From positions 3,232,001-3,296,000 of the forward strand of contig OZ250150.1 of the NCBI GenBank assembly GCA_965237675.1: a DNA stretch of 64,000 bases. Direction: 5' to 3'. The stretch comes from Candidatus Latescibacterota bacterium (GTDB lineage: Bacteria > Latescibacterota > UBA2968 > GCA-2709665). The notes under the pieces are model-generated. The model had not been told where the DNA came from, searched no databases, and saw only the letters and a list, made by a program, of their open reading frames with translations. A program made the translations under genes and the position numbers. Within the stretch, counting starts at the first letter, position 1. Every line of letters begins with the position of its first letter. Below, in pieces: positions 1-64,000 of this stretch.

Positions 1-426
1 GGCAACCTTTATATCGCAGATACGTTCAACAATCGCATCCGCATGGTGGATACCACAGGCAGAATCAGCACGGTGGCCGGCGGCAGCAGTATCGGCCCGA
101 CTGCCGGAACGTATTCCGGAGATGGCGGACCGGCGACCGAGGCCAACCTCTCGCGCCCCAGCGACGTGGTCGTCGATGCGGAGGGAAACCTGTTTATTGC
201 CGATACCGGTAACCATTGTATCCGCAAGGTGGATACCAGCGGTTTTATTACCACCCTGGCCGGCCGGTGTGGAGAGCCGGGTTTCAAGGGCGACAGCGAC
301 CATCCCCGGTGGGGAAAACTCAGGAGTCCCTACGGGGTTGCACTCGATCAGGACGAGAATCTGTACATCGCCGATACGTTCAACCATCGGATTCGCGTGG
401 TGTACAAGAATGTCGTCGAAAGATGA
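1..426 (+). CDS. NHL-repeat (beta-propeller) protein, 5' part outside window
   Basis: Frame is open from base 1 (GNLYIADTFNNRIRMVD...). Three NHL repeats: NLYIADTFNNRIR, NLFIADTGNHCIRKVD, NLYIADTFNHRIRVV. Confidence 0.9.
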   Translation, partial: GNLYIADTFNNRIRMVDTTGRISTVAGGSSIGPTAGTYSGDGGPATEANLSRPSDVVVDAEGNLFIADTGNHCIRKVDTSGFITTLAGRCGEPGFKGDSDHPRWGKLRSPYGVALDQDENLYIADTFNHRIRVVYKNVVER

Positions 427-491
427 TCCGTCAATCGGTCAGCGGGGGACATGGTTTTCGGGTATGGATGCCGTTCCTCGAGGGAGTGTTT

Positions 492-995
492 ATGGGCGGG
501 ACAAAACTGGTTTGGATCACCGGGGTTGTGCTGGGGGCGGGTCTGATATTCAGTTTCCCCGATGTCGGGGCCGCAAAGGACGGAAAATCCAATCCTTTAC
601 CTCGGGTGCAGGTCGTCACGCTCGAGGGAGATACGCTGAGTCTGGCCGAGGTCTGCGAAGGAAAGACATCCTTCATTTATTTGTGGGCCACCTGGTGCAA
701 AACCTGCAAGAAGGATATGGAGAATGTCTTCAAGTTGCGGGAGAAATTCGGAGAGAGGGTGCAGGTCTTCGGCATCGCATGGAAGAATAGCGCGGAGGAG
801 ATCCAGACCTACTTCGCCGGAAGGAAAGAATCGCTGCACAGCTACATCGATACCGACGGACGTGTGTTCGAGGCTTTCGACACCCGGTTGACGCCCACGG
901 TTGTGATCGTAGACGGCCGCGGGGAGGTCCTTTTTTCCGGGTACGCTTCCTTTCGAAGATTCAGAAAATTGCTGGACAAGGCATTGAAAGGCTAG
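492..995 (+). CDS. TlpA/ResA-like thioredoxin-fold redoxin with N-terminal membrane anchor
   Basis: WATWCKTC CxxC motif, cis-Pro region TPTVVIVDGRGEV, hydrophobic N-terminus. GAGGGAG RBS before ATG 492. Confidence 0.85.
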   Translation: MGGTKLVWITGVVLGAGLIFSFPDVGAAKDGKSNPLPRVQVVTLEGDTLSLAEVCEGKTSFIYLWATWCKTCKKDMENVFKLREKFGERVQVFGIAWKNSAEEIQTYFAGRKESLHSYIDTDGRVFEAFDTRLTPTVVIVDGRGEVLFSGYASFRRFRKLLDKALKG

Positions 996-1031
996 TGTTC
1001 TGTCCCGGAAATAGATTGCCGAAATTCGGCC
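992..1031 (+). repeat. 40-bp dispersed repeat, copy 1 (possible IS/MITE end)
   Basis: CTAGTGTTCTGTCCCGGAAATAGATTGCCGAAATTCGGCC, 38/40 identical to 14426-14465. Overlaps the TAG stop of the upstream gene. Confidence 0.8.
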
Positions 1032-1071
1032 GCCGAGCGATGGCAACGCAGCGAGAAGGGATGAATCGGCG

Positions 1072-1107
1072 CCTGCCTGTGCGTGCTGCCTCACGCACGC
1101 AGACAGG
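1072..1107. repeat. REP-like imperfect palindrome
   Basis: CCTGCCTGTGCGTG-ctgcct-CACGCACGCAGACAGG folds into a hairpin. Confidence 0.5.
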
Positions 1108-1186
1108 GAAGAATGGTGACATATTTCTGGGAGGTGACACCGGTCGTCGATTGAACGCTAACCACAACGTTGGAGGAGCGTGGACG

Positions 1187-2161
1187 ATGAGACGAGTATT
1201 ACTGGTTTTTCCGTTGATCCTGCTCACCCACCTGGTTCTCGGAAACAAATCTGTTCTGGCGCAACCCGGCGTGAGTTGACGTCGTCCCGTGCTCCCGGGC
1301 GGGAGAATGCTCCAGGGCAGTCTGATTACCCAGGATCTTTTCGTTCTGAGCGTGAATTACGAGTATGAGTTTCTGGGCGATGCGATGTTTGGTACAGGGC
1401 CGATCCCCAACGTCAACCAGGAAGTCACCAGCATTTCAACGGTGTCGGTATTCGCAAGTTATGGGGTCAAGGAATGGTTCGGCGCCGCCGTGGTTCTTCC
1501 GTTTCGGTCCATAACCAACGACAAATTTCTTCTTCCAGGTCAGTACGACAACCAGTATCTGGGCGGCGATTATGTCCGGCATGCCGCCGGTCTCGGCGAC
1601 GTTGTTCTGATGTTGAACTTTGCCCCTCCTCTGCCGGAAGCATTGCCCGGGCTGCTTTTTTCGGCAGGTGTCAAGCTCGCGAACGGGTCGACCCATGCGG
1701 TCGATGAGTATGACCAGCGGTTCGCCGACTTACTGCAGGTGGGTTCCGGCAGCATGGACCCCATTTTCTCCGTAAGTCTGTCGCGCGACTTCAATAACCT
1801 GTTTTTCTCCGGTATGCTGTTCACACGCATTATTTCACGCGAGAATGTATATGGCTACAAATACGGGAACGAGTTTCAGGGCATCTTTTCAATGGAATAT
1901 ATGCATGGGGACATGTTTATTGCGGGTTTCAGCCTGAACCACGTTCACACGGCTCGCGATTATTTCCAATATGGAAAAATCGCCCGAAAACGCGGGGGCA
2001 CCTGGCTCTATGTCGCGCCGAAGCTGGGCGTACGGGCAATGGAAAATTTGAGCCTGGAGGCGAGATTGCCGCTTCCCGTTTACCAGAAAGTGAACGAAAG
2101 CCAGCTAACCTCCGATTATCAGTTCCACGTGGGCGCCACGTATCATTTTTTGGCTCGATAA
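1187..2161 (+). CDS. Putative outer-membrane beta-barrel ('transporter'/MetA-phenol-degradation-like) protein with in-frame TGA at codon 31 (candidate selenoprotein)
   Basis: GGAGGAG RBS, ATG 1187 and signal peptide MRRVLLVFPLILL...VLA/Q are in the same frame as ORF 1289-2161. The only interruption is TGA 1277-1279. Body has GLGDV and LQVGSGSMD motifs, amphipathic strands and a C-terminal YHF. Confidence 0.7.
1280..1305 (+). promoter_or_regulatory. Candidate bacterial SECIS hairpin
   Basis: CTCCC-GGGC-GGGAG stem-loop (1292-1305) starts 12 nt after the UGA and has G in the apical loop. Confidence 0.5.
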
Positions 2162-2213
2162 GCGGCGAGAGAAGGCCGTGTAGCGTGGTTTTGGTAAAGA
2201 GCAGGAGGCTGCC

Positions 2214-2945
2214 GTGGCACAAAGAGACACCGAAAAGATGTGGGCCGAACTGGCGCCATTCTACGACGTATTGTATCTGTGGAAGGACTATGCGGCCGAG
2301 GCCGCACGGGTTCATCAATTGATCCAAACGCATCGGATGTCGTCCGGCAACACACTGCTGGATGTCGCGTGCGGGACCGGTGAACACACCCGGTTTCTTC
2401 GGGAGCACTACGATGTAACCGGTGTCGATCTGAATCGGGAAATGTTGAAGGTGGCGCGAAGGAAGATCCCCGGGGTCCCGTTACTTTGCCGGGATATGAC
2501 TTCTTTCGACCTGAAGCGTCGGTTTGACGCGGTTGTCTGCCTGTTCAGTTCGATTGCCTACGTCAGGATCTACCGGAACCTGAAGCGGACCATCGCTTGT
2601 TTTGGAAGACATTTGAAACCGGGTGGCATTCTTGTCATAGAGCCCTTTTTCACGACAGAGACATTTCTGCCGGGATCGATCCACGCAGGTACCCTTGAAG
2701 CCGAAGGCGTCAAGATCTCCAGACACACCGTGAGCAGGCGCCGCGGAAACCTGGCCGTTCTCGACTTCCATTTTCTTCTCTCAACCATGAAAGGCGTACA
2801 ATACTTTCGGGACACCCACGAATTGGCGCTCTTCGACCGGGAGCGATTCCTCGAAATTCTCTCGGACGCCGGACTTCGCACGTGGTATTACGAGGACGGA
2901 TTGATGCGAGATCGAGGACTCTACGTGTCGTTGAAAGCCCTTTGA
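2214..2945 (+). CDS. Class I SAM-dependent methyltransferase (resembles sugar/amine N-methyltransferases)
   Basis: LLDVACGTGEH motif I, FDAVVCLFSSIAY, HLKPGGILVIEP, YDxxY..KDY N-terminus. AGGAGG RBS. Confidence 0.9.
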   Translation: MAQRDTEKMWAELAPFYDVLYLWKDYAAEAARVHQLIQTHRMSSGNTLLDVACGTGEHTRFLREHYDVTGVDLNREMLKVARRKIPGVPLLCRDMTSFDLKRRFDAVVCLFSSIAYVRIYRNLKRTIACFGRHLKPGGILVIEPFFTTETFLPGSIHAGTLEAEGVKISRHTVSRRRGNLAVLDFHFLLSTMKGVQYFRDTHELALFDRERFLEILSDAGLRTWYYEDGLMRDRGLYVSLKAL

Positions 2946-2992
2946 ACCACCGGATCTGGCGTCGGCCGACCGGGATCGCCCGTGAATGTCGT

Positions 2993-3021
2993 TTGATACG
3001 CCCTCTTTAAGAGCCTATATT
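2993..3021 (+). promoter_or_regulatory. Sigma70-type promoter of the methylamine cluster
   Basis: TTGATA (2993-2998), 17 nt spacer, TATATT (3016-3021). Confidence 0.55.
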
Positions 3022-3136
3022 AGTTCGTAAAACGGCGGTCGGATGGCTTCGAACCTGAGGTCAACGCCTATGTGGCGCGATCGGTCAGGTCTGACGATGC
3101 GCCGTCCCCCTGACGCGAAGCCGGGAGTGAAATCTT

Positions 3137-4501
3137 ATGGAATCGCGTAGAGACAGTGGCAATGGAAGGACCGAGCGCAACCCCCAGGTTCTGGGCAAGA
3201 ATTTCATGTTTCCGCCCCACGTGATCGACGATATCCATATCAAGGCGAATCTGGGTCGGTATCGCATGCGCGGCATGGCGCTCTTCAAGAAGATTCCATC
3301 GTGGGACGACCTGACGTTTCTACCGGGTACGCTCACACGGTTCGTGATCGAAGGATATCGGGAAAAATGCGAAACCCGGACGGTGCTCGGGCCTATCGCC
3401 CGGCGGCCACTGGTGCTCGATATTCCCGTTTATATTACGGGGATGAGCTTCGGGGCGTTGTCCTACGAGGCGAAGGTGGCGCTGGCGAGAGGGGCCACAA
3501 TGGCGGGCACGGCGACCTGTTCCGGAGAAGGCGGAATGCTTCCCGACGAACGCCGGTATTCGGAGAAGTGGCTGTACCAGTGCATTCAGTCCCGATACGG
3601 GTTCAACCCACACCATATGCGTCTTGCCGACGGCGTGGAGTTTTTTATCGGCCAGGGATGCAAGGTGGGGCTTGGCGGACACCTGATGGGCCAGAAGGTG
3701 ACCGACCAGGTGGCCGAGATGCGGTCGTTGCCGGCAGGGATCGATCAGCGTTCGCCTGCAAGGCACCCGGACTGGCTGGGCCCCGATGATCTGGCTTTAA
3801 AGATTGAGGAGATCCGTGAGGCGACCAACTGGCAGATTCCCATTCAGTTGAAACTTGGCGCGGCGCGTGTGTACGACGACGTGCGGATGGCGGCCAAGAC
3901 GGGGCCCGACAGTATCTATATGGACGGGATGGAAGGGTCAACGGGCGCGGGACCCCATCTCGCCACCGAGGAGACGGGCGTACCGGGCATCGCGGCCATC
4001 AGGCAGGCCAGAAAGGCACTGGACGATGTGGGCAAGACCGGGGAGATAACGCTGGTCTATGCGGGCGGGATTCGCAACGGAGCCGACGTGGCCAAAGCAC
4101 TTGCGCTCGGAGCCGATGCGGTCGCCATCGGCACGGCGGCGATGGTGGCGCTGAACTGCAACAGAGATATCCCCGAGGCGGATTACGAGGGCACGGTTGG
4201 CGTGCCGGCGGGTTCCTGCTACCATTGTCATACCGGACTGTGTCCCGTGGGCGTGGCCACCCAGGACCCTGTGCTGCGCAGCCGCCTGGATCCCGATGAG
4301 GCGGCCGAACGGGTGTACAATTTCCTGCATACCCTGGCCATCGAATGTCAGATGTTCGCCAGGGCTTGCGGCAAGACCGATGTGCACTCCCTGGAGCCGG
4401 AGGATCTTGCCGCCCTGACGACGGAGGCTTCCGCCATGGCCGAGGTGCCGCTGGCGGGTACCCGGCACACCGTCGGGCATCCCGAGATGAACAGGTATTG
4501 A
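3137..4501 (+). CDS. mgsC: FMN-binding glutamate synthase family protein, N-methylglutamate synthase subunit C (GlxD/MgsC)
   Basis: GMSFGALS, GQGCKVGLGGHL, GIDQRSPARHPD, AGGIRNGADVAKALALGAD, CYHCHTGLCPVGVATQDP. Clustered with gmaS, tdm and fhs. Confidence 0.85.
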   Translation: MESRRDSGNGRTERNPQVLGKNFMFPPHVIDDIHIKANLGRYRMRGMALFKKIPSWDDLTFLPGTLTRFVIEGYREKCETRTVLGPIARRPLVLDIPVYITGMSFGALSYEAKVALARGATMAGTATCSGEGGMLPDERRYSEKWLYQCIQSRYGFNPHHMRLADGVEFFIGQGCKVGLGGHLMGQKVTDQVAEMRSLPAGIDQRSPARHPDWLGPDDLALKIEEIREATNWQIPIQLKLGAARVYDDVRMAAKTGPDSIYMDGMEGSTGAGPHLATEETGVPGIAAIRQARKALDDVGKTGEITLVYAGGIRNGADVAKALALGADAVAIGTAAMVALNCNRDIPEADYEGTVGVPAGSCYHCHTGLCPVGVATQDPVLRSRLDPDEAAERVYNFLHTLAIECQMFARACGKTDVHSLEPEDLAALTTEASAMAEVPLAGTRHTVGHPEMNRY

Positions 4502-4619
4502 GTATCGAAAAGGACCCCACGTTTCTATCAGGTAAGCAAACGGGGATCGTCAGATCCGGCGCCGGCCCTGCGCTATTCGGGTCGTTGCCGCGGTTGAATC
4601 GGGAAAACAGGAGAATCCG

Positions 4620-5036
4620 ATGGACAAAGCAGAAGATGTGAACTATTACCTGAAGTCCACGGGTATCGACTCGGACCGCGAGAGAGAAATCGGACAGCAC
4701 ATTGGATATCGGTACGATGTAAACTTGCTGCCGGATTATACGCTCCTGACCCCGTTCTTGAAGCGATACATCGAGGCGATGGGCTGGCGGGATCTGAATT
4801 GGTTGGAAGATGTACATATGGGATATGAAGATGGAAAGCCCGCTGTGTTCGACAGGAATATCAACGGATGGGTGCTGGTTCCCGAAGATATGGCATTGCC
4901 CGACAACCAGCAGGAGCGTGACATGATTGCGCGTGAACTGCTGGTCAAGTTTCAAATGTCCGAGAAGCATCCGATAATGGAACTCAGAGAGGCATACGAA
5001 ATAAAGTTCGAAGAGGATACCAGGGACGGCGGGTAG
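4620..5036 (+). CDS. Hypothetical protein (138 aa) in methylamine cluster
   Basis: AGGAG RBS, protein-like composition, co-oriented with the cluster. No family recognised. Confidence 0.75.
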   Translation: MDKAEDVNYYLKSTGIDSDREREIGQHIGYRYDVNLLPDYTLLTPFLKRYIEAMGWRDLNWLEDVHMGYEDGKPAVFDRNINGWVLVPEDMALPDNQQERDMIARELLVKFQMSEKHPIMELREAYEIKFEEDTRDGG

Positions 5037-5221
5037 ACGCTGCAAACCACGGCGTTTCGCAGATGGCACGAAACGGGAGCGAACTTGCACCCGACCGGGA
5101 GATGTCTCGGGCCGCAGCGACGCCGTGTAAATTCCAGTCTCAGGGCGTTCTCAGACGGCGCGCCGCACCCTCGGCGCGTCCGATTCTTGTAGTTGGCATC
5201 CTCAAAAACCCGGGAGGCGTT

Positions 5222-6616
5222 ATGAGCAAGACCAAGATGTGGGGCCCAGAGGCGTTCTGGGGTATGGACTACGACTGGGATCCCCAGTGGTTATTGACGC
5301 CTGAGCAGGAAGCGCTCCAGGCGAAACTGATCGAACTCTGCCGGACAACGCTGCGGAATAACGCTGTCGAGAGCGATCGGAACCTGGTGTTTCCGCGGAA
5401 GAACTTCGAGGCGCTGGCTTCGCTGGGACTGCTGGGATTGATTGTGCCCGGGGAATGGGGAGGTCTGGGGGAGAACCATACGTGCACGGCGATGGTGGTG
5501 GAGACGCTTGCGCGATACGGTTGCGCCAGTACGGCGATGTGTTACACCATGCACATCGGCGCCGTGGCCGCGTCCATGTTCCGGGCGCACGACAACCCGA
5601 CGATTCAGGACTTGATGAAACGCCTCGACAGAGATGTCTTGGTGGGCACGTTATCCTATTCGGACCCCGAGACGGGTTCTCATTTCTGGTATCCGATTTC
5701 GTCGGGGGCCGAGCGGGTGGCGGGAGGCTGGAAGGTGCGCAAGAAGGCGTCGTGGACGACATCCGCGGGTTTTGCCGACTGGTACATCGTGCAGACGACG
5801 AGTCCGGATTTCGGAGGGGACTATTCAGATCTGTCCTGCTTTCTCGTGATGGCCGACGAGGTGAAAGCGGAGCCGTCCCTCTGGGATGGTCTGGGATTGC
5901 GGGGGAATCAGTCCGGCACGCTGGAGGTCGACAACGTGACGATGCCGGAGGACAGACTGGTGGGGCCCGTGGGCGACGGAGCGAACTCCAACGACGAGAC
6001 GGTGGATCCGTTTTTCCTGTTGTGCTCATCGGCATGCTGGAACGGGATTTCATTGGGGATGATCGATATCGCCAGGCGACACACAACAGCCAAACGGCAT
6101 GAGGATGTGGGCATGCGGGTGGCGGACTATCCCACGATCCAGGATTATGTGGGCGAGGCCGTGATCGATACCAATACCTCCCGTTCCTTTGTCTACCTGA
6201 TGGCCAGTGCGATGGACGATGTCACGAATCAGTGCGACTGGTCGATCCACGCGGATCTCTCGTGTATGCCGAGGTCACAGGTGCTGCACTGGATGTGGCA
6301 GGTGAAGTTCACGGCGGCAAAGAATGTGGCGAACGTCTCCGACAAGATGCTCCATGCGTGCGGCGGAACGGGGTACAAACCCGCTCTGGGTATCGAACGT
6401 TATCTGCGTGACGGCAAGGCGGGGTGGGTGATGGGGCCCACCAACGAGATCCTCCGCCAGTTTGTGGGCAAGAGCGTGTTGCTGGGATTCGACTCGCTGG
6501 ACTATTGGAACCAGTCCGTGAACGAGCGAATACTGAGGAACGAACTCAAGAAGATGGACGGCGAGAAAAAGAAGAAACTCGCACGGGAGCTTCTGGCTGA
6601 GGCCGATGAGGGGTGA
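5222..6616 (+). CDS. Acyl-CoA dehydrogenase-fold flavoprotein (possible flavin-dependent monooxygenase)
   Basis: GLLGLIVPGEWGGLG, SDPETGSH, KKASWTTSA, GLRGNQSG, ACGGTGY...IERYLRD. GGGAGG RBS before ATG 5222. Confidence 0.85.
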   Translation: MSKTKMWGPEAFWGMDYDWDPQWLLTPEQEALQAKLIELCRTTLRNNAVESDRNLVFPRKNFEALASLGLLGLIVPGEWGGLGENHTCTAMVVETLARYGCASTAMCYTMHIGAVAASMFRAHDNPTIQDLMKRLDRDVLVGTLSYSDPETGSHFWYPISSGAERVAGGWKVRKKASWTTSAGFADWYIVQTTSPDFGGDYSDLSCFLVMADEVKAEPSLWDGLGLRGNQSGTLEVDNVTMPEDRLVGPVGDGANSNDETVDPFFLLCSSACWNGISLGMIDIARRHTTAKRHEDVGMRVADYPTIQDYVGEAVIDTNTSRSFVYLMASAMDDVTNQCDWSIHADLSCMPRSQVLHWMWQVKFTAAKNVANVSDKMLHACGGTGYKPALGIERYLRDGKAGWVMGPTNEILRQFVGKSVLLGFDSLDYWNQSVNERILRNELKKMDGEKKKKLARELLAEADEG

Positions 6617-8949
6617 TGCCTGCAAACGTCCAAACGATGGGGTCAGGATTGTTGAGATGGTCCCCCGGCAGGGAGCGCTACCGGGTGCCGGGCGGTGGGG
6701 CGATCGCCCTGGCGCTGGCACCGGGCGATCGGTTGGAGGTCGTGGACGTGGAGGGACGCCAGCGCTGCGAACTGGGCGTTTTCGGTCCGGATGGGAGTGC
6801 AGACGCGTCGCGGCTGGGTCTCCGTGCAGATGGCACGATAGCGGGTTTCGCGGCCGCGCTTGAGCGCGGGAACGAGAGCGCGCAGGCTGCTGCCGCGACA
6901 CTGCGGCGGAGGGGCATCGATCTGGCGGACGCGCCGGCGGTACAGGTCTTCGGCGGAGAGACGGTAGCAGGCGCCGAAGCGTGTTTCGCGGCCCTGCGGG
7001 ATGCCGTATGCGTGATTGCGGCGCCCGGCGGCCCGATGAGGGCAGATGCCCAGGATCCCCCCACGGACCTGGAGGTGGTGGTCAGGCGTACGCTTGCCCA
7101 AATGAAGGAACGCCCGCCGCTTCCCGCGCCCCTGGGAGACCTGCGTCTCGATTTGGAGGTGGACAGGGCGTCGGCAATCGCCTACGAGGTGAAGGCCGGG
7201 GAATACATCCAGGTCATTGACGTGGCGGGTCGCCAGTGTTCCGACTTTCTGGCATTCGACAGCAGACAACTGCAACGTGGGGTGGAACGAGGGTTGGATG
7301 CGACCACAACGCGGACGCTGACGGGCGCCGCCTATCCCGGCCCGGGCCTGTATTCGAAGTTTTACGATCAGGATATGCGGCCGCTGGTCGAAGTCGTTCG
7401 AGATACGGTGGGACGACACGATACGTTTGCGCTTGCGTGCACCGCGAAATATTACGAGGATATGGGGTATCCGGGCCACGTCAATTGTACGGACAACTTT
7501 AACGCGGCATTGGACCCGTACACAATACAGCCCCGGCGTGGCTGGCCCGCGGTGAATTTTTTTTACAATACGAGAATCGACCAGGATAACGTCCTGGTCA
7601 TGGACGAGCCCTGGTCTCGCCCGGGCGACCACGTACTTTTAAGAGCATTGACCGACCTGGTCTGCCTATCGTCCGCGTGTCCTGACGATATCGATCCCGC
7701 CAACGGCTGGGACCCGACGGAGATCCAGGTCCGCGTCTACCCCGAGCGGTACCGGTTTTCCAGAGGGATCGCGCACAGAATGACCCCAGACGCCGAGCCG
7801 AGGTTGACCAGGGAGACGGCGTTCCACGCGCGTACCTCGGCCATGACACGCGATTTCGAGGAGTATCGCGGCTACTGGCTGCCGTCGCGTTTTACCGCGA
7901 GCGGGGTCGTGGAGGAATACTACGCCTGCCGCGAGTCTGCGGTTGTGATCGATCTCTCCGCGCTTCGAAAGTTCGAAGTCCTGGGGCCGGATGCCGAGGC
8001 GCTGTTGCAGCATACGCTCACGCGCGACGTTCGCAGGCTTTCGGTTGGGCAGGTGACGTATTCGGCGATGTGTTACGAAACGGGCGGGGTGCTGGACGAC
8101 GGCACCCTGTTTCGGCTGGGATCTGAAAATTTCCGCTGGATCTGCGGCGATGATTATGGCGGTACGTGGCTGCGTGAGCAGGCAGGTCGGCTGGGTCTGC
8201 GTGTATGGGTGAGGAACTCGACCGATCAACTCCACAATCTTGCCGTGCAGGGTCCCGACAGCCGGGATATCTTGCGCAAAGTCATCTGGACGCCTCCGTC
8301 CCGCCCTTCGCTGGATGAATTGGGCTGGTTCCGTTTTACGGTGGGCCGAATGGGTGACGACAGCGGCCCGGCGGTGGTGGTTTCCAGGACGGGCTATACA
8401 GGCGAACTGGGTTATGAGATCTGGTGCCATCCCGACGACGCGCTGCGGGTATGGGATGGCGTCTGGGAGGCGGGTCAACCGCACGGCCTTGCCCCGATGG
8501 GACTGGAAGCCCTGGACGTGCTGCGGATCGAGGCGGGGCTGGTTTTTGCGGGCTGTGAGTTTGACGATCAGACGGATCCGTTCGAGGCGGGCATTGGCTT
8601 TACAGTTCCTCTCAAACGCAAGCACGAAGATTTCGTCGGTAGAGAGGCGCTGGTTCGCAGGCAGGCGCATCCGGAACGGGTGCTGGTGGGGCTGGAGGTG
8701 TCCGGAAACGAACCCGCCGGTACCGGCGATGACGTCTACGATGGGCGCGGTCGTGTGGGCGTGATTACCAGCGGCACCCGTTCGCCCATTCTGCGTAAGA
8801 ATATCGCGCTTTGCCGCATCGCGGTCGGGTACGCCAGGAATGGCGTTGAAGTGGAGGTGGGAAGGCTGGACGGCCACCAGAAGCGTATCCCCGCCCGGGT
8901 GGTGCGGTTTCCGTTTTACGATCCGGGGAAGACCCGGCCGCGTTCCTGA
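6613..8949 (+). CDS. tdm: Trimethylamine N-oxide demethylase (DUF1989 + GcvT-like aminomethyltransferase)
   Basis: N-terminal DUF1989 motifs (GRQCSDF, GRHDTFALAC, GHVNCTDN, SACPDDID) fused to a GcvT domain (DLSALRKFEV, SRTGYTGELGYE, LRIEAGL). 778 aa, methylamine context. Confidence 0.88.
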   Translation: MMPANVQTMGSGLLRWSPGRERYRVPGGGAIALALAPGDRLEVVDVEGRQRCELGVFGPDGSADASRLGLRADGTIAGFAAALERGNESAQAAAATLRRRGIDLADAPAVQVFGGETVAGAEACFAALRDAVCVIAAPGGPMRADAQDPPTDLEVVVRRTLAQMKERPPLPAPLGDLRLDLEVDRASAIAYEVKAGEYIQVIDVAGRQCSDFLAFDSRQLQRGVERGLDATTTRTLTGAAYPGPGLYSKFYDQDMRPLVEVVRDTVGRHDTFALACTAKYYEDMGYPGHVNCTDNFNAALDPYTIQPRRGWPAVNFFYNTRIDQDNVLVMDEPWSRPGDHVLLRALTDLVCLSSACPDDIDPANGWDPTEIQVRVYPERYRFSRGIAHRMTPDAEPRLTRETAFHARTSAMTRDFEEYRGYWLPSRFTASGVVEEYYACRESAVVIDLSALRKFEVLGPDAEALLQHTLTRDVRRLSVGQVTYSAMCYETGGVLDDGTLFRLGSENFRWICGDDYGGTWLREQAGRLGLRVWVRNSTDQLHNLAVQGPDSRDILRKVIWTPPSRPSLDELGWFRFTVGRMGDDSGPAVVVSRTGYTGELGYEIWCHPDDALRVWDGVWEAGQPHGLAPMGLEALDVLRIEAGLVFAGCEFDDQTDPFEAGIGFTVPLKRKHEDFVGREALVRRQAHPERVLVGLEVSGNEPAGTGDDVYDGRGRVGVITSGTRSPILRKNIALCRIAVGYARNGVEVEVGRLDGHQKRIPARVVRFPFYDPGKTRPRS

Positions 8950-9066
8950 TTGCGAAGCAACTTGCAAGTGCCGTCACGGAACGCCCGCCCGCCCCGTTTG
9001 AGGCCGCCGCGTGGCCCGCGGCGGTTGGCGCCGTATGCGACATTCCTCGCAGGAAAGGGGCATGGA

Positions 9067-9555
9067 ATGGCGTTAGATCCAATGGAGCAACGGCGGATTA
9101 TGGGTTGTTTTGCAACCGGCGTGACCGTTGTGACGACGGTTTCGGGCGGCGAGACCCGAGGGATGACAGCCAATGCGGTAACCTCGCTGTCCCTGGATCC
9201 TCCGCTGGTGATGGTGGCGGTGGACAAGGACGCGCAGATGCACGGGTACTTGAGGGGAAGCCGGTATTTTGCATTGAATATTTTAAGCGAGGACCAGGAA
9301 GCGCTCTCCACGCAATTTGCGCGCCCCGGAACCAAGGATTTTTCGAACGTGCCGACAACGACGGTTCGTACCGGGGCGCCGGTGTTCGTGGAGGCCCTCG
9401 GTTACGTGGAGTGTCGGCTCGTGGACGTATTGCGGGCTGGCGATCACGATATTTTCGTTGGAGAGATTGTGGCGGGCGATGCGGGGGACGGTCTTCCGCT
9501 GTTGTTTTACCGGGGAAAGTATCGGCGGATGATTGACGACGCGCCGCACGTCTGA
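9067..9555 (+). CDS. Flavin reductase (HpaC/DszD-like)
   Basis: FATGVTVVT, GMTANAVTSLSLDPPLV, AGDHDIFVGE, PLLFYRGKY. Confidence 0.92.
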   Translation: MALDPMEQRRIMGCFATGVTVVTTVSGGETRGMTANAVTSLSLDPPLVMVAVDKDAQMHGYLRGSRYFALNILSEDQEALSTQFARPGTKDFSNVPTTTVRTGAPVFVEALGYVECRLVDVLRAGDHDIFVGEIVAGDAGDGLPLLFYRGKYRRMIDDAPHV

Positions 9556-9609
9556 TGCATTTTCATCGCATATGCGATTGCTTTCTTCAAGTTCATACGG
9601 GGGATAGAT

Positions 9610-11004
9610 ATGGATAACGAACTCAGTGCGTTGACCGTCATTTTTACCGAGTTCTATTACTGGGTATGTATTGTACTCATGTTCCTGATCCACGTCGGCT
9701 TCTGTCTATACGAAGTGGGTGTGTCCAGGCGGAAAAACATGATGCACACCCTGATGAAAAACGCAATGCTGATTCCCCTGGTGACCGTGACGTTCTATTT
9801 TTTCGGGTGGTGGATCTATTTTGCAGTGCAAAACGGTCCGGGTATCACGGGCGGGCTGATTGAAGCCGCATGGGCTGCGCCCTGGAATGAACTGATGGGC
9901 ACCCATATGGGCGGCAAACCGCATAGTGAGGGGTTGACAAAGGCGGATACGGCTCTCTGGGCGCGGTTGAACGGCGTGTTCTGGGCGGCGTTCCTGCTGT
10001 TTTCCTGGACGGCGGGTTCGATTCTATCGGGCGCGGTGATTGAGCGCATCCGATCCAGCGCGTTCTGGATTTTTGCCGTGTTGGTGGGTTCCATCACGTG
10101 GGTGATCGACGCGGCCTGGGGATGGTCGGCCGACGGGTGGATGGTGCAGGTACTGGGGTATCACGACGCGTATGCGTCGGGCGTGATCCACGCCATCTGT
10201 GGCGGATCCGCGCTGGCGATTCTGTATCACCTGGGACCGCGCATCGGCCGGTTCAAGCCGGACGGCGCCCCGAGGAATTTCCCTCCGCACAACACCTGGC
10301 TGGTGATTATCGGACTGTTCCTGATCTATACGGGATTCTGGGGCTTTTATGCGGCTTGCAACGTGCCCATTATGGATATCGATCCCTCCGCCGACCGGGC
10401 TTTCTTTTCGGCAACCACGATTTATCTGACCGCGACGACGTTGAGCGCCATTACCTTCAACTTCCTGATGTCGCTCGCAGGTGGATTGATGATGGGGTAT
10501 TTCGTGTCCAAGGGCGATCCGTACTGGACATTTTCGGGCGGATTGGCGGGCATCATCACGGCGTCGGCGGGAAACGATCTGTACCATCCGATGCAGGCGC
10601 TTCTCATCGGCGCATTCGGTACGTTCTGCATTTACAAGTTGCACAATTGGGTCGAACGCCGTTTCAGAATTGACGATGCCGTGGGGGCCGTTGCCGTGCA
10701 TGGTTATGCCGGGGTGATCGGGGTGATTGTCGCAGGATTCGTACTCTGGGGGTATCCGGGTGCGAACCCCGCGTACGCCCCGATTACGCCGTGGGGACAG
10801 ACCCTAGGCGCCGTCATTATGTTTTTCGTGCTGGGTTTTCTACCTTGTTACGTCGTGGGGGCAATCCTCAAAAAGCTCGGGGTTCTCCGCATCCCGCGGC
10901 GAGTTGAACTGGCGGGTATGGATCACCGGACGATCGAGAACGAAACGGCGGATGCGAGCGATCTCGTTCAGCTCGAAATTGAGGAAGCGCAAGGAGGAAA
11001 CTAG
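9610..11004 (+). CDS. amt: Ammonium/methylammonium transporter (Amt family)
   Basis: SGAVIERI, YHDAYASGVIH, LGPRIGRF, IDDAVGAVAVHG. About 11 TM helices. Confidence 0.9.
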   Translation: MDNELSALTVIFTEFYYWVCIVLMFLIHVGFCLYEVGVSRRKNMMHTLMKNAMLIPLVTVTFYFFGWWIYFAVQNGPGITGGLIEAAWAAPWNELMGTHMGGKPHSEGLTKADTALWARLNGVFWAAFLLFSWTAGSILSGAVIERIRSSAFWIFAVLVGSITWVIDAAWGWSADGWMVQVLGYHDAYASGVIHAICGGSALAILYHLGPRIGRFKPDGAPRNFPPHNTWLVIIGLFLIYTGFWGFYAACNVPIMDIDPSADRAFFSATTIYLTATTLSAITFNFLMSLAGGLMMGYFVSKGDPYWTFSGGLAGIITASAGNDLYHPMQALLIGAFGTFCIYKLHNWVERRFRIDDAVGAVAVHGYAGVIGVIVAGFVLWGYPGANPAYAPITPWGQTLGAVIMFFVLGFLPCYVVGAILKKLGVLRIPRRVELAGMDHRTIENETADASDLVQLEIEEAQGGN

Positions 11005-11013
11005 AGAGGGCCT

Positions 11014-12699
11014 ATGCGCGAGGATGGAGTGTTGCCGGATATCGAGATCGCGAGGCAGGCCGATTTGCTACCCGTTGTCCGGGTTGCTCAGAAAATGGGC
11101 GTGCCCGAAAATCATCTCGAGCTGTACGGCAGGTACAAGGCCAAGGTTTCGATGGATTTTTACGACGGCCTGGCAGGAAATCCAACGGGCAAGCTGGTCC
11201 TGGTCTCGGCGATCAACCCGACGCCTGCCGGAGAGGGCAAGACAACCACGACGGTGGGTCTGGGCGATGCGCTGAACCGGCTGGGAAAGCGCACGGCCAT
11301 CTGCCTGCGGGAACCTTCTCTTGGCCCCTGTTTCGGCATGAAAGGGGGCGCGGCGGGCGGAGGGGCGTCTCAGGTTGCGCCGATGGAGGACATCAACCTG
11401 CACTTTACGGGCGATATCCATGCAATCGGTGTCGCTCACAATCTACTGGCCGCGGCGCTGGACAACCATATTCACCACCGGAACAGGCTGGATATCGATC
11501 TCCGGCGCATCCTGTGGAAACGCGCCATGGATATGAACGACCGGGCGCTGCGGGATATTGTCATCGGTCTGGGAGGCAGGGGGAATTCCCTCCCTCGCGA
11601 ATCGGGTTTTGAGATTACGGTCGCGTCCGAGGTGATGGCCATCTTGTGCCTGTCCGAATCGCTCGAGGAACTGCGGGAACGGCTGGGCAGAATCATCGTG
11701 GCATATACACGTGGGAACGAACCGGTCACCGCAGCCGATCTCAATGTGCACGGCGCGATGGCTGTGCTGTTGCGAGACGCCCTGAAACCGAATCTGGTCC
11801 AAACGCTCGAGAACAACCCGGCAATTGTCCACGGCGGCCCGTTCGCCAATATCGCTCACGGATGCAATTCGGTGATTGCGACCAAGCTGGCGATGCGTCT
11901 TTCCGAATATACCGTAACCGAGGCCGGGTTCGGCGCGGACCTCGGCGCGGAAAAGTTCCTGAATATCAAGTGCCGGCAGTCCGGCATTCGCCCCGACGTG
12001 GTGGTGCTGGTGGCGACCGTCCGGGGTTTGAAATACCACGGCGGCGTGTCGCTCAGGCGGCTTGGGTTGCCCAACATGGCCGCGCTTGAAAAGGGGTTGG
12101 ACAATCTGAAAAAGCATGTCGAGAATATTCGACATTTCGGCTTGCCCGCCGTCGTGACCGTGAATGCTTTCCTTTCTGACACCCCGGGCGAGGTCAGTCT
12201 GATTCAGGACAAATGGGCCGACATGGATGTGCCGATCGTACCATCAGACCACTGGGCACGAGGGGGGGCCGGGGCGGAGACGCTTGCCCGTACGGTGGTT
12301 GAAACTGCGGAGACGACGAACCCCGATTTCACCCTTCTCTATAGTGATAATCAGGGGTTGTGGGAAAAGGCCCGAATCGTGGCTCGGGAGATCTATGGTG
12401 CGGCCGACATTGTGGGGGACAGACGCCTCAGAACCAGGTTCAAGAGGCTGGAGGAAGAGGGATTCGGAAGTCTGCCGGTATGCATGGCCAAGACCCAGTA
12501 TTCGCTTTCGACCGAACCGGGATTGAAAGGTCGGCCCGCGGGCTTCGACGTGCCCATCCGCGACGTGCGGGTGTCTGCCGGAGCCGGTTTTGTTGTGGTG
12601 TTCACCGGCGATGTCATGACGATGCCCGGGCTCCCGCGAACGCCTTCCGCCGAAGCAATCGATTTTGATGAAGCCGGACAGACCGTCGGCCTGTTCTGA
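11014..12699 (+). CDS. fhs: Formate--tetrahydrofolate ligase
   Basis: [66 protein letters not shown]. Confidence 0.97.
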
Positions 12700-12837
12700 A
12701 GGTGACGGTCAGGATCGCCATTGCGGCGTAACAAGGCACCCGGGAAGTGTGACGTCTTCCGGTGTGAGAGGCTATTGCAAGGGGTTTCGCATTAGATTTC
12801 TCGTTATTTTGCGTACACCAATGTAAGGAGGCGGCAG

Positions 12838-13068
12838 ATGAGAACGGGTTTGATAGACACGTGGGTGGGGAATCCGGCTGACGTGGGTCCGATGTATCCC
12901 TTTGTCGGGTACGAGGTTCCTCTCTTCGTGGTTTGTCTTGGCTTGTGGATAGCGTATACGTTTTGGCAGATTAGACACGAGAGAGCGAATTATCGGGACG
13001 AGTTGGATCACTTGGTCGAGGCGAGTCATCTCGCAACGGCAATAGAAGGTGAAGGCAAGAATTTCTAA
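12838..13068 (+). CDS. Small single-TM membrane protein
   Basis: AAGGAGG RBS. W..xxDVGPMYPFVGYE followed by a TM helix; resembles small proteins I recall next to methylamine-cluster Amt genes. Confidence 0.7.
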   Translation: MRTGLIDTWVGNPADVGPMYPFVGYEVPLFVVCLGLWIAYTFWQIRHERANYRDELDHLVEASHLATAIEGEGKNF

Positions 13069-13094
13069 CCTTGATTCTTGAGGGAGATCTGACG

Positions 13095-14429
13095 ATGACG
13101 CTGGACCAGGTAAAAGAATTCGTAGCCAGGAATGGAATAGACTTTTTTTTGTGTTCGTTTGTGGAGATGGGCGGGATGCCAAAGGCCAAGGTGGTGCCCG
13201 TCACACACCTTGACGACATGGCCTCGGATGGCGCGGGTTTCGCGGGGTTCGCGGCCGGGAATATGGGGCAGGGGCCGCACGATTCCGATATGATGAACAT
13301 ACCGGATTTTAATTCGATGACCGTATTGCCGTGGCGCAAGAATACGGCGTGGGTGGCGGGCAATATCCAGGTCGAGGGAGAGTCCTACGGGTATTGTCCG
13401 CGGACGATTCTGCGGCGGCAACTTGAAAAGGCGGAGGCGAAGGGATATCGGTTGAATCTGGGCGTGGAAGCGGAGTTCATCCTCCTGAAAAAAGACGACC
13501 AGAACAACTATGCGCTGGCCGATCCGCTGGACACATTGGAGAAGCCCTGCTATGATCTCGTAACCTTGCATCGCAACCTGGACGTAATGACCACGCTGAT
13601 CGGGTATATGCAGGAACTGGGTTGGGAACCCTATGCCAACGACCACGAAGACGCAAATTGCCAGTTCGAGATCAACTGGACCTATTCCGACGCGCTGACC
13701 ACCGCCGATCGGCAGACGTTTTTCAGATGGATGGTGAAAGTGAACGCGGAGCGGCACGGATACCACGCGACCTTTATGCCGAAGCCATTTTCACACCTGA
13801 CGGGAAGCGGAGCGCATTATCACCTGAGCCTGTGGGATCCTGAGAACAGGACGAACCTGTTTCTCGACGAGGCGGATGAAAACGGCCTGTCGAAGGAAGC
13901 CTACTGGTTTATGGCGGGTATCCTTAACCACGCAAAGGGGATTTCGGCCGTTTCCGCGCCGCTCGTGAACAGCTATAAGCGCCTAACGAGGGGCGCACCA
14001 CGTTCGGGCGCGTCATGGGCGCCGATCTGCATCACCTATGGCGGATCAAACCGGACACAGATGATTCGAATCCCGGGCGCGGGCCGTATCGAGAATCGGG
14101 CCGTCGACGGGGCGGCCAATCCATATTTGACGGCCGCGGCGATGCTGGCAGCCGGGCTCGATGGCATCGAAAACCGCATGGAACCGGGCAAACGCAACGA
14201 GGGCAATCTCTACGAGGTGCCCGAGAGCGAGTTGCAAGCGCAGGGTATCGACCTGTTGCCGGGTACCCTTGCGGAGGCGGCCGATCATCTGGCGGCCGAC
14301 GATGTGCTCCGGGAAGCGCTGGGCACTGAGTATGCGGACTATTACGTGCAGGTGAAGCGCGAAGAGTGGGCGGAGTACCATCTGCACGTCGACCAGTGGG
14401 AGCGGGAACGCTATCTGCCGATTTACTAG
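13095..14429 (+). CDS. gmaS: Type III glutamate--ammonia ligase / gamma-glutamylmethylamide synthetase
   Basis: KAKVVP, GAGFAGFA, NDHEDANCQFEINW, ATFMPKPF, GSGAHYHLSLWD, NRTQMIRIP, DGAANPYL. GlnT-type signature and methylamine context. Confidence 0.88.
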   Translation: MTLDQVKEFVARNGIDFFLCSFVEMGGMPKAKVVPVTHLDDMASDGAGFAGFAAGNMGQGPHDSDMMNIPDFNSMTVLPWRKNTAWVAGNIQVEGESYGYCPRTILRRQLEKAEAKGYRLNLGVEAEFILLKKDDQNNYALADPLDTLEKPCYDLVTLHRNLDVMTTLIGYMQELGWEPYANDHEDANCQFEINWTYSDALTTADRQTFFRWMVKVNAERHGYHATFMPKPFSHLTGSGAHYHLSLWDPENRTNLFLDEADENGLSKEAYWFMAGILNHAKGISAVSAPLVNSYKRLTRGAPRSGASWAPICITYGGSNRTQMIRIPGAGRIENRAVDGAANPYLTAAAMLAAGLDGIENRMEPGKRNEGNLYEVPESELQAQGIDLLPGTLAEAADHLAADDVLREALGTEYADYYVQVKREEWAEYHLHVDQWERERYLPIY

Positions 14430-14465
14430 TGTTCTGTACCGGAAATAGATCGCCGAAATTCGGCC
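14426..14465 (+). repeat. 40-bp dispersed repeat, copy 2
   Basis: CTAGTGTTCTGTACCGGAAATAGATCGCCGAAATTCGGCC, again overlapping a TAG stop codon (gmaS). Confidence 0.8.
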
Positions 14466-14509
14466 CATCGGGAACTGTGCAGTTTCGGGTAACGTCGCGA
14501 GGTTCGTTT

Positions 14510-15853
14510 ATGGAGAATGCAGCTAGTCGGCCGGTTCGAGAGGCGCCGCGGGGCGTGGGGGGATTGCTGCGGAATATCGGACCGGGCGTGGTTGTGTCGG
14601 GTTCGGTGGTCGGCTCAGGCGAGTTGCTGGTGACCACGCGCATGGGGGCGGAGGTGGGCTTCGCGTTCCTCTGGGGGGTGATCCTGGCGTGCGTGATCAA
14701 GTTCTTCATTCAACTTGAACTTGGGCGCCAGTGCGTTTTGCACAACAGCACGACGATACAGGTCCTGGACCGCGTGCCCGGAATACGGCTGGCGAATACC
14801 TCTTGGGCGGCATGGTTGTGCGTGCTGGGTTATTTTTCGGTGATGATTGCCGTGATCGGCATCCTCGGGTCCGTGGCCGGATTGATGGTAACCCTCTTTC
14901 CCGGCGTCCCGTACAACGTGTGGGCCGTGCTGATTTTTGCGGCCATCTCTGTGCTGCTTTACAGGGGCTTGTACGCTGACCTGGAGCGAATGATCACCAT
15001 ACTGGTCGCGGGCTTCAGCCTTGTCGTAATCGGGTCGGTGTTGGCGATGCAGGCGACGCCATACGCCGTGGGGGGCGCGGAGGTATTATCGGGGTTTCGC
15101 TTTACCCTGCCCGCGGACGGGGCGTTCGTGGCCCTGGCCGTGATGGGGTCCGTGGGCGCGACGGCTGTGGAATTGTTCATGTATCCATACTGGGTACGGG
15201 AGAAGGGATACGCGGATTTTGTGGGGCCCCGGGAGGATACGCCCGAATGGCGGGCGCGGTATCGGGGCTGGATGCGGGTGCTGAAGACCGACGCGCTGGT
15301 GTGCACCGGGATCGCGTTGGTGATTACCTGCGCCTACTATCTGCTGGGGGCCTCGATATTGAAGAAGCTGAACGTGGTCCCCCAGGGCATGGAGGTCGTG
15401 GAGCAGGTTTCGCTGATTTTTACCAGAAGCATCGGTCCATGGACGAAAAACGTGTTCATGTTCGGCGCTTTCTGTACGCTGTTTTCCACGCTGCTCGTGT
15501 TCACGGCCAGTTCCGGGCGTATCGGCGTGGATTTTCTCAGGAATACGGGCGTCGCCAGTCTGGATGACGAGGCGGTTCGTCTTCGGCTGCTGCGGGCATT
15601 GCAGATCGCATTTCCGTTTCTGTGGCTTTGTGTGACCGTTGCAACTCCAGATACGCCGCTTGCCCTGGTGCTGATCGGGGCCAACGCCAACAACCTGCTG
15701 CTGATTCCGATGGCCTACGGTGTGGTGCACTTGGCGATGCGCGCTGCGGACAGGGAACGGATGTCCGTCTGGACGGAACTTGGATTGCTGTTGACAATCT
15801 GGGCGATCGTCAACTTTACCGCAGTCAACCTGTATTTGAATTGGACGCGTTAA
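14510..15853 (+). CDS. Nramp-like (APC-fold) membrane transporter
   Basis: IGPGVVVSGSVVGSGEL, KFFIQLELGR, LFMYPYWVREKG. About 11 TM helices. Confidence 0.8.
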   Translation: MENAASRPVREAPRGVGGLLRNIGPGVVVSGSVVGSGELLVTTRMGAEVGFAFLWGVILACVIKFFIQLELGRQCVLHNSTTIQVLDRVPGIRLANTSWAAWLCVLGYFSVMIAVIGILGSVAGLMVTLFPGVPYNVWAVLIFAAISVLLYRGLYADLERMITILVAGFSLVVIGSVLAMQATPYAVGGAEVLSGFRFTLPADGAFVALAVMGSVGATAVELFMYPYWVREKGYADFVGPREDTPEWRARYRGWMRVLKTDALVCTGIALVITCAYYLLGASILKKLNVVPQGMEVVEQVSLIFTRSIGPWTKNVFMFGAFCTLFSTLLVFTASSGRIGVDFLRNTGVASLDDEAVRLRLLRALQIAFPFLWLCVTVATPDTPLALVLIGANANNLLLIPMAYGVVHLAMRAADRERMSVWTELGLLLTIWAIVNFTAVNLYLNWTR

Positions 15854-15881
15854 GGACCTGGAAAGACGCGGGATCCTCAAG

Positions 15882-15904
15882 GGCGGCCCGGCGGCCGTTT
15901 TTTT
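15882..15904 (+). terminator. Rho-independent terminator
   Basis: GGCGGCC-CGGC-GGCCGTT stem followed by a T-run, between convergent genes. Confidence 0.6.
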
Positions 15905-15944
15905 CTTGTACCCCATGCTGCGGGCGCGTGAACCACGGCGGCGG

Positions 15945-18296
15945 TCATTCCGATGTCTCCACCCAGATGGGTGTGCTCCATCCCCTGGCGCCCATGGCGT
16001 GCGCGACGTTGCTTGGGTATTGGGGGATGGGGTCGGGTGACAGGACTTCAAGGTAGTAGTAGTGCTTTCCGGGGCGATACCGGCGCAATTGGAATTCTCT
16101 TCGCTCTCCCCGGGTCTGGCCGATGAACCGGTCGTCGTGCATCAGACGCCCGTCCCGGTGGACGCGCAGGATGTATTCCCGGTCCGCTTCGCCCACGACG
16201 CGCCACTTCAACACCGGGTCGTCCTCGATGACAAGCGAGCTGCCCATCATCTGATCGTTGATCGTGAATTCGATCAGGATTTTCTGCCCGGCCGTTGCGT
16301 AACAGTGTCTCGCTTTGATCGCGTTCAGAAAGGCGGCACGGTCCAGGCGTTCGGCCCAGACGCCGGTGAGCGCGCCGCTCAAGCCGGGGTTTCGGTGGTG
16401 GCTGTCTCCGCTGCCGGTGAAGGCGAATTTATGGCCCGCATCGAGGTATCTGAAATAGATGTCGTAAAGGTCGATGTTGATCATCCAGGCGGCACACACG
16501 TCGATGCCCCACTCGACGTCCGTGTCGTAGAGGTTCCATTTCCCGTTGTGGGGGTGCGGGAGGGGGAGGTAGCCCTTTTCTTTGAACCAGGCGAGACACT
16601 CCCCGGTGTCCTTGTGGGTATGCCGCTCACCTTTCGTGTGGGCCTCCTTGTACTTGAAGTGAAGCAGGTCCATTTCCATTTCGTCGTCGTCCGACATCAC
16701 CGATCGGTGGTCCCGCCCGGAGTCCACCCGGTCGGTGATGGTCATTTCGTAGCCGGGAAACATGGCGAACTGTCCGGGTTCGTTCAGGACCATCGCGTTG
16801 CCTTTGACGTAGTCCCACTCGTAGTCCTTCAGGTGGCGCACGTTCTGACGGGTGGGCAGGTTCCAGAAGCAGTCGTTGTCGGAAACGGTCAGCCCGTCGA
16901 TCTGCGCTTTGTGCCGGGCGTAGTGGCCCAACTCATCCGGCTCGCCTTCCATTTCGATGGAGGCCGCCGAGTGGCAGTGCAGGTCCACCCAGAAGAGGTG
17001 GTATTTTCCGCTCTCCCCGCCGGGAAGCTCGTTGCGGGGGCGGTCCGTCTCTCGAAGTTTCTCGAACGGCAGCCGGACTTCCTTCCATTCGGTCAGGTCG
17101 ATGCGGCGGTTCTCAGGAGGCACAACGGGGAGGTCGGTGGAGAGTTGGACCCTTTCCAGGTACCGCTCATCGGTGATCATGTCCTGGGACAGGAGGTGGA
17201 CCGCCGTTCCGACCGAGCCGTTGTGGGGTAGCTCGTAGAAAATGTTCCCTTCTGCCACGTTGTAGGGTTCCGACCAGACGCCATCGGCGCCGGTATGGCC
17301 GAAGAGGCGTCCCCTGGACGCGAGTGTGCCCTGCTCGCTGTCCGCCTTGACCTCGTAGAAAAGCCAGACGCCGTCGGCTTCGGCGCCCTTGAGAATGGGG
17401 AAGAGCCGCCTGCCCATATGCCCCAGGTTGGGCGGTTTCGGGAAATCGGTCAACAGCCCGTAGTGGAGCGGCGCAATGTCGGCCCCTCCGTCCGCACCCG
17501 ACAGAGGCTCCCAGGACCGACCGTCCAGACGGGCGCCCCGCAATGAGTACTTCTGCTGGAGGGTGCTGCTTCGGTACATGACGTCCACGCCGCGCACCCA
17601 CACCGCCCAGAGTGCACCGCCGCCGTCCCGGCAGAGCGTCGGCCTGTTTTCCCACCCGTCGCCGCGGCTGATCTTGACCTCGTTCCGAGGGCCCGCCGGA
17701 TCGACCGCACAGCCGTAGATGTCGTAGGTGCGGTCGACGTAGCTGTCCCAGATGATATAGACGCCGTCCGTCCCCCGTTCGACCATCCTGGGCCGGTAAT
17801 TGTAGCGTACCCGGTTTCCGATCGAATACGTTGCGGTCTCGCCATCGGGGAGGGTTCTGATGATTTCGATGCGGCTGTCTCCCCTGACAGAGTGGGCCCA
17901 GCAGATCCAGAGGGCGCCGCTTTCGTCGACGAGGGCCTGCGGCTCCCAGACCTTCGCCGAAGTAGGCAGGACGTGGCATTTCCGGCACCGGGTGAACGCA
18001 TTTCCATCCTGTTTGCGGGTCCAAAACGCGTATTCCCGCCCGGTTTTTTCAAGCCAGACAAATACCACTTCACCCCCGTTCGGAACGCAGATAGGGCGCG
18101 TCTGCATGGTGTTGTTGGGGGAAAGCGGCTCGACGGGACCGGCGGTTTCCCCGACGAATTTCCGGACAAATGTCCTGGACCCCGCGGCGCCGTAGGCTGC
18201 CCAGGCGGTCCAGCACGTTTTGTCGTCACGAAGGGTGCAGAGGTTGGGATCGTAGTTGTCTTTTGAATAGACGCCCTCTGTGACGGCAAGGTTCAT
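15945..18296 (-). CDS. Protein with N-terminal beta-rich repeats and C-terminal PHP-like (DUF3604/CehA-McbA-type) metallohydrolase domain
   Basis: WVDLHCHS, TVSDND, PGYE, HRSV, PHPH and GSGDSHH metal-binding motifs. AAGGAG RBS. Confidence 0.7.
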   Translation of the reverse strand: MNLAVTEGVYSKDNYDPNLCTLRDDKTCWTAWAAYGAAGSRTFVRKFVGETAGPVEPLSPNNTMQTRPICVPNGGEVVFVWLEKTGREYAFWTRKQDGNAFTRCRKCHVLPTSAKVWEPQALVDESGALWICWAHSVRGDSRIEIIRTLPDGETATYSIGNRVRYNYRPRMVERGTDGVYIIWDSYVDRTYDIYGCAVDPAGPRNEVKISRGDGWENRPTLCRDGGGALWAVWVRGVDVMYRSSTLQQKYSLRGARLDGRSWEPLSGADGGADIAPLHYGLLTDFPKPPNLGHMGRRLFPILKGAEADGVWLFYEVKADSEQGTLASRGRLFGHTGADGVWSEPYNVAEGNIFYELPHNGSVGTAVHLLSQDMITDERYLERVQLSTDLPVVPPENRRIDLTEWKEVRLPFEKLRETDRPRNELPGGESGKYHLFWVDLHCHSAASIEMEGEPDELGHYARHKAQIDGLTVSDNDCFWNLPTRQNVRHLKDYEWDYVKGNAMVLNEPGQFAMFPGYEMTITDRVDSGRDHRSVMSDDDEMEMDLLHFKYKEAHTKGERHTHKDTGECLAWFKEKGYLPLPHPHNGKWNLYDTDVEWGIDVCAAWMINIDLYDIYFRYLDAGHKFAFTGSGDSHHRNPGLSGALTGVWAERLDRAAFLNAIKARHCYATAGQKILIEFTINDQMMGSSLVIEDDPVLKWRVVGEADREYILRVHRDGRLMHDDRFIGQTRGERREFQLRRYRPGKHYYYLEVLSPDPIPQYPSNVAHAMGARGWSTPIWVETSE

Positions 18297-18437
18297 TGTG
18301 AAGGCTCCTTGTTGGAAAGGGTGCAGCGAAGGGTGAAACGTCTGGGAGGGATCGGGGCCCCGGGGTCGGGATGCCCGGCACGGATTCTTCGCGGTGGGGC
18401 GGTCGCGGACGTCTTTATCATTCCTGCAATTGGGATA

Positions 18438-20066
18438 CTACCTTGATTTCCACGGTTCTCCGGATGCCGTAACTTCCTTATGGATCGTGGCGTCGGGTCC
18501 GAAGCGGATGTGGCGGAAAGCGAAGGCGATGTGGCGGTTTCCAAATATGGCGTGGGTAAGCCCCCACTCGCCCAGCGTAAGGACGATGGTTGCGGTCAGC
18601 CCGATGACGAGTGTGTGCCCGATCCACGTGGCGTAGGTACCTGCGGACTGGACGAGGGGAAGATGCGTCGGGTCGGTATGTGCAATCGAAGCCGCCAGGA
18701 TGGTACAGATGACGGCGTTAAATGTAATAAGCCCCTCCGTGACGAGGCGTTGTGGACTGAATTCGACGATCTTCAGTGCAAAGTTAAAATTGACGACCCA
18801 CCAGAGAAAGACCAGGTAAAATAGCTGGCCCTTACCCAGCCATGTATACGGAATGAATGAGAGGGGTTGCGAGCGGTGTGCCTGCACCAACCAGAAAATC
18901 GCGACGCCGAAGGCAATGTAAATCAGTTCCAGCCAGCCGATCCACCCTCTGGACCGCACGAACCAGCCCGCTACCGGCAGACCGTAGAGTCGTTCCGGCA
19001 GCGATTCCACTCTCTCGACCCAATTCTCGGAGGCTTTTCTGTGGTTCAGATAGGTGAGTCCCACCAGAACAACCCCTGTCGCGAACATCGCTGACCACGG
19101 GGGCAAAGGGGTCGTATCTGAGCCGGCCGGCGCAAGGGTCGATAGCAGCCCCATGGAAATGGCGATAGCGATACCGTGAAACAGGCCCTGGGTCTGTTCC
19201 ATGATACTGTGCCAATTGGTCTGCAATCCGGTGCGGATGTTCAGCAATTTCAGCAACTGACCCAGGCCGAAGCCGATTCCTCCGATGAACCCCGTGATTA
19301 GCCCGGCCAGGGCAAGACCGTACAGGTCGTACCGCCAACAGTAGATCAACAGACCGGCGGTGAGGCCGACGCAACCCGCCCAGTTGTCGCCTCTGGGGGG
19401 TGTCATCCGGAGCTTGAGGACGGCGACAAGCACCAGAAACGACACGAACCACCCGATCGTAAGGTGAAGCACCAACGACGTGGCGATGTCAAAGCCTCCC
19501 CGGAAGGAGACGACGATTAACCCGGCGGCCATCGCCACCAGGTTCGCCAGCCAGTCGGTATCGTACCAGGAGAGAGCGGCTCTGCCGGATCTTCTGCCGT
19601 CCGAGAAGAGCAGGTCTACCAGAACCGACTGCAGCGCCCACCCCGAGAAGATCGTGGCCAACGGCGTGAAGAAAAGCGCAAGCCGATCTCCGGTGAGAAA
19701 TACCGGCAGTGCGGTTCCCGCGCCGCCCATAAAAGCCCAAAGGAAGCCAATCACGAAAAGGTTGCCGAATCCGTAGAGCACAGAGGGCGGGTGGCCAGAG
19801 TGCGTGTAGCCTACCACGCCCATGTATGACATGCTCCCGCCGAAAGACCATCCGAGCGCGCCGAACATGGCGAAATAGTGGACGTGCTGCATCCAGTCGG
19901 AACGGCCGGAGATCAGCACGGCCGCAATAGCCGCCAGTGCGCCAGGTATGGCCGCGCCGTACTCGTGGCCGAAATTGCCGCGGATGCCCCATCCCACCGA
20001 TAGAGACAGGCCGCAAAAGGCCACGAGTTGCCATGTAATGCCCGTTGTTGCCAGTTGCAGGTCCAT
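18438..20066 (-). CDS. Multi-pass membrane protein of unknown function
   Basis: 542 aa with many TM segments. GWGIRGNFGHEYGA, FGGSMSY, RGDNWAG, NWHSIMEQ motifs. Confidence 0.75.
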   Translation of the reverse strand: MDLQLATTGITWQLVAFCGLSLSVGWGIRGNFGHEYGAAIPGALAAIAAVLISGRSDWMQHVHYFAMFGALGWSFGGSMSYMGVVGYTHSGHPPSVLYGFGNLFVIGFLWAFMGGAGTALPVFLTGDRLALFFTPLATIFSGWALQSVLVDLLFSDGRRSGRAALSWYDTDWLANLVAMAAGLIVVSFRGGFDIATSLVLHLTIGWFVSFLVLVAVLKLRMTPPRGDNWAGCVGLTAGLLIYCWRYDLYGLALAGLITGFIGGIGFGLGQLLKLLNIRTGLQTNWHSIMEQTQGLFHGIAIAISMGLLSTLAPAGSDTTPLPPWSAMFATGVVLVGLTYLNHRKASENWVERVESLPERLYGLPVAGWFVRSRGWIGWLELIYIAFGVAIFWLVQAHRSQPLSFIPYTWLGKGQLFYLVFLWWVVNFNFALKIVEFSPQRLVTEGLITFNAVICTILAASIAHTDPTHLPLVQSAGTYATWIGHTLVIGLTATIVLTLGEWGLTHAIFGNRHIAFAFRHIRFGPDATIHKEVTASGEPWKSR

Positions 20067-20793
20067 ATTACGGCGGCCCTGGGCCGGTGTCGATAACGAG
20101 ATTGCCGTAGTCGTCTACGTTTACCGTACACCCTGGGGGAATGAACGTTGTGGAGTCGATTTCCTCGACAATGGCGGGGCCCGGGAAGCGGTTGTCCGCC
20201 TTCAGACGATACCGGTCATAAATCGCCGTGGCTGCCCTGGCCGCGGACCCGGGCATGTGGACGTCGCGTTCGGCCTTCAGGGCGGCGTGCGCGGATGGTT
20301 TGCCTTTGGGAGCCCGCCGGTGGCTGGGGCGGGGAACGGCTCCCACGGCGGAGAGGCGTACATTGACGATTTCCGTGGGCTCATCCCGGGTTGCAAAACC
20401 GTACTGGCGCCGGTGTGCGGCGAAAAAAGCGGCGTTTAATTTCTCGGGAAGATCCTTTGACAACCGCCCGACGGGTACTCGAAGTTCGTAGGATTGGCCC
20501 AAATACCGCATGTCCGCCTCCCGGACGAATCGGATATTGGAGCGGGAGACGCCCTCACTCAAAAGCAGGCGGGTCGCATTCTCTTCAAATTCGCGGTAGA
20601 TGCCCGAAAGGCCGGGCAGGTCCAGGTCGTCCGTCTTTGAAATGTAGGTACGTACGTAGTCGTGACGCAGGTCGGTAACGAGCAGACCGAGCGCCGTGGT
20701 AACGCCCGGGCTGGGCGGTACGAGTACGGTGCGGATATGCAGCGCCTTTGCGAGCGCGGCGGCGTGGAGGGGGCCGGCGCCGCCGAAAGCGAC
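19882..20793. repeat. Left ~0.9 kb direct repeat flanking the BREX island
   Basis: Near-identical to 40389-41293, with a few SNPs and one small indel. Confidence 0.95.
20068..20793 (-). pseudogene. Duplicated 3' fragment of the hydantoinase/oxoprolinase A gene
   Basis: Protein VAFGGAGPLH...IDTGPGPP matches the C-terminus of 40568-42673 except one residue (L vs T). Confidence 0.9.
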
Positions 20794-21148
20794 AGAGTCA
20801 TACGTCGCACGCTCTATCTTCCGCGAGTTCGTGATGCCTTCACAGTATGCATATAGCAGCAGACCCACCATCATTCTCGGATCGTAGGGCGGCTGTCCAC
20901 GCCTCGACCCATCAAAGAACCCATATATCGACGACAGATCCCGTTTGCCAATGATGTCCAAAATGAAATACGCCTTATGGTCTTTCGGAAGCCATTCCCG
21001 TAGGTCTGGAGGCAATAACATCAATTGGTCTGAATGATAATCTCGAAAACGCGTTGGAGTGTCCATCACTACCTCATAAATTGGGTTCTTGGCGACACTC
21101 CTAATATATGAAACTTTCACCCAATAGGGTACTCCGACAGACACCTAG
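20794..21148 (-). mobile_element. Truncated IS1182-family element (left end plus transposase N-terminus, ATG 21066)
   Basis: FRDY..DQLMLLPPDLREWLPKDH...GQPPYDPRMMVGLLLYAYCEGITNSRKIERAT (DUF772 region). End-like sequence CTAGGTGTCTGTCGGAGT at 21148-21131. Confidence 0.85.
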
Positions 21149-21152
21149 TGGG

Positions 21153-21320
21153 ATGTCCGCGCTAACAGCGATCCTCGACACGTATCGCGTCGAAACAAAA
21201 TCGAAGCGATACCAGGGAACGCAATTCGAGAATCTCATTGCGCTGTATCTGCGTCACGAGCCGGACTACACCGATCTCTATAGCGACGTTAGGGCCTATG
21301 CGGACTGGGCTCGAGGCGAA
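21153..21320 (+). pseudogene. N-terminal relic of a type ISP-like restriction-modification/helicase protein
   Basis: MSALTAILDTYR...QGTQFENLIALYLRHEPDYTDLYSDVRAYADWA resembles the Mrr-like N-terminus of such enzymes. Similarity stops after about 55 codons; end approximate. Confidence 0.6.
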
Positions 21321-21589
21321 GGGAGCGAGTTGTCGAGACAACCGCTCCCTCGCCCGCCTCCATCCAATGCCCATAGCACAGGGAGCAGCCAGCGGCTCAG
21401 TTTAATACTTTCCTTAGCCACTGGCGCGGCCAGCAAATTCCTCTCCCATCTCCGCACACTTCTGCCGCGCCGCTGACCAAAGAATGCTCTTCATTTTCGG
21501 TCATGATAAACCGAGGATTAACAGGCGCACTCGGCCAGCGCCGCCAGATAGACCGTCAGCAGCTCGGCGGTTACCGAAACGGCCGAGCC

Positions 21590-21906
21590 CGCCCAGAGGA
21601 CCATCCTGCGAAGAGCGATGATCTCCGTCTTGTGGCGCCTCTCGCCGTCCTTGTCCTAGGAGCGTGTCCGCAGCCTCCCTGTCAGGTGCACGCTCGCGCC
21701 CTTGACCAAGGTCCTCGGACGCGGATGCGGCTCCCCAGTTCACCACGGAATGCCACTCCGTGCGCTCGGTCCATCTGCCTGTAGCGTCCTTGACGCTGCA
21801 GTCGGTCGCGACAGATATCTCCCCCACGGACGTCCCAATCCGCGATTTCCTTGATGTTGGCGTCGGTACCCAGGTAGCCCAGCAGGTCGACGCAATTGAG
21901 ACTCTT
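21590..21906 (-). pseudogene. ssb: Frameshifted single-stranded DNA-binding protein
   Basis: SLNCVDLLGYLGTD, ISVATD...WTERTEWHSVVNWG and LVKGASVHLTGRLRTRS*DKDGERRHKTEII are spread over frameshifts and a stop. Limits approximate. Confidence 0.7.
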
Positions 21907-22651
21907 CGCCCTCCGCCGATCTTCCGCGCGGGCGCAAGCCCTCCATGGCAGCAGGCGCCGCTACTGCGTAGCAGCGGAGAGGTTCTAGGGAGCTTGCGGA
22001 GCGGCGTAACACGGGAGCGGAGGACGGGAATTTTCCGGATGCGGCCGGCGTGGATCCTCCAGCAGAGCGCCATTGCGCCCCATAGTTCGTCGGGTAACCC
22101 GTAGGGGCAAATCCGCACGGAAGAGGCCCGACGTTGAGTTCACGGACCCGAGCGGCAGTCGGTGCCGGAGGAACAGCTCCTCCAACACCTGTAGATGCGT
22201 TCGAACGACGAACCCATCGCGGTACGTGGCAGGCCCCTCGCTCTTAAGGCGTCCGGCATCCGCTCCGCGTAGCAGTGCAGCAATCCTCGCTGACCTCGGT
22301 GCCTCGCCGGGTCCCCAGTTATTCGGTCGACGACCTCGCCATCGCTTCCCATAGCGCCCCGGGGCGCGGGCACAGCATGTACCAGCGGATGATGGTGGCT
22401 TCATTAAATGGTACAACCGCCTTTGCTGTATGGACTTACATCATGAATTCGCCTCAAGACGGCGTCCGGATCATAAGCGACAATCAGGCCGTTTGTTGGA
22501 GATGTCGGCACTATTCGGCACAGAACGCTTGATTTTGGCAATTCGTCAATGTAATTTATAAAGGATAATTCGCGGCATTGTGTCCGGATTTCGGTTTTCC
22601 CGGAGACCTTCGGGCTTTTACAGAAAACATGATGAACGAAGGACGAAGGCT

Positions 22652-22888
22652 ATGGATGAGAGATGTCTGACAGTCGATGACATTTGCAAATATCTGAATG
22701 TAAGCAACGAGACGGTCTACAAGTGGATCGAACAACGGGCCATGCCCGGTCATCGCGTCGGCCGTCGCTGGATGTTCAAGCAAGATGACGTGGATGCATG
22801 GGTTTGCTCCGTGCGGCTGACAAATCCGATAAGCCGGACACCGAGCAGTAAGGAGCGACCATGGCCGAACCGATACACGACAAGATAA
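22652..22888 (+). CDS. Excisionase-like helix-turn-helix (HTH_17) protein
   Basis: LTVDDICKYLNVSNETVYKWIEQRAMPGHRVGRRWMFKQDDVDAWV, directly upstream of brxF. Confidence 0.85.
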   Translation: MDERCLTVDDICKYLNVSNETVYKWIEQRAMPGHRVGRRWMFKQDDVDAWVCSVRLTNPISRTPSSKERPWPNRYTTR

Positions 22889-23349
22889 AACGATCCCTGC
22901 AGTCAGCCGAAGGCCTGTATCACCGCTTAGTGTTGCTGGTGGGTGAGACCGGTACCGGTAAGACCGGCGTTCTTCGGGGTGTTGCCGAGGAGTTTGGGAC
23001 ATCCGTCATCAACGTCAATCTGGCGCTCTCAAGCGAACTGCTTGAGCTGACCGCGAACCAGCGGTCACTTCGGTTGCCGGGCATCCTCGATCAGATCGCG
23101 GACAAAGCACACCCACCGGTGGTGCTGGATAATCTTGAGATCCTTTTCGACAAGGACCTCAAGCAGGACCCCGTGCGGCTGCTGCAGGGCATTTCGAGAA
23201 ATCGGGCCGTAGTGGCTTCGTGGAACGGGACCTCTACCGGCGGGAGGCTCTTGTACGCTGAACCCGGCCACCCCGAGTACCGCAGCTTCGACTCTGTCGA
23301 TGCGCTGATCGTGGGCATGGATGGCACGGCCACGCTCGATTCGGCATAA
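22861..23349 (+). CDS. brxF: BREX-3 P-loop protein BrxF
   Basis: LVLLVGETGTGKT Walker A, VVLDNLEILFD..LKQDP, YAEPGHPEYR. First gene of the brxF-brxC-pglXI-brxHII-pglZ-brxA order. Confidence 0.9.
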   Translation: MAEPIHDKIKRSLQSAEGLYHRLVLLVGETGTGKTGVLRGVAEEFGTSVINVNLALSSELLELTANQRSLRLPGILDQIADKAHPPVVLDNLEILFDKDLKQDPVRLLQGISRNRAVVASWNGTSTGGRLLYAEPGHPEYRSFDSVDALIVGMDGTATLDSA

Positions 23350-23359
23350 CACATTATAG

Positions 23360-27106
<3,747 letters not shown>

Positions 27107-27108
27107 AA

Positions 27109-27164
27109 GTGACTAAGCGAGTGACCAACTCCACAGAGCTTGGTCACTCGTGAAGTGACCAAGC
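27109..27164. repeat. Four GTGACYAA motifs (three direct, one inverted) forming a hairpin between brxC and pglXI
   Basis: Copies at 27109, 27121 and 27155, inverted copy at 27138-27147. CGAGTGACCAA/TTGGTCACTCG is a perfect 11-bp stem. Confidence 0.7.
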
Positions 27165-28139
27165 TGAGACACAAGACACCAGCAAGGATTATGAAGATGA
27201 AAGAAAACAGTTTGTTCGACTCGCTGCTTGAAGAGCCGCAGAAGCCCTCCGGTCCGGTGAAATGCCTTGGCATGAACTTTGAAAACCACGAGGCCCGCCG
27301 CGCTCACTTCACTGAGGAACTGCGCAAGAAGTTACAGGACCCCGAGTTCCGCAAGATCGAAGGCTTTCCCATCGGTAGAGACGAGGACATCCTGGAACTG
27401 AGCGATCCGCCGTACTACACCGCCTGTCCGAACCCGTGGATCGCCGACTTCATCGCCGAGTGGGAGGCACAGAAGCCGGAACAGCCCGATGGCTACCCCT
27501 ATCACCGTGAGCCTTTTGCGGCCGATGTGAGCGAGGGCAAAAACGATCCAATTTACAAGGCGCATTCCTATCATACCAAGGTGCCCTATAAGGCCATCAT
27601 GCGTTACATCCTCCACTACACGCAGCCGGGAGATATAGTGTTTGACGGATTCTGTGGTACCGGTATGACGGGCGTGGCGGCGCAGATGTCCGGCGACCGC
27701 GAAGTGGTCATGTCGCTTGGCTACCAAGTGAAGTCGGACGGGACCATTTTGCAGGAAGAGACGGATGAAGATGGCAATAAGTTTTGGCGACCGTTTTCAA
27801 GACTGGGCGAACGCCGAGCGATTCTCAATGATCTATCCCCAGCAGCAACTTTTATCACGTACAACTATAACAGTCCAATCAATCCATCGTCCTTCGAACG
27901 CCAAACCAATCGAATTCTCAACGATGTCGAGAAAGAACTTGGTTGGATGTATGAAACAAGACACACCGACGGTTCGCTATGCAACGTAGATTATTTTGTC
28001 TGGAGCGAAGTTTTTACTTGCCCGTCTTGTGCGGCACAATTGGTTTTTTCCGAAATGGCACTCGAGGGTGATACAGGGCGAGTGCGGAAGGAACTGAAGT
28101 GCAAATCATGCAACAGCGAAATGCAAAAGAATGATTTAG

Positions 28140-29827
28140 CCTGAATAATTCACAAAAAAGGTAGTTTCCATACCCAAGTCATTGTATTATATTATGGTTA
28201 CGCAAATAACCTAATAACAATGAAACAGGAGGAAACTACCGTGGGAGTTCAAGATAAACATCACAGGTTGTCTTTCGCAAGTCTTTCTGGTAGGCAGGTA
28301 GAAGCCACGTTCGACGGGGGCGTGCTGACGACCGACGTCGGGGTGATGCTGCTTCGTGAGGTCGAGGCCAATGTCGGCATTTTGCATCGGATGGTTGCGG
28401 CGCTCACCGATCATCGACATCAAAGTTACGTACATCATTCGATGATGGACCTGATCAAACAACGTGTCTTTCAGATGGCCTGTGGGTATGAGGATGCGAA
28501 TGATTGCAAGACGTTACGCGAGGACCCCGGCTTCAAGGCGGCCTGTGATCGGTTGCCGTTGTCTGGCGCGGACCTGGCCAGTCAGCCCACGATGAGTCGG
28601 TTCGAGAACCGCATCAGCAGAACCGATTTGTATCGGATCGCCAAGGCCTTTGCGGATGTGTTTGTCGCCTCGTATGAGGAACCGCCGGAAGCCATTCTGT
28701 TGGACATCGATGACACCGAAGACAAGGTGCATGGGTCTCAACAGTTGTCGTTGTTCAATGCGTATTTCAATGGCTATTGCTACCAGCCCCTGCATATCTA
28801 TGAAGGCCAAACCGGCAAGTTGATCACGACGGTCTTGCGTCCTGGCAGGCGGCCTGCGGGTAAAGAGATCGTCACCATCCTCAAACGGGTGATCGCCTAC
28901 CTGCGTAAAGCCTGGCCCGACGTGGAGATCCTGTTACGTGGCGATGCGCATTTTTCGTGTCCGGAAGTGCACGTGTTGTGTGAGGAAGAAGATGTGTATT
29001 TTGTCCTCGGACAGAACGGCAACGCCAAACTCCTGCGGAAGGCACAGTCCTTGATAGACCAGGCCAAAACGCGGTATGCCGATTCCGGAGAAACCGTGCG
29101 CCTTTATCGCTGTTGGGCCTATCAGGCCGGCACCTGGGCGTGTCCACAACGCATCGTCTGCAAGGCGGAAGTGACACCGCAAGGTGTCAATATCCGATTC
29201 GTGGTCACCAACCTGAAGCGCGCCCAACCGTCATTCATCTACAAAACCGCCTATTGCACACGCGGCAGGATGGAAAACTTCATCAAAAATCACAAGACCT
29301 TTCTCCATTCCGATCGCACCTCTTGTCACACCTTCCAGGCCAATCACTTCCGTCTCTTTCTCCACAGCGCCGCCTATGTCCTGATGCACAGCCTGGCTGC
29401 AATCGGATTGCGCGGCACGAAGTGGACCAACGCACAGTTCAATACCCTGCAAAATCGTCTCTTGAAAGTCGCCGGGCGCGTTTGTGAGTTGAAAACTAAA
29501 ATCAAGTTCCATCTGCCAACGGCGTTTCCACTCAAACACCTTTATGGCAAGATCCTCTATAATCTGGCAACGGGTGTTCCATAACCCATCGACGTGCTGA
29601 CCCCGCCTTCACATTTGCATCGACCACCACCAAAGGTCATGGAGAAGTCTGTGCGCTTGACACGGGCATCGAGGTCAACCTGACGTCACGAGGCAAAGCA
29701 GGCGCCGCCCAAACGGCTTGAACACGCCAAATCCGTCACAGCCCATGCGCTTTCGTTTCTTGTCTCACTCGGAAGCTCTTTCTGCTTCCTTAAAATGCTC
29801 TATCTGACGATTCATGAATTAATCGGG
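28140..29827 (+). mobile_element. Complete IS1380-family insertion sequence (1688 bp)
   Basis: Terminal IRs CCTGAATAATTCA / TGAATTAATCGGG (11/13). TTAG target duplication at 28136-28139 and 29828-29831. Confidence 0.93.
28220..29584 (+). CDS. IS1380-family DDE transposase
   Basis: FDGGVLTTDVG, GYEDAND, LASQPTMSRFEN, LDIDDT..HGSQQ, RGDAHF, YCTRGRMENFIK. Confidence 0.95.
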   Translation: MKQEETTVGVQDKHHRLSFASLSGRQVEATFDGGVLTTDVGVMLLREVEANVGILHRMVAALTDHRHQSYVHHSMMDLIKQRVFQMACGYEDANDCKTLREDPGFKAACDRLPLSGADLASQPTMSRFENRISRTDLYRIAKAFADVFVASYEEPPEAILLDIDDTEDKVHGSQQLSLFNAYFNGYCYQPLHIYEGQTGKLITTVLRPGRRPAGKEIVTILKRVIAYLRKAWPDVEILLRGDAHFSCPEVHVLCEEEDVYFVLGQNGNAKLLRKAQSLIDQAKTRYADSGETVRLYRCWAYQAGTWACPQRIVCKAEVTPQGVNIRFVVTNLKRAQPSFIYKTAYCTRGRMENFIKNHKTFLHSDRTSCHTFQANHFRLFLHSAAYVLMHSLAAIGLRGTKWTNAQFNTLQNRLLKVAGRVCELKTKIKFHLPTAFPLKHLYGKILYNLATGVP

Positions 29828-31710
29828 TTAGAGATATCCTATGAAGAGAACTGGGATCCAATTCAGCGGATATCACACCAATCACCAAAGCGTGTTCCAT
29901 ACCTTATTGTTTATAGAAAGGACAAAGCTAAGCTATCAAAAAAGCCAGATGACCATGATTTGGAAGTGATTCGAAAGATTAGTGCTCTCCCGTACCCTGA
30001 GTTCCCGGTAGTAGAAATTCCCGATATGCAGATGATGCGAGTTGGACGAATGAAGCCGTCCAAAATTACCCATTTGCATCACTTTTTTTTAAAGCGCCCC
30101 TTGTTCACTCTCGCATCCTTTTGGAAGAAGGCTTCACAAATCCCCGATCCAGATCTTAGGGCAAAAGCCCTATTTTTTGTTGAGCAATCCGTTTGGGGGT
30201 TATCTGTGTTGGCAAGATATGCGCCAACCCATTTTTCACAAGTTAACCAGTATCTCTCAGGCGTTTTCTATATGGCCTCCCATATTGTCGACGTTTCTCC
30301 AAGGTACATTCTTGGGGGTAAGGCCAAAAGACTGGCTACCGTCTTTGGCAACCTCAGAGCCAAAAGACAGCATGTCGTAACAGCGACCCAGGATACGTCG
30401 AATCTAGGCGTGCCTGCAAACTCTCTGGATTACGCATTCATTGATCCCCCATTCGGGGAAAATATCTATTACTCAGATCTGAATATGTTAGTCGAATCCT
30501 TACATGGGGTGGTTACAGATCCCAAATCGGAGGCGATTATAGACCGGGTCAGGGGGAAGGAATTTGCTCACTACCAGCTGTTGATGACTGACTGTTTCCG
30601 AATGGTGTACGACTCATTGAAGCCGGGAAGATGGCTTACGGTTGAGTTTTCAAACTCCAATGCAAAAATTTGGAATTTGATCCAGACTAGTCTGGGTTCA
30701 GCAGGATTTGTAGTTTCGAACGTTTCTGCTCTGGACAAAAAGCAGAGGAGCTTTCAATCTATCGTTTCCCCGACGGCCGTAAAACAAGATTTGGTGATAT
30801 CTTCCTATAAGCCAAACGGCGGTTTCGAAGAGAGATTTAGAAACGAAGCAAAAACTGAAGAAGGCGTTTGGGATTTTGTCCGCAACCACTTGAGATATCT
30901 TCCTATCACGAAGCAACAGGGGGCCTCGCTGCAGTTTGTCCCGGAGCGTGATCCACGCATTCTATTCGACCAGATGGTGGCCTATTACGTCCACAAGGGT
31001 TACCTCGTGCCGATCTCCAGCCAGGAGTTCCAGATGGGGCTGGGGCAGCGCTTTATTGAGCGTGATGGCATGTATTTCTTGCCAGAACAATCGGCAGAAT
31101 ACGACAAGAAAAGGATGTCGTTTGGACAGTTTGTTCAAGCCACGCTCTTTGTTTCAGATGAAGAATCTTCTATTCAGTGGCTAAGCCAGTTGTTGGGACC
31201 AAAGCCACAGAGCTATCAAGATCTTTACCCGCAATTCATTCAAGAAACCCAACGTGCTTGGAACAAGAACGAATCTTCGCTAGAACTTTCGACTTTGCTC
31301 GAGCAAAACTTCCTTCGGTACGACGGCAAGGGCCCGGTGCCTGAGCAGATCCACGCCTACCTCTCCACGAACTGGAGGGAGCTGCGCCGGCTGCCGAAGG
31401 ATGATCCAACTCTGGTCGCCAAGGCCCGCGACCGCTGGTACGTGCCGGATCCCAACAAGGCGGGTGACCTGGAGAAGCTGCGTGAGAAGGCATTGCTCAA
31501 AGAGTTCGAGGAATACAAAGAAACAAAAAAGAGGCTGAAAGTCTTTCGTCTTGAGGCGGTCCGGGCCGGATTCAAGAAAGCCTGGCAGGAGCACGATTAT
31601 ACGGTCATCGTGGCAGTCGCGGACAAGATTCCCAACAACGTTCTGGAGGAAGATCCGAAGCTGCTCATGTGGTACGATCAGGCAGTAACAAGAACGGTTA
31701 GGGAAAGCCC

Positions 31711-33633
31711 ATGATTACCAAATGGAAAGTCTTTAACTTTAAGTCAATTCGGGAGGAAACCGAGCTTGATCTCGGGCCGCTTACGATTTTCGCTGGTGCG
31801 AACAGCAGCGGCAAGAGCACGTTTATTCAATCCGTCCTACTTGTTGCGCAAACATTGGCACATAAAGTCGGATCACGCTCTGTCGTATTGAATGGTGCTC
31901 TCACCAGTTTGGGCCAGTTTGATGACCTGAAATCCAACGGTGGCGAGTCAGACCAAATCACCATCAAATGCACATGTCGGCCGCTGACGGATCAGGAGGC
32001 TGCAATCCCACGGAGATCTCAATTCGCTCCCCGTGGTGCTATTTACTATGGACCGCGCTCCGATCAGCTTCAGGAAATCGCTTGCGAGATCTCTTTCGAT
32101 GCTGATCCATCAAGCTCCGAGCGTGATCTGTTTCAAATCCAACCTCGGCTTTTTGCCACCCAGTTGTCCTGCGTATCCAGAGACGAGGATAACGTTGATC
32201 AGAAAGCAGACATCTCTATTCACCACTCCACCAAGGCCATTTCCGAGATTGAGGGAGCTGATGTTGCGAGTGAAATCGACGATCAGCTACGTGCCGGTTT
32301 GGCCTATGCGGTTGAACTGGACGAGAATTTCATGACCGAGGTCAAGGAGGATTTTCGCTCGGCCAAGCCTATCGGCTGCATGCTGAGACACTTCCTTCCC
32401 GAGAGAATCATATACGCCATCGATACCATTGAAGAGGATGCGAACGCCATCACCGTGGCACTCCAGGGCGATAGCCGTCGCGGCATGGGCTTACGACGCA
32501 GTGTGGGAAGGGGGATTCTTCTTTCCGAAGAGATCATTGCGCTCTTGCGCGAAATCCTCGAAGGAATAATGGATTTCGACCAGGCCATCAAGGACAAGTA
32601 TCGGCAGGAGTCACTGTTTGGTTCCGAGTCTGAGACACTCACATTCAGGGAATGGTATGAAGGACTACGTGACCTTCCCCGCACCGAGCGCCTGAAGGTT
32701 CAGCAGGTACTGCGTGAGCGTGAGGACCTTTTTGACCGCATCCATGCAGCCATGAAGGCATCGACAGCTGAGAAGTCAGAAACCCATGACTTTGTCCAAG
32801 CTAGGCCACCTCGCTTAATAACGGAAGCCACCTTGTACCTGGACAATTTCTTCGCCTCGTCTTTGAAATATCTCGGTCCATTGAGAGATACTCCCAAGCC
32901 GCTGTACCCGCTCGCACCAGCCGCCGATCCACATGACGTAGGCCTGCGCGGTGAACACACGGCTTCGATTCTTGAATTGCACAAGAACAAGAAAATACGC
33001 TACATCCCATCGGAAAATTTCAGAGATCCGGGAATTAATCGGAAGACGGTAACCCGAACGCTCGAAGCAGCGGTTACCGATTGGCTCCAATATCTTGGTG
33101 TGGCCAGCTCAGTAAAAAGCCGGGACCAGGGTAAACTGGGACATGAACTGAAGGTAGGCCTGTCCAACTCGGACAGCACACACGACCTTACGCACGTGGG
33201 TGTAGGCGTCAGTCAGGTGTTACCGATCCTCCTTGTGTGCCTTCTGGCGGACACGGACTCTACACTCGTCTTTGAGCAGCCGGAGCTGCATTTGCACCCC
33301 AGGGTTCAGACCCTGCTGGGGGATTTCTTTCTTTCGATAGCGTTATGCAACAAGCAGTGCGTTGTTGAGACCCACAGCGAATACTTTATCGATCGCCTTC
33401 GTTTCCGAATTGCCGCGGCATCACCTGAGAACGAGTTGAACAGTCAGGCCAAGATCTACTTCGTGGAAAAGTCATCACGGGCTTCATCTTTCCGAGAGGT
33501 GGTGATTAACGAGTATGGGGCGATTTCAGACTGGCCGGATGGGTTCTTTGACCAGTCCCAACAGCAGGCTGAGGAAATCCTAAGAGCGGCGGCGATGAAA
33601 CGGAAAGCGGGCCGGAGAAATAAAGATGCATAG
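31711..33633 (+). CDS. ABC/AAA_21-type ATPase with C-terminal DUF3696-like domain
   Basis: NFKS, LTIFAGANSSGKSTFIQ, YLGPLR, VGVGVSQVLP, FEQPELHLHP, ETHSEY, WPDGFFDQ. ATGA overlap with the pglXI stop. Confidence 0.88.
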   Translation: MITKWKVFNFKSIREETELDLGPLTIFAGANSSGKSTFIQSVLLVAQTLAHKVGSRSVVLNGALTSLGQFDDLKSNGGESDQITIKCTCRPLTDQEAAIPRRSQFAPRGAIYYGPRSDQLQEIACEISFDADPSSSERDLFQIQPRLFATQLSCVSRDEDNVDQKADISIHHSTKAISEIEGADVASEIDDQLRAGLAYAVELDENFMTEVKEDFRSAKPIGCMLRHFLPERIIYAIDTIEEDANAITVALQGDSRRGMGLRRSVGRGILLSEEIIALLREILEGIMDFDQAIKDKYRQESLFGSESETLTFREWYEGLRDLPRTERLKVQQVLREREDLFDRIHAAMKASTAEKSETHDFVQARPPRLITEATLYLDNFFASSLKYLGPLRDTPKPLYPLAPAADPHDVGLRGEHTASILELHKNKKIRYIPSENFRDPGINRKTVTRTLEAAVTDWLQYLGVASSVKSRDQGKLGHELKVGLSNSDSTHDLTHVGVGVSQVLPILLVCLLADTDSTLVFEQPELHLHPRVQTLLGDFFLSIALCNKQCVVETHSEYFIDRLRFRIAAASPENELNSQAKIYFVEKSSRASSFREVVINEYGAISDWPDGFFDQSQQQAEEILRAAAMKRKAGRRNKDA

Positions 33634-34675
33634 CCTACCCAGCGTAACAATTGACGCGGGCGTGCTCGCCGTTCCCCATGTTGATTGCGCTAAGGATGAT
33701 GCATTCCAGTATGTGGAGACGTTATTGGATTGGAGCAAGTTGCTTGATGAGCCGTGGGTCGCCATTTACATGAGCGAGCGGGCTTCCGAGTCTCTTTTTG
33801 CCGATGGATTGTATCCACTGAGGGAGCAACTGAGAGAACTATTCAATGCCCACGGCATAGTGGAATTCGATGTAAATACGGTCGCTAGGATTGCCAATCA
33901 GCTTCTGGTGATCACTCCATCCTTTGAAACCTACTATCGGACCAAGGACATCTTGTCAGAGCATCTTGAAACAGATCCGGATGTTATCCGGCTTACAACT
34001 CATGACGGTCTCCAATCTGATCTTGCCCGATGTATAACGTTGATCGCTGTCCTGCGTAAACACTGCTCTCAACCTCTTGGCGGCCATTCACTCATTCTGA
34101 GAGATGCGCCCAAACAGGTGATCCAAGTAAGAGCCCAGATCCACGAGTTCGAACATACCAGAGACGATATTCCGCCCTTGCCGTCCCCGCCAGAGTACTT
34201 TGAAGGCGATGTGCTGGCCTGTGACGATTTTCGTGGGCTGATCGAATGTCTCGATGAGTCGGCAATACTATCCGGTGCGTCTGACAACCTTGGAATTGCA
34301 CTCGCCGTCCGAATTGGCCTGTTCAAGGACGCCATTGCGCAAGGCGATGCCCCTGACTGGGGAGGAGTGATTGTTCCAACCATAGGGTCCAGATTCCGGG
34401 AGTTGTGCCAGCAGGTTTGTGCTGACCAAGGGGCCTCTGTGCCGCCCAAGGTTCTCCGATCAATCGTAGAGACTATCAAAGGACGCAATCTTCCGGCGGT
34501 ACACGCTCTGCGAACAGGGCCGGGAGGGAATGATCCGCAAAGGACGAGAGGCCCCGATAAGGCAGAGCGTCGCGATATCGATAAAGAATTTCATCTTCAC
34601 TACTGGAAATGCGCCGACGGGATTGTCGAGTTGGCGTCAGTGGTTTATCACAACGATTTTACAATTCCGGGATGA
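33626..34675 (+). CDS. Uncharacterised protein, putative effector partner of the ATPase
   Basis: 349 aa, overlaps the ATPase by 8 nt and brxHII by 4 nt. C-terminal RRDIDKEFHLHYWK...VELASVVYH suggests a RelE-like fold. Confidence 0.75.
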   Translation: MHSLPSVTIDAGVLAVPHVDCAKDDAFQYVETLLDWSKLLDEPWVAIYMSERASESLFADGLYPLREQLRELFNAHGIVEFDVNTVARIANQLLVITPSFETYYRTKDILSEHLETDPDVIRLTTHDGLQSDLARCITLIAVLRKHCSQPLGGHSLILRDAPKQVIQVRAQIHEFEHTRDDIPPLPSPPEYFEGDVLACDDFRGLIECLDESAILSGASDNLGIALAVRIGLFKDAIAQGDAPDWGGVIVPTIGSRFRELCQQVCADQGASVPPKVLRSIVETIKGRNLPAVHALRTGPGGNDPQRTRGPDKAERRDIDKEFHLHYWKCADGIVELASVVYHNDFTIPG

Positions 34676-37566
34676 TGCCGATGCAGGATGTTTGGCAATA
34701 CAGCACCGTTCATAACAGCGCCTGCAAGGTCATCGAGGAACGGACCTTGTGGGGGCAGACGGTGTGCCGTGTCTGGTTGCCGAACCAGGATACGGTGGTG
34801 CGCCTGCCCCGCTCCGCCTTGCGGCCGCTGAATGTCGACTTACAGCCGGAGATCGAGACCGGACGCATTGCCTATGTGGCCGCCGCAGCCAAGGTGGCCG
34901 AGGTGCTCGAGGGTTCTACCAGCGCCACTGACGGCCATGTCCTGCTGGCCCCCATGGAGTCGAATGTTATTCCGCTGCCGCACCAGATCCACGCCTTGTC
35001 CCGGGCTATCTCCGGTGACCGCGTGCGCTATCTGCTGGCCGACGAGGTGGGTCTCGGTAAGACCATCGAGGCCGGTCTGATCATGCGCGAACTCAAGCTG
35101 CGCGGGCTGGTGCGCCGAACGCTAGTCGTCTCTCCCAAAGGTATCGCCACCCAGTGGGTAGCGGAAATGCAGACCCACTTCAACGAGCAGTTCCAGCTCG
35201 TTCTGGGCGACGACATCAGCACACTGCAACGCATGGCTCCAGGAGTGGACCACCGGAGCTCTGCCTGGTCGAAGTTCGATCAGGTCATCGTCTCGCTGGA
35301 TTCGGTCAAACCCATGGATAAGCGGCGCGGCTGGACCGCCGAGCGCGTTGCCGAATACAACCGCAGTCGGTTCGAGGATCTGATTACCGCCGGTTGGGAT
35401 CTGGTGGTGGTGGACGAAGCGCACCGTCTGGCCGGAAGCACCGATCAGGTCGCCCGCTACAAACTAGGCAAAGGGCTGGCGGAGGCCGCGCCCTATGTAC
35501 TGCTCCTTTCGGCCACGCCCCACCAGGGCAAGACCGATGCCTTCCACCGCTTGATGAACCTGCTGGATGACGACGCCTTTCCTGATATGGACAGCGTCTC
35601 CCTCGACCGGATAGCTCCGTATGTCATCCGCACCGAGAAGCGCAAGGCCATTGATGCCGACGGCAACCCGCTCTTCAAACCCCGGCGCACGCAGATGGCC
35701 CCGGTCGCCTGGGAGAGTCGTCACCACTTGCAACAGCTCCTCTATGAGGCGGTGACCGACTATGTACGGGAGGGTTACAACCAGGCCCTGCGGGAGAAGA
35801 AGCGCCACATCGGGTTTTTGATGATTCTGATGCAGCGCCTGGTGGTCTCGAGTACCTGGGCGATCCGCACCACCCTGGAACGGCGGCTCGCCGCACTCAA
35901 GGATGGTGAACAGCAAGCCAGCCTTCGCCTGGCGGAGCTTGAGAACGGCGAGGCTGGCTCGGAGAATCTCGATGAGTTGTACGACATGGATGGGCAGGAG
36001 CTGCTCGATGAGTTGCTGAAATCCCATGTGTCGGCTCTGCAGAGCGAAGGCAGCCACGTGGAGACCCTGCTGCATGCGGCGGTACGTTGCGAACATGCGG
36101 GACCGGACGCCAAGGCCGAGGCGCTGATGGAGTGGGTATTTCAACTTCAGGCCGAGGAAAACGAGCCGGATCTGATGGTTTTGATCTTCACCGAGTTCGT
36201 GCCGACCCAGGAGATGCTGAAGGAGTTTCTCGAAGCCCGGGGCATTTCGGTTGCCACCCTGAACGGCTCCATGGATATGGAGGAACGCAAGCAGGCCCAC
36301 GATGCCTTCCGCACGTCGCACCGCGTGCTGGTTTCCACGGACGCGGGCGGTGAAGGTTTGAACCTTCAGTTCGCCCACGTCATCATCAACTACGACATCC
36401 CCTGGAACCCGATGCGGCTGGAACAGCGGATCGGCCGCGTGGACCGTATCGGCCAGCCCAAGACGGTAAGGGCCATCAATTTTGTCTTTGAGGATTCGGT
36501 CGAGTTCCGGGTCCGCGAAGTGCTGGAGCAGAAGCTCTCGGTGATCTTCGACGAGTTCGGCATCGACAAGACTGGTGACGTGCTTGACTCTGCCCAGGCC
36601 GGTGAGTTGTTCGAGGATATGTTCGCCTCGGCGATCCTCAATCCCGATGGTATCGAGACCTCCGTTGACTATACGGTGGCTCGGATTCGGGATGAAATCC
36701 AACAGGTGCGAGAGTCCTCGGCCATCTACGGCATCTCAGAAGAACCCGATGTGCAAACCGCTGAACGCCTGCGCTCGCATCCACTGCCCCACTGGGTGGA
36801 ACGGATGACGGTGGGTTACCTCAATTCCCATGGCGGCGTGGCCAACCGCACGCGCTCTTGGTGGGATCTGAATTGGCCGGACGGCCAGGAACACCGCAAA
36901 TGCGTATTCAGCGCCCGAGAAGCGGATCGTCTGACCGACGCCACGCTGCTCAATCTTGAGAATAGTCGAGTACGTGGGCTCGCCCTGAACCTGCCACAGG
37001 TAGTGGCCGGTCAGCCTTTGCCTTGCGTAACCGTAAGCGGGCTGCCCGCAAGCATCTCCGGGTTCTGGGGGCTGTTCGAGATTCGTCTCCAGGCCGGGAT
37101 GCACCAGAAGACGCAACTCCTCCGCATTTCCAGTGTTCGGCGTGGCTATGTCAGTGTGTTCTTGAGCGAGGAAGGCAAACTGTTTCTGCCCACCGCCAGG
37201 CATATCTGGGATGCGTTGCAGACACCGGAATCCCAGGTGCAAGGCAATCTCGGGCAGGATGAATCCTTTGCCGCCCATGCGCGTTTACAGGAAGCGGCCG
37301 AACAGGCAGGACAGGGGCTGTTCGACGCCCTGCAGCAGGCGCACCTTGCCTCTGTGGTGCGTGAAGAGGAACGCGGAATCGTTTCCTTTGCCTCGCGCCG
37401 TAAGGCCATTGAACGGGTTGGCCTGCCGGAGGTGCGGCAATTCAGGTTGTCCCGTTGCGACGCAGACGAGTGCGAATGGCGACATGAACTGCAATCGGCG
37501 CGGCAGATCGTGCCGGACATCCGGCCGCTTCTGATGCTGCGCATTATCAAGGGACGCACTCAATGA
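34672..37566 (+). CDS. brxHII: BREX-3 SNF2-family helicase BrxHII
   Basis: LLADEVGLGKT, VVVDEAH, LSATPHQG, STDAGGEGLNLQ, PWNPMRLEQRIGRVDRIGQ. Upstream of pglZ. Confidence 0.9.
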   Translation: MMPMQDVWQYSTVHNSACKVIEERTLWGQTVCRVWLPNQDTVVRLPRSALRPLNVDLQPEIETGRIAYVAAAAKVAEVLEGSTSATDGHVLLAPMESNVIPLPHQIHALSRAISGDRVRYLLADEVGLGKTIEAGLIMRELKLRGLVRRTLVVSPKGIATQWVAEMQTHFNEQFQLVLGDDISTLQRMAPGVDHRSSAWSKFDQVIVSLDSVKPMDKRRGWTAERVAEYNRSRFEDLITAGWDLVVVDEAHRLAGSTDQVARYKLGKGLAEAAPYVLLLSATPHQGKTDAFHRLMNLLDDDAFPDMDSVSLDRIAPYVIRTEKRKAIDADGNPLFKPRRTQMAPVAWESRHHLQQLLYEAVTDYVREGYNQALREKKRHIGFLMILMQRLVVSSTWAIRTTLERRLAALKDGEQQASLRLAELENGEAGSENLDELYDMDGQELLDELLKSHVSALQSEGSHVETLLHAAVRCEHAGPDAKAEALMEWVFQLQAEENEPDLMVLIFTEFVPTQEMLKEFLEARGISVATLNGSMDMEERKQAHDAFRTSHRVLVSTDAGGEGLNLQFAHVIINYDIPWNPMRLEQRIGRVDRIGQPKTVRAINFVFEDSVEFRVREVLEQKLSVIFDEFGIDKTGDVLDSAQAGELFEDMFASAILNPDGIETSVDYTVARIRDEIQQVRESSAIYGISEEPDVQTAERLRSHPLPHWVERMTVGYLNSHGGVANRTRSWWDLNWPDGQEHRKCVFSAREADRLTDATLLNLENSRVRGLALNLPQVVAGQPLPCVTVSGLPASISGFWGLFEIRLQAGMHQKTQLLRISSVRRGYVSVFLSEEGKLFLPTARHIWDALQTPESQVQGNLGQDESFAAHARLQEAAEQAGQGLFDALQQAHLASVVREEERGIVSFASRRKAIERVGLPEVRQFRLSRCDADECEWRHELQSARQIVPDIRPLLMLRIIKGRTQ

Positions 37567-39557
37567 GTAGTTGGCGAGACGCCATCCTGACCGACTTTGT
37601 ACCCAACGTCAGCAAGCTGACCTTGGTCGCGGACTCGGACAGTCTGCTGACCGAGGAAAAGCTGGCGTTGGAGCTTCGCGCGCGCGGGTTCGACCTGATC
37701 GAGTTCAATGACCCGGTCGAATTCAGATACGCCTATGAGTCCAAGTACCGCTCAATCTGGGACCTGGGCGAGCACACCGATCTGGTGGTGATCCTCCGCT
37801 TGCAGGATGCCGAGCTGATATCCTTGCCTTACGACCTACTCCAGGCAGGTCGGAAGCTTTCGTTCAATCTTGGAGATCTCTTTCCCAACCTGAGCTATCC
37901 GGTCATTGAGGAACTCGACCGGAGCCTGCTCGACGCGCTCTTTGAGGCCCAGCGCAAGTCGGCTCTGGATCGTATGGGCGACAACGCCACCAAGGATTAC
38001 ATTCTCCGCCATGTGTTCGGCATCGCCCCAGAACTGATTGCCAACGAGGTGGAGCTGCTTCGCGCTTTGCTTCGCATGCATTATGGGAAACTTCAGATCC
38101 CGCTGATGCTGGCCGAGCGGCTCATACAGGTTCTCAGAAGCCATGACGGGTTCAAGACCTGGCCGCTTTCTGAAATCGTTCCGGACGACGAGGCATTCTT
38201 CGCCTTTTTGCAGGAACGCTGGCCGCTATTTCTGTCCAGGCTTGGCGGTGCCAATCAGATACGGGAAGACTCGCGGGAATATGGCCTCAAGTATCCCGGC
38301 CCCGATCATCTGCCGTTCGACCATCAGGACATAAAGATCTACATCGACAACCTGTTCCTGGAGGGCAGACTCACGCCTGTCGAGGCCACAGATATTGAAG
38401 TGGATGCCCGGTCTTGGGTTCGATGCGGCATTGCCATGGCCGGTGTATATGACCAAGATCTTCGTGTTTCCCGCCTGTTTGGCCTTGTCGAGGAGGAGCT
38501 GCCCACACCTGAAGCGCGGTACGCTGACTGGACCTCCTTTGCGCTGAAATGGGCCGAGCTTTCTTCGCTGGTGCATTGCGGCAACAGTACCGAATATCAG
38601 ACTCGGCTCAGGGAAATCGGTGATGCCCTGAATACGATCTTTGCCGGATGGTTGGCCGACCACTATTCCAGTCTGATCAACCTGCCGCCGACACATCCGG
38701 CTATGGTGCACCATGTACTGCGTCGCCTCGCTCGGGACATTGACGACTCCGGTAGCAGCCGTGCCGCGCTGATCGTGGTCGATGGCCTTGCTCTGGACCA
38801 GTGGGTGACCATCCGCCAGCTTTTGCAACAGCAGGATGTCAATCTGGTCATGCGCGAATCCGCGACGTTCGCCTGGATTCCGACGCTGACCTCGGTATCG
38901 AGACAATCGATCTTCTCGGGCAAGCCACCGCTCTATTTCCCGTCAACCATCAACTCGACCAATAGCGAAGAGAAACTTTGGAAGCAGTTTTGGGAAGGCC
39001 ATGGCTTGTCGCGGCTGGATGTCGCTTACCAGCGAGGCCTCGGTGACGGCGATGCATCCAGCGTACTCGACTCCGTAATTCATCCCGACAAGACCAAGGT
39101 GGTGGGGCTGGTCGTGGACAAGGTCGACAAGATAATGCACGGCATGCAACTCGGCTCGGCCGGGATGCACAACCAGATCAAGCAGTGGTGCCGGAGTGGG
39201 TTCCTTGCTGCGCTGGTCGGCCAACTGCTGGATTACAGGTATGAGGTCTGGCTGACGGCCGATCATGGCAACATTCAATGCGACGGCAAAGGTCGCCCAT
39301 CTGAGGGTGTGATTGCCGAGATACGCGGCGAGCGGGTTCGTGTGTACCCCACGACGGAACTCCGGTCCCAGGTCGCTGGGTCCTTCCCGTTTGCCCACGA
39401 GTGGCAGCCGGTCGGGTTGCCAGCGGACTATTTCCCCCTGGTGGCCAGTGGCCGCGACGCATTCGTAAATCCTGGAGAGGCCATCGTAGGTCACGGCGGT
39501 GTAGCCATCGAAGAAGTCATCGTGCCCCTTGTGAAGTTTGAAAGGACGACACGGTGA
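37563..39557 (+). CDS. pglZ: BREX-3 phosphatase-domain protein PglZ
   Basis: LIVVDGLALDQW, FAWIPTLTSVSRQSIF, LTADHGN, HGGVAIEEVIVP. Confidence 0.93.
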   Translation: MSSWRDAILTDFVPNVSKLTLVADSDSLLTEEKLALELRARGFDLIEFNDPVEFRYAYESKYRSIWDLGEHTDLVVILRLQDAELISLPYDLLQAGRKLSFNLGDLFPNLSYPVIEELDRSLLDALFEAQRKSALDRMGDNATKDYILRHVFGIAPELIANEVELLRALLRMHYGKLQIPLMLAERLIQVLRSHDGFKTWPLSEIVPDDEAFFAFLQERWPLFLSRLGGANQIREDSREYGLKYPGPDHLPFDHQDIKIYIDNLFLEGRLTPVEATDIEVDARSWVRCGIAMAGVYDQDLRVSRLFGLVEEELPTPEARYADWTSFALKWAELSSLVHCGNSTEYQTRLREIGDALNTIFAGWLADHYSSLINLPPTHPAMVHHVLRRLARDIDDSGSSRAALIVVDGLALDQWVTIRQLLQQQDVNLVMRESATFAWIPTLTSVSRQSIFSGKPPLYFPSTINSTNSEEKLWKQFWEGHGLSRLDVAYQRGLGDGDASSVLDSVIHPDKTKVVGLVVDKVDKIMHGMQLGSAGMHNQIKQWCRSGFLAALVGQLLDYRYEVWLTADHGNIQCDGKGRPSEGVIAEIRGERVRVYPTTELRSQVAGSFPFAHEWQPVGLPADYFPLVASGRDAFVNPGEAIVGHGGVAIEEVIVPLVKFERTTR

Positions 39558-40312
39558 TGGGCAAAAGACACGAAGCTATCGGCATCAAGCAGGCGATCCG
39601 TTTTGAGTGGGTGCAGAAAGCAGCTAATCTGCTGCTGGCTGGACTTGACGCAAAAACCATCCGCCAGGAGCTACATGAGTTTCTCGCTGACAGAAAAGGC
39701 AATGGCGCCGAGGGTGAACGAAGCGACCAGACTCGAACCTTTGTCGTCAACAATCTGATGAAGATCTGGGTGTCTCCAGACCCAGAGTTGATTCCCTTCC
39801 GGGAGGCCTCACTGGCGTTTTTGCGGGAGCACCCGTCGATGGCCCGGGCCGTTCACTGGGGAATGATCTCGGCGGTCTATCCGTTCTGGTTCAATGTGGC
39901 CCGGCAAACTGGCCGTTTGTTGGCCTTGCAGGATCAGGTGACCCAGACGCAGATCATCAACCGCCTTAAGGAACAGTATGGCGACCGGCAGACCGTGAGC
40001 CGCTATGCACGGTACGTTGTCCGCTCCTTTGTTGCTTGCGGAGCCCTGAAGGATTCGAAGGCCAAGGGTTGCTATGAGAAAGCCGCTCCGTTACGCATTG
40101 CCGATGCAAACCTGGCGATCCTGATGTTCGAGTCCGCACTCTTGGCCACTCCGGAGGCCAGAGGAGCATTGGGGCTGCTCCTGAAGAATCCGGCATTCTT
40201 CCCATTCCAGCTTCCTGTAATGACTGGCGACTTTGTATCCCAACGTAGCGACCGGATCGACGTGGTTCGCTATGGGCTGGACGACGAGCTGTTGAAGTTG
40301 AAGGGCAACTAA
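39554..40312 (+). CDS. brxA: BREX-3 BrxA-like protein
   Basis: Last, translationally coupled gene of the BREX-3 order. VHWGMISAVYPF, GRLLALQD, YGDR motifs. Confidence 0.7.
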   Translation: MMGKRHEAIGIKQAIRFEWVQKAANLLLAGLDAKTIRQELHEFLADRKGNGAEGERSDQTRTFVVNNLMKIWVSPDPELIPFREASLAFLREHPSMARAVHWGMISAVYPFWFNVARQTGRLLALQDQVTQTQIINRLKEQYGDRQTVSRYARYVVRSFVACGALKDSKAKGCYEKAAPLRIADANLAILMFESALLATPEARGALGLLLKNPAFFPFQLPVMTGDFVSQRSDRIDVVRYGLDDELLKLKGN

Positions 40313-40388
40313 GGGGGACAGAATGGCTCTAATGAAAACAGAAACTAGTTTTGTTTCAATGAGTTACAGGTGTTCAGCGTAATCCTTC

Positions 40389-40566
40389 ACGTGCTGCATC
40401 CAGTCGGAACGGCCGGAGATCAGCACGGCCGCAATAGCCGCCAGTGCGCCAGGTATGGCCGCGCCGTATTCGGTCTGCCGCGGATGCCCCATCCCACCGA
40501 TAGAGACAGGCCGCAAAGGGCCACGAGTTGCCATGTAATGCCCGTTGTTGCCAGTTGCAGGTCCAT
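40389..40566 (-). pseudogene. Truncated, frameshifted 5' copy of the membrane protein gene at 18438-20066
   Basis: Same start sequence, net 7-bp loss near 40478-40485, homology ends at 40389. Confidence 0.85.
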
Positions 40567-41293
40567 ATTACGGCGGCCCTGGGCCGGTGTCGATAACGAG
40601 ATTGCCGTAGTCGTCTACGTTTACCGTACACCCTGGGGGAATGAACGTTGTGGAGTCGATTTCCTCGACAATGGCGGGGCCCGGGAAGCGGTTGTCCGCC
40701 TTCAGACGATACCGGTCATAAATCGCCGTGGCTGCCCTGGCCGCGGACCCGGGCATGTGGACGTCGCGTTCGGCCTTCAGGGCGGCGTGCGCGGATGGTT
40801 TGCCTTTGGGAGCCCGCCGGTGGCTGGGGCGGGGAACGGCTCCCACGGCGGAGAGGCGTACATTGACGATTTCCGTGGGCTCATCCCGGGTTGCGAAACC
40901 GTACTGGCGCCGGTGTGCGGCGAAAAAAGCGGCGTTTAATTTCTCGGGAAGATCCTTTGACAACCGCCCGACGGGTACTCGAAGTTCGTAGGATTGGCCC
41001 GTATACCGCATGTCCGCCTCCCGGACGAATCGGATATTGGAGCGGGAGACACCCTCACTCAAAAGCAGGCGGGTCGCATTCTCTTCGAATTCGCGGTAGA
41101 TGCCCGAAAGGCCGGGCAGGTCCAGGTCGTCCGTTTTTGAAATGTAGGTACGTACGTAGTCGTGACGCAGGTCGGTAACGAGCAGACCGAGCGCCGTGGT
41201 AACGCCCGGGCTGGGCGGTACGAGTACTGTGCGGATATGCAGCGCCTTTGCGAGCGCGGCGGCGTGGAGGGGGCCGGCGCCGCCGAAAGCGAC
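40389..41293. repeat. Right ~0.9 kb direct repeat flanking the BREX island
   Basis: Copy of 19882-20793. Confidence 0.95.
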
Positions 41294-42673
41294 CAGTACG
41301 AACGCGCGGGGGTCCACGCCTTTCTGGACCGAAACGAGTTGAAGGATGCCCGTCATGTTGGCGTTGGCGATTTCAATCAGGCCGGCGGCCGCTTCTTCGA
41401 CGTCCATATTCAGGGGCCCGGCGATGCGACTCTCGATCGACTGTTTCGCGAGAGATTTGTGAAGGCGGAGTTCTCCGCCCAGGAAATAATCGGGATTGAG
41501 GCGGTCGAGAACAAGGTTTGCGTCCGTGAGCGTGGGTTCAGAACCCCCTCTCCCGTAACAGGCGGGTCCCGGCGCCGCGCCTGCGGATTGCGGGCCGACG
41601 GCAAGCGCCCCGCCCGGATCAACGTGGCCGATGCTGCCGCCGCCGGATCCGATTTCAACCAGATCGATGACCGGTGTTTTTACCGGATACCCCTGGCCCT
41701 TGTCCCGGGTGGTGGTTGCGACGGCGGCGTCGCCCACCTCGAATTCGGCGGCCAGGCGCGGTCGGCCGTCTTCAATGAGGGCAGCCTTCGCGGTCGTGCC
41801 GCCGATGTCCAGCGCAATAAGGTTTTCAAAACCGGCGAGTTGGCCGATGTACGAAGCGGCGATGACACCCGCTGCCGGGCCGGATTCGATGAGTTGTACG
41901 GGCTGCTGTCTGGCGGTGCCGGAGGCAATGATCCCGCCGCCGGAGGTCATCAGGAACAGGCCGGAGCCCGGGTTCACGTTCCCGAGCCGATCCTCCAGCC
42001 GTTCCACGTAGGCGCCCACCGCGGGAAGCAGGGCGGCGTTGACGGCGGTCGTGCTGGCGCGGGTATATTCGCGGTACTCGGGACAGATGTCGGAGGAGAT
42101 GCAGACGGGCAAATCGGGACAGGCTTCCCGGATGATTTCAGCGGCTCGGCGCTCGTGGGTCGGGTCTCTATAGGCGTGAAGAAAGCAGACGAGAATCGCT
42201 TCCGCGCGGTCTCTCGCCAGTTTACGGGCGGCACGGTACACGGCGCCTTCGTCCATCGGGACAAGCAGCCCGCCATGGGCGTCGATGCGTTCGGGTACGC
42301 CAATGCAGAGGTGCCGCGGCACGAGCGGAGGGGGTTTGTCGTAGTCGAGGTCGTAGAGGTTCGGGCGGATCTGCCAGGCGATCTCGAAAACATCGCTGAA
42401 GCCTTCCGAGGCGATGAGGCCTATCCGCGCGCCTTTTTGTTGAATGATCGTGTTGGTTGCCACGGTGGTGCCGTGTACCACGAAGCGCACCTGTTCGGCC
42501 GTGAGATCCTGGGTAGCGAGGCCCCGGGTATACGCCTCCATGAAAGCCCGTGACGGATCGTCCGGAGTGGATGAGACCTTGACGGGATGGAAGTCGCCGG
42601 ATTTTTCGTCCATCACCACGGCATCGGTGAACGTGCCGCCGATGTCGATTCCGATGCGGTATGAATCACTCAT
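40568..42673 (-). CDS. hyuA: Hydantoinase/oxoprolinase A subunit
   Basis: IGIDIGGTFTD, HGTTVATN, ESGPAAG, DIGGTT, SAGAAPGPACYG, AFGGAGPLHA. Confidence 0.93.
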   Translation of the reverse strand: MSDSYRIGIDIGGTFTDAVVMDEKSGDFHPVKVSSTPDDPSRAFMEAYTRGLATQDLTAEQVRFVVHGTTVATNTIIQQKGARIGLIASEGFSDVFEIAWQIRPNLYDLDYDKPPPLVPRHLCIGVPERIDAHGGLLVPMDEGAVYRAARKLARDRAEAILVCFLHAYRDPTHERRAAEIIREACPDLPVCISSDICPEYREYTRASTTAVNAALLPAVGAYVERLEDRLGNVNPGSGLFLMTSGGGIIASGTARQQPVQLIESGPAAGVIAASYIGQLAGFENLIALDIGGTTAKAALIEDGRPRLAAEFEVGDAAVATTTRDKGQGYPVKTPVIDLVEIGSGGGSIGHVDPGGALAVGPQSAGAAPGPACYGRGGSEPTLTDANLVLDRLNPDYFLGGELRLHKSLAKQSIESRIAGPLNMDVEEAAAGLIEIANANMTGILQLVSVQKGVDPRAFVLVAFGGAGPLHAAALAKALHIRTVLVPPSPGVTTALGLLVTDLRHDYVRTYISKTDDLDLPGLSGIYREFEENATRLLLSEGVSRSNIRFVREADMRYTGQSYELRVPVGRLSKDLPEKLNAAFFAAHRRQYGFATRDEPTEIVNVRLSAVGAVPRPSHRRAPKGKPSAHAALKAERDVHMPGSAARAATAIYDRYRLKADNRFPGPAIVEEIDSTTFIPPGCTVNVDDYGNLVIDTGPGPP

Positions 42674-44424
42674 GAATTCGCACTCCGTTCGAGGCCCTCG
42701 CGCAGAACATGCGTCGCTTCGGCGTCGACGGTCCAGGTCCGGGCATTGTAGACGACACCATAGGTGTCGCGTGCGGCGCGCGGCGTTATTTTCCTGTCCC
42801 GGACGTCCCGCACGACGGCATCCGGGTCGCGTTTGTGCGGGTGGCCGTGGCCCCCGCCGCCCGGCGTCTGCACGCTCACGCGGCCGCCCTTGGGCACCGT
42901 GATGCTGGTCTTTGACGGCAACTCTTCAGCAGTGCCTTCCGGATCTCGGATGAACCGTGCGGGCCGACCGGGGCCACCTCCCCGGAGCCCCCACGGTGGA
43001 AACCGTGTGCCGTCTGAGAGAATGGTAAACGTGGTGTCGCAGTCGGGAAACTCAAAGTCCCGCCGGATACCCAGGCCGCCGCGAAACCGGCCGGAGCCGC
43101 CGCTGTTCGTGATGAGGCCGTAGTGGGCGAATCGGATGGGATAGTTGATTTCCACCTCTTCGATCGGCGCGTTTTCGGTGTTGTGGATGGTCGTCTGGAT
43201 GGCGTCGGGGCCATCTTTGGCAGGGCGGGCGCCATTGCCGCCGCCAACGGTCTCCATGTAGCAGTAAAACGCTTTTTTTCGCGGGTCGTTGCCGGCAAAA
43301 CCCAGGTTGCAGATAATGCCTTTGCCGCAGGCGGGAATCCTGTCCGGCAACACGTTGTGCAGGGCGGTGAGGGTAAGTTCCGCCGTGAGTTGCGCCAGTT
43401 CCCATGCGCCAACGACGGCGGCGGGCCACGTTGCGGTGAGCACGGTATTGTCCGGTCCGATGACTTCCAGGCATCGGTAAAGGCCGTCGTTAACCAGAAT
43501 CCGCGGATCGATCAGGCTCTTGATGACCACCGCAATGGCGGCCAGGGTATTGGAGCGGGTGGCGTTCAGCGGGCCGGTCTGCTGCGGCGCGGATCCCGTG
43601 ACGTCCAGTTTGGCGCTTCCGTCGCCGATGTGGACGGCAACGGCGATTTTGACCGGTTCGTCGTCGAATCCGTTGTTGTCGCGAAAACCTTCGGCCTTAT
43701 ACACACCGGCCGGCAGTGCGGCGATCTCGCGCCGCGCCCATCGCTCCGTGTAATCGAGCAGTTCGTCGAAGAAGGCTTCGACCTGGGCGATCTCGTAGCG
43801 GTCGATCAGTTCCGCGATGCGCCTTGCCCCCACGAGGTTTGCTCCCATCTGGGCGCGCAGGTCGCCTCCGGTCTCGTGAGGCGCGCGCACGTTCTCCAGA
43901 ATGAGGCCCAGAACGTCGTTGTCGATTTCCCCCCGCCGCATGATTTTCGTGGGCGGTATGATGATGCCTTCCTGGTAGATTTCGCGGTTTACTCCCAGGC
44001 TGCTCGGCGTGCTGCCCCCCACGTCGACGTGGTGGGCCATGTTGGCGAGGTACCCAAGCCGGGTCTTTCCTGCATAGACCGGCGCGATCAGCGCGATGTC
44101 GTTGAGGTGGCTGCTTCCGCGATGAGGATCGTTCAGGATGAGGCCGTCGCCGGGCGCGAGATTTTCGGCGCCGTATTCCCGGAGGGCGTTCGGGATCGCG
44201 TTCTTCATGGATGAGAGGTGCGGCGGCTGGGAGAAGGATTGTGCGACCACCCGGAATGCCGCGTCGAAGAAGGCGCAGGAGAAATCGGCACGGGTCTTGA
44301 TATTGGTGGAGTACGCGGTGCGGCGTATGGTATACGCCATCTCTTCGGTGGCGTTGATCAGTGCGTTCTTCATCACTTCGAAGGTGATGGGATCGATGGC
44401 GAGGTGAGATGATGGGTCGGACAT
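42670..44424 (-). CDS. hyuB: Hydantoinase B/oxoprolinase subunit
   Basis: DPITFEV, NDPHRGSSHLND, AHHVDVGG, YQEG, GSGRFRGGLG, TPGGGGHG. Confidence 0.93.
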   Translation of the reverse strand: MSDPSSHLAIDPITFEVMKNALINATEEMAYTIRRTAYSTNIKTRADFSCAFFDAAFRVVAQSFSQPPHLSSMKNAIPNALREYGAENLAPGDGLILNDPHRGSSHLNDIALIAPVYAGKTRLGYLANMAHHVDVGGSTPSSLGVNREIYQEGIIIPPTKIMRRGEIDNDVLGLILENVRAPHETGGDLRAQMGANLVGARRIAELIDRYEIAQVEAFFDELLDYTERWARREIAALPAGVYKAEGFRDNNGFDDEPVKIAVAVHIGDGSAKLDVTGSAPQQTGPLNATRSNTLAAIAVVIKSLIDPRILVNDGLYRCLEVIGPDNTVLTATWPAAVVGAWELAQLTAELTLTALHNVLPDRIPACGKGIICNLGFAGNDPRKKAFYCYMETVGGGNGARPAKDGPDAIQTTIHNTENAPIEEVEINYPIRFAHYGLITNSGGSGRFRGGLGIRRDFEFPDCDTTFTILSDGTRFPPWGLRGGGPGRPARFIRDPEGTAEELPSKTSITVPKGGRVSVQTPGGGGHGHPHKRDPDAVVRDVRDRKITPRAARDTYGVVYNARTWTVDAEATHVLREGLERSANS

Positions 44425-44602
44425 GCCTTATCTCCCTGACCCCCTTCCCGAGTGGGATGCGAGGGCAACAATTCGAGGTGTGTTATCCGTTGTGGTACGT
44501 CAGTGAATCTGGAGATTAATCCTCAAATCCGCACTGCAATACCTGGTTTTCTACATGCCGGATCTCTTGCCCGCTTCCTGCCCGCCCCTCACGGGCGGAG
44601 GG

Positions 44603-47600
44603 TCACCGTTGCCAGTGACCCGAACCGACGATCCGGAATCGATCCACGCCCGGGTGCAGCGCTGAAAAGGCGATCTCGTTCCCGGCGGATAGGTGTTCGG
44701 GAACGTCCAGGAGCAGGGCGTGTCGGGTGCGGATGCGGGTGCCCCATTCGTCCACGATGTCCTCCGAGATCAGGTCGCCCAGAGGTTGCAGGAGGGTAAG
44801 GCTTCGATCCGGTCCTACTTTGAAGATGTTGAGGTTGTTTTCTTTGCCCTGGATAACCGGGGGCGGCTCCACCCAGGCGCGGTCACTTTCGACGGCGGTG
44901 ACAAGCAGATAGCCGACGGCCAGGTGGGGAAAGCCGTCCAGATGCAGGGTACAGGCTCCGTCAGGATTCCGTTCGGCGGACAGGATGGTGTAGGCGGAGG
45001 CACGTTCGCGGTGGCGGATGGTGATGGTCTTTCTGAAAAGTGCGTCGGGATCCGCAATATCGGCCTCAGGTTGGATCGTCAGGGATTTCTCGACGTCGTC
45101 GAATCCGGTGAGTAGACCTTCGAGCGTGGGAAAGGGTTCGATCTTGTGGCCGTCGGCTTCGGCGGCCGTTCCGCCGACAAGAGCAAGAGCGCGGAGACCG
45201 TGTGCATCAAATGACGCAAAGGCGAGTTCGCCGTCGCTGTGCAGCGCGTGGCCGTTATGGGAGATTTTACAGGGGGCACCGGACGTGTTACTCACGATCA
45301 AATCCGTACCCCGGTTGTGAGTCACCTGTACACCGGCGGCTTCCTGATTTTCACAGGATAAACGGCTGACTTGTCTGATGAACGGGGCATTCCGGTAGGG
45401 TTCGTGGACGGCCAGGAAGGTGTTCAGGAGATGATGGTTTTGGCGGCGGACGGTGATGATTTTCATCTCCTCACCCAGGTCGCGGTTGTCCAGCCAGCGC
45501 TGGGCGGGGCCGTTGCCCACGATGATCTCGGATCCGGGCATGTCGAGCATGTGTAATTTGAGGAAGGCGTCCGGGTCGGTTTCCGGTGAGCCGTCCGCGT
45601 TCGGGTATTCGGTAACGTCGCCCCAGGTTGCCGTCCACGGTCCGTTGCTCTGACCAGCGCTGAGTTGCGTAACGCGCTGGGTGCCCCACCTGGCGCCGGC
45701 CCGGGGGGTGCGGCGAGACGGCGTGAAAGTGAAGCCGCTGTAGTCGTAGAGAGATTCCGCCGGGTCCGGCCGACCTGTGAGGTCGATGCCTTCGGTCGAA
45801 AAACGATGACCATTGCCGTGGAAGGTCCAGTCGTGCATGTGGCCGCCGTTGACCCGGAAGACGTCAATAACGTAGGCATCTTCGGGGTCGCTGTCAATGA
45901 GGGCGACGGTGCGCTGGTAGCGGTCGGTGCCTGGCACTTTGCCGAGTTCGTCTGCGTCCTCCTCCGCGGCATCGATGGCTTTGAATCCGGGTAGATCCAC
46001 AAAAAACCGAAGGTCTCCACGGAGGTTGTCCGTACCCATCGGGTCGCCGTCCCGGGTGCGGATGGCGACGGTGTTGTGGGCGGGGAAGGTTTTAATCCAA
46101 TCCACCGTCATAAAATGTGTGGAGCCCATGTAACCGAGGTCGGTGGCCAGTTCGTGGCCGATGGCGTAGAGCGTAAGGTTGAGGGGCGCCATGTGGTAGT
46201 GACCAACACGCTCCGTGAAGTCGAGTGAGAGCGTTCGGGTACGGTCTCCCTCGCCGCTGCGCAGGATGGCTTTGCGGTTCTGGCCCAGCAGGTGGGAGGG
46301 GAGGGGCATGGGGAGTCTGAGGGAGACGACGGGATCGCCCTCCGGATCGATGTTCAGGTACTCGCGATAGGCATCAGGGATGCCGCCGCCCAGGGTTTCA
46401 GCCAGGGCGAGCTGTTCCAGGGGCATGGCGGCCCGGATCACACAGTCTTCCCAGGTGATGGGGCGACCGTCGGGGAAGCCGGTCCTAAGGTACTGGCCCA
46501 AGCCGTGTTTGAAGACGGGCAGGGCAAGCATGTTGATTGCGTTTCGTCCCCCATCGTAATAAGGGGCGGTCCGGTCGAATGCGCCCTGCTGGCCGTGGCA
46601 TGCGGCCATGACGCTTGAAATTCCCCAACTGGTATAGGAGGGAGAGCCTTCCTTGCCCAGACCGTCGCCGGTAAAGAAATTATGCAGAAAGTAGACAATG
46701 TCTCTGGCGACGTTTTCGATGATCCGGTCGTCGCCGACAATGCGCCCGAGTTGCAACCTGGGCATCTGGGTAGAGGTGGAGAGGTTGTCAGCGCCGGTGA
46801 CGAGCGCGAAGGGGTGCAGCGTGTACTCCAGAATGCCGCGTTTGAGTTTTTGGCCGGAGGTCTGCAATTTCAGGGAATCGCCTTCGACGGACGTGACGAT
46901 GCGCTGGGCGGCGGTTTTCAGATCGGACTCGGTTTCGTCGAAGGATTCGGCAATCAGGCTGTAACCGACCATGAGATCCTGGGCTAGGCTGGCTTTCCAG
47001 TTCCACACGCCAGGGTAGATGGAAGCGCCTTTTGTACCGTAGCGGTCTCCGGGGGCGTTCAACGGGCGTTTCGGGTCGCCTTCAATATGATCGAACGGGG
47101 CGTAGAGGCGGTAGCCGGGATAGGATTTGTCCGGAGCGCCAGTCTCGTAGAAATCGGCGAGGCGCTCCTGCAGGTTCGTTTCGGATGTTTCCAGGAGTGC
47201 GGCAAGATAGGGGTCGCCCAGGAAGGCTCTGGAAAGCGTCACGAGGAGGACCCGGGCCTTGCGGGCATGCCGCCTTGCCGTTTCGGGGTCTGATTTTAAT
47301 CCTGCAGCATGGAAGGCTTCGCCCAGGCGATGGAGCACGTTGCCGGCCAGGTCGCGGAGGGTATTCATCCAGCAGAGGGCTTTGAAATAAAAGGCATTGG
47401 TGGGTTCTACATAGCCGTGGGCCTCGCCGTCCCATTGGTCCCAGGGGATCCCGTCGTGCGCCTGGCTCCAGGCTTCGTCGTGGTCCTCGCGCCACACTTC
47501 GTCCGTGGGAAAGCAACCGTCTCCGTCATCCGGGTACCTGGGGTTGGGATAAAAAGCGTATTCACGGCCGTCTGCCTTACAGTACGGACAGTGAAGCCGC

Positions 47601-47914
47601 CACGGGTCATCCAGGGACCAGTCGAAGTAGCTGTAGTACCGTACCCGGAAAGGGTGGATGGGACAGGCGCAGGTATAGATGCCGCGCGGCTCCCGATGCC
47701 AGATATTATCCAGGTACCAGGCATCGGGCCTGGCGGACCATTTTTCGGCTATGGCGAGAGACTCGTCTGCCCACGAGCAGATGTCCTGGTCTCCGCCGGC
47801 GTGTCGGCGGCGGATCTCGTCAAATGAAAGGGCGCCAATCCAGATGTTGGGCCGGTCGGGAAATGCGACAACGCGGTGACCCTTATTTTCGGGGGGAGTC
47901 CATGATGTGTTCAC
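44603..47914 (-). CDS. Large heparinase II/III-like protein
   Basis: 1103 aa. EGSPSY, GHYHMAPLNLTLY..GHELATDLGY, AHNTV, YQRTVALID..YVIDVFRVNGG..HDWTFH motifs fit the heparinase II/III C-terminal region. Confidence 0.7.
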   Translation of the reverse strand: MNTSWTPPENKGHRVVAFPDRPNIWIGALSFDEIRRRHAGGDQDICSWADESLAIAEKWSARPDAWYLDNIWHREPRGIYTCACPIHPFRVRYYSYFDWSLDDPWRLHCPYCKADGREYAFYPNPRYPDDGDGCFPTDEVWREDHDEAWSQAHDGIPWDQWDGEAHGYVEPTNAFYFKALCWMNTLRDLAGNVLHRLGEAFHAAGLKSDPETARRHARKARVLLVTLSRAFLGDPYLAALLETSETNLQERLADFYETGAPDKSYPGYRLYAPFDHIEGDPKRPLNAPGDRYGTKGASIYPGVWNWKASLAQDLMVGYSLIAESFDETESDLKTAAQRIVTSVEGDSLKLQTSGQKLKRGILEYTLHPFALVTGADNLSTSTQMPRLQLGRIVGDDRIIENVARDIVYFLHNFFTGDGLGKEGSPSYTSWGISSVMAACHGQQGAFDRTAPYYDGGRNAINMLALPVFKHGLGQYLRTGFPDGRPITWEDCVIRAAMPLEQLALAETLGGGIPDAYREYLNIDPEGDPVVSLRLPMPLPSHLLGQNRKAILRSGEGDRTRTLSLDFTERVGHYHMAPLNLTLYAIGHELATDLGYMGSTHFMTVDWIKTFPAHNTVAIRTRDGDPMGTDNLRGDLRFFVDLPGFKAIDAAEEDADELGKVPGTDRYQRTVALIDSDPEDAYVIDVFRVNGGHMHDWTFHGNGHRFSTEGIDLTGRPDPAESLYDYSGFTFTPSRRTPRAGARWGTQRVTQLSAGQSNGPWTATWGDVTEYPNADGSPETDPDAFLKLHMLDMPGSEIIVGNGPAQRWLDNRDLGEEMKIITVRRQNHHLLNTFLAVHEPYRNAPFIRQVSRLSCENQEAAGVQVTHNRGTDLIVSNTSGAPCKISHNGHALHSDGELAFASFDAHGLRALALVGGTAAEADGHKIEPFPTLEGLLTGFDDVEKSLTIQPEADIADPDALFRKTITIRHRERASAYTILSAERNPDGACTLHLDGFPHLAVGYLLVTAVESDRAWVEPPPVIQGKENNLNIFKVGPDRSLTLLQPLGDLISEDIVDEWGTRIRTRHALLLDVPEHLSAGNEIAFSALHPGVDRFRIVGSGHWQR

Positions 47915-48140
47915 GGATAGTCGATCTCCAATCGGATCTGAAAAAACGCCATCGCAGAATTACGCGGAGTCAACCGGCGCCCCTGGCGCGGGGGGTCGAT
48001 TGCAGGGTGCTGGGGGATGGGTTCCGGGGAAAGGACACTCGGTCTTGCTTACCACGTCGGTACCGTCAGAAGTGCAGGCCTTCTTTTCTACCTCACTGTT
48101 ACCGGTAGACGCCGCGGACTGCCGGCTGGACGCGTTTGGA

Positions 48141-49430
48141 TCAGGAAGCCTCATCCGCCGCGATTTCCGCGAGACGCTCGCCGTGATTTGTCACTTTCGC
48201 GAAGGCCGCGGCAACCTGATCCACCCAGGCCGGGCTGGGGTCCACCGGTGTGGACAGCCAGAAGCATGAGTCGTGGATGTGTTCGCTGACCGGCAGATCG
48301 CCAGGTTGATACGGGATCCTGGCACCCTGAGGCAGGTCGCCCCATGGGCCGCCGAGGTCGTCGAAAGAAAAATCGTTGAAAAGCGGTTCCAGGTGCATTG
48401 CCCCGTAACCGAAGGGTGTGATGGCCGGGGTGGTCCCAACGCCTTCCGCAACGAGTGCCCTGAGTATGACGGAAACCGGCGCGCCGATTTCACGAGGATT
48501 GATAAGGCCTGTATACAGAAGGAGGCCTCCCCGAACCGCCTGCGGGTACGCCTCTTGAGGGTGTACGCCTCTGACGGATTCCAGTTGGCTGCTTAGCCGG
48601 CCGAACCAGGCGCGTCTTTTCTCGTTTAATCCGGGTAACCGTTCAAGCTGCGCGCGCGCCATGGCAATACCAAGGGGATTCGCCCGGTACTTGACGCCCA
48701 GGCCCATGTTGCGTAGCTCCCTGAATCTGTCGGTTACAAACTGCTTTTCGCATCTTCCATAGTGGCCCAGGGCCAGCATACGGTCGTAAAGGTCTCCATC
48801 GTCGGTCACGACCACACCCGCTTCGATCCCCGTGACCGGCTTGCTTCCCTGCAGGCTGAAGCAGCCGATGTGACCGAGAGAGCCGACGGGAGTGCCGTTC
48901 CAGAGGGCGCCGTGGGCGTGCGATGCATCCTCGATGAGCGTGATGTCGGTTCCGCAGACGAGATCCCGAAATGCGTCCATATTTGCGGGGTTGCCGTATA
49001 CGTGGGTAACGATGATCGCGCAGGTGTTCTCCGTGATTCGACGTTCGGCGTCTTTGGGATCTGCGCAGAAGGTACGGCGTTCCGCGTCGCAGAAGACGGG
49101 TGTTGCGCCGCAGTGCAGGATGGGCGTGATGCTGGCGTGCCACGTGACGGAGGGCACGATGACCTCTTTGCCGATTCGGGCGCCGGAGGCGAAGACGGCC
49201 GAGTGCAGGGCCGCCGTGCCATTGCAGGTGGCGATGGCGAATTTTGCGCCCGTGAAGGCACGGAATTCCTCCTGGAAACGGTCAATCTGGGAATAGGAAT
49301 TACCCATACCACCTTCCAGAACGCTCAGGACGGATTGTTTCTCCAGGCCCGTTATGGTTTGCCAACCATCATCCTGAGGCTCGGTCACCGCCGGAGAGCC
49401 GCCATCGATTGCCAGATCCGTTTTAGACAT
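48141..49430 (-). CDS. DegT/DnrJ/EryC1/StrS PLP-dependent aminotransferase
   Basis: NGTAALH, EVIVPSVTW, HVYGNP, IEDASHAHGA, FSLQGSK. Confidence 0.93.
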   Translation of the reverse strand: MSKTDLAIDGGSPAVTEPQDDGWQTITGLEKQSVLSVLEGGMGNSYSQIDRFQEEFRAFTGAKFAIATCNGTAALHSAVFASGARIGKEVIVPSVTWHASITPILHCGATPVFCDAERRTFCADPKDAERRITENTCAIIVTHVYGNPANMDAFRDLVCGTDITLIEDASHAHGALWNGTPVGSLGHIGCFSLQGSKPVTGIEAGVVVTDDGDLYDRMLALGHYGRCEKQFVTDRFRELRNMGLGVKYRANPLGIAMARAQLERLPGLNEKRRAWFGRLSSQLESVRGVHPQEAYPQAVRGGLLLYTGLINPREIGAPVSVILRALVAEGVGTTPAITPFGYGAMHLEPLFNDFSFDDLGGPWGDLPQGARIPYQPGDLPVSEHIHDSCFWLSTPVDPSPAWVDQVAAAFAKVTNHGERLAEIAADEAS

Positions 49431-49566
49431 ATCCCGTGTTCTCCCGGAAGTCGATCCGTGTGAACCGCCAACGATTCGTCATGCGCATCGCCCGTCATCC
49501 CGCGTCGGAGACAGGCCATCCGCGTCAGGTTAACGTGAGGGCGCCGGCTGCCGGTACAGGCGCTGC

Positions 49567-49595
49567 ATAATAGCATGCGCGATACGAATTGTCAA
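49567..49595 (-). promoter_or_regulatory. Sigma70-type promoter for the minus-strand cluster
   Basis: On the minus strand: TTGACA, 17 nt spacer, TATTAT. Confidence 0.6.
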
Positions 49596-49618
49596 AGCGG
49601 ATGGCGACCGGTCGAGGC

Positions 49619-49647
49619 TTGACAGGGTTACCGATGTGTGTTATATA
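49619..49647 (+). promoter_or_regulatory. Sigma70-type promoter for rhodanese/MauE
   Basis: TTGACA, 17 nt spacer, TATATA. Back-to-back with the minus-strand promoter. Confidence 0.6.
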
Positions 49648-49682
49648 TAGTCCGTACAGTTCATCAACGGGAGGCCTTCCAG

Positions 49683-50183
49683 ATGATTGGATTCAGGCTG
49701 GCATTGAAGGCGATCGTTATCTTGCTGGCAGGATCGGGCGTCGGCCTCGCTTACAACGCCCTGTCCGCCTCCGGCATTCCTCTACGGACACCCAGGAACC
49801 TGACGCCATCGGAACATGTGAACTGGAGCCTTTACCTGGAGGGTATCCGGGCAAGTCTTTCCGACGCGAAAGCGGCGTTCGACTCGGGGTCTGTAATATT
49901 TATGGACGCACGCATTCCACGCGCCTATGCGGCTGGACACATTCCGGGGGCGTTGAATCTGACGCCTCACGATCTCAACCGGGGCGACAGGAAAAAGCTC
50001 GAAGGTGTTTCCAGGGATGCCAATATCATCACGTACTGTGGCGGCGCCAGATGTCAGGCCAGCGTTAAGCTGGCACATCTACTGACGCAAGGCCTGGGGT
50101 TTACGCGCGTGCGGGCGTTCTTCGATGGTTGGGGGGCATGGGTCCGCGCGGGGTATCCGGTAGCGACGGGAGTAGACCGATGA
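49683..50183 (+). CDS. Membrane-anchored rhodanese-like protein
   Basis: FMDAR...YAAGHIPGALN, IITYCGGARCQAS, FDGWGAWVRAGYP. GGAGG RBS. Confidence 0.9.
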   Translation: MIGFRLALKAIVILLAGSGVGLAYNALSASGIPLRTPRNLTPSEHVNWSLYLEGIRASLSDAKAAFDSGSVIFMDARIPRAYAAGHIPGALNLTPHDLNRGDRKKLEGVSRDANIITYCGGARCQASVKLAHLLTQGLGFTRVRAFFDGWGAWVRAGYPVATGVDR

Positions 50184-50638
50184 GTTGGGCCCGGTACGGA
50201 GTCCCGGTCGTTCTGCGCCTCGCCGTGGGCGGGGTGTTGATCTGGGCGGGGCTGGCAAAGGTGTCGGAGCCGGCGTTGTTTGCGCTGACGGTGAGGGCAT
50301 ACAACGTGCTTCCCCTCGCGTTCATAAACGGATTTGCGGTTGTGGTTCCCTGGATGGAAATCGCCGCCGGGGCGTGCCTGTTGGCGGGATTCTGGTCGCG
50401 CGCCGCCGCGCTTGCCGCCCTCGCATTGCTCTCGTCGTTCAGCGTCGCCCTCGTCGTGAACATCTTCCGCGGAGCAAATCTCGACTGCGGCTGCTTTGGG
50501 CTGGACGGCACGAGGGGTTCGCTTCACGGGGCGCTCGTGCAGGACCTGCTGCTGATCGGATGTTCGCTGGTGGTGCTGTTTGTGCGCAATATGCCGCTGT
50601 CTCTGGATCGGTGTCTTCTCAAAACTACCGATCCGTAA
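50180..50638 (+). CDS. MauE/DoxX-family redox membrane protein
   Basis: RLAVGGVLIWAGLAK, PWMEI, RGANLDCGCFG. ATGA overlap with rhodanese. Confidence 0.88.
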   Translation: MSWARYGVPVVLRLAVGGVLIWAGLAKVSEPALFALTVRAYNVLPLAFINGFAVVVPWMEIAAGACLLAGFWSRAAALAALALLSSFSVALVVNIFRGANLDCGCFGLDGTRGSLHGALVQDLLLIGCSLVVLFVRNMPLSLDRCLLKTTDP

Positions 50639-50763
50639 GTGAGGCGGCATTCCAAAAGACTCAGTTGTCTGTATTGGCGTGTTCAGGTGCGGCGCCGTGT
50701 CCCTACGGTTCCGCCTTTCTGATTTCAGGCAGGAAGGATCATCCCGTTCCGGGGTATTGGGCG

Positions 50764-53700
50764 ATGAGATACCTGGTGTTCGTGCTCGTGCTTGTCGGAT
50801 TGTCCGGAGGATGTGGAGAGCGGATGCCCGAACCCGGAAGCACGGCGTATCGGCAGGCGGTTGCGGATTTTTATGCTGGACTTGCCGCCATGGACGTGGG
50901 CGCGCACGACCGGGCGGCTGCCGCGCTGAGACGGGTGACGGAAACCGTTCCCGCCGAACCCGCGGGGTGGGCCAACCTGGCTTTGCTTCAGTTCACAATG
51001 GGCCGGGAGGAACCGGCGATACGGTCGCTTGAGCGAGCGCAGGGATTGGCGCCCGAAAGTGCTGAACTCGCGCTCCTGATGGGTGCATTCGAGAGCCGGC
51101 GCGGCCGTGTCGCCGAGGCGGTTTTCCATCTTCGGAGGGCGATGAGCCTCGCCGGCCCCGGGCATCTCAAGGCAGGTTACGCGCTGGCGCGCGAACTGGA
51201 ACGGCAGGGAGACACGAGGGATGCGCTTGCGGTAGTGGAGCGGATGCTCGGAGAAACCCCGCGGAATCTTGCGCTCTTGCTGGAACGGATCAGGCTGGCG
51301 GCGAAGGAGCACGATGCGGATGGCCTGAGGGTTTCGGTTGCGCGGATCGCGGAGCGGACCGGTGGGTGGCCGGAAACGGCGAGCGTCCAGTTACAGGCGC
51401 TGATGGATGCCGGATCGGATTTTCGCCTCGCGGCCACGCGCGCGGCGTTTTTACACAACGCGCTGCTGCGGGCGCCTGTCTTCCGGAGGGACCTGAATCA
51501 GGTGCGCCTTCCTGCTCAGGCGGCAGGCGAGCCATTGAGGGGGTTCCTGAAAATGCGGAGTCCGTCCGCCGATCCTGCGCCCGCGGATACGGCGCTCTCT
51601 TTCGTTTCGGACACGCTGGACTGCGCGTCGGGCGGGACGATGCTCGGCCTCGCCTGGGCGGATACCCCTGTCGTGCTGGCCGCAAAGGATGGTATCGTGC
51701 GGTGGCTGGATTCGTCGGGCCGGACCGTGCCATCGCCCGCGTCCCGGCCGGTGGGCGCGAACGGTCTGCTCTCGGTCGACTGGGACAACGACTTCAGATT
51801 GGATCTCGTGGTGGCGGGGGAGGGCGGCATTCGCCTGTTTCGGCAGCGCGAGGACGGGGTTTTCGTGGATGTCACGGGTCTGACCGGGCTCGACGGGAGC
51901 GTGACCGATACAGCGTATGCTGGCGTGTGGGCCGCGGACGTTGATATGGATGGGGATCTGGATCTGGTACTCGGGGGGCGGAATGCCTGCCCGGTTTTGC
52001 GAAACAACGGGGACGGCACATTCGGAGTCGCGCAGCCCTTTGGGGGCGTGTCCGGCATGCGCGCGTTTGAATGGACGGATCTCGACGGAGACGGGGTTCC
52101 GGATGCGGCGTTGGTGGACAACCGGGGTCGGCTGTCCGTGTATGTCAACGAGCGTAGCGGGTTGTTCCAGTTTTCGTACCAGGGTCAGGACGAGGTTCAC
52201 GCGCTTGTATCCGGAGACGTGGACGGCGATGGGAATCTGAACCTGGTGGCCTTGCGGAAGCGAGGGAAGATAGTGTCGATTTCGCATGTCGACGGACACT
52301 GGGAATACAGGGAGTTGGTTGATTGGAGTGCTGCTGAGACGCCGGTGCGTCTGTTTCTGGCCGATATGGACAATAACGGGCAGTTGGATCTGGTCGTCAG
52401 CGGCGAGGTCGAAGGAGGGTATTGGCTGGCCGATGGCGAGGGTACCTGGCGTCACAACGCCCTGCCGAACCGGGTTCGGATCTTCGAAGTCTCGGACATG
52501 ACCGGAGACGGACGCCTGGATCTGCTAGGACTTTCTACAGAGGGTCGACCACAGTTGCTGGTGAACCGGGGAAAACGCACCTACCACTGGCAGGTCGTGC
52601 GGCCCCGGGTGCGGGCGGTTCGCGGGGACGGGAGGATCAATTCATACGCGCTGGGCGGGGAGGTGTTGTTGCGGTCCGGACTTCTGGCCCAGCGTCGGGC
52701 GATTCGGACACCCGTGGTTCATTTCGGTCTGGGCGAATACGGCCTGGCGGATGTGGTGCGGGTACAGTGGCCGAATGGAACCCTACAGGCGGAGTTCGAC
52801 GTCGAGGCCGATCAGACCATTGTGGCGCAGCAGCGCCTGAAAGGGTCCTGTCCCTGGGTGTTCGCGTTCAATGGCGAAGAAATGGCCTTTGTTAAGGACT
52901 TTCTATGGCGCTCGCCGCTGGGGATGCGGATCAACGCGCAGGTGACGGCGGGGGTGTCTCAGACGGAGGACTGGATCCTGATCCAGGGGGATGACCTGGC
53001 AGCCCGGGACGGATTCTACGATATCCGGATTACGGCTGAATTGTGGGAGACCCATTTTGTGGACTGGGTGGAGTTGATGGTGGTGGACCATCCCGCGGAG
53101 GTGGCGGTGTTTGTGGACGAACGGTTTGCGAAGCGACAGCCTGAACTGAAGGTAATTCCGACGGGAACACCTGTGGCGGTTCGTGCGGCTCGGGACGAGG
53201 CGGGGCGGGATGTGACGGCGATGGTAGAAGCGAAAGACGCCCGATATCTCGACACGTTCGAGTTGGGGCGATATCAGGGCGTCGCGGTGGACCACTGGGT
53301 TGACGTCGATCTGCCGCGCGTGGCGGCCGGGGGTGGTGGATGGTTGATCGGATCCGGCTGGATCTACCCCACGGACAGTTCGATCAACGTAGCGATGGGG
53401 CATGGCGCACACGCGAAGCCCGTAGGGCTGCGTCTGGACGCGTTGCGCGGGGACGGAACGTGGGAAACCGTGTTCCCCGATCTGGGATTTCCCGCCGGAA
53501 AGTTCAAGACGATTACGATCGATCTGGCGGACGTCCGGTCCAGCCGCCTCCGGCTCCGTACGAATCTCGAAATCTACTGGGATTGGCTGGCGTGGGCGAA
53601 ATCCGCCGACGATGCACAGATGCGAACCCGTCGCGTCAAATCGAATAAGGCGGTTCTGAGGGGCCGTGGGTTCTCCGAGGTCACGCAGCCGGGCCGCCCT

Positions 53701-54120
53701 TCTCCCGACGTACCCCGGTATTCTTCCCCGCCGAGCACCGCGCCGCTGTGGTGGGACTTGACGGGCTACCATACCCGCTTCGGCGATGTACGCCCGTTGC
53801 TCGAGGATGTAGATGACCGGTATGTCATCATGAATGCAGGGGATGAGCTTCTGTTGTATTTCCCGGTGCCCGGCCCGCCACCCGAAGGGTGGGTGAGGGA
53901 TTTTGTGCTCATGGGAGACGGCTGGGTGAAAGACGGGGATTACAATACGGCGTTTTCCAAAACGGTGCTGCCGCTGCCCACGCACGGCCGGTTGTCGTAC
54001 GAAACGCCGCCGGGGCGCCTCGAGGACGATCCGGTTTACCGTCGCAATCCTGCCGATTGGCAATCATACCATATCCGGTACGTCACACCCGAGATTGCCG
54101 GGATGCATTCCGGCAGATAG
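50764..54120 (+). CDS. Lipoprotein with TPR, FG-GAP/VCBS repeats and ASPIC/UnbV domain
   Basis: Lipobox-like LSGGC, TPR helices, repeated DxDxDGxxDL, VHFGLG...VQWPNG, GSCPWVF, GWVKDGD. Confidence 0.85.
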   Translation: MRYLVFVLVLVGLSGGCGERMPEPGSTAYRQAVADFYAGLAAMDVGAHDRAAAALRRVTETVPAEPAGWANLALLQFTMGREEPAIRSLERAQGLAPESAELALLMGAFESRRGRVAEAVFHLRRAMSLAGPGHLKAGYALARELERQGDTRDALAVVERMLGETPRNLALLLERIRLAAKEHDADGLRVSVARIAERTGGWPETASVQLQALMDAGSDFRLAATRAAFLHNALLRAPVFRRDLNQVRLPAQAAGEPLRGFLKMRSPSADPAPADTALSFVSDTLDCASGGTMLGLAWADTPVVLAAKDGIVRWLDSSGRTVPSPASRPVGANGLLSVDWDNDFRLDLVVAGEGGIRLFRQREDGVFVDVTGLTGLDGSVTDTAYAGVWAADVDMDGDLDLVLGGRNACPVLRNNGDGTFGVAQPFGGVSGMRAFEWTDLDGDGVPDAALVDNRGRLSVYVNERSGLFQFSYQGQDEVHALVSGDVDGDGNLNLVALRKRGKIVSISHVDGHWEYRELVDWSAAETPVRLFLADMDNNGQLDLVVSGEVEGGYWLADGEGTWRHNALPNRVRIFEVSDMTGDGRLDLLGLSTEGRPQLLVNRGKRTYHWQVVRPRVRAVRGDGRINSYALGGEVLLRSGLLAQRRAIRTPVVHFGLGEYGLADVVRVQWPNGTLQAEFDVEADQTIVAQQRLKGSCPWVFAFNGEEMAFVKDFLWRSPLGMRINAQVTAGVSQTEDWILIQGDDLAARDGFYDIRITAELWETHFVDWVELMVVDHPAEVAVFVDERFAKRQPELKVIPTGTPVAVRAARDEAGRDVTAMVEAKDARYLDTFELGRYQGVAVDHWVDVDLPRVAAGGGGWLIGSGWIYPTDSSINVAMGHGAHAKPVGLRLDALRGDGTWETVFPDLGFPAGKFKTITIDLADVRSSRLRLRTNLEIYWDWLAWAKSADDAQMRTRRVKSNKAVLRGRGFSEVTQPGRPSPDVPRYSSPPSTAPLWWDLTGYHTRFGDVRPLLEDVDDRYVIMNAGDELLLYFPVPGPPPEGWVRDFVLMGDGWVKDGDYNTAFSKTVLPLPTHGRLSYETPPGRLEDDPVYRRNPADWQSYHIRYVTPEIAGMHSGR

Positions 54121-54133
54121 GCAGGCGTCTTCC

Positions 54134-55891
54134 ATGTCACGCCGTTTTATCCAGGGCATACTGCTCGTTATCCTTTTGTTGCTTCTGGCGGTTCCCGTCG
54201 TCCGCAAATACGGTTTCCGGGCGCCGCCGGCGAAGGCGACTCACTTTGGGTTTACACTCGAGGAAGTAGCCCGTGCAAGCGGCATCGATTTCGTGCACCG
54301 CGGACCCACGTTCGACGCGAAGTTGAACCACATCATGCCCCACGTCGCCGCAATGGGCGCGGCTGTGTCGGTGTCTGATTTCGACAGAGACGGGTGGCAG
54401 GATCTTTACGTGACCAATAGTGGCGAGGGCACGGCGAATCGACTCTATCGCAATTTGGGAAACGGACAGTTCGAAGATGTGGCCGACAAGGTGGGCACGG
54501 CGAATCTGAATCGCGCCGGGACCGGGGTTTCCGTGGGCGCGGTCTGGGGGGACTACGACAACGACGGCTTCGAAGATCTGTTCGTGTACAAATGGGGTCG
54601 GCCCGAATTGTTTCGGAACGAGGGGGGGCGAAGGTTCACCCGCGTGAGCGAGCAGGCCGGATTGCCCCCGTGGATCAACGCTGGGAGCGCGGTGTGGCTG
54701 GATTACGATTGCGACGGGCGCCTGGATCTGTTCGTGGCCGGTTACTGGCCGGACGGTTTGGATCTGTGGCGCCTGGAGTCAACCCGGATGATGCCGGAGA
54801 GTTTCGAGTATGCCGAGAACGGGGGTCGGAAGTACCTGTTGCGCAATCGGGGCGATGGGCGATTCGAGGACGTGACGGATCGGATGGGAATTCATAGCCG
54901 GCGCTGGACGCTGGCCGTCGCTGCGGCGGATTTGAACCGTTCAGGGTATCCGGATCTGTTCCTGGCCAACGATTATGGCGTTTCGGAACTCTACCAGAAC
55001 CATGCCGGCGCCGCCTTTGAAGAAATCGGGAGGAAGGCGGGCGTCGGATACCAGCCGGAAAGCGGAATGAACGCCGTCTTCGGCGACGTCTTGAATCAGG
55101 GCCGCCTGGCGATCTACGAGACCAATATATCGGAGGCGGGGATCCTGCTTCAGGGGAACAACCTGTGGATCGCCAGACAGGGCGAGGGCCTGGCGTTCGA
55201 AAACCTGGCGCAGGTGATGGGTGTGGAACTGGGCGATTGGAGTTTTGGCGCACAGTTTGGAGATCTGAACAACGACGGGCGGCTGGATCTGTACCTCACG
55301 AACGGGTATGTTTCCGCCTCGGAGTCGGAAAACTATTGGTACGATTTTTCGCAGGTGGCCGGCGGACACCGGGCGATTATTTCGGATGCGAAGAACTGGC
55401 CTGCCATGAAAGGGCGCAGCCTCGCCGGTTATCAGCGCGCGCGTGTGTGGGTGAATGACGGGATGGGGCGGTTTGAAGATGTCGCCCGTGCGGTTGGCGT
55501 CAACGATCGGTTTGACGGGCGGGCGGTCGCGCTCGTGGATCTGTGGAACCGCGGTGTCCTGGATGTGGTGGTGGCCAACCAGCGTGGGCCGCTTCTGGTC
55601 TACAGGAACCGGGTGGATCCGGAACGGCAGTGGATCGGATTCGAGCTGGTCGGCGGGAAGAGCAATCGCAGCGCGATCGGCGCGCAGGTGAGGGTGTTCT
55701 GGAACGGACAGGAACAGATGCAGGAGGTCTCCGGAGGGAGTGGCTTTTCGTCACAGAATCAGAGGCGACTCCATTTCGGGCTCGGCACGGATCCGACGAT
55801 GGAGAAGGTGGTTGTGACCTGGCCTTCGGGACGGCGCCGGACCATGGAGAACGTCGCGTTGAATGTCTACCACCGCGTGGAAGAACCATAG
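54134..55891 (+). CDS. CRTAC1/ASPIC-UnbV family protein
   Basis: DFDRDGWQDLYV, GDYDNDGFEDL, SNRSAIGAQV, LHFGLG, VTWPSG. N-terminal TM/signal. Confidence 0.9.
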   Translation: MSRRFIQGILLVILLLLLAVPVVRKYGFRAPPAKATHFGFTLEEVARASGIDFVHRGPTFDAKLNHIMPHVAAMGAAVSVSDFDRDGWQDLYVTNSGEGTANRLYRNLGNGQFEDVADKVGTANLNRAGTGVSVGAVWGDYDNDGFEDLFVYKWGRPELFRNEGGRRFTRVSEQAGLPPWINAGSAVWLDYDCDGRLDLFVAGYWPDGLDLWRLESTRMMPESFEYAENGGRKYLLRNRGDGRFEDVTDRMGIHSRRWTLAVAAADLNRSGYPDLFLANDYGVSELYQNHAGAAFEEIGRKAGVGYQPESGMNAVFGDVLNQGRLAIYETNISEAGILLQGNNLWIARQGEGLAFENLAQVMGVELGDWSFGAQFGDLNNDGRLDLYLTNGYVSASESENYWYDFSQVAGGHRAIISDAKNWPAMKGRSLAGYQRARVWVNDGMGRFEDVARAVGVNDRFDGRAVALVDLWNRGVLDVVVANQRGPLLVYRNRVDPERQWIGFELVGGKSNRSAIGAQVRVFWNGQEQMQEVSGGSGFSSQNQRRLHFGLGTDPTMEKVVVTWPSGRRRTMENVALNVYHRVEEP

Positions 55892-55899
55892 CGATACGG

Positions 55900-57870
55900 T
55901 TACCTGGCGGCGCGCTCATCCGGGTTCTTGCCAAACACGAGCAGGATCGCCGGGATCACCGATACGCCGATGAGCAGCCCGCACCACGCGGGATAGTAAA
56001 AGGTGGTACCGACGTACCCCGCGAGCGCGGCGACGCTCATTGTGGTCAGGGCGTAGGGGAGCTGCGTTCTGACGTGGTCCAGGTGGTCACAGGACGTGGC
56101 GATGCTGGACATGACGGTCGTGTCGCTGATCGGCGAACAGTGATCACCGAAAATCGCGCCGTCCAGTACGGCGGCGGCAGCGAGAATGGTGAGCGGAAGA
56201 CCGCCCAGGCTGTGCGCAAGGGGAACAGCAGTGGGGATAAGGATCGCCATGGTTGTCCACGATGTACCGATAGCGAAGGCGACCGAAGCCGCCAGAAGGA
56301 AGATGATCAGAGGCAGCAGACCGGGAACCACGAGGGGCGATAGCGCCGCCGCGAGATAGGTGGATGTGCCGATGTCCTTGCAGACAGCCTGAATAGCCCA
56401 GGCCATTATGAGGATGGCAATGGCATAGTAGATCCCCGTGATTCCCTGCGCCCAGGTTTTTACCGCCGCAAAGGGTTGGATCAGCGCGGATCCGCTGGCG
56501 GGGTGGCGCCGGGTGACGGCAATCAGCAATGCGATTGTGGAACCCAGTATGGCGGAAAAGAAAAGCACCCGCGCGTTGTCGGCATTGGAGAAACACGCTG
56601 TCCAATAAGAAAAGCTGAAGAGGGAGCTTCCCAGTCGGATCGGCCGGACTTCGGGATCGTTCCAGGTATCCGCGGCCATGCCGGCAATGACGGCAGCGAC
56701 GACGCTCAGAACGGGCACGGCCGCTGCCCACCAGGCGGGTTGAACGCCGCTGGCCGGCAGGATGTCCCTGCTCCGGTGCCCTGCCAGCGGAGTGGCGCCC
56801 GGCCGAAGCACCCGTCCCGTTGTCCCGGCCCGGCGCTCCGCGCGGTACATGGGTCCATAATCCCGTTGGAGACACGCCGACACGGCGACGAACACAAGCG
56901 TAAAGAGGCAGTAGAATCGAGCGGGAAGCGCGTAGAAGAAAAGCTGATAGCCGGATACGCCGGTGCCGAGATCCCGCATGAGGTCCCCAAAGAGTCCGAC
57001 TTCGAAACCGATCCAGGTGCTGATGACCGCTACACCCGCAACCGGGGCGGCGGTAGAATCGACGATGTACGCGAGTTTTTCGCGGGAAATGCGGAACCGA
57101 TCGGCCATGGGCCGGAGCGTGGTACCGACCACGATCGTGTTGGCGTAGTCATCGAAGAAAATCGCCAGGCCCATAAGAAATGCGGCCACCCGCGTGGATC
57201 TGGCGCTTTCCGAACGGGAGGCAAGGAGCGTTGCAATGCCCAGGTTTCCCCCGGCAAGCGAGGTTACCCGTACCATGCCGATCAGGGCCGCCGTAAAGCC
57301 GAGAATATAGAGCTGAAAGGACGATATCAGGGGGGTCCAGACGTAGTTCACCGCTGCCCGTTCGAGGGCGGCGAACGGGAGTTCGTAAAGTGGGACTTCG
57401 CCAACGGTCAGCAGGCCTCCGGAAAGTACGGCCATGCCCAGACCCAGGAGCAGGCGACCACTGAGCACGGCGACGAGAATAGCCGCAATCGGCGGAAAGA
57501 CGCTCCAGCCGTCAATGGGTTCAAGGCGGGTCTGTTGTTGTGAGCTGTATGTCGAGGCGGTCAGGATCAGTTCGCCCGATTCTTCCGTGCAGGTAAAGGT
57601 GATTTCAGGAGCGCCGGATGCGGGTGTCTTTCGCCGCTGCCTCGCCTTTTTAAAGCCCGGTTCGCAACGTGAATCCGCGGAATCGGCAAGGATCCAGACG
57701 CCATCGCCCAGCGTCTTCGCCAGCCTGGGAACTTCCGTTAGAATCTGCTGGTGGACAACGCTGTCCCGGTTCTTAGGCAACATTGCCGCGAAAAGCGCTG
57801 CCAGAGTCAGCGCAAAGAGTATCCGTACAAACGGATTCCTGATATTTATTCTGTCGGCGTATCGATCCAT
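55900..57870 (-). CDS. Na+/H+ antiporter NhaC-family transporter
   Basis: IFFDDYAN, ISREKLAYIVDSTAAP, GTSWTT, GAIFGDHCSPISDTTVMSS, HVRTQLPYA. Start uncertain. Confidence 0.88.
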   Translation of the reverse strand: MDRYADRINIRNPFVRILFALTLAALFAAMLPKNRDSVVHQQILTEVPRLAKTLGDGVWILADSADSRCEPGFKKARQRRKTPASGAPEITFTCTEESGELILTASTYSSQQQTRLEPIDGWSVFPPIAAILVAVLSGRLLLGLGMAVLSGGLLTVGEVPLYELPFAALERAAVNYVWTPLISSFQLYILGFTAALIGMVRVTSLAGGNLGIATLLASRSESARSTRVAAFLMGLAIFFDDYANTIVVGTTLRPMADRFRISREKLAYIVDSTAAPVAGVAVISTWIGFEVGLFGDLMRDLGTGVSGYQLFFYALPARFYCLFTLVFVAVSACLQRDYGPMYRAERRAGTTGRVLRPGATPLAGHRSRDILPASGVQPAWWAAAVPVLSVVAAVIAGMAADTWNDPEVRPIRLGSSLFSFSYWTACFSNADNARVLFFSAILGSTIALLIAVTRRHPASGSALIQPFAAVKTWAQGITGIYYAIAILIMAWAIQAVCKDIGTSTYLAAALSPLVVPGLLPLIIFLLAASVAFAIGTSWTTMAILIPTAVPLAHSLGGLPLTILAAAAVLDGAIFGDHCSPISDTTVMSSIATSCDHLDHVRTQLPYALTTMSVAALAGYVGTTFYYPAWCGLLIGVSVIPAILLVFGKNPDERAAR

Positions 57871-58181
57871 AGTTCGTACTTGTTGATCGTCTGTATCAAT
57901 AGAAAGAGCCTGTGGCGGAGATGACCCGCGCCGTGTCAGAGGGATGGACTCGTACGAAAAAATGTTTCCATTCGGACGATAGAATCCTATCTTTATGGGC
58001 CACGGACCGCGCCGCCCGGGGATGGGTATGCCGGCGCCGAAAACGTGGCGCGATGCCGGGTCGCGGGGAAAGCGGGCAGGACGTCGATCCTTTGGTATAC
58101 CGTTACAAGGGATTTCGCATTCGGTAAACAGGGACAGTCCGGGGAGGTGTCGTCGCCAACCCGGGGTATTGAAAGTGTACC

Positions 58182-58973
58182 ATGCTGCATCGGACCAAAG
58201 AACGCACGTACGAAATCCTGGATAAGGCGCAGACGGGCGACCGGACAAGCCGATCGATCGACCTGTTCATTATGGGATTGATCGTCCTGAATGTCGTGGC
58301 TGTCATTCTGGAGACGGTTGAGACCATATCGGTGTCGCACCGTCGCCTCTTTGATTGGTTTGACACGTTTTCCGTCGGTGTCTTTACAATTGAATACCTG
58401 ATGCGTCTGTGGGCCTGTACCGCCGACGAGCAGTATGCCCGAAGCATCTGGGGGCGCATACGTTATATCTTTACGCCCCTGGCGCTGGTGGACCTGATTG
58501 CAATACTGCCGTTTTATCTGCCTTTGGTGACCACCGTCGACCTGCGCGTGTTGCGCGCCATGCGGTTGTTGCGGTTATTCAAGCTGGGACGGTATTCCAC
58601 CTCCTTGAAGACGCTCGGTAATGTGTTACAGAAGCATAGCGGCGAGTTGCTGGTCACCCTTTTCGTCCTGCTGATCATGCTGGTGATCGCATCGACGCTG
58701 ATGTATTTTGCGGAACACCGCGCCCAGCCCGAGGCCTTCTCCAGCATTCCATCGGCCATGTGGTGGGGCATCGTAACACTTACGACGGTGGGATACGGTG
58801 ATACGTACCCGGTAACCGGCGTCGGAAAGGTACTGGGTGCGGTGATCGCGCTTCTTGGGATCGGGATGTTCGCCCTGCCTGCCGGCATCCTGGGTTCGGG
58901 TTTCGCCGAGGAGATCGATCGGCGGAAAAAGGCTGGCGGCGTTTGTCCACACTGTGGACGCGAAATGGAATAA
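58182..58973 (+). CDS. Voltage-gated potassium channel (ion transporter)
   Basis: S4 LRVLRAMRLLRLFKLGRY, selectivity filter TTVGYGD, C-terminal CPHCG. Confidence 0.93.
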   Translation: MLHRTKERTYEILDKAQTGDRTSRSIDLFIMGLIVLNVVAVILETVETISVSHRRLFDWFDTFSVGVFTIEYLMRLWACTADEQYARSIWGRIRYIFTPLALVDLIAILPFYLPLVTTVDLRVLRAMRLLRLFKLGRYSTSLKTLGNVLQKHSGELLVTLFVLLIMLVIASTLMYFAEHRAQPEAFSSIPSAMWWGIVTLTTVGYGDTYPVTGVGKVLGAVIALLGIGMFALPAGILGSGFAEEIDRRKKAGGVCPHCGREME

Positions 58974-59017
58974 TGAACCCGCAATGGTTCGGGTAAAATA
59001 GCAAAGGAGCGAGCAGG

Positions 59018-59815
59018 ATGGAGATGACGATCGGATGTACGACGCGGCCGTACGGCCAACTGAGTTACAGCGAGGCGTACAGCCGGATTGCAGAGGCCGG
59101 TTACTCGGATGTGGCGGTTTTTGCCAATGAAGGCCAGGTGCCGGTGGGTCCGGAGAGTTCCGCGACAGAGGTCGCGGCCGTGCGGCATGCAGCCGAAAAC
59201 GCCGGAGTGGTTCCCTCGATGCTCATCGGCGGGACCAGGCTGGACGGGGGGCTGGCGTCGGCGGTGGACGACTACAAGCGGTTGATCGACAACGCGGCGG
59301 CCCTGGGCACCACCTGGTTGCTGGATTGCGGGATCAGCAACCAGGCGTTTTTCGATGACTATTTCGAACTGATGCGGCAGGCTGCGCCCCATGCGGATCA
59401 GGTCGGCGTGAAGATTACCATGAAACCCCACGGGGGTATCAGTCTCACGGTGTCGCACCTTCTCGCGGCCCACAAAAACGTGAACCACGCGGCGTTCGGC
59501 ATCTGTTTCGATCCCGGCAATATCATCTACTATACAAAGGGTGACCTGCGACCGGAGACAGACGTCTCGGAGGTGGCGCCCGTGGTAACGACCGGGATTA
59601 TCAAGGATTGCACGGTCATTGACGATGTTCCGGATGTGATGGTGACGCCAGGAGACGGGCTTGTGGATTTTCATTCGGTGTTGTCCGGGCTTGTCGGCGG
59701 TGGATTCGACGGGCCGTTCTACGTGGAATGCGTGGGCGGCAGGCAGCCGGACGAGGTGGACCGGGACGTGGCGTTTACACGGGGTTACGTCGAGGGAATT
59801 CTCACCGGTCTCTAG
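59018..59815 (+). CDS. Sugar phosphate isomerase/epimerase (xylose isomerase-like TIM barrel)
   Basis: KPHGG, FDPGN, IKD, PGDGLVDF, FDGPFYVE. Confidence 0.8.
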   Translation: MEMTIGCTTRPYGQLSYSEAYSRIAEAGYSDVAVFANEGQVPVGPESSATEVAAVRHAAENAGVVPSMLIGGTRLDGGLASAVDDYKRLIDNAAALGTTWLLDCGISNQAFFDDYFELMRQAAPHADQVGVKITMKPHGGISLTVSHLLAAHKNVNHAAFGICFDPGNIIYYTKGDLRPETDVSEVAPVVTTGIIKDCTVIDDVPDVMVTPGDGLVDFHSVLSGLVGGGFDGPFYVECVGGRQPDEVDRDVAFTRGYVEGILTGL

Positions 59816-59859
59816 CGTCCGCCCACTGCGCCGGGCGCGGGCCAAACGCTTACGGTCGG

Positions 59860-60243
59860 TCAGGAAAGAACCGCCGTCACTTCGATTTCAACATGGGCTC
59901 CGGCAGGGAGCGCAACCACCTGTACGCAACTGCGCCCGGGAGGGTCGTTGGAGAAATAGCCGGCATAGACGGCGTTCATTTCAGCAAATTCCGAAATATC
60001 CGTCATATACACGACCGTACGGACCACGTGGTCCATTGTGGCGCCCGCTGCCTCCAGAATCGCCTCGATGTTATCCAGCGTCTGCCGGGTTTCCGCGGCA
60101 ATGCCTCCAGTGACAATCGAGCCGGTTTTGGGGTCAATGCCCTTTTCGCCGGCAACGAAGATAAAATCGCCGGTCCTGATCGCCTGCGAATAAGGACCTA
60201 CGGGAAGGGCGGCCTTATCGGTGGTAATCACCTCTTTCTGCAT
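59860..60243 (-). CDS. ridA: RidA/YjgF family deaminase
   Basis: GPYSQAI, NIEAILEAAG, MNAVYAGYF..PPGRSCVQV..LP..VEIE. Confidence 0.92.
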   Translation of the reverse strand: MQKEVITTDKAALPVGPYSQAIRTGDFIFVAGEKGIDPKTGSIVTGGIAAETRQTLDNIEAILEAAGATMDHVVRTVVYMTDISEFAEMNAVYAGYFSNDPPGRSCVQVVALPAGAHVEIEVTAVLS

Positions 60244-60514
60244 GGCGCGAAATCTCCATTCTGAATAGCGGGATGTATTGCGTGAGCGGCGAATAGGCGG
60301 CCGCGCGCCGGGGGTTGACGGCGGTCGGTCGTTTCCATTTCGGAGTTGTCTTTGATAATGTCATGAACCGGGATTGTCAAGGAGAATTCCCCGGATGGCT
60401 CGCGCCGGTAAATCCAGTGTCCGGTTTCATCGCGCCGGCACCGCGTTCGAGTCCGGAGGGCCGGCTGCGGCAGCCGTTGCCGGTGGCCCCCGAGTGGAAT
60501 GAGAGAATGGGTCT

Positions 60515-60940
60515 ATGGGTACTGGATTTCGAGAAGTCAAGCGACTGGAATTGCCGAGTTGCGTAGAGTCGCTTCATGAGGTGGTTGACGCCGCGGCGAA
60601 GGTCACCGCCGATCTGGCGATGAGCGAGGATGCCTGCGACGAGGTGGCCATCGCGCTCACGGAAGCCGTTAACAATGCCATTTTCCACGGCAACGGGGGT
60701 GTGCGGGAAAGGTCGTTCGCCGTCGAGTTTACGGTTGTGGACGGCATGTTGCACATCGCGGTCCGGGATCAGGGGCCCGGGTTCGACCCGGCGGAGGTTC
60801 CGGACCCTCTTGCCCAGGAGAACCTGTTGAAACCCTCCGGCCGCGGTTTGCTGATGATGCGCGCCATGGTGGACGACGTCCAACACCACTTTTGCGCGGC
60901 CGGCACGAGAGTGATCCTTCGTAAACGCATTGCATCCTGA
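60515..60940 (+). CDS. rsbW: Anti-sigma factor RsbW-like ATP-binding protein
   Basis: ALTEAVNNAIFHGN, VRDQGPGFDP..VPDP, SGRGLLMM. Confidence 0.85.
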   Translation: MGTGFREVKRLELPSCVESLHEVVDAAAKVTADLAMSEDACDEVAIALTEAVNNAIFHGNGGVRERSFAVEFTVVDGMLHIAVRDQGPGFDPAEVPDPLAQENLLKPSGRGLLMMRAMVDDVQHHFCAAGTRVILRKRIAS

Positions 60941-60957
60941 ACAATGGAGGTCGCGCC

Positions 60958-62031
60958 ATGCGTATCGAGCGCATTGAGACGATTTCGCTCACCTGTTTCT
61001 GGGGGCCGTCCGAGAGGGGCGTCAAGCGGACCTGGCCCCTTCATCTTGTCCGGGCGGATAACGGGCTCGTGGGCATTGGCAGGGGTGGAAGCGCTGAATT
61101 GATCGAGCGTGAGTTCGCGCCGCTGCTTGTGGGTGAAGATCCTCGTCGACCGGCCAGGCTCTGGCAGCGGATGTACGATCACGCGTGGCGCTTTCGCGGC
61201 CCCGGCCGGGCCGCGATGGGCACGATCGGCGCGCTGGACGTGGCGCTCTGGGACTTATATGGCAAGGCGTGCGGCGAACCGGTCTGGCGGATGCTGGGCG
61301 GGTTCAGGAACCGGGTGGCCGCGTATGCGGACGGGATCGGCTATGAACATCAGAACGCCGAGGAAGTTGCCGCCCTGGTCAGAAAACACGCGGATCTGGG
61401 ATTCAAGGCCGTGAAGTTCCATCTGTCGGATGACGATCGCGAACTCGCGTTTGACAAAGTCAGATTGTCGCGCGAGGCCTTGGGCGACGGCCCGAGGTTG
61501 ATGATCGACATACACAGGATGTGGGAAGGAAAAACGGCGGCGGAGATGGCGCGCCGGTTTGAGCCCTACGGCTTGTTCTGGATTGAAGAACCCGTTCGAG
61601 GCGACGACGAAGCGGCGCATATGAGGATGGTGCGCGAGGCCACGGACGTGTTGGTCGCCGGCGGTGAGAGCGAGGGCACGTTGTATGGCATTCGGCATTT
61701 AATCGTCGATGGCGGGCTGCAGGTGGTTCAATCGGACATTATCGGCGGCGGCGGGTTCACGGGTCTGATGCGGATGGCGGCGCTGGCCGAGGCACATCAC
61801 GTTTATGTCGCGCCGCACGGGGCCTCCTTTCCGGAGATCAACTGCCACCTGATTGCCGCGGCGCCCAACGGGCTGATGGTTTCCGCATGCCCGCACACCG
61901 AGCCGTACCAGATCTGGTCGGACCTTTACGATCCCCCTTTCCAAATCGTTGACGGCGAGATCCACATGGGAGACGAACCCGGCCTCGGGCTGACGCTCAA
62001 CGAAGACTTCATCGCGGCGCATCGCACGTGA
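60958..62031 (+). CDS. Mandelate racemase/muconate lactonizing enzyme family protein
   Basis: ALDVALWDLYGK, KAVK, LMID, WIEEP, GGE, APH, PGLG. Confidence 0.9.
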   Translation: MRIERIETISLTCFWGPSERGVKRTWPLHLVRADNGLVGIGRGGSAELIEREFAPLLVGEDPRRPARLWQRMYDHAWRFRGPGRAAMGTIGALDVALWDLYGKACGEPVWRMLGGFRNRVAAYADGIGYEHQNAEEVAALVRKHADLGFKAVKFHLSDDDRELAFDKVRLSREALGDGPRLMIDIHRMWEGKTAAEMARRFEPYGLFWIEEPVRGDDEAAHMRMVREATDVLVAGGESEGTLYGIRHLIVDGGLQVVQSDIIGGGGFTGLMRMAALAEAHHVYVAPHGASFPEINCHLIAAAPNGLMVSACPHTEPYQIWSDLYDPPFQIVDGEIHMGDEPGLGLTLNEDFIAAHRT

Positions 62032-62378
62032 CGATAAGGACGCGAGTACGTCATATCGCGGGGATACACTACAACAGGCGGCTCAAGATGTTTTGTCTTG
62101 CATATTTCAAAGTCAGACAATCGATGTCGTTTTAGAAGTGAGAGGTTTGCAAGGTTGAGATTTCGGATTGGGATTGCCAATACATCCTGCGACGTTGGGC
62201 GCCCTGAACGAGTTTCTGTTCGCGTTGTGCGGACCGAGAAGCAGGATCGCCGCGGTAATAGTCAATCGGACAGAGATACTGAATCGCCCAACCTGGTCAC
62301 AGGTGGTTATAATACCTTTGCCATTGTCGCATAGAAGGCGGCGGCGCGTGGCAAGTATTGTGGGGCTGAGATAGACCG

Positions 62379-62560
62379 ATGAAGGTGAGAGAATTCATTC
62401 GGGTAATCGGGGATGATGGATGGTCCGTTGCCAAGTCGTGAGGCAATCACCGGTTGTACAAGAATCCGCGGAAGAAAGGTCGGGTGACATTACCTGGAAA
62501 GCCAATGAAGACTTGGGCGCCGACAATCGGAACAGTATCCTGAAGCAGTCGCAGCGTTCC
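62379..62560 (+). pseudogene. hicA: Inactivated HicA mRNA interferase toxin
   Basis: MKVREFIRVIGDDGWSVAKS*GNHRLYKNPRKKGRVTLPGK, then a frameshift into ...EDLGADNRNSILKQS. TGA at 62439; end approximate. Confidence 0.8.
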
Positions 62561-62575
62561 AAAACGAGGAAGGAC

Positions 62576-62791
62576 ATGAACAGGTACTTAATTGTCATCG
62601 AAGTAACGGAAACCGGATTTTCGGCATATTCTCCCGATCTCCCCGGATGCGTGTCCACCGGCGCCACACGGCAGGAAGTGGGAGCGAACATGAAGGAGGC
62701 AATCGAATTTCACCTCGATGGGTTGAAACAAGAGCACTATCCGATTCCGGAACCAACCGCGGAGTCGGTCTACCTTGAGGTACCAACATAA
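62576..62791 (+). CDS. hicB: HicB-family antitoxin (short form)
   Basis: YLIVIE..ETGFSAYSPDLPGCVSTGAT..E...NMKEAIEFHL. AGGA RBS. Confidence 0.9.
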   Translation: MNRYLIVIEVTETGFSAYSPDLPGCVSTGATRQEVGANMKEAIEFHLDGLKQEHYPIPEPTAESVYLEVPT

Positions 62792-62966
62792 GCACTGATG
62801 CGTCGATATTCCACCCGACGTCCATTACAATAATGCGTAACACCCGCGAAGCGCAACGAGGTTAGATAAGCCATGATAGGATTCGAGCATGTTTGCCCGT
62901 TCGGAAATTTGACAATCGCCGGTGGTGGTCTTTGTCTGAGCTGGAGTTGCAAGGAGGGTATCAAGA

Positions 62967-63167
62967 ATGGCAAATATAACTGAAATACAGCATGCAATCA
63001 TGGCGCTCCCTGAATCTGATTATCGTGAATTCAGACAATGGTTTAGCGAGTTGGACTGGAAGAAGTGGGACCGGCAGATCGAAGCGGATTCAAAAGAGGG
63101 CAGATTGGATTTCCTGATTTCAGAAGCCCTCGATGAGAAAGAAAAGGGTCGGCTCAAGGAACTGTAG
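62967..63167 (+). CDS. Small putative antitoxin
   Basis: IQHAIMALPESDYREFRQWFSELDWKKWDRQIEAD..GRLDFL. AAGGAGG RBS, abuts the toxin gene. Confidence 0.75.
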   Translation: MANITEIQHAIMALPESDYREFRQWFSELDWKKWDRQIEADSKEGRLDFLISEALDEKEKGRLKEL

Positions 63168-63422
63168 ATGCATCGAACAACACCCCGCTTCTGGATCCAA
63201 TTTGAGCGACTTCCGGAATCCGTGCAAAGGGTTGCAAGACGCAATTTTCGCCTACTTGAATCGGACCCAAGACATCCGTCTCTTCGTTTCCGAAAAGTCG
63301 GACGGTTCTGGTCCGTCCGCACGGGTCATGCTCACCGAGCGCTTGCAGTCGAAGATGGCGGAGTCTTTATCTGGATCTGGATTGGTAGCCACGACGAATA
63401 TGAGCGGCTGGTCGGGGGTTGA
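63168..63422 (+). CDS. RelE/ParE-like toxin
   Basis: TTPRFW...LPESVQ..A...F.LL..DPRHPSLRFRKV...WSVR....RAL......WIWIGSHDEYE. Confidence 0.82.
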   Translation: MHRTTPRFWIQFERLPESVQRVARRNFRLLESDPRHPSLRFRKVGRFWSVRTGHAHRALAVEDGGVFIWIWIGSHDEYERLVGG

Positions 63423-63537
63423 ACCGACCTCGGACGGATTAACGGCGAGCGCCGACCCATATGGAAATCGGATTGACCAGATCCACGGCGTTTTGGATTC
63501 TTTAAACGCCATTTCAATGTCTTCGGAGCCGCAACGC

Positions 63538-64000
63538 ATGAGCAGGCCAGGTCAGTTGGAACGCGCCGAACTGAATGAGGAGCAGGCGCGTATCTACGAC
63601 GCCATCCTCGAATCCAGGGGCAGCATCGCCGGGCCTTTCGGAATCTGGCTGCACAGCCCCGAGTTGGCCGACCGCGCCCAGAGTCTGGGTGAATTCGTGA
63701 GGTACCGCACCAGTCTCGCGCCCAGACTCAGTGAACTGGCGATCCTTGTCACCGCGAGATTCTGGGATTGTCAGGTGGAGTGGTCCCTGCATGAACCCTT
63801 CGCTATCGAGAGCGGTTTGAGCGAGGATATCATCGACGCGGTCCGGCACGGACGGGATCCCGATTTCGGTGAAGCCGCCGAACGCGCCGTTTTCGACTAC
63901 GTCAGCGAATTGCTCCACAATCGGTTTGTCCCGGATGGCGCATTCAACGCCGCCCAGGAAGCGTTGGGCAAGACCGGCGTTGTGGAGCTGACGGGGATTG
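63538..64000 (+). CDS. Carboxymuconolactone decarboxylase/AhpD-like protein, 3' end outside window
   Basis: Read manually (absent from the ORF track): MSRPGQLERAELNEEQARIYDAILESRGSIAGPFGIWLHSPELADRAQSLGEFVRYRTSLAPRLSELAILVTARFWDCQVEWSLH. Confidence 0.85.
   Translation, partial: MSRPGQLERAELNEEQARIYDAILESRGSIAGPFGIWLHSPELADRAQSLGEFVRYRTSLAPRLSELAILVTARFWDCQVEWSLHEPFAIESGLSEDIIDAVRHGRDPDFGEAAERAVFDYVSELLHNRFVPDGAFNAAQEALGKTGVVELTGI

Follow-up and report, generated by a model that had tools for sequence, protein, structure and literature searches.

A putative selenocysteine-containing outer-membrane beta-barrel of the COG4313 type in Candidatus Latescibacterota

Results and discussion

Positions 1187-2161 (forward strand) of the 64,000-nt stretch of Candidatus Latescibacterota DNA analysed here (the whole of which we call the window) are best read as one gene for an exported outer-membrane barrel of the COG4313/Phenol_MetA_deg type, in which the UGA at codon 31 would be decoded as selenocysteine (Sec). 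From sequence comparison we put the probability of this reading at about 0.82. A sequence-only reading of the same DNA had proposed that Sec is displayed at the mature N-terminus of a barrel, and this proposal is supported here by the conservation of the TGA in every DNA copy recovered, by the cysteine found at the same column in relatives, by a hairpin just 3' of the codon and by the presence of the Sec machinery in the genome.

Gene structure and the in-frame TGA

A single frame joins the ATG at 1187, a signal peptide, the TGA at 1277-1279 and a 290-codon barrel ORF, so that the complete coding sequence (1187-2161, +) comprises 324 codons and a TAA stop, with UGA-Sec as codon 31. A Shine-Dalgarno sequence, GGAGGAG (1172-1178, +), can be read from the sequence 8 nt 5' of the ATG. 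The leader of residues 1-25 (1187-1261, +), MRRVLLVFPLILLTHLVLGNKSVLA, is signal-peptide-like as judged by eye, with cleavage predicted between VLA and Q. Across 33 close copies, a positively charged n-region, a hydrophobic core and an A-x-A site followed by Q recur in all, the leader sequences themselves diverge freely, and their length differences amount to whole codons (i.e., in-frame indels). The mature protein would begin with the segment of residues 26-50 (1262-1336, +), QPGVS-U-RRPVLPGG..., which contains an invariant motif and is a probable lumen plug (see below); the UGA at 1277-1279 (+) specifies its putative selenocysteine, U31. The rest, residues 51-324 (1337-2158, +), is a predicted 12-stranded beta-barrel body without Cys, and the translated read-through product of 324 residues holds no cysteine at all. 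A lipobox reading of G-V-S-U was also considered and rejected, given that Gly at -3 is atypical and that a clear A-x-A cleavage site before Q precedes it.

The gene-finder ORF of 290 aa runs from a GTG at 1289 to 2161, in frame with the TGA. The sequence-only reading had placed the ribosome-binding site, the ATG, the 25-aa signal peptide, the TGA at codon 31 and the barrel ORF where we find them, and had observed that the GTG 1289 start comes with neither a Shine-Dalgarno sequence nor a signal peptide; we confirm this and add that the codon is not kept as a start in other copies. Its further prediction, that gene callers would split or truncate the gene, holds among the closer database homologues, 15 of 15 of which begin 3' of the TGA. 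Gene callers routinely shorten members of this putatively selenium-containing channel family.

Conservation of the TGA codon

Homologues were sought in the window's own genome and in 60 relatives, with a match at E <= 0.001 in 20 of these 61 genomes. Within the genus, the window's genome and 14 others each carry an orthologue (85-94% identity) and a paralogue (~52% identity), and two genomes of a second genus (G021 and G018) hold relatives that are 52-57% identical. This genome search returned 33 rows with one TGA and four weak or fragmentary rows without it. In the DNA extracted from 17 genomes, the TGA is present in 33 of 33 copies, within an invariant G-V-S-U-R-R-P-V-L-P-G-G. The distant matches in G050 and G054, where a signal peptide is present but the N-terminal Cys motif is not, were rejected as candidates and taken as ordinary family members.

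A one-genome-per-species scan then provided 12 further loci, two duplicates not being counted, from KSB1, Calditrichaceae, Marinimicrobia/Neomarinimicrobiota/Fidelibacterota and unclassified MAGs. These are 37-55% identical to the window protein, and 12 of 12 have the TGA within AQGG-[VI]-[SN]-U-R-R-P-x-L-P. The sequence-only reading had expected homologues to carry Cys or TGA at this column, and at the DNA level TGA is retained in 45 of 45 copies (orthologues, paralogue and relatives from other phyla), at identities down to 37%. All 45 share the motif AQ-x-G-[VI]-[SN]-U-R-R-P-x-L-P, located 3' of a divergent signal peptide. On taxonomic labels, the near-identical loci belong to Candidatus Latescibacterota, some of the bins being labelled Gemmatimonadota.

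The codons that flank the TGA vary synonymously around a fixed peptide. Arg-Arg is written with both CGN and AGR codons (e.g., CGT CGT, CGC CGA, AGA CGT and AGG AGG), and the G-V-S codons likewise change synonymously among copies. The position of GTG 1289 is occupied elsewhere by GTA, GTT, GTC, GCG, GCA, TCA, ATA, ATC, ATT or ACC. Because of this synonymous codon change and the varied codon at the GTG 1289 position, we conclude that the stretch flanking the TGA is translated in frame and holds no conserved internal start. A contig from an RNA library, derived from a relative with ~8% differences, spans 1166-2390 including the TGA, which is not proof of transcription.

Cysteine-containing relatives

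Searching 1.84 billion representatives with a profile yielded 4449 matches at E <= 0.001, and the best 150 of these 4449 were sorted by visual inspection aided by a simple pattern script. Some 126 of the best 150 carry a two-Cys motif directly after the signal peptide, in forms such as Q-x-C-C-S-G-G-x-P, A-S-C-G-x-x-x-C-P and Q-T-C-S-C; in ~20 the N-terminus is missing and the column is unreadable; and four full-length or N-terminal sequences deviate, with C-x-x-C (P0150), no motif (P0093), Pro (P0036) or Trp (P0086). An alignment of 128 rows was built from 13 Sec-type sequences and 115 of the best 150 of the 4449 matches. Truncated or fragmentary rows were left out, as were, for brevity, some full-length rows that also have the motif.

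Cys occupies the Sec column in 114 of the 115 aligned Cys-type relatives (drawn from the best 150 of 4449), and in the same 114 it is the first Cys of the N-terminal two-Cys motif; 82 of these aligned relatives have the second Cys at +1, 13 have it at +2 and 19 at +5. Pro stands at +6 in 120 of the 128 aligned rows (Sec-type rows and relatives from the best 150 of 4449 together), and the Sec-type rows have no second Cys. Inside the U-R-R-P subfamily, no Cys form was found.

Two of the deviating sequences bear directly on the identity of residue 31. P0086, a 172-residue fragment, comes from a contig of 634 bp and reads GVS-W-RRPILPGG; its Trp may reflect a TGA translated under code 4, in which that codon means Trp. 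P0036 is 31% identical over the full length and has Pro at the column, in E-I-G-P-R-R-M-T-L-P, so one lineage does without a chalcogen there. The expectation of Cys or TGA at this column was thus borne out by 114 of the 115 aligned relatives (from the best 150 of 4449) and by all of the DNA copies, and it failed for the Trp of P0086 and the Pro of P0036, which weaken the selenocysteine case without overturning it.

The SECIS-like hairpin

A SECIS-like hairpin, CUCCC-GGGC-GGGAG, starts 12 nt after the UGA (core CUCCC/GGGAG, 1292-1305, +), and its apical loop, GGGC (1297-1300), lies 17 nt after the UGA; we assessed it by comparison, covariation and published constraints. The covariation set comprised 45 sequences (39 distinct), with a helix of 6 bp formed by columns 18-23 and 28-33. 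In this helix, 92.7% of cells are paired and three pairs are invariant. Pair 21-30 occurs as CG (30), UA (6), UG (2) and AU (1), and pair 18-33 as GC (15), AU (6), UA (1) and GU (1), the latter being unpaired in 16 sequences including that of the window. None of 500 shuffles reached the real covariation score, and every slid register scored lower. The covarying positions are third codon positions, and the AT-rich Marinimicrobia-type copies still keep CUC...GGG. At the protein level, the strict L-P-G-G peptide would itself conserve much of the stem.

Bacterial SECIS elements, according to section 5 of a 2026 selenoprotein catalogue (PMC13188914), have a loop of 3-9 nt with a G among its first two positions, a stem of 4-16 bp, a UGA-to-loop distance of 16-37 nt and a minimum free energy (MFE) of <= -7.5 kcal/mol. 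In the present family, the loops are GGGC, AGGU, AGGC, UGGA, GGGU, GGUC and CGGC, the stem is 5-6 bp, the spacing is 17 nt, and the constrained MFE (core enforced) is <= -7.5 kcal/mol in 45 of 45 sequences, with the window's hairpin core alone at -8.3 kcal/mol. The hairpin therefore lies within these published constraints for loop, stem and spacing, and for energy with the core enforced. Its position and its two covarying pairs agree with the sequence-only reading, which had described a stem-loop with a G-containing loop 12 nt past the UGA.

Folding of the window sequence alone gave no support (z = +0.5; 136 of 200 shuffles fold as well). The unconstrained optimum of the window copy is a competing hairpin rather than the core, and the core hairpin is the free optimum in only 26 of 45 sequences. 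Because of this z value and the competing optimum, we regard the hairpin as supported by comparison and not by energy. Like the bacterial SECIS consensus, for which E. coli fdhF is the paradigm, it is located within the reading frame immediately 3' of the UGA and has a 4-nt apical loop beginning with G-G or N-G-G, whereas its helix is very short. A bulged U like that of fdhF was not seen in the hairpin here.

Selenocysteine machinery and genetic code

The genome holds a tRNA-Sec gene (73.3 bits, anticodon TCA) adjoined by selB (358 bits) and selA (561 bits), and a selD of the Sec type that has its own in-frame TGA; all of these score above curated cut-offs. The Sec machinery on which the sequence-only reading had made its claim depend, namely selA, selB, selC (tRNA-Sec) and selD, is thus entirely present. 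Across the genomes searched, selB was found in 56 of 61, including 15 of 15 of the genus as well as G021, and it gave no match in G018, a genome that is 80% complete.

TGA is otherwise the commonest stop in the window, where it terminates 14 of the 30 longest ORFs that do not overlap. The NHL gene preceding the redoxin and barrel genes stops at an ordinary TGA (424-426), and distant copies of the barrel gene use TGA as their terminal stop in 7 of 13 cases. The window contains 24 other long TGA-bridged frames, 12 of which were scanned; none of the 12 has a Pfam domain across the TGA, and as candidates for further read-through genes they were rejected as neighbouring genes or non-coding frames.

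Alternative readings of the TGA

An ordinary near-cognate tRNA might read the UGA and insert Trp, Cys or Arg, giving a full-length barrel without selenium, and the W of P0086 would fit such decoding, as would a hairpin that is short and is not the free-energy optimum in the window sequence. We consider this improbable, however, because leaky decoding would not hold TGA in 45 of 45 copies across phyla, where a sense codon would serve better, because 114 of 115 aligned relatives (from the best 150 of 4449) carry Cys there, and because the hairpin covaries, the Sec machinery is full and TGA is the commonest ordinary stop. It is also quite improbable that the Sec codon is mainly a selenium-dependent switch on channel synthesis, with the residue itself of little chemical role. 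The UGA does come very early, so that failed decoding would abort synthesis cheaply, and P0036, a relative, gets by with Pro in this place, but 114 of 115 relatives (from the best 150 of 4449) have here the first Cys of a conserved motif, the S-U-R-R-P flanks are invariant and a thiol-disulfide reductase is always adjacent. For these three reasons, chemistry at residue 31 is favoured.

Were the TGA a true stop, as in the gene callers' reading, by which 15 of 15 closer database homologues begin after it, the locus would encode a leader peptide of 30 residues and, from a start of its own, a barrel lacking a signal peptide, or would be a decaying pseudogene. This we hold to be very improbable: without a signal peptide the barrel has no route to the outer membrane, other copies do not retain GTG 1289 as a start, synonymous change is seen in the Arg-Arg-Pro codons that separate the TGA from the GTG, and no copy, not even the 52%-identical paralogue, has lost the frame or the signal peptide. 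An error of sequencing or assembly at 1277-1279, which the sequence-only reading had named as one way in which its claim could fail, is refuted, since contigs from four public runs of four studies span these positions with no variant listed, and 14 further species of the genus, assembled independently, show this codon too.

Barrel fold and the N-terminal segment

An AlphaFold2 model built from the 128-row alignment has a pLDDT of 89.2 and a pTM of 0.83, with strands running from residue 51 to residue 322. Residues 31-50 are modelled with lower confidence (pLDDT 63-79). Ahead of strand 1, the model shows residues 30-31 as a bridge and residues 38-44 as a helix, at this same lower confidence; residue 31 itself has modest confidence (pLDDT about 63). 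The top Foldseek match is the COG4313 channel Pput2725 (4RL8; E 1.3e-11, TM 0.65/0.77), followed by FapF. The modelled fold is that of a 12-strand COG4313-like outer-membrane channel. In the solved channel Pput2725, as described in PMC4493636, some 14 residues at the N-terminus enter the lumen from the periplasmic side and fill it, and by analogy the mature N-terminal segment of the window barrel is probably a plug in the barrel lumen. Given the COG4313-like fold and the lumen-plugging N-terminus of the solved homologue, the Sec-bearing tip would be carried on this plug.

The window barrel shares its size, its 12-stranded barrel and a segment before strand 1 with COG4313/PF13557 (Phenol_MetA_deg) channels such as Pput2725 (4RL8) and with the related FapF (5O65). 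It differs from Pput2725 in having Sec at the extreme N-terminus, where its relatives have two Cys; the word cysteine is absent from PMC4493636. It also differs from COG4313 channels in its neighbours, which are a redoxin and beta-propellers and not aromatic-degradation genes. In Pfam scans, the window protein (P0001) had no match, including at the PF13557 gathering score, and 6 of 12 relatives gave weak matches to PF13557 (best E 1.1e-6).

Gene neighbourhood

Upstream of the barrel gene, the window opens with the 3' part of a gene for an NHL-repeat beta-propeller (1-426, +; Pfam NHL and TEN_NHL), which encodes 430 aa in full and starts upstream of the window. It is followed by a gene for a TlpA-like periplasmic thiol:disulfide oxidoreductase (492-995, +; Pfam Redoxin and AhpC-TSA) with an N-terminal membrane anchor and the active site W-C-K-T-C; W-C-x-x-C is invariant in 11 aligned TlpA-like homologues. 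The sequence-only reading had suggested a link between the barrel and its neighbouring CxxC redoxin, and synteny argues for it, the TlpA-like redoxin gene lying directly upstream of the barrel gene in 10 of 10 Sec loci examined (the window and 9 of 9 other non-paralogue loci).

A lipoprotein of ~350 residues is encoded directly downstream of the barrel in 8 of 9 other loci, and it also adjoins the paralogue in the window's genome. It has an invariant Cys after the signal peptide, is 40-52% identical across phyla and models as a 7-bladed propeller, for which a fold search found only generic 7-bladed propellers (YVTN, YncE) and hence no functional lead. The window and one other locus (L084) have NHL propellers upstream instead of the downstream lipoprotein. 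In 7 loci, an adjoining gene encodes an FG-GAP/ASPIC protein that bears a type IX secretion tail.

Among the Cys-type relatives, the genes in three betaproteobacterial loci lie behind a DUF2946 gene and flank a TlpA-like gene, and one of the three also has PCuAC nearby. At the other Cys-type loci the neighbours are TonB receptors, cytochromes, or a NicO/DsbD-like protein together with a propeller, or else are uninformative. TlpA-type reductases take part in copper delivery, in a pathway of TlpA with ScoI and PCuAC. The Sec loci resemble this pathway and CruR-headed operons in that a TlpA-like W-C-x-x-C protein is the constant neighbour of the barrel, and the resemblance extends to the Cys-type relatives found behind DUF2946, one of them beside PCuAC. 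According to PMC9426467, DUF2946 is CruR, a copper-sensing upstream ORF heading copper-homeostasis operons, and operons headed by it include AhpC_TSA genes. The Sec loci differ from copper operons in that none of the 59 neighbour proteins scanned in them belongs to a copper or mercury family (including DUF2946 and PCuAC). The relatives that provide the copper link, and they are the only ones to do so, are 22-27% identical.

Possible mechanism and function

Translation would begin at ATG 1187, and the hairpin at 1292-1305, with its G-rich loop 17 nt past the UGA, would recruit SelB with Sec-tRNA(Sec). The Sec translocon would export the protein and the signal peptide would be cut after VLA; the barrel would then enter the outer membrane, where, by homology, the mature Q-P-G-V-S-U-R-R-P-V-L-P-G-G may fold into the lumen. 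Sec replaces the first Cys of the family-wide N-terminal two-Cys motif and is the sole chalcogen side chain in the protein.

Judging from these sequence features, thiophilic-metal or redox chemistry in the pore is the most likely role; a redox gate or a chalcogen relay are alternative roles for the selenol. We tentatively suggest, as a possibility that falls somewhat short of even odds, that the selenolate, flanked by two Arg, forms a soft-ligand or nucleophile site in the pore for a thiophilic metal, e.g., Cu(I), and is kept reduced by the upstream TlpA-like redoxin, which we infer to act on the selenol. A more elaborate scheme seems doubtful to us: the plug selenolate would be a covalent catch-and-release site that forms a Se-metal, Se-S or Se-Se bond with its cargo, the TlpA-like reductase would release the cargo, reducing power from the inner membrane rather than TonB would drive uptake, and the lipoprotein beta-propeller would cap or feed the channel.

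Relationship to known selenoproteins and implications

Table 1 of the 2026 catalogue (PMC13188914) lists 119 selenoprotein families, two of them with outer-membrane entries, NF041027 and NF049945, and a COG4313-type barrel is absent from the 119 families of that table. The barrel would thus be a selenoprotein family not listed in Table 1 of that catalogue. An NCBIfam scan of the window barrel protein (P0001) returned no family at E <= 1, including these two, and a full-text literature search found no description of a Sec-bearing COG4313-type barrel, although supplements could hold one. The GSU2204 family, an MtrB/PioB-type barrel (NF041027), and the FCYXU-type TonB-dependent receptor (NF049945) are, like the window barrel, outer-membrane beta-barrels predicted to contain Sec (PMC13188914, as given in that table), but they are families unrelated to it. 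The window barrel has a single Sec followed by Arg-Arg-Pro, with no second Cys or Sec, and is accompanied at most loci by a conserved lipoprotein beta-propeller.

Because automatic annotation truncates this family everywhere, counts of selenoproteins in Latescibacterota, KSB1 and Marinimicrobia-type bacteria are too low. Nearly all bacterial selenoproteins known to us are cytoplasmic or periplasmic redox enzymes. The present family would put selenium on the plug of an outer-membrane diffusion channel (the plug position being assigned by homology). One motif occurs in this family as Cys-Cys, Cys-x-Cys, Cys-x4-Cys or a single Sec, a natural series in which a selenol may be compared with a dithiol, and the redoxin, the barrel and the lipoprotein propeller make up a fixed three-gene module, which would be a defined system for expression and testing.

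Predicted selenoprotein genes elsewhere in the genome

The genome to which the window belongs carries a second, paralogous Sec-barrel gene (G000:C1:3813921-3814893, approximately positions 6907-7878 on the minus strand of its locus, L056), the product of which is 52% identical to the barrel encoded in the window and shares its U-R-R-P motif. This paralog is directly followed by a gene for a lipoprotein beta-propeller (L056 5820-6896), and no redoxin gene lies next to it. The SelD of the same genome is itself a predicted selenoprotein, because its gene (G000:C1:309559-310482) contains one in-frame TGA.

A dispersed repeat between the redoxin and barrel genes

In the window, the spacer between the redoxin and barrel genes holds a dispersed repeat roughly 150 nt long (990-1150). 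A search of the window's own genome gave 58 matches to it (40 scored out of 179 candidates), and its contig depth rises to 8473, compared to about 60 in the flanks. Related strains have repeat-free junctions, in which position 988 is joined to 1155 or 996 to 1166. The repeat resembles a MITE-type element inserted into the redoxin-barrel operon.

Other TGA-bridged frames and possibly mis-called relatives

Among the other TGA-bridged frames of the window, the one at 27125-29581 matches, by Pfam, part of a DNA methylase (N6_N4_Mtase) and, after it, a complete DDE transposase (DDE_Tnp_1_4, E = 1e-155), and may represent an insertion sequence beside or within a methylase gene. At 6610-11001, consecutive genes for a GCV_T/DUF1989 protein, a flavin reductase, and an ammonium transporter lie in a single frame with a TGA between each; these TGAs are ordinary stops. 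Among the barrel relatives, four proteins of about 400 residues (P0046, P0051, P0100, and P0119) start without a signal peptide and have about 130 additional C-terminal residues; these may be further mis-called genes, possibly of the Sec type.

Follow-up and report, generated by a model that had tools for sequence, protein, structure and literature searches.

How BREX blocks phages is, to our knowledge, not settled; of its types, type 3 has received the least study. In PARIS, the ABC ATPase AriA holds the nuclease AriB, which is freed on trigger. In the published survey of Menshen (Li et al., NAR 2025, PMC12065111), NsnB is an ABC ATPase that ends in a DUF3696 tail, and the next gene, which overlaps it, encodes NsnC, a PIN-like + BECR (YafQ/YoeB-like) RNase; the system is presented as a frequent neighbour of BREX or RM. 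The fold scores given there for NsnC are Z 5.8 with PIN and Z 8.5 with YafQ. The Menshen operon appears as ptuXYZ, and NsnC as 'PtuZ', in Gerdes, mBio 2025 (PMC11980606). HEC-03, as described by Payne et al. (bioRxiv 10.1101/2024.01.29.577857), consists of two genes, an ABC ATPase and a VapC-like PIN-domain protein, located inside the Hma system and lacking a DUF262 sensor; its defence in E. coli requires both genes. OLD-ABC ATPases and PIN endoRNases within BREX loci have been termed a 'backup effector layer' (NAR 2026, PMC12839542).

Here we analysed a pair of overlapping genes, encoding an ATPase of 640 aa (P0001) and a partner of 349 aa (P0002), in a 64,000-nucleotide stretch of a Candidatus Latescibacterota genome (contig OZ250150.1, positions 3,232,001 to 3,296,000; hereafter the window). 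We consider it probable that the pair is a sensor-less module of the Menshen/HEC-03 type, in which an RNase is under the control of the ATPase and probably acts in abortive infection.

The type 3 BREX locus

The coordinates of the two ORFs (Table 1), their mutual overlap and their overlaps with the flanking brx genes agree with an earlier, sequence-only reading of this DNA, which had described an ATPase gene and an effector gene forming a module within type 3 BREX. The nesting was borne out: both genes sit between pglXI and brxHII, outside the six-gene BREX-3 core. The pglXI stop and the ATPase start overlap by 4 nt, the ATPase gene and the 349-aa gene by 8 nt, and the last base of the TGA of the 349-aa gene (34673-34675) is also the first of an in-frame ATG at 34675. 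This ATG, rather than the ORF-finder's 34609, is the likely start of brxHII, because the alignment of relatives begins there. The BREX island that carries the pair is flanked on both sides by 912-bp repeats. In line with the same reading, no DUF262 gene was found within the window; the genome has four, each more than 0.7 Mb away (at 1.0, 2.5, 4.2 and 5.5 Mb, the window lying at 3.23-3.30 Mb). A scan of positions 22500-40600 gave 5 promoter-like sites against 8.3 expected from shuffled sequences, and 17 terminators against 17.4.

The splitting of pglXI by an IS element had been overlooked in the earlier reading. The insertion is accompanied by a 4-bp duplication (TTAG), and intact relatives of pglXI are single ORFs of about 914-960 aa. 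The genome contains 14 identical copies of the 1688-bp element; the insertion is therefore recent. Its position upstream of the pair may affect expression of the pair in this genome.

Table 1. Features of the locus, in window coordinates
Feature	Position	Strand	Detail
brxF + brxC	22861..27106	+	PADLOC BrxF 1e-62, BrxC E=0
pglXI 5′ part, model positions 1-298	27140..28139	+	PADLOC PglXI 8e-147
IS element splitting pglXI	28140..29827	+	1688 bp; Pfam DDE_Tnp_1_4 transposase 1.7e-156
pglXI 3′ part, model positions 299-916	29828..31714	+	PADLOC PglXI 2.5e-263
NsnB-like ABC ATPase gene (P0001)	31711..33633	+	640 aa
Walker A / P-loop GANSSGKST (residues 29-37)	31795..31821	+	G29, N31, S32, S33, G34, K35, S36 invariant (23 homologues)
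~290-aa insert in ATPase head (residues 76-365)	31936..32805	+	skipped by NsnB model; not in canonical NsnB
DUF3696 C-terminal tail (residues 578-622)	33442..33576	+	Pfam PF12476 6.2e-12, 46 bits (cut-off 22)
NsnC-like effector gene (P0002)	33626..34675	+	349 aa
PIN-like N-terminal domain, predicted (residues ~2-209)	33629..34252	+	VIA-align: Nmd4 Z 5.6, Utp24 5.2, VapC20 5.2, many VapC 4.4-4.9
RelE/YafQ-fold (BECR) C-terminal domain, predicted (residues ~248-346)	34367..34663	+	YafQ 4q2u_B Z 9.0, rmsd 2.5, 85 of 90 residues
brxHII, pglZ, brxA	34675..40312	+	PADLOC BrxHII E=0, PglZ E=0, BrxA 4e-119

Domains of the ATPase and its partner

The 640-aa protein matches Pfam AAA_15 (5e-24) and AAA_21 (3e-17), and the genome has no DUF3696 besides that of its tail. 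Among the PADLOC models it matches NsnB (8.6e-75), HEC-03B (4.2e-52, residues 384-634), PDC-M55A (3e-42) and AriA (3e-27). Judged by these matches, the ATPase is an NsnB-family protein. Pfam and the alignment to the NsnB model agree with the earlier description of an ATPase with AAA_21, a DUF3696-like tail and a long insert. The signature-like VGVSQ (497-502), the Walker B sequence LVFEQPE (519-525) and the H-loop ETHSE (553-557) are invariant or nearly so in 23 homologues. In the predicted structure (pLDDT 78.5) the head has an ABC fold, with similarity to SMC (Z 19.6), Rad50 (19.1), PtuA (14.6), GajA (14.1) and AriA (13.4).

The NsnB model, 345 positions long, covers only the N-terminus and residues 359-625 of the protein. 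Canonical NsnB ORFs are about 345-430 aa long (371-430 aa measured), whereas the ATPases of the pair have ~600-690 aa. The 290-aa insert had no Pfam match at E<=10 and none in PADLOC or NCBIfam; in the predicted structure it is made up of beta-strands plus helices. Homologues share on average 40% pairwise identity in the insert but 69-79% in head and tail. We regard the insert as a candidate sensor region of the ATPase.

The partner protein, searched whole and as two halves, gave no match in Pfam or PADLOC (E<=10) or in NCBIfam (E<=1), and a profile search with the alignment of its homologues against sequences of solved structures returned only chance dynein matches (E ~1). It has 612 relatives in 90%-identity clusters and 626 among the representatives of 50%-identity clusters, and is therefore no chance ORF. 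Members of the family come from one archaeon and from bacteria of at least 12 phyla. The nearest Protein Atlas clusters are unnamed (~290-340 aa); one of them, a lead only, has YoeB_toxin in 15% of its members. These relatives define a widespread effector family. The statement that the protein belongs to no recognised family thus stood for Pfam, PADLOC-DB v2 and NCBIfam, from which the family is absent, but failed at the level of the fold, which has the NsnC architecture.

In the predicted structure (pLDDT 95, pTM 0.90) the VTID motif forms strand 1 of the PIN-like fold. The acidic residues D10 and E101 of this domain are present in 86% and 93% of 71 homologues, respectively; a fully conserved acidic quartet was absent from the same set. 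Inactivity of the PIN-like domain is contested in the literature (10.64898/2026.08.28.747851).

The RelE-like C-terminal segment proposed from the sequence alone was confirmed by the structural comparison with YafQ (Table 1). The C-domain matched seventeen further members of the RelE/YoeB/ParE/HigB family at Z 5.7-8.3, among them HP0892-type proteins (8.3), YoeB (8.2) and PrpT (8.2); Foldseek probabilities for the RelE/YafQ-fold matches were 0.97-0.99. H293, R296, R315, D319, H325, Y326, W327, E335 and H342 are 90-100% conserved. Within this group the candidate catalytic residues H293, R315, H325, E335 and H342 are conserved to 92-100% in 71 homologues. ParE-type proteins share the BECR fold, yet they poison gyrase and are not RNases. 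In both proteins conservation is uneven: identity is higher in the ATPase head (71-79%) than in its insert, and higher in the RNase core (48%) than in the PIN-like domain (23% within the 349-aa family).

The 349-aa protein would be NsnC-type by the architecture of its model only, not by sequence. It matched none of the PADLOC NsnC models at E<=10, and hhalign of its alignment against nine canonical NsnC proteins gave a probability of 1.6%. Published NsnC families show little sequence likeness even to one another. The PADLOC and fold comparisons suggested by the sequence-only reading had a divided outcome: the ATPase matches the PADLOC model of NsnB, while the partner matches no model and is led by Foldseek to the RelE/YafQ fold.

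Distribution of the pair and its relation to BREX

Related loci were gathered with the single 349-aa protein and with a 16-sequence sub-alignment as queries. The ATPase gene adjoins the 349-aa gene in 104 of the 106 related loci with upstream DNA (31/31 from genomes, 73/75 from metagenomes). About 80 of 113 related loci have a type 3 BREX context, a share biased by the fact that most of these loci were selected by the pair itself. When loci were picked by PglZ, the pair was present in 4 of 17 type 3 BREX loci of this phylum and in none of the 7 other PglZ-3 genomes found among 401 of another class (positive control 3/3). We rejected the pair as an integral BREX core gene, since the unbiased samples are mostly without it, and regard it as accessory to BREX-3.

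Comparison of the loci marked the stretch of BREX-3 between pglXI and pglZ as a slot in which cargo is exchanged. Its contents vary by locus: the pair, a PARIS-like pair, STAND-Mrr, Schlafen or an orphan of ~500 aa. In locus L178, whose backbone is 89-94% identical, an orphan of 509 aa takes the place of the pair, and in L075 the same slot is occupied by the PARIS-like pair. In L159 the pair is 83-85% identical, against 56% for BrxHII and 51% for PglZ; on these identities L159 is a case of cassette exchange.

The pair also occurs outside BREX. It is free-standing among housekeeping genes in L083 and L086, adjoins McrBC, type I RM or integrases in L017, L114 and L109, and has no BREX gene nearby, despite long flanks, in L031, L083, L086, L106, L109 and L114. 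In L017 it is intact beside a decayed BREX with a brxHII remnant of 27 aa, and in L023 it is intact next to a truncated brxC and a 47-aa remnant of pglXI. In L106, an NsnA gene (PADLOC 1.3e-24) precedes genes for a long NsnB and for a homologue of P0002; among the related non-BREX loci examined, this is the only NsnA.

These observations bear on a different reading, according to which the pair is functionally built into one subtype of type 3 BREX and BrxC, PglXI or PglZ replaces NsnA. In one variant the ATPase would read the state of BREX and fire the RNase on inhibition, as a guard; in another the pair would be a restriction output substituting for BrxHII. A role as guard of BREX against Ocr-like or other anti-BREX proteins, which had been proposed from the sequence alone, would be plausible by analogy; PARIS-like genes occupy the same slot in L075. 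The predominance of type 3 BREX among the loci, the fixed position and the translational coupling agree with integration. The identity of the 349-aa protein co-varies with that of BrxC, BrxHII, PglZ and BrxA (Spearman 0.83-0.89, n=37-43, from related and thus non-independent loci), and in the PglZ tree, a quick IQ-TREE tree, pair-bearing loci are found in all three large clades. The tracking of divergence and the spread over PglZ clades are more in keeping with a long-lasting functional association with BREX than with cargo carried in passing. Moreover, BrxHII is absent in many pair-bearing loci: pglZ comes next in 13 loci and also in L068, L069 and L071, deletion remnants of brxHII are present in L009, L011, L016 and L025, and the PglZ tree requires at least five losses. 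If true, integration would account for the co-divergence of pair and BREX across phyla and for the repeated loss of BrxHII, and would equip a large lineage of BREX-3 with a second layer of defence that relies on an RNase. Against it stand the sampling bias and the low counts in the PglZ-picked loci, the loci in which the pair lacks BREX genes or outlasts a decayed BREX, the near-identical backbones with other cargo, the exchange in L159 and the relatedness of the loci behind the correlations. We therefore consider integration unlikely, and it is also doubtful that the 290-aa insert replaces NsnA by reading the BREX complex (BrxC, PglXI or PglZ) or the blocking of that complex by phage proteins.

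An addiction module in the style of toxin-antitoxin systems, with a RelE-like toxin and the ATPase as neutraliser, would stabilise the BREX island without sensing phages. The RelE/YafQ fold, the tight gene overlap, the persistence of the pair amid decaying neighbours and the location of the island between repeats would suit such a role. It is very improbable, however, given a 640-aa ATPase with all catalytic motifs invariant in place of a small labile antitoxin gene and the defence function of the tested NsnB and HEC-03 family members; nor did the 72,556 plasmid and 50,697 phage records searched contain a homologue of the 349-aa protein. Least credible is that the pair is an inert passenger, unexpressed or unused behind a BREX operon broken by the IS element: the split of pglXI just upstream and the promoter-like signal, not above chance between the IS element and the pair, favour this, but the insertion is recent, both ORFs are intact with nearest relatives 98-99% identical, and the argument bears on the present state of the strain alone, not on the nature of the module.

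The preferred reading, the sensor-less Menshen/HEC-03-type module, would make the pair a self-contained, horizontally mobile defence cassette that does without Menshen's NsnA. The DUF3696 tail and the PIN-like domain would be the means by which an ATPase oligomer keeps the effector inactive; for this contact we draw on published NsnB-NsnC AlphaFold 3 models of other proteins, by analogy. The core has no DUF262 sensor, and the sensing role would therefore fall to the ATPase, with its variable insert as the candidate. An infection cue would act on the ATPase, probably through this insert, and ATP binding or hydrolysis would free or activate the RNase. Cleavage of RNA, most likely mRNA or tRNA, would stop translation and lead to abortive infection. 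Effector binding, trigger, RNA target and anti-phage effect are inferences; what we observed are the families and folds of the domains, their conserved motifs, and the linkage and distribution of the genes. In type 3 BREX the cassette would be cargo of the variable slot between pglXI and brxHII/pglZ, transcribed together with the brx genes. Being small and intact, the pair is open to direct testing.

Comparison with described systems

The designations 'uncharacterised' and 'candidate new' of the sequence-only reading proved overstated, the ATPase belonging by its sequence to the NsnB family and the modelled partner having the published NsnC architecture. Newness is further undercut by the NsnA-bearing locus L106, by the tested HEC-03 and by the OLD-ABC + PIN modules in BREX. 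The gain is incremental because the class was already known. A description of this specific pair was not found in the literature searched.

The C-terminal 100 aa of the partner share with the RelE/YafQ/YoeB toxins the fold (Z 7-9) and a conserved His/Arg/Glu set. In contrast to these toxins, the domain is fused behind a 245-aa PIN-like region, and its gene neighbours are the 640-aa ATPase gene and brxHII, with no small antitoxin gene. With PARIS the pair has in common the ATPase-nuclease logic, a weak match to the AriA model and the structural similarity to AriA. The effector is different, PIN-like + BECR instead of TOPRIM/DUF4435, and does not match the AriB model; we rejected the assignment of the pair to PARIS, as the TOPRIM domain is absent.

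The account of OLD-ABC ATPases and PIN endoRNases in BREX loci (PMC12839542) is, in its text on these modules, not specific to this pair, to the RelE-fold domain, to a link with NsnB/NsnC or to a tie with type 3. HEC-03 resembles the pair in being an ABC ATPase plus PIN-domain protein encoded inside another defence system without a DUF262 sensor; as reported, its host system is Hma and its partner VapC-like (10.1101/2024.01.29.577857), whereas the pair is found in BREX type 3. The 349-aa partner matches no HEC-03 model (PADLOC, E<=10) and adds the RelE-fold domain.

Menshen differs in several respects. NsnA (ParB-DUF262 + ParBDB) is missing here and in nearly all relatives, the upstream gene here being pglXI, and the ATPase of the pair carries the 290-aa insert and is longer than canonical NsnB. 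As described, the Menshen survey was seeded on DUF262 and was therefore unable to find pairs that lack NsnA (PMC12065111). The order of the domains, the overlap of the two genes and the vicinity of BREX are the same as those described for Menshen, and the fold scores of the 349-aa protein (PIN Z 4.4-5.6, YafQ 9.0) are close to the published NsnC values (PMC12065111). The ATPase-effector core of Menshen stands as a unit without the DUF262 sensor.

Organization of the BREX locus

Two open reading frames, encoding an NsnB-like ABC ATPase (P0001, 640 aa) and its NsnC-like partner (P0002, 349 aa), were found exactly where the sequence-only reading had placed them, inside the type 3 BREX locus of the window. 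PADLOC and Pfam searches gave the plus-strand gene order BrxF, BrxC, PglXI (in two pieces), P0001 and P0002, BrxHII, PglZ and BrxA. The overlaps proposed earlier among the pair and the flanking brx genes were confirmed: the pglXI stop and the P0001 start overlap by 4 nt, P0001 and P0002 by 8 nt, and the TGA of P0002 shares one base with the ATG at 34675, which is in the brxHII frame. The longest brxHII reading frame begins at 34609, within P0002. Because its homologues align from the ATG at 34675 only, the gene is likely to start there and not at 34609.

Features of the window and genes in the variable intervals of other type 3 BREX loci
Feature	Locus	Position	Strand	Basis or location
912-bp direct repeat, left copy	window	19882-20793		98% identical to right copy
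BrxF	window	22861-23349	+	PADLOC/Pfam
BrxC	window	23375-27106	+	PADLOC/Pfam
PglXI 5' piece (model positions 1-298)	window	27140-28139	+	PADLOC
IS element (1688 bp)	window	28140-29827	+	DDE_Tnp_1_4 transposase gene, imperfect terminal inverted repeats, TTAG duplication
PglXI 3' piece (model positions 299-916)	window	29828-31714	+	PADLOC
P0001	window	31711-33633	+	ORF
P0002	window	33626-34675	+	ORF
PglZ	window	37563-39557	+	PADLOC/Pfam
BrxA	window	39554-40312	+	PADLOC/Pfam
912-bp direct repeat, right copy	window	40389-41293		98% identical to left copy
Partial type-3 PglZ match (model positions 1-123)	source genome, outside window	G000:C1:4559911-4560279		one in-frame TAA
~500-aa protein, no Pfam match	L178	9477-11006		pglXI-brxHII slot
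~500-aa protein, no Pfam match	L177	9585-11084		pglXI-brxHII slot
PARIS-like ATPase and AriB-like protein	L075	9981-11948		pglXI-pglZ slot
Mrr-STAND NTPases (Mrr_cat)	L063, also L073	8947-11745 (L063)		pglXI-pglZ slot
922-aa ABC ATPase and Schlafen protein	L061	7978-11995		pglXI-pglZ slot
ORFs of the same sizes as in L061, known by size alone	L066			pglXI-pglZ slot
DEAD helicase	L062			pglXI-pglZ slot
~610-630-aa Schlafen/AlbA_2-HATPase_c_4-Fic_C protein	several, e.g. L062	4657-6507 (L062)		brxC-pglXI interval

The IS element is inserted in the target-recognition insert of pglXI, an interruption that the sequence-only reading had not mentioned. In relatives, intact PglXI is encoded by one ORF of about 914-960 aa. 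The source genome carries 14 identical copies of the element and several diverged ones, so that the BREX methyltransferase of this strain is broken, and recently so. The G+C content of pglXI and the pair is 48-52% (GC3 53-62%), that of brxF, brxC, brxHII, pglZ and brxA 56-61% (GC3 68-80%); the middle of the locus (27140-34675) is probably of different origin from the remaining brx genes.

The ~19.6-kb BREX island is flanked by a direct repeat, which takes in the 3' part of a hydantoinase A gene together with the next ~180 bp. The left copy consists of a gene fragment joined to a DUF772 transposase-like stretch. The repeat pair looks like the scar of an insertion or duplication of the island. 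The partial PglZ match elsewhere in the genome is probably a relic of another BREX-3 locus.

Predicted structures of the ATPase and its partner

P0001 matches AAA_15 (5e-24), AAA_21 (3e-17) and, above the curated cut-off, DUF3696 (6e-12) of Pfam; it is the only DUF3696 protein of the source genome. The PADLOC matches were NsnB (8.6e-75), HEC-03B (4e-52), PDC-M55A (3e-42) and AriA (3e-27). The NsnB model (345 positions) covers only the N-terminus and residues 359-625, and the ~290 residues that it skips (76-365) thus constitute the long insert between the Walker motifs that had been noticed earlier. In the same phylum, canonical NsnB ORFs that adjoin canonical NsnC genes encode 371-430 aa. The insert had no Pfam match at E<=10 and is the most variable part of P0001, with a mean pairwise identity of 40% versus 69-79% in the head and tail. 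The Walker A, signature-like, Walker B and H-loop motifs were invariant or nearly so among 23 aligned homologues. The AlphaFold model (pLDDT 78.5) resembles the ABC heads of SMC (Z 19.6), Rad50 (19.1), the retron Ec83 ATPase (15.4), OLD (14.8), PtuA (14.6), GajA (14.1) and PARIS AriA (13.4).

P0002 had no match in Pfam, PADLOC or NCBIfam. Its relatives number 612 in 90%-identity clusters, those listed being 346-363 aa long, and 626 among the representatives of 50%-identity clusters; every named member is annotated as 'hypothetical protein'. An AlphaFold model was built from an alignment of 71 homologues (pLDDT 95, pTM 0.90) and compared with 48,161 chains by VIA-align. For the C-terminal domain (residues 248-346) a RelE/ParE fold is predicted, which bears out the RelE-like segment suspected from the sequence: the scores were Z 9.0 for E. 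coli YafQ (rmsd 2.5, 85 aa), 8.3 for the H. pylori HP0892-type toxin, 8.2 for YoeB and 8.2 for PrpT, with many RelE, ParE and HigB entries further down the ranking. Foldseek concurred with probabilities of 0.97-0.99, though with E values of only about 0.05. Conserved residues of this domain are H293, R296, R315 (100%), D319, H325, Y326, W327 (100%), E335 and H342. ParE-type members of the fold are gyrase poisons, so RNA is not certain as the target of P0002. At one locus (L084, G074:C36:1611-1817), an open frame of ~80 codons corresponds to nothing but the RelE-fold C-terminus of the family (profile positions 284-345, E 3e-11) and represents either a small toxin encoded on its own or a fragment.

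The N-terminal domain (residues 2-209) appears PIN-like, with modest but consistent scores (Nmd4 Z 5.6, Utp24 5.2, VapC20 5.2, many VapC 4.4-4.9). Position 10 (D10) is acidic in 86% and position 101 (E101) in 93% of the sequences, and the full acidic quartet is not conserved. PIN-like domains of the NsnC kind are called inactive in two papers (PMC12065111; PMC11980606), which a 2026 preprint disputes (10.64898/2026.08.28.747851).

Distribution and exchange of the pair

Relatives of P0002 were taken from 33 species genomes, belonging to Lentisphaerota, Pseudomonadota, Myxococcota, Bacillota, Verrucomicrobiota, Thermodesulfobacteriota, Rhodothermota, Armatimonadota, Acidobacteriota, Actinomycetota, Chloroflexota, Dadabacteria and a Syntrophoarchaeum; 80 more metagenome contigs were obtained with a sub-alignment built from distant relatives. 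No homologue was found in the plasmid and phage collections. Where upstream DNA was present, an ATPase gene adjoined the P0002 homologue in 31/31 genome loci and 73/75 metagenome loci, the exceptions (L085 and L136) being C-terminal fragments. BREX-3 genes lie beside the pair in 31 of the 33 genome loci and 49 of the 80 metagenome loci; the 31 metagenome loci that lack BREX genes include only 4 with 3 kb or more on each side. Most often the genes follow the order seen in the window, and in Chloroflexota-type loci (L030, L032, L033, L129, L130) the pair sits between brxC and pglXI. Among the loci without BREX, the pair follows haem-synthesis genes at L083, where a small PIN-domain ORF and a heparinase-like gene lie downstream, sits between an oxidoreductase and glutamate synthase at L086, is near an integrase at L109 and adjoins a type I RM system at L114; L031 is a further such locus.

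Deletion scars next to an intact pair, in the form of brxHII remnants of 27-138 codons or of brxC/pglXI remnants, were found at L009, L011, L016, L025, L017 and L023. At L017 a 27-aa brxHII remnant and then McrBC come after the pair, and at L023 a truncated brxC and a pglXI remnant of 47 aa lie ahead of it. These remnants thus indicate that the pair stays whole while the surrounding BREX decays.

Loci picked by PglZ instead of by the pair provide a fairer sample. Type-3 PglZ was found in 16 of 168 genomes of the window's phylum, and the pair in 4 of 17 loci so picked (the window and 16 fetched): the window, L068, L069 and L071, the last three of which lack BrxHII. Among 401 sampled genomes of another class, 8 have type-3 PglZ, the seed included; a P0002 homologue was detected in 0/7 of the non-seed ones (positive control 3/3). 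The variable interval, or slot, between pglXI and brxHII/pglZ holds diverse cargo (Table). In L178, whose BrxC, BrxHII, PglZ and BrxA are 89-94% identical to those of the window, it holds not the pair but a 509-aa orphan, and in L179 and L180 brxHII directly follows pglXI. The ~500-aa slot proteins of L178 and L177 are 75% identical to each other, their BREX backbones being far more divergent; this protein is a candidate for another uncharacterised embedded system.

Divergence of the pair correlates with that of BrxC (Spearman rho 0.89), BrxHII (0.83), PglZ (0.89) and BrxA (0.86; n 37-43), and less with that of PglXI (0.63), values in which independence is overstated, the loci being related to each other. 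One clear cassette exchange was seen (L159). In a PglZ tree, obtained by a quick search on a biased sample of 53 rows, all three large clades hold pair-bearing loci, the nine pair-less loci of the window's phylum form one clade adjoining a pair-bearing locus, and at least five losses of BrxHII are needed. We read this as an association of the pair with BREX that is old and stable, yet dispensable and exchangeable.

Mechanism and relationship to known systems

Published AlphaFold 3 models of NsnB4-NsnC2 show paired DUF3696 tails that clamp the PIN-like domain (PMC12065111). By analogy with these models and with the solved PARIS and Septu complexes, we infer the whole of the following mechanism for the pair. 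The ATPase would keep the effector in check and would sense a cue, most likely via its variable insert; in response, the RelE/YafQ-like RNase would be released or activated in an ATP-dependent manner, and its action would halt translation and result in abortive infection. RelE-family members are described as cleaving mRNA on the ribosome (PMC11980606). By analogy, the pair may also guard BREX, as the sequence-only reading proposed.

In the Menshen system, as described in PMC12065111, NsnB is an ABC ATPase with DUF3696, and NsnC combines an inactive PIN-like domain (PIN Z 5.8) with a BECR RNase, for which YafQ is the best structural match (Z 8.5). The architecture of the pair is the same. Menshen differs in having a third gene, NsnA (ParB-DUF262). 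No NsnA/DUF262 gene is present in the window, as the sequence-only reading had observed, and the four DUF262 genes of the source genome are 0.7-2.3 Mb away. Because the Menshen survey took DUF262 as its seed (PMC12065111), sensor-less pairs were beyond its reach. P0002 is by sequence not a known NsnC: it had no match to the PADLOC NsnC models, and hhalign against nine canonical NsnC proteins gave a probability of 1.6%. The sole example seen of its family in a full Menshen arrangement is on a metagenome contig (L106:5985-11014), where an NsnA-like DUF262 gene (PADLOC NsnA 1.3e-24) and a 173-aa ORF precede an NsnB-like gene for 664 aa and a homologue of P0002 with 348 aa.

The literature searched, passages of PMC12839542 included, held no description of the P0002 family or of its link to type 3 BREX. 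That 2026 BREX survey describes PIN endoRNases as partners of OLD-ABC ATPases in BREX loci and terms such pairs a backup layer. HEC-03 is described as a two-gene ABC ATPase and PIN system inside Hma, in which defence requires both genes (bioRxiv 10.1101/2024.01.29.577857). The module is thus real, conserved and of a defence type. The earlier claim of an uncharacterised, candidate new system holds for the effector family, which is uncatalogued, and not for the system, the ATPase matching NsnB and HEC-03B: rather than a new system, the module is a sensor-less variant of Menshen/HEC-03 whose ATPase has a long insert and whose effector belongs to an uncatalogued family.
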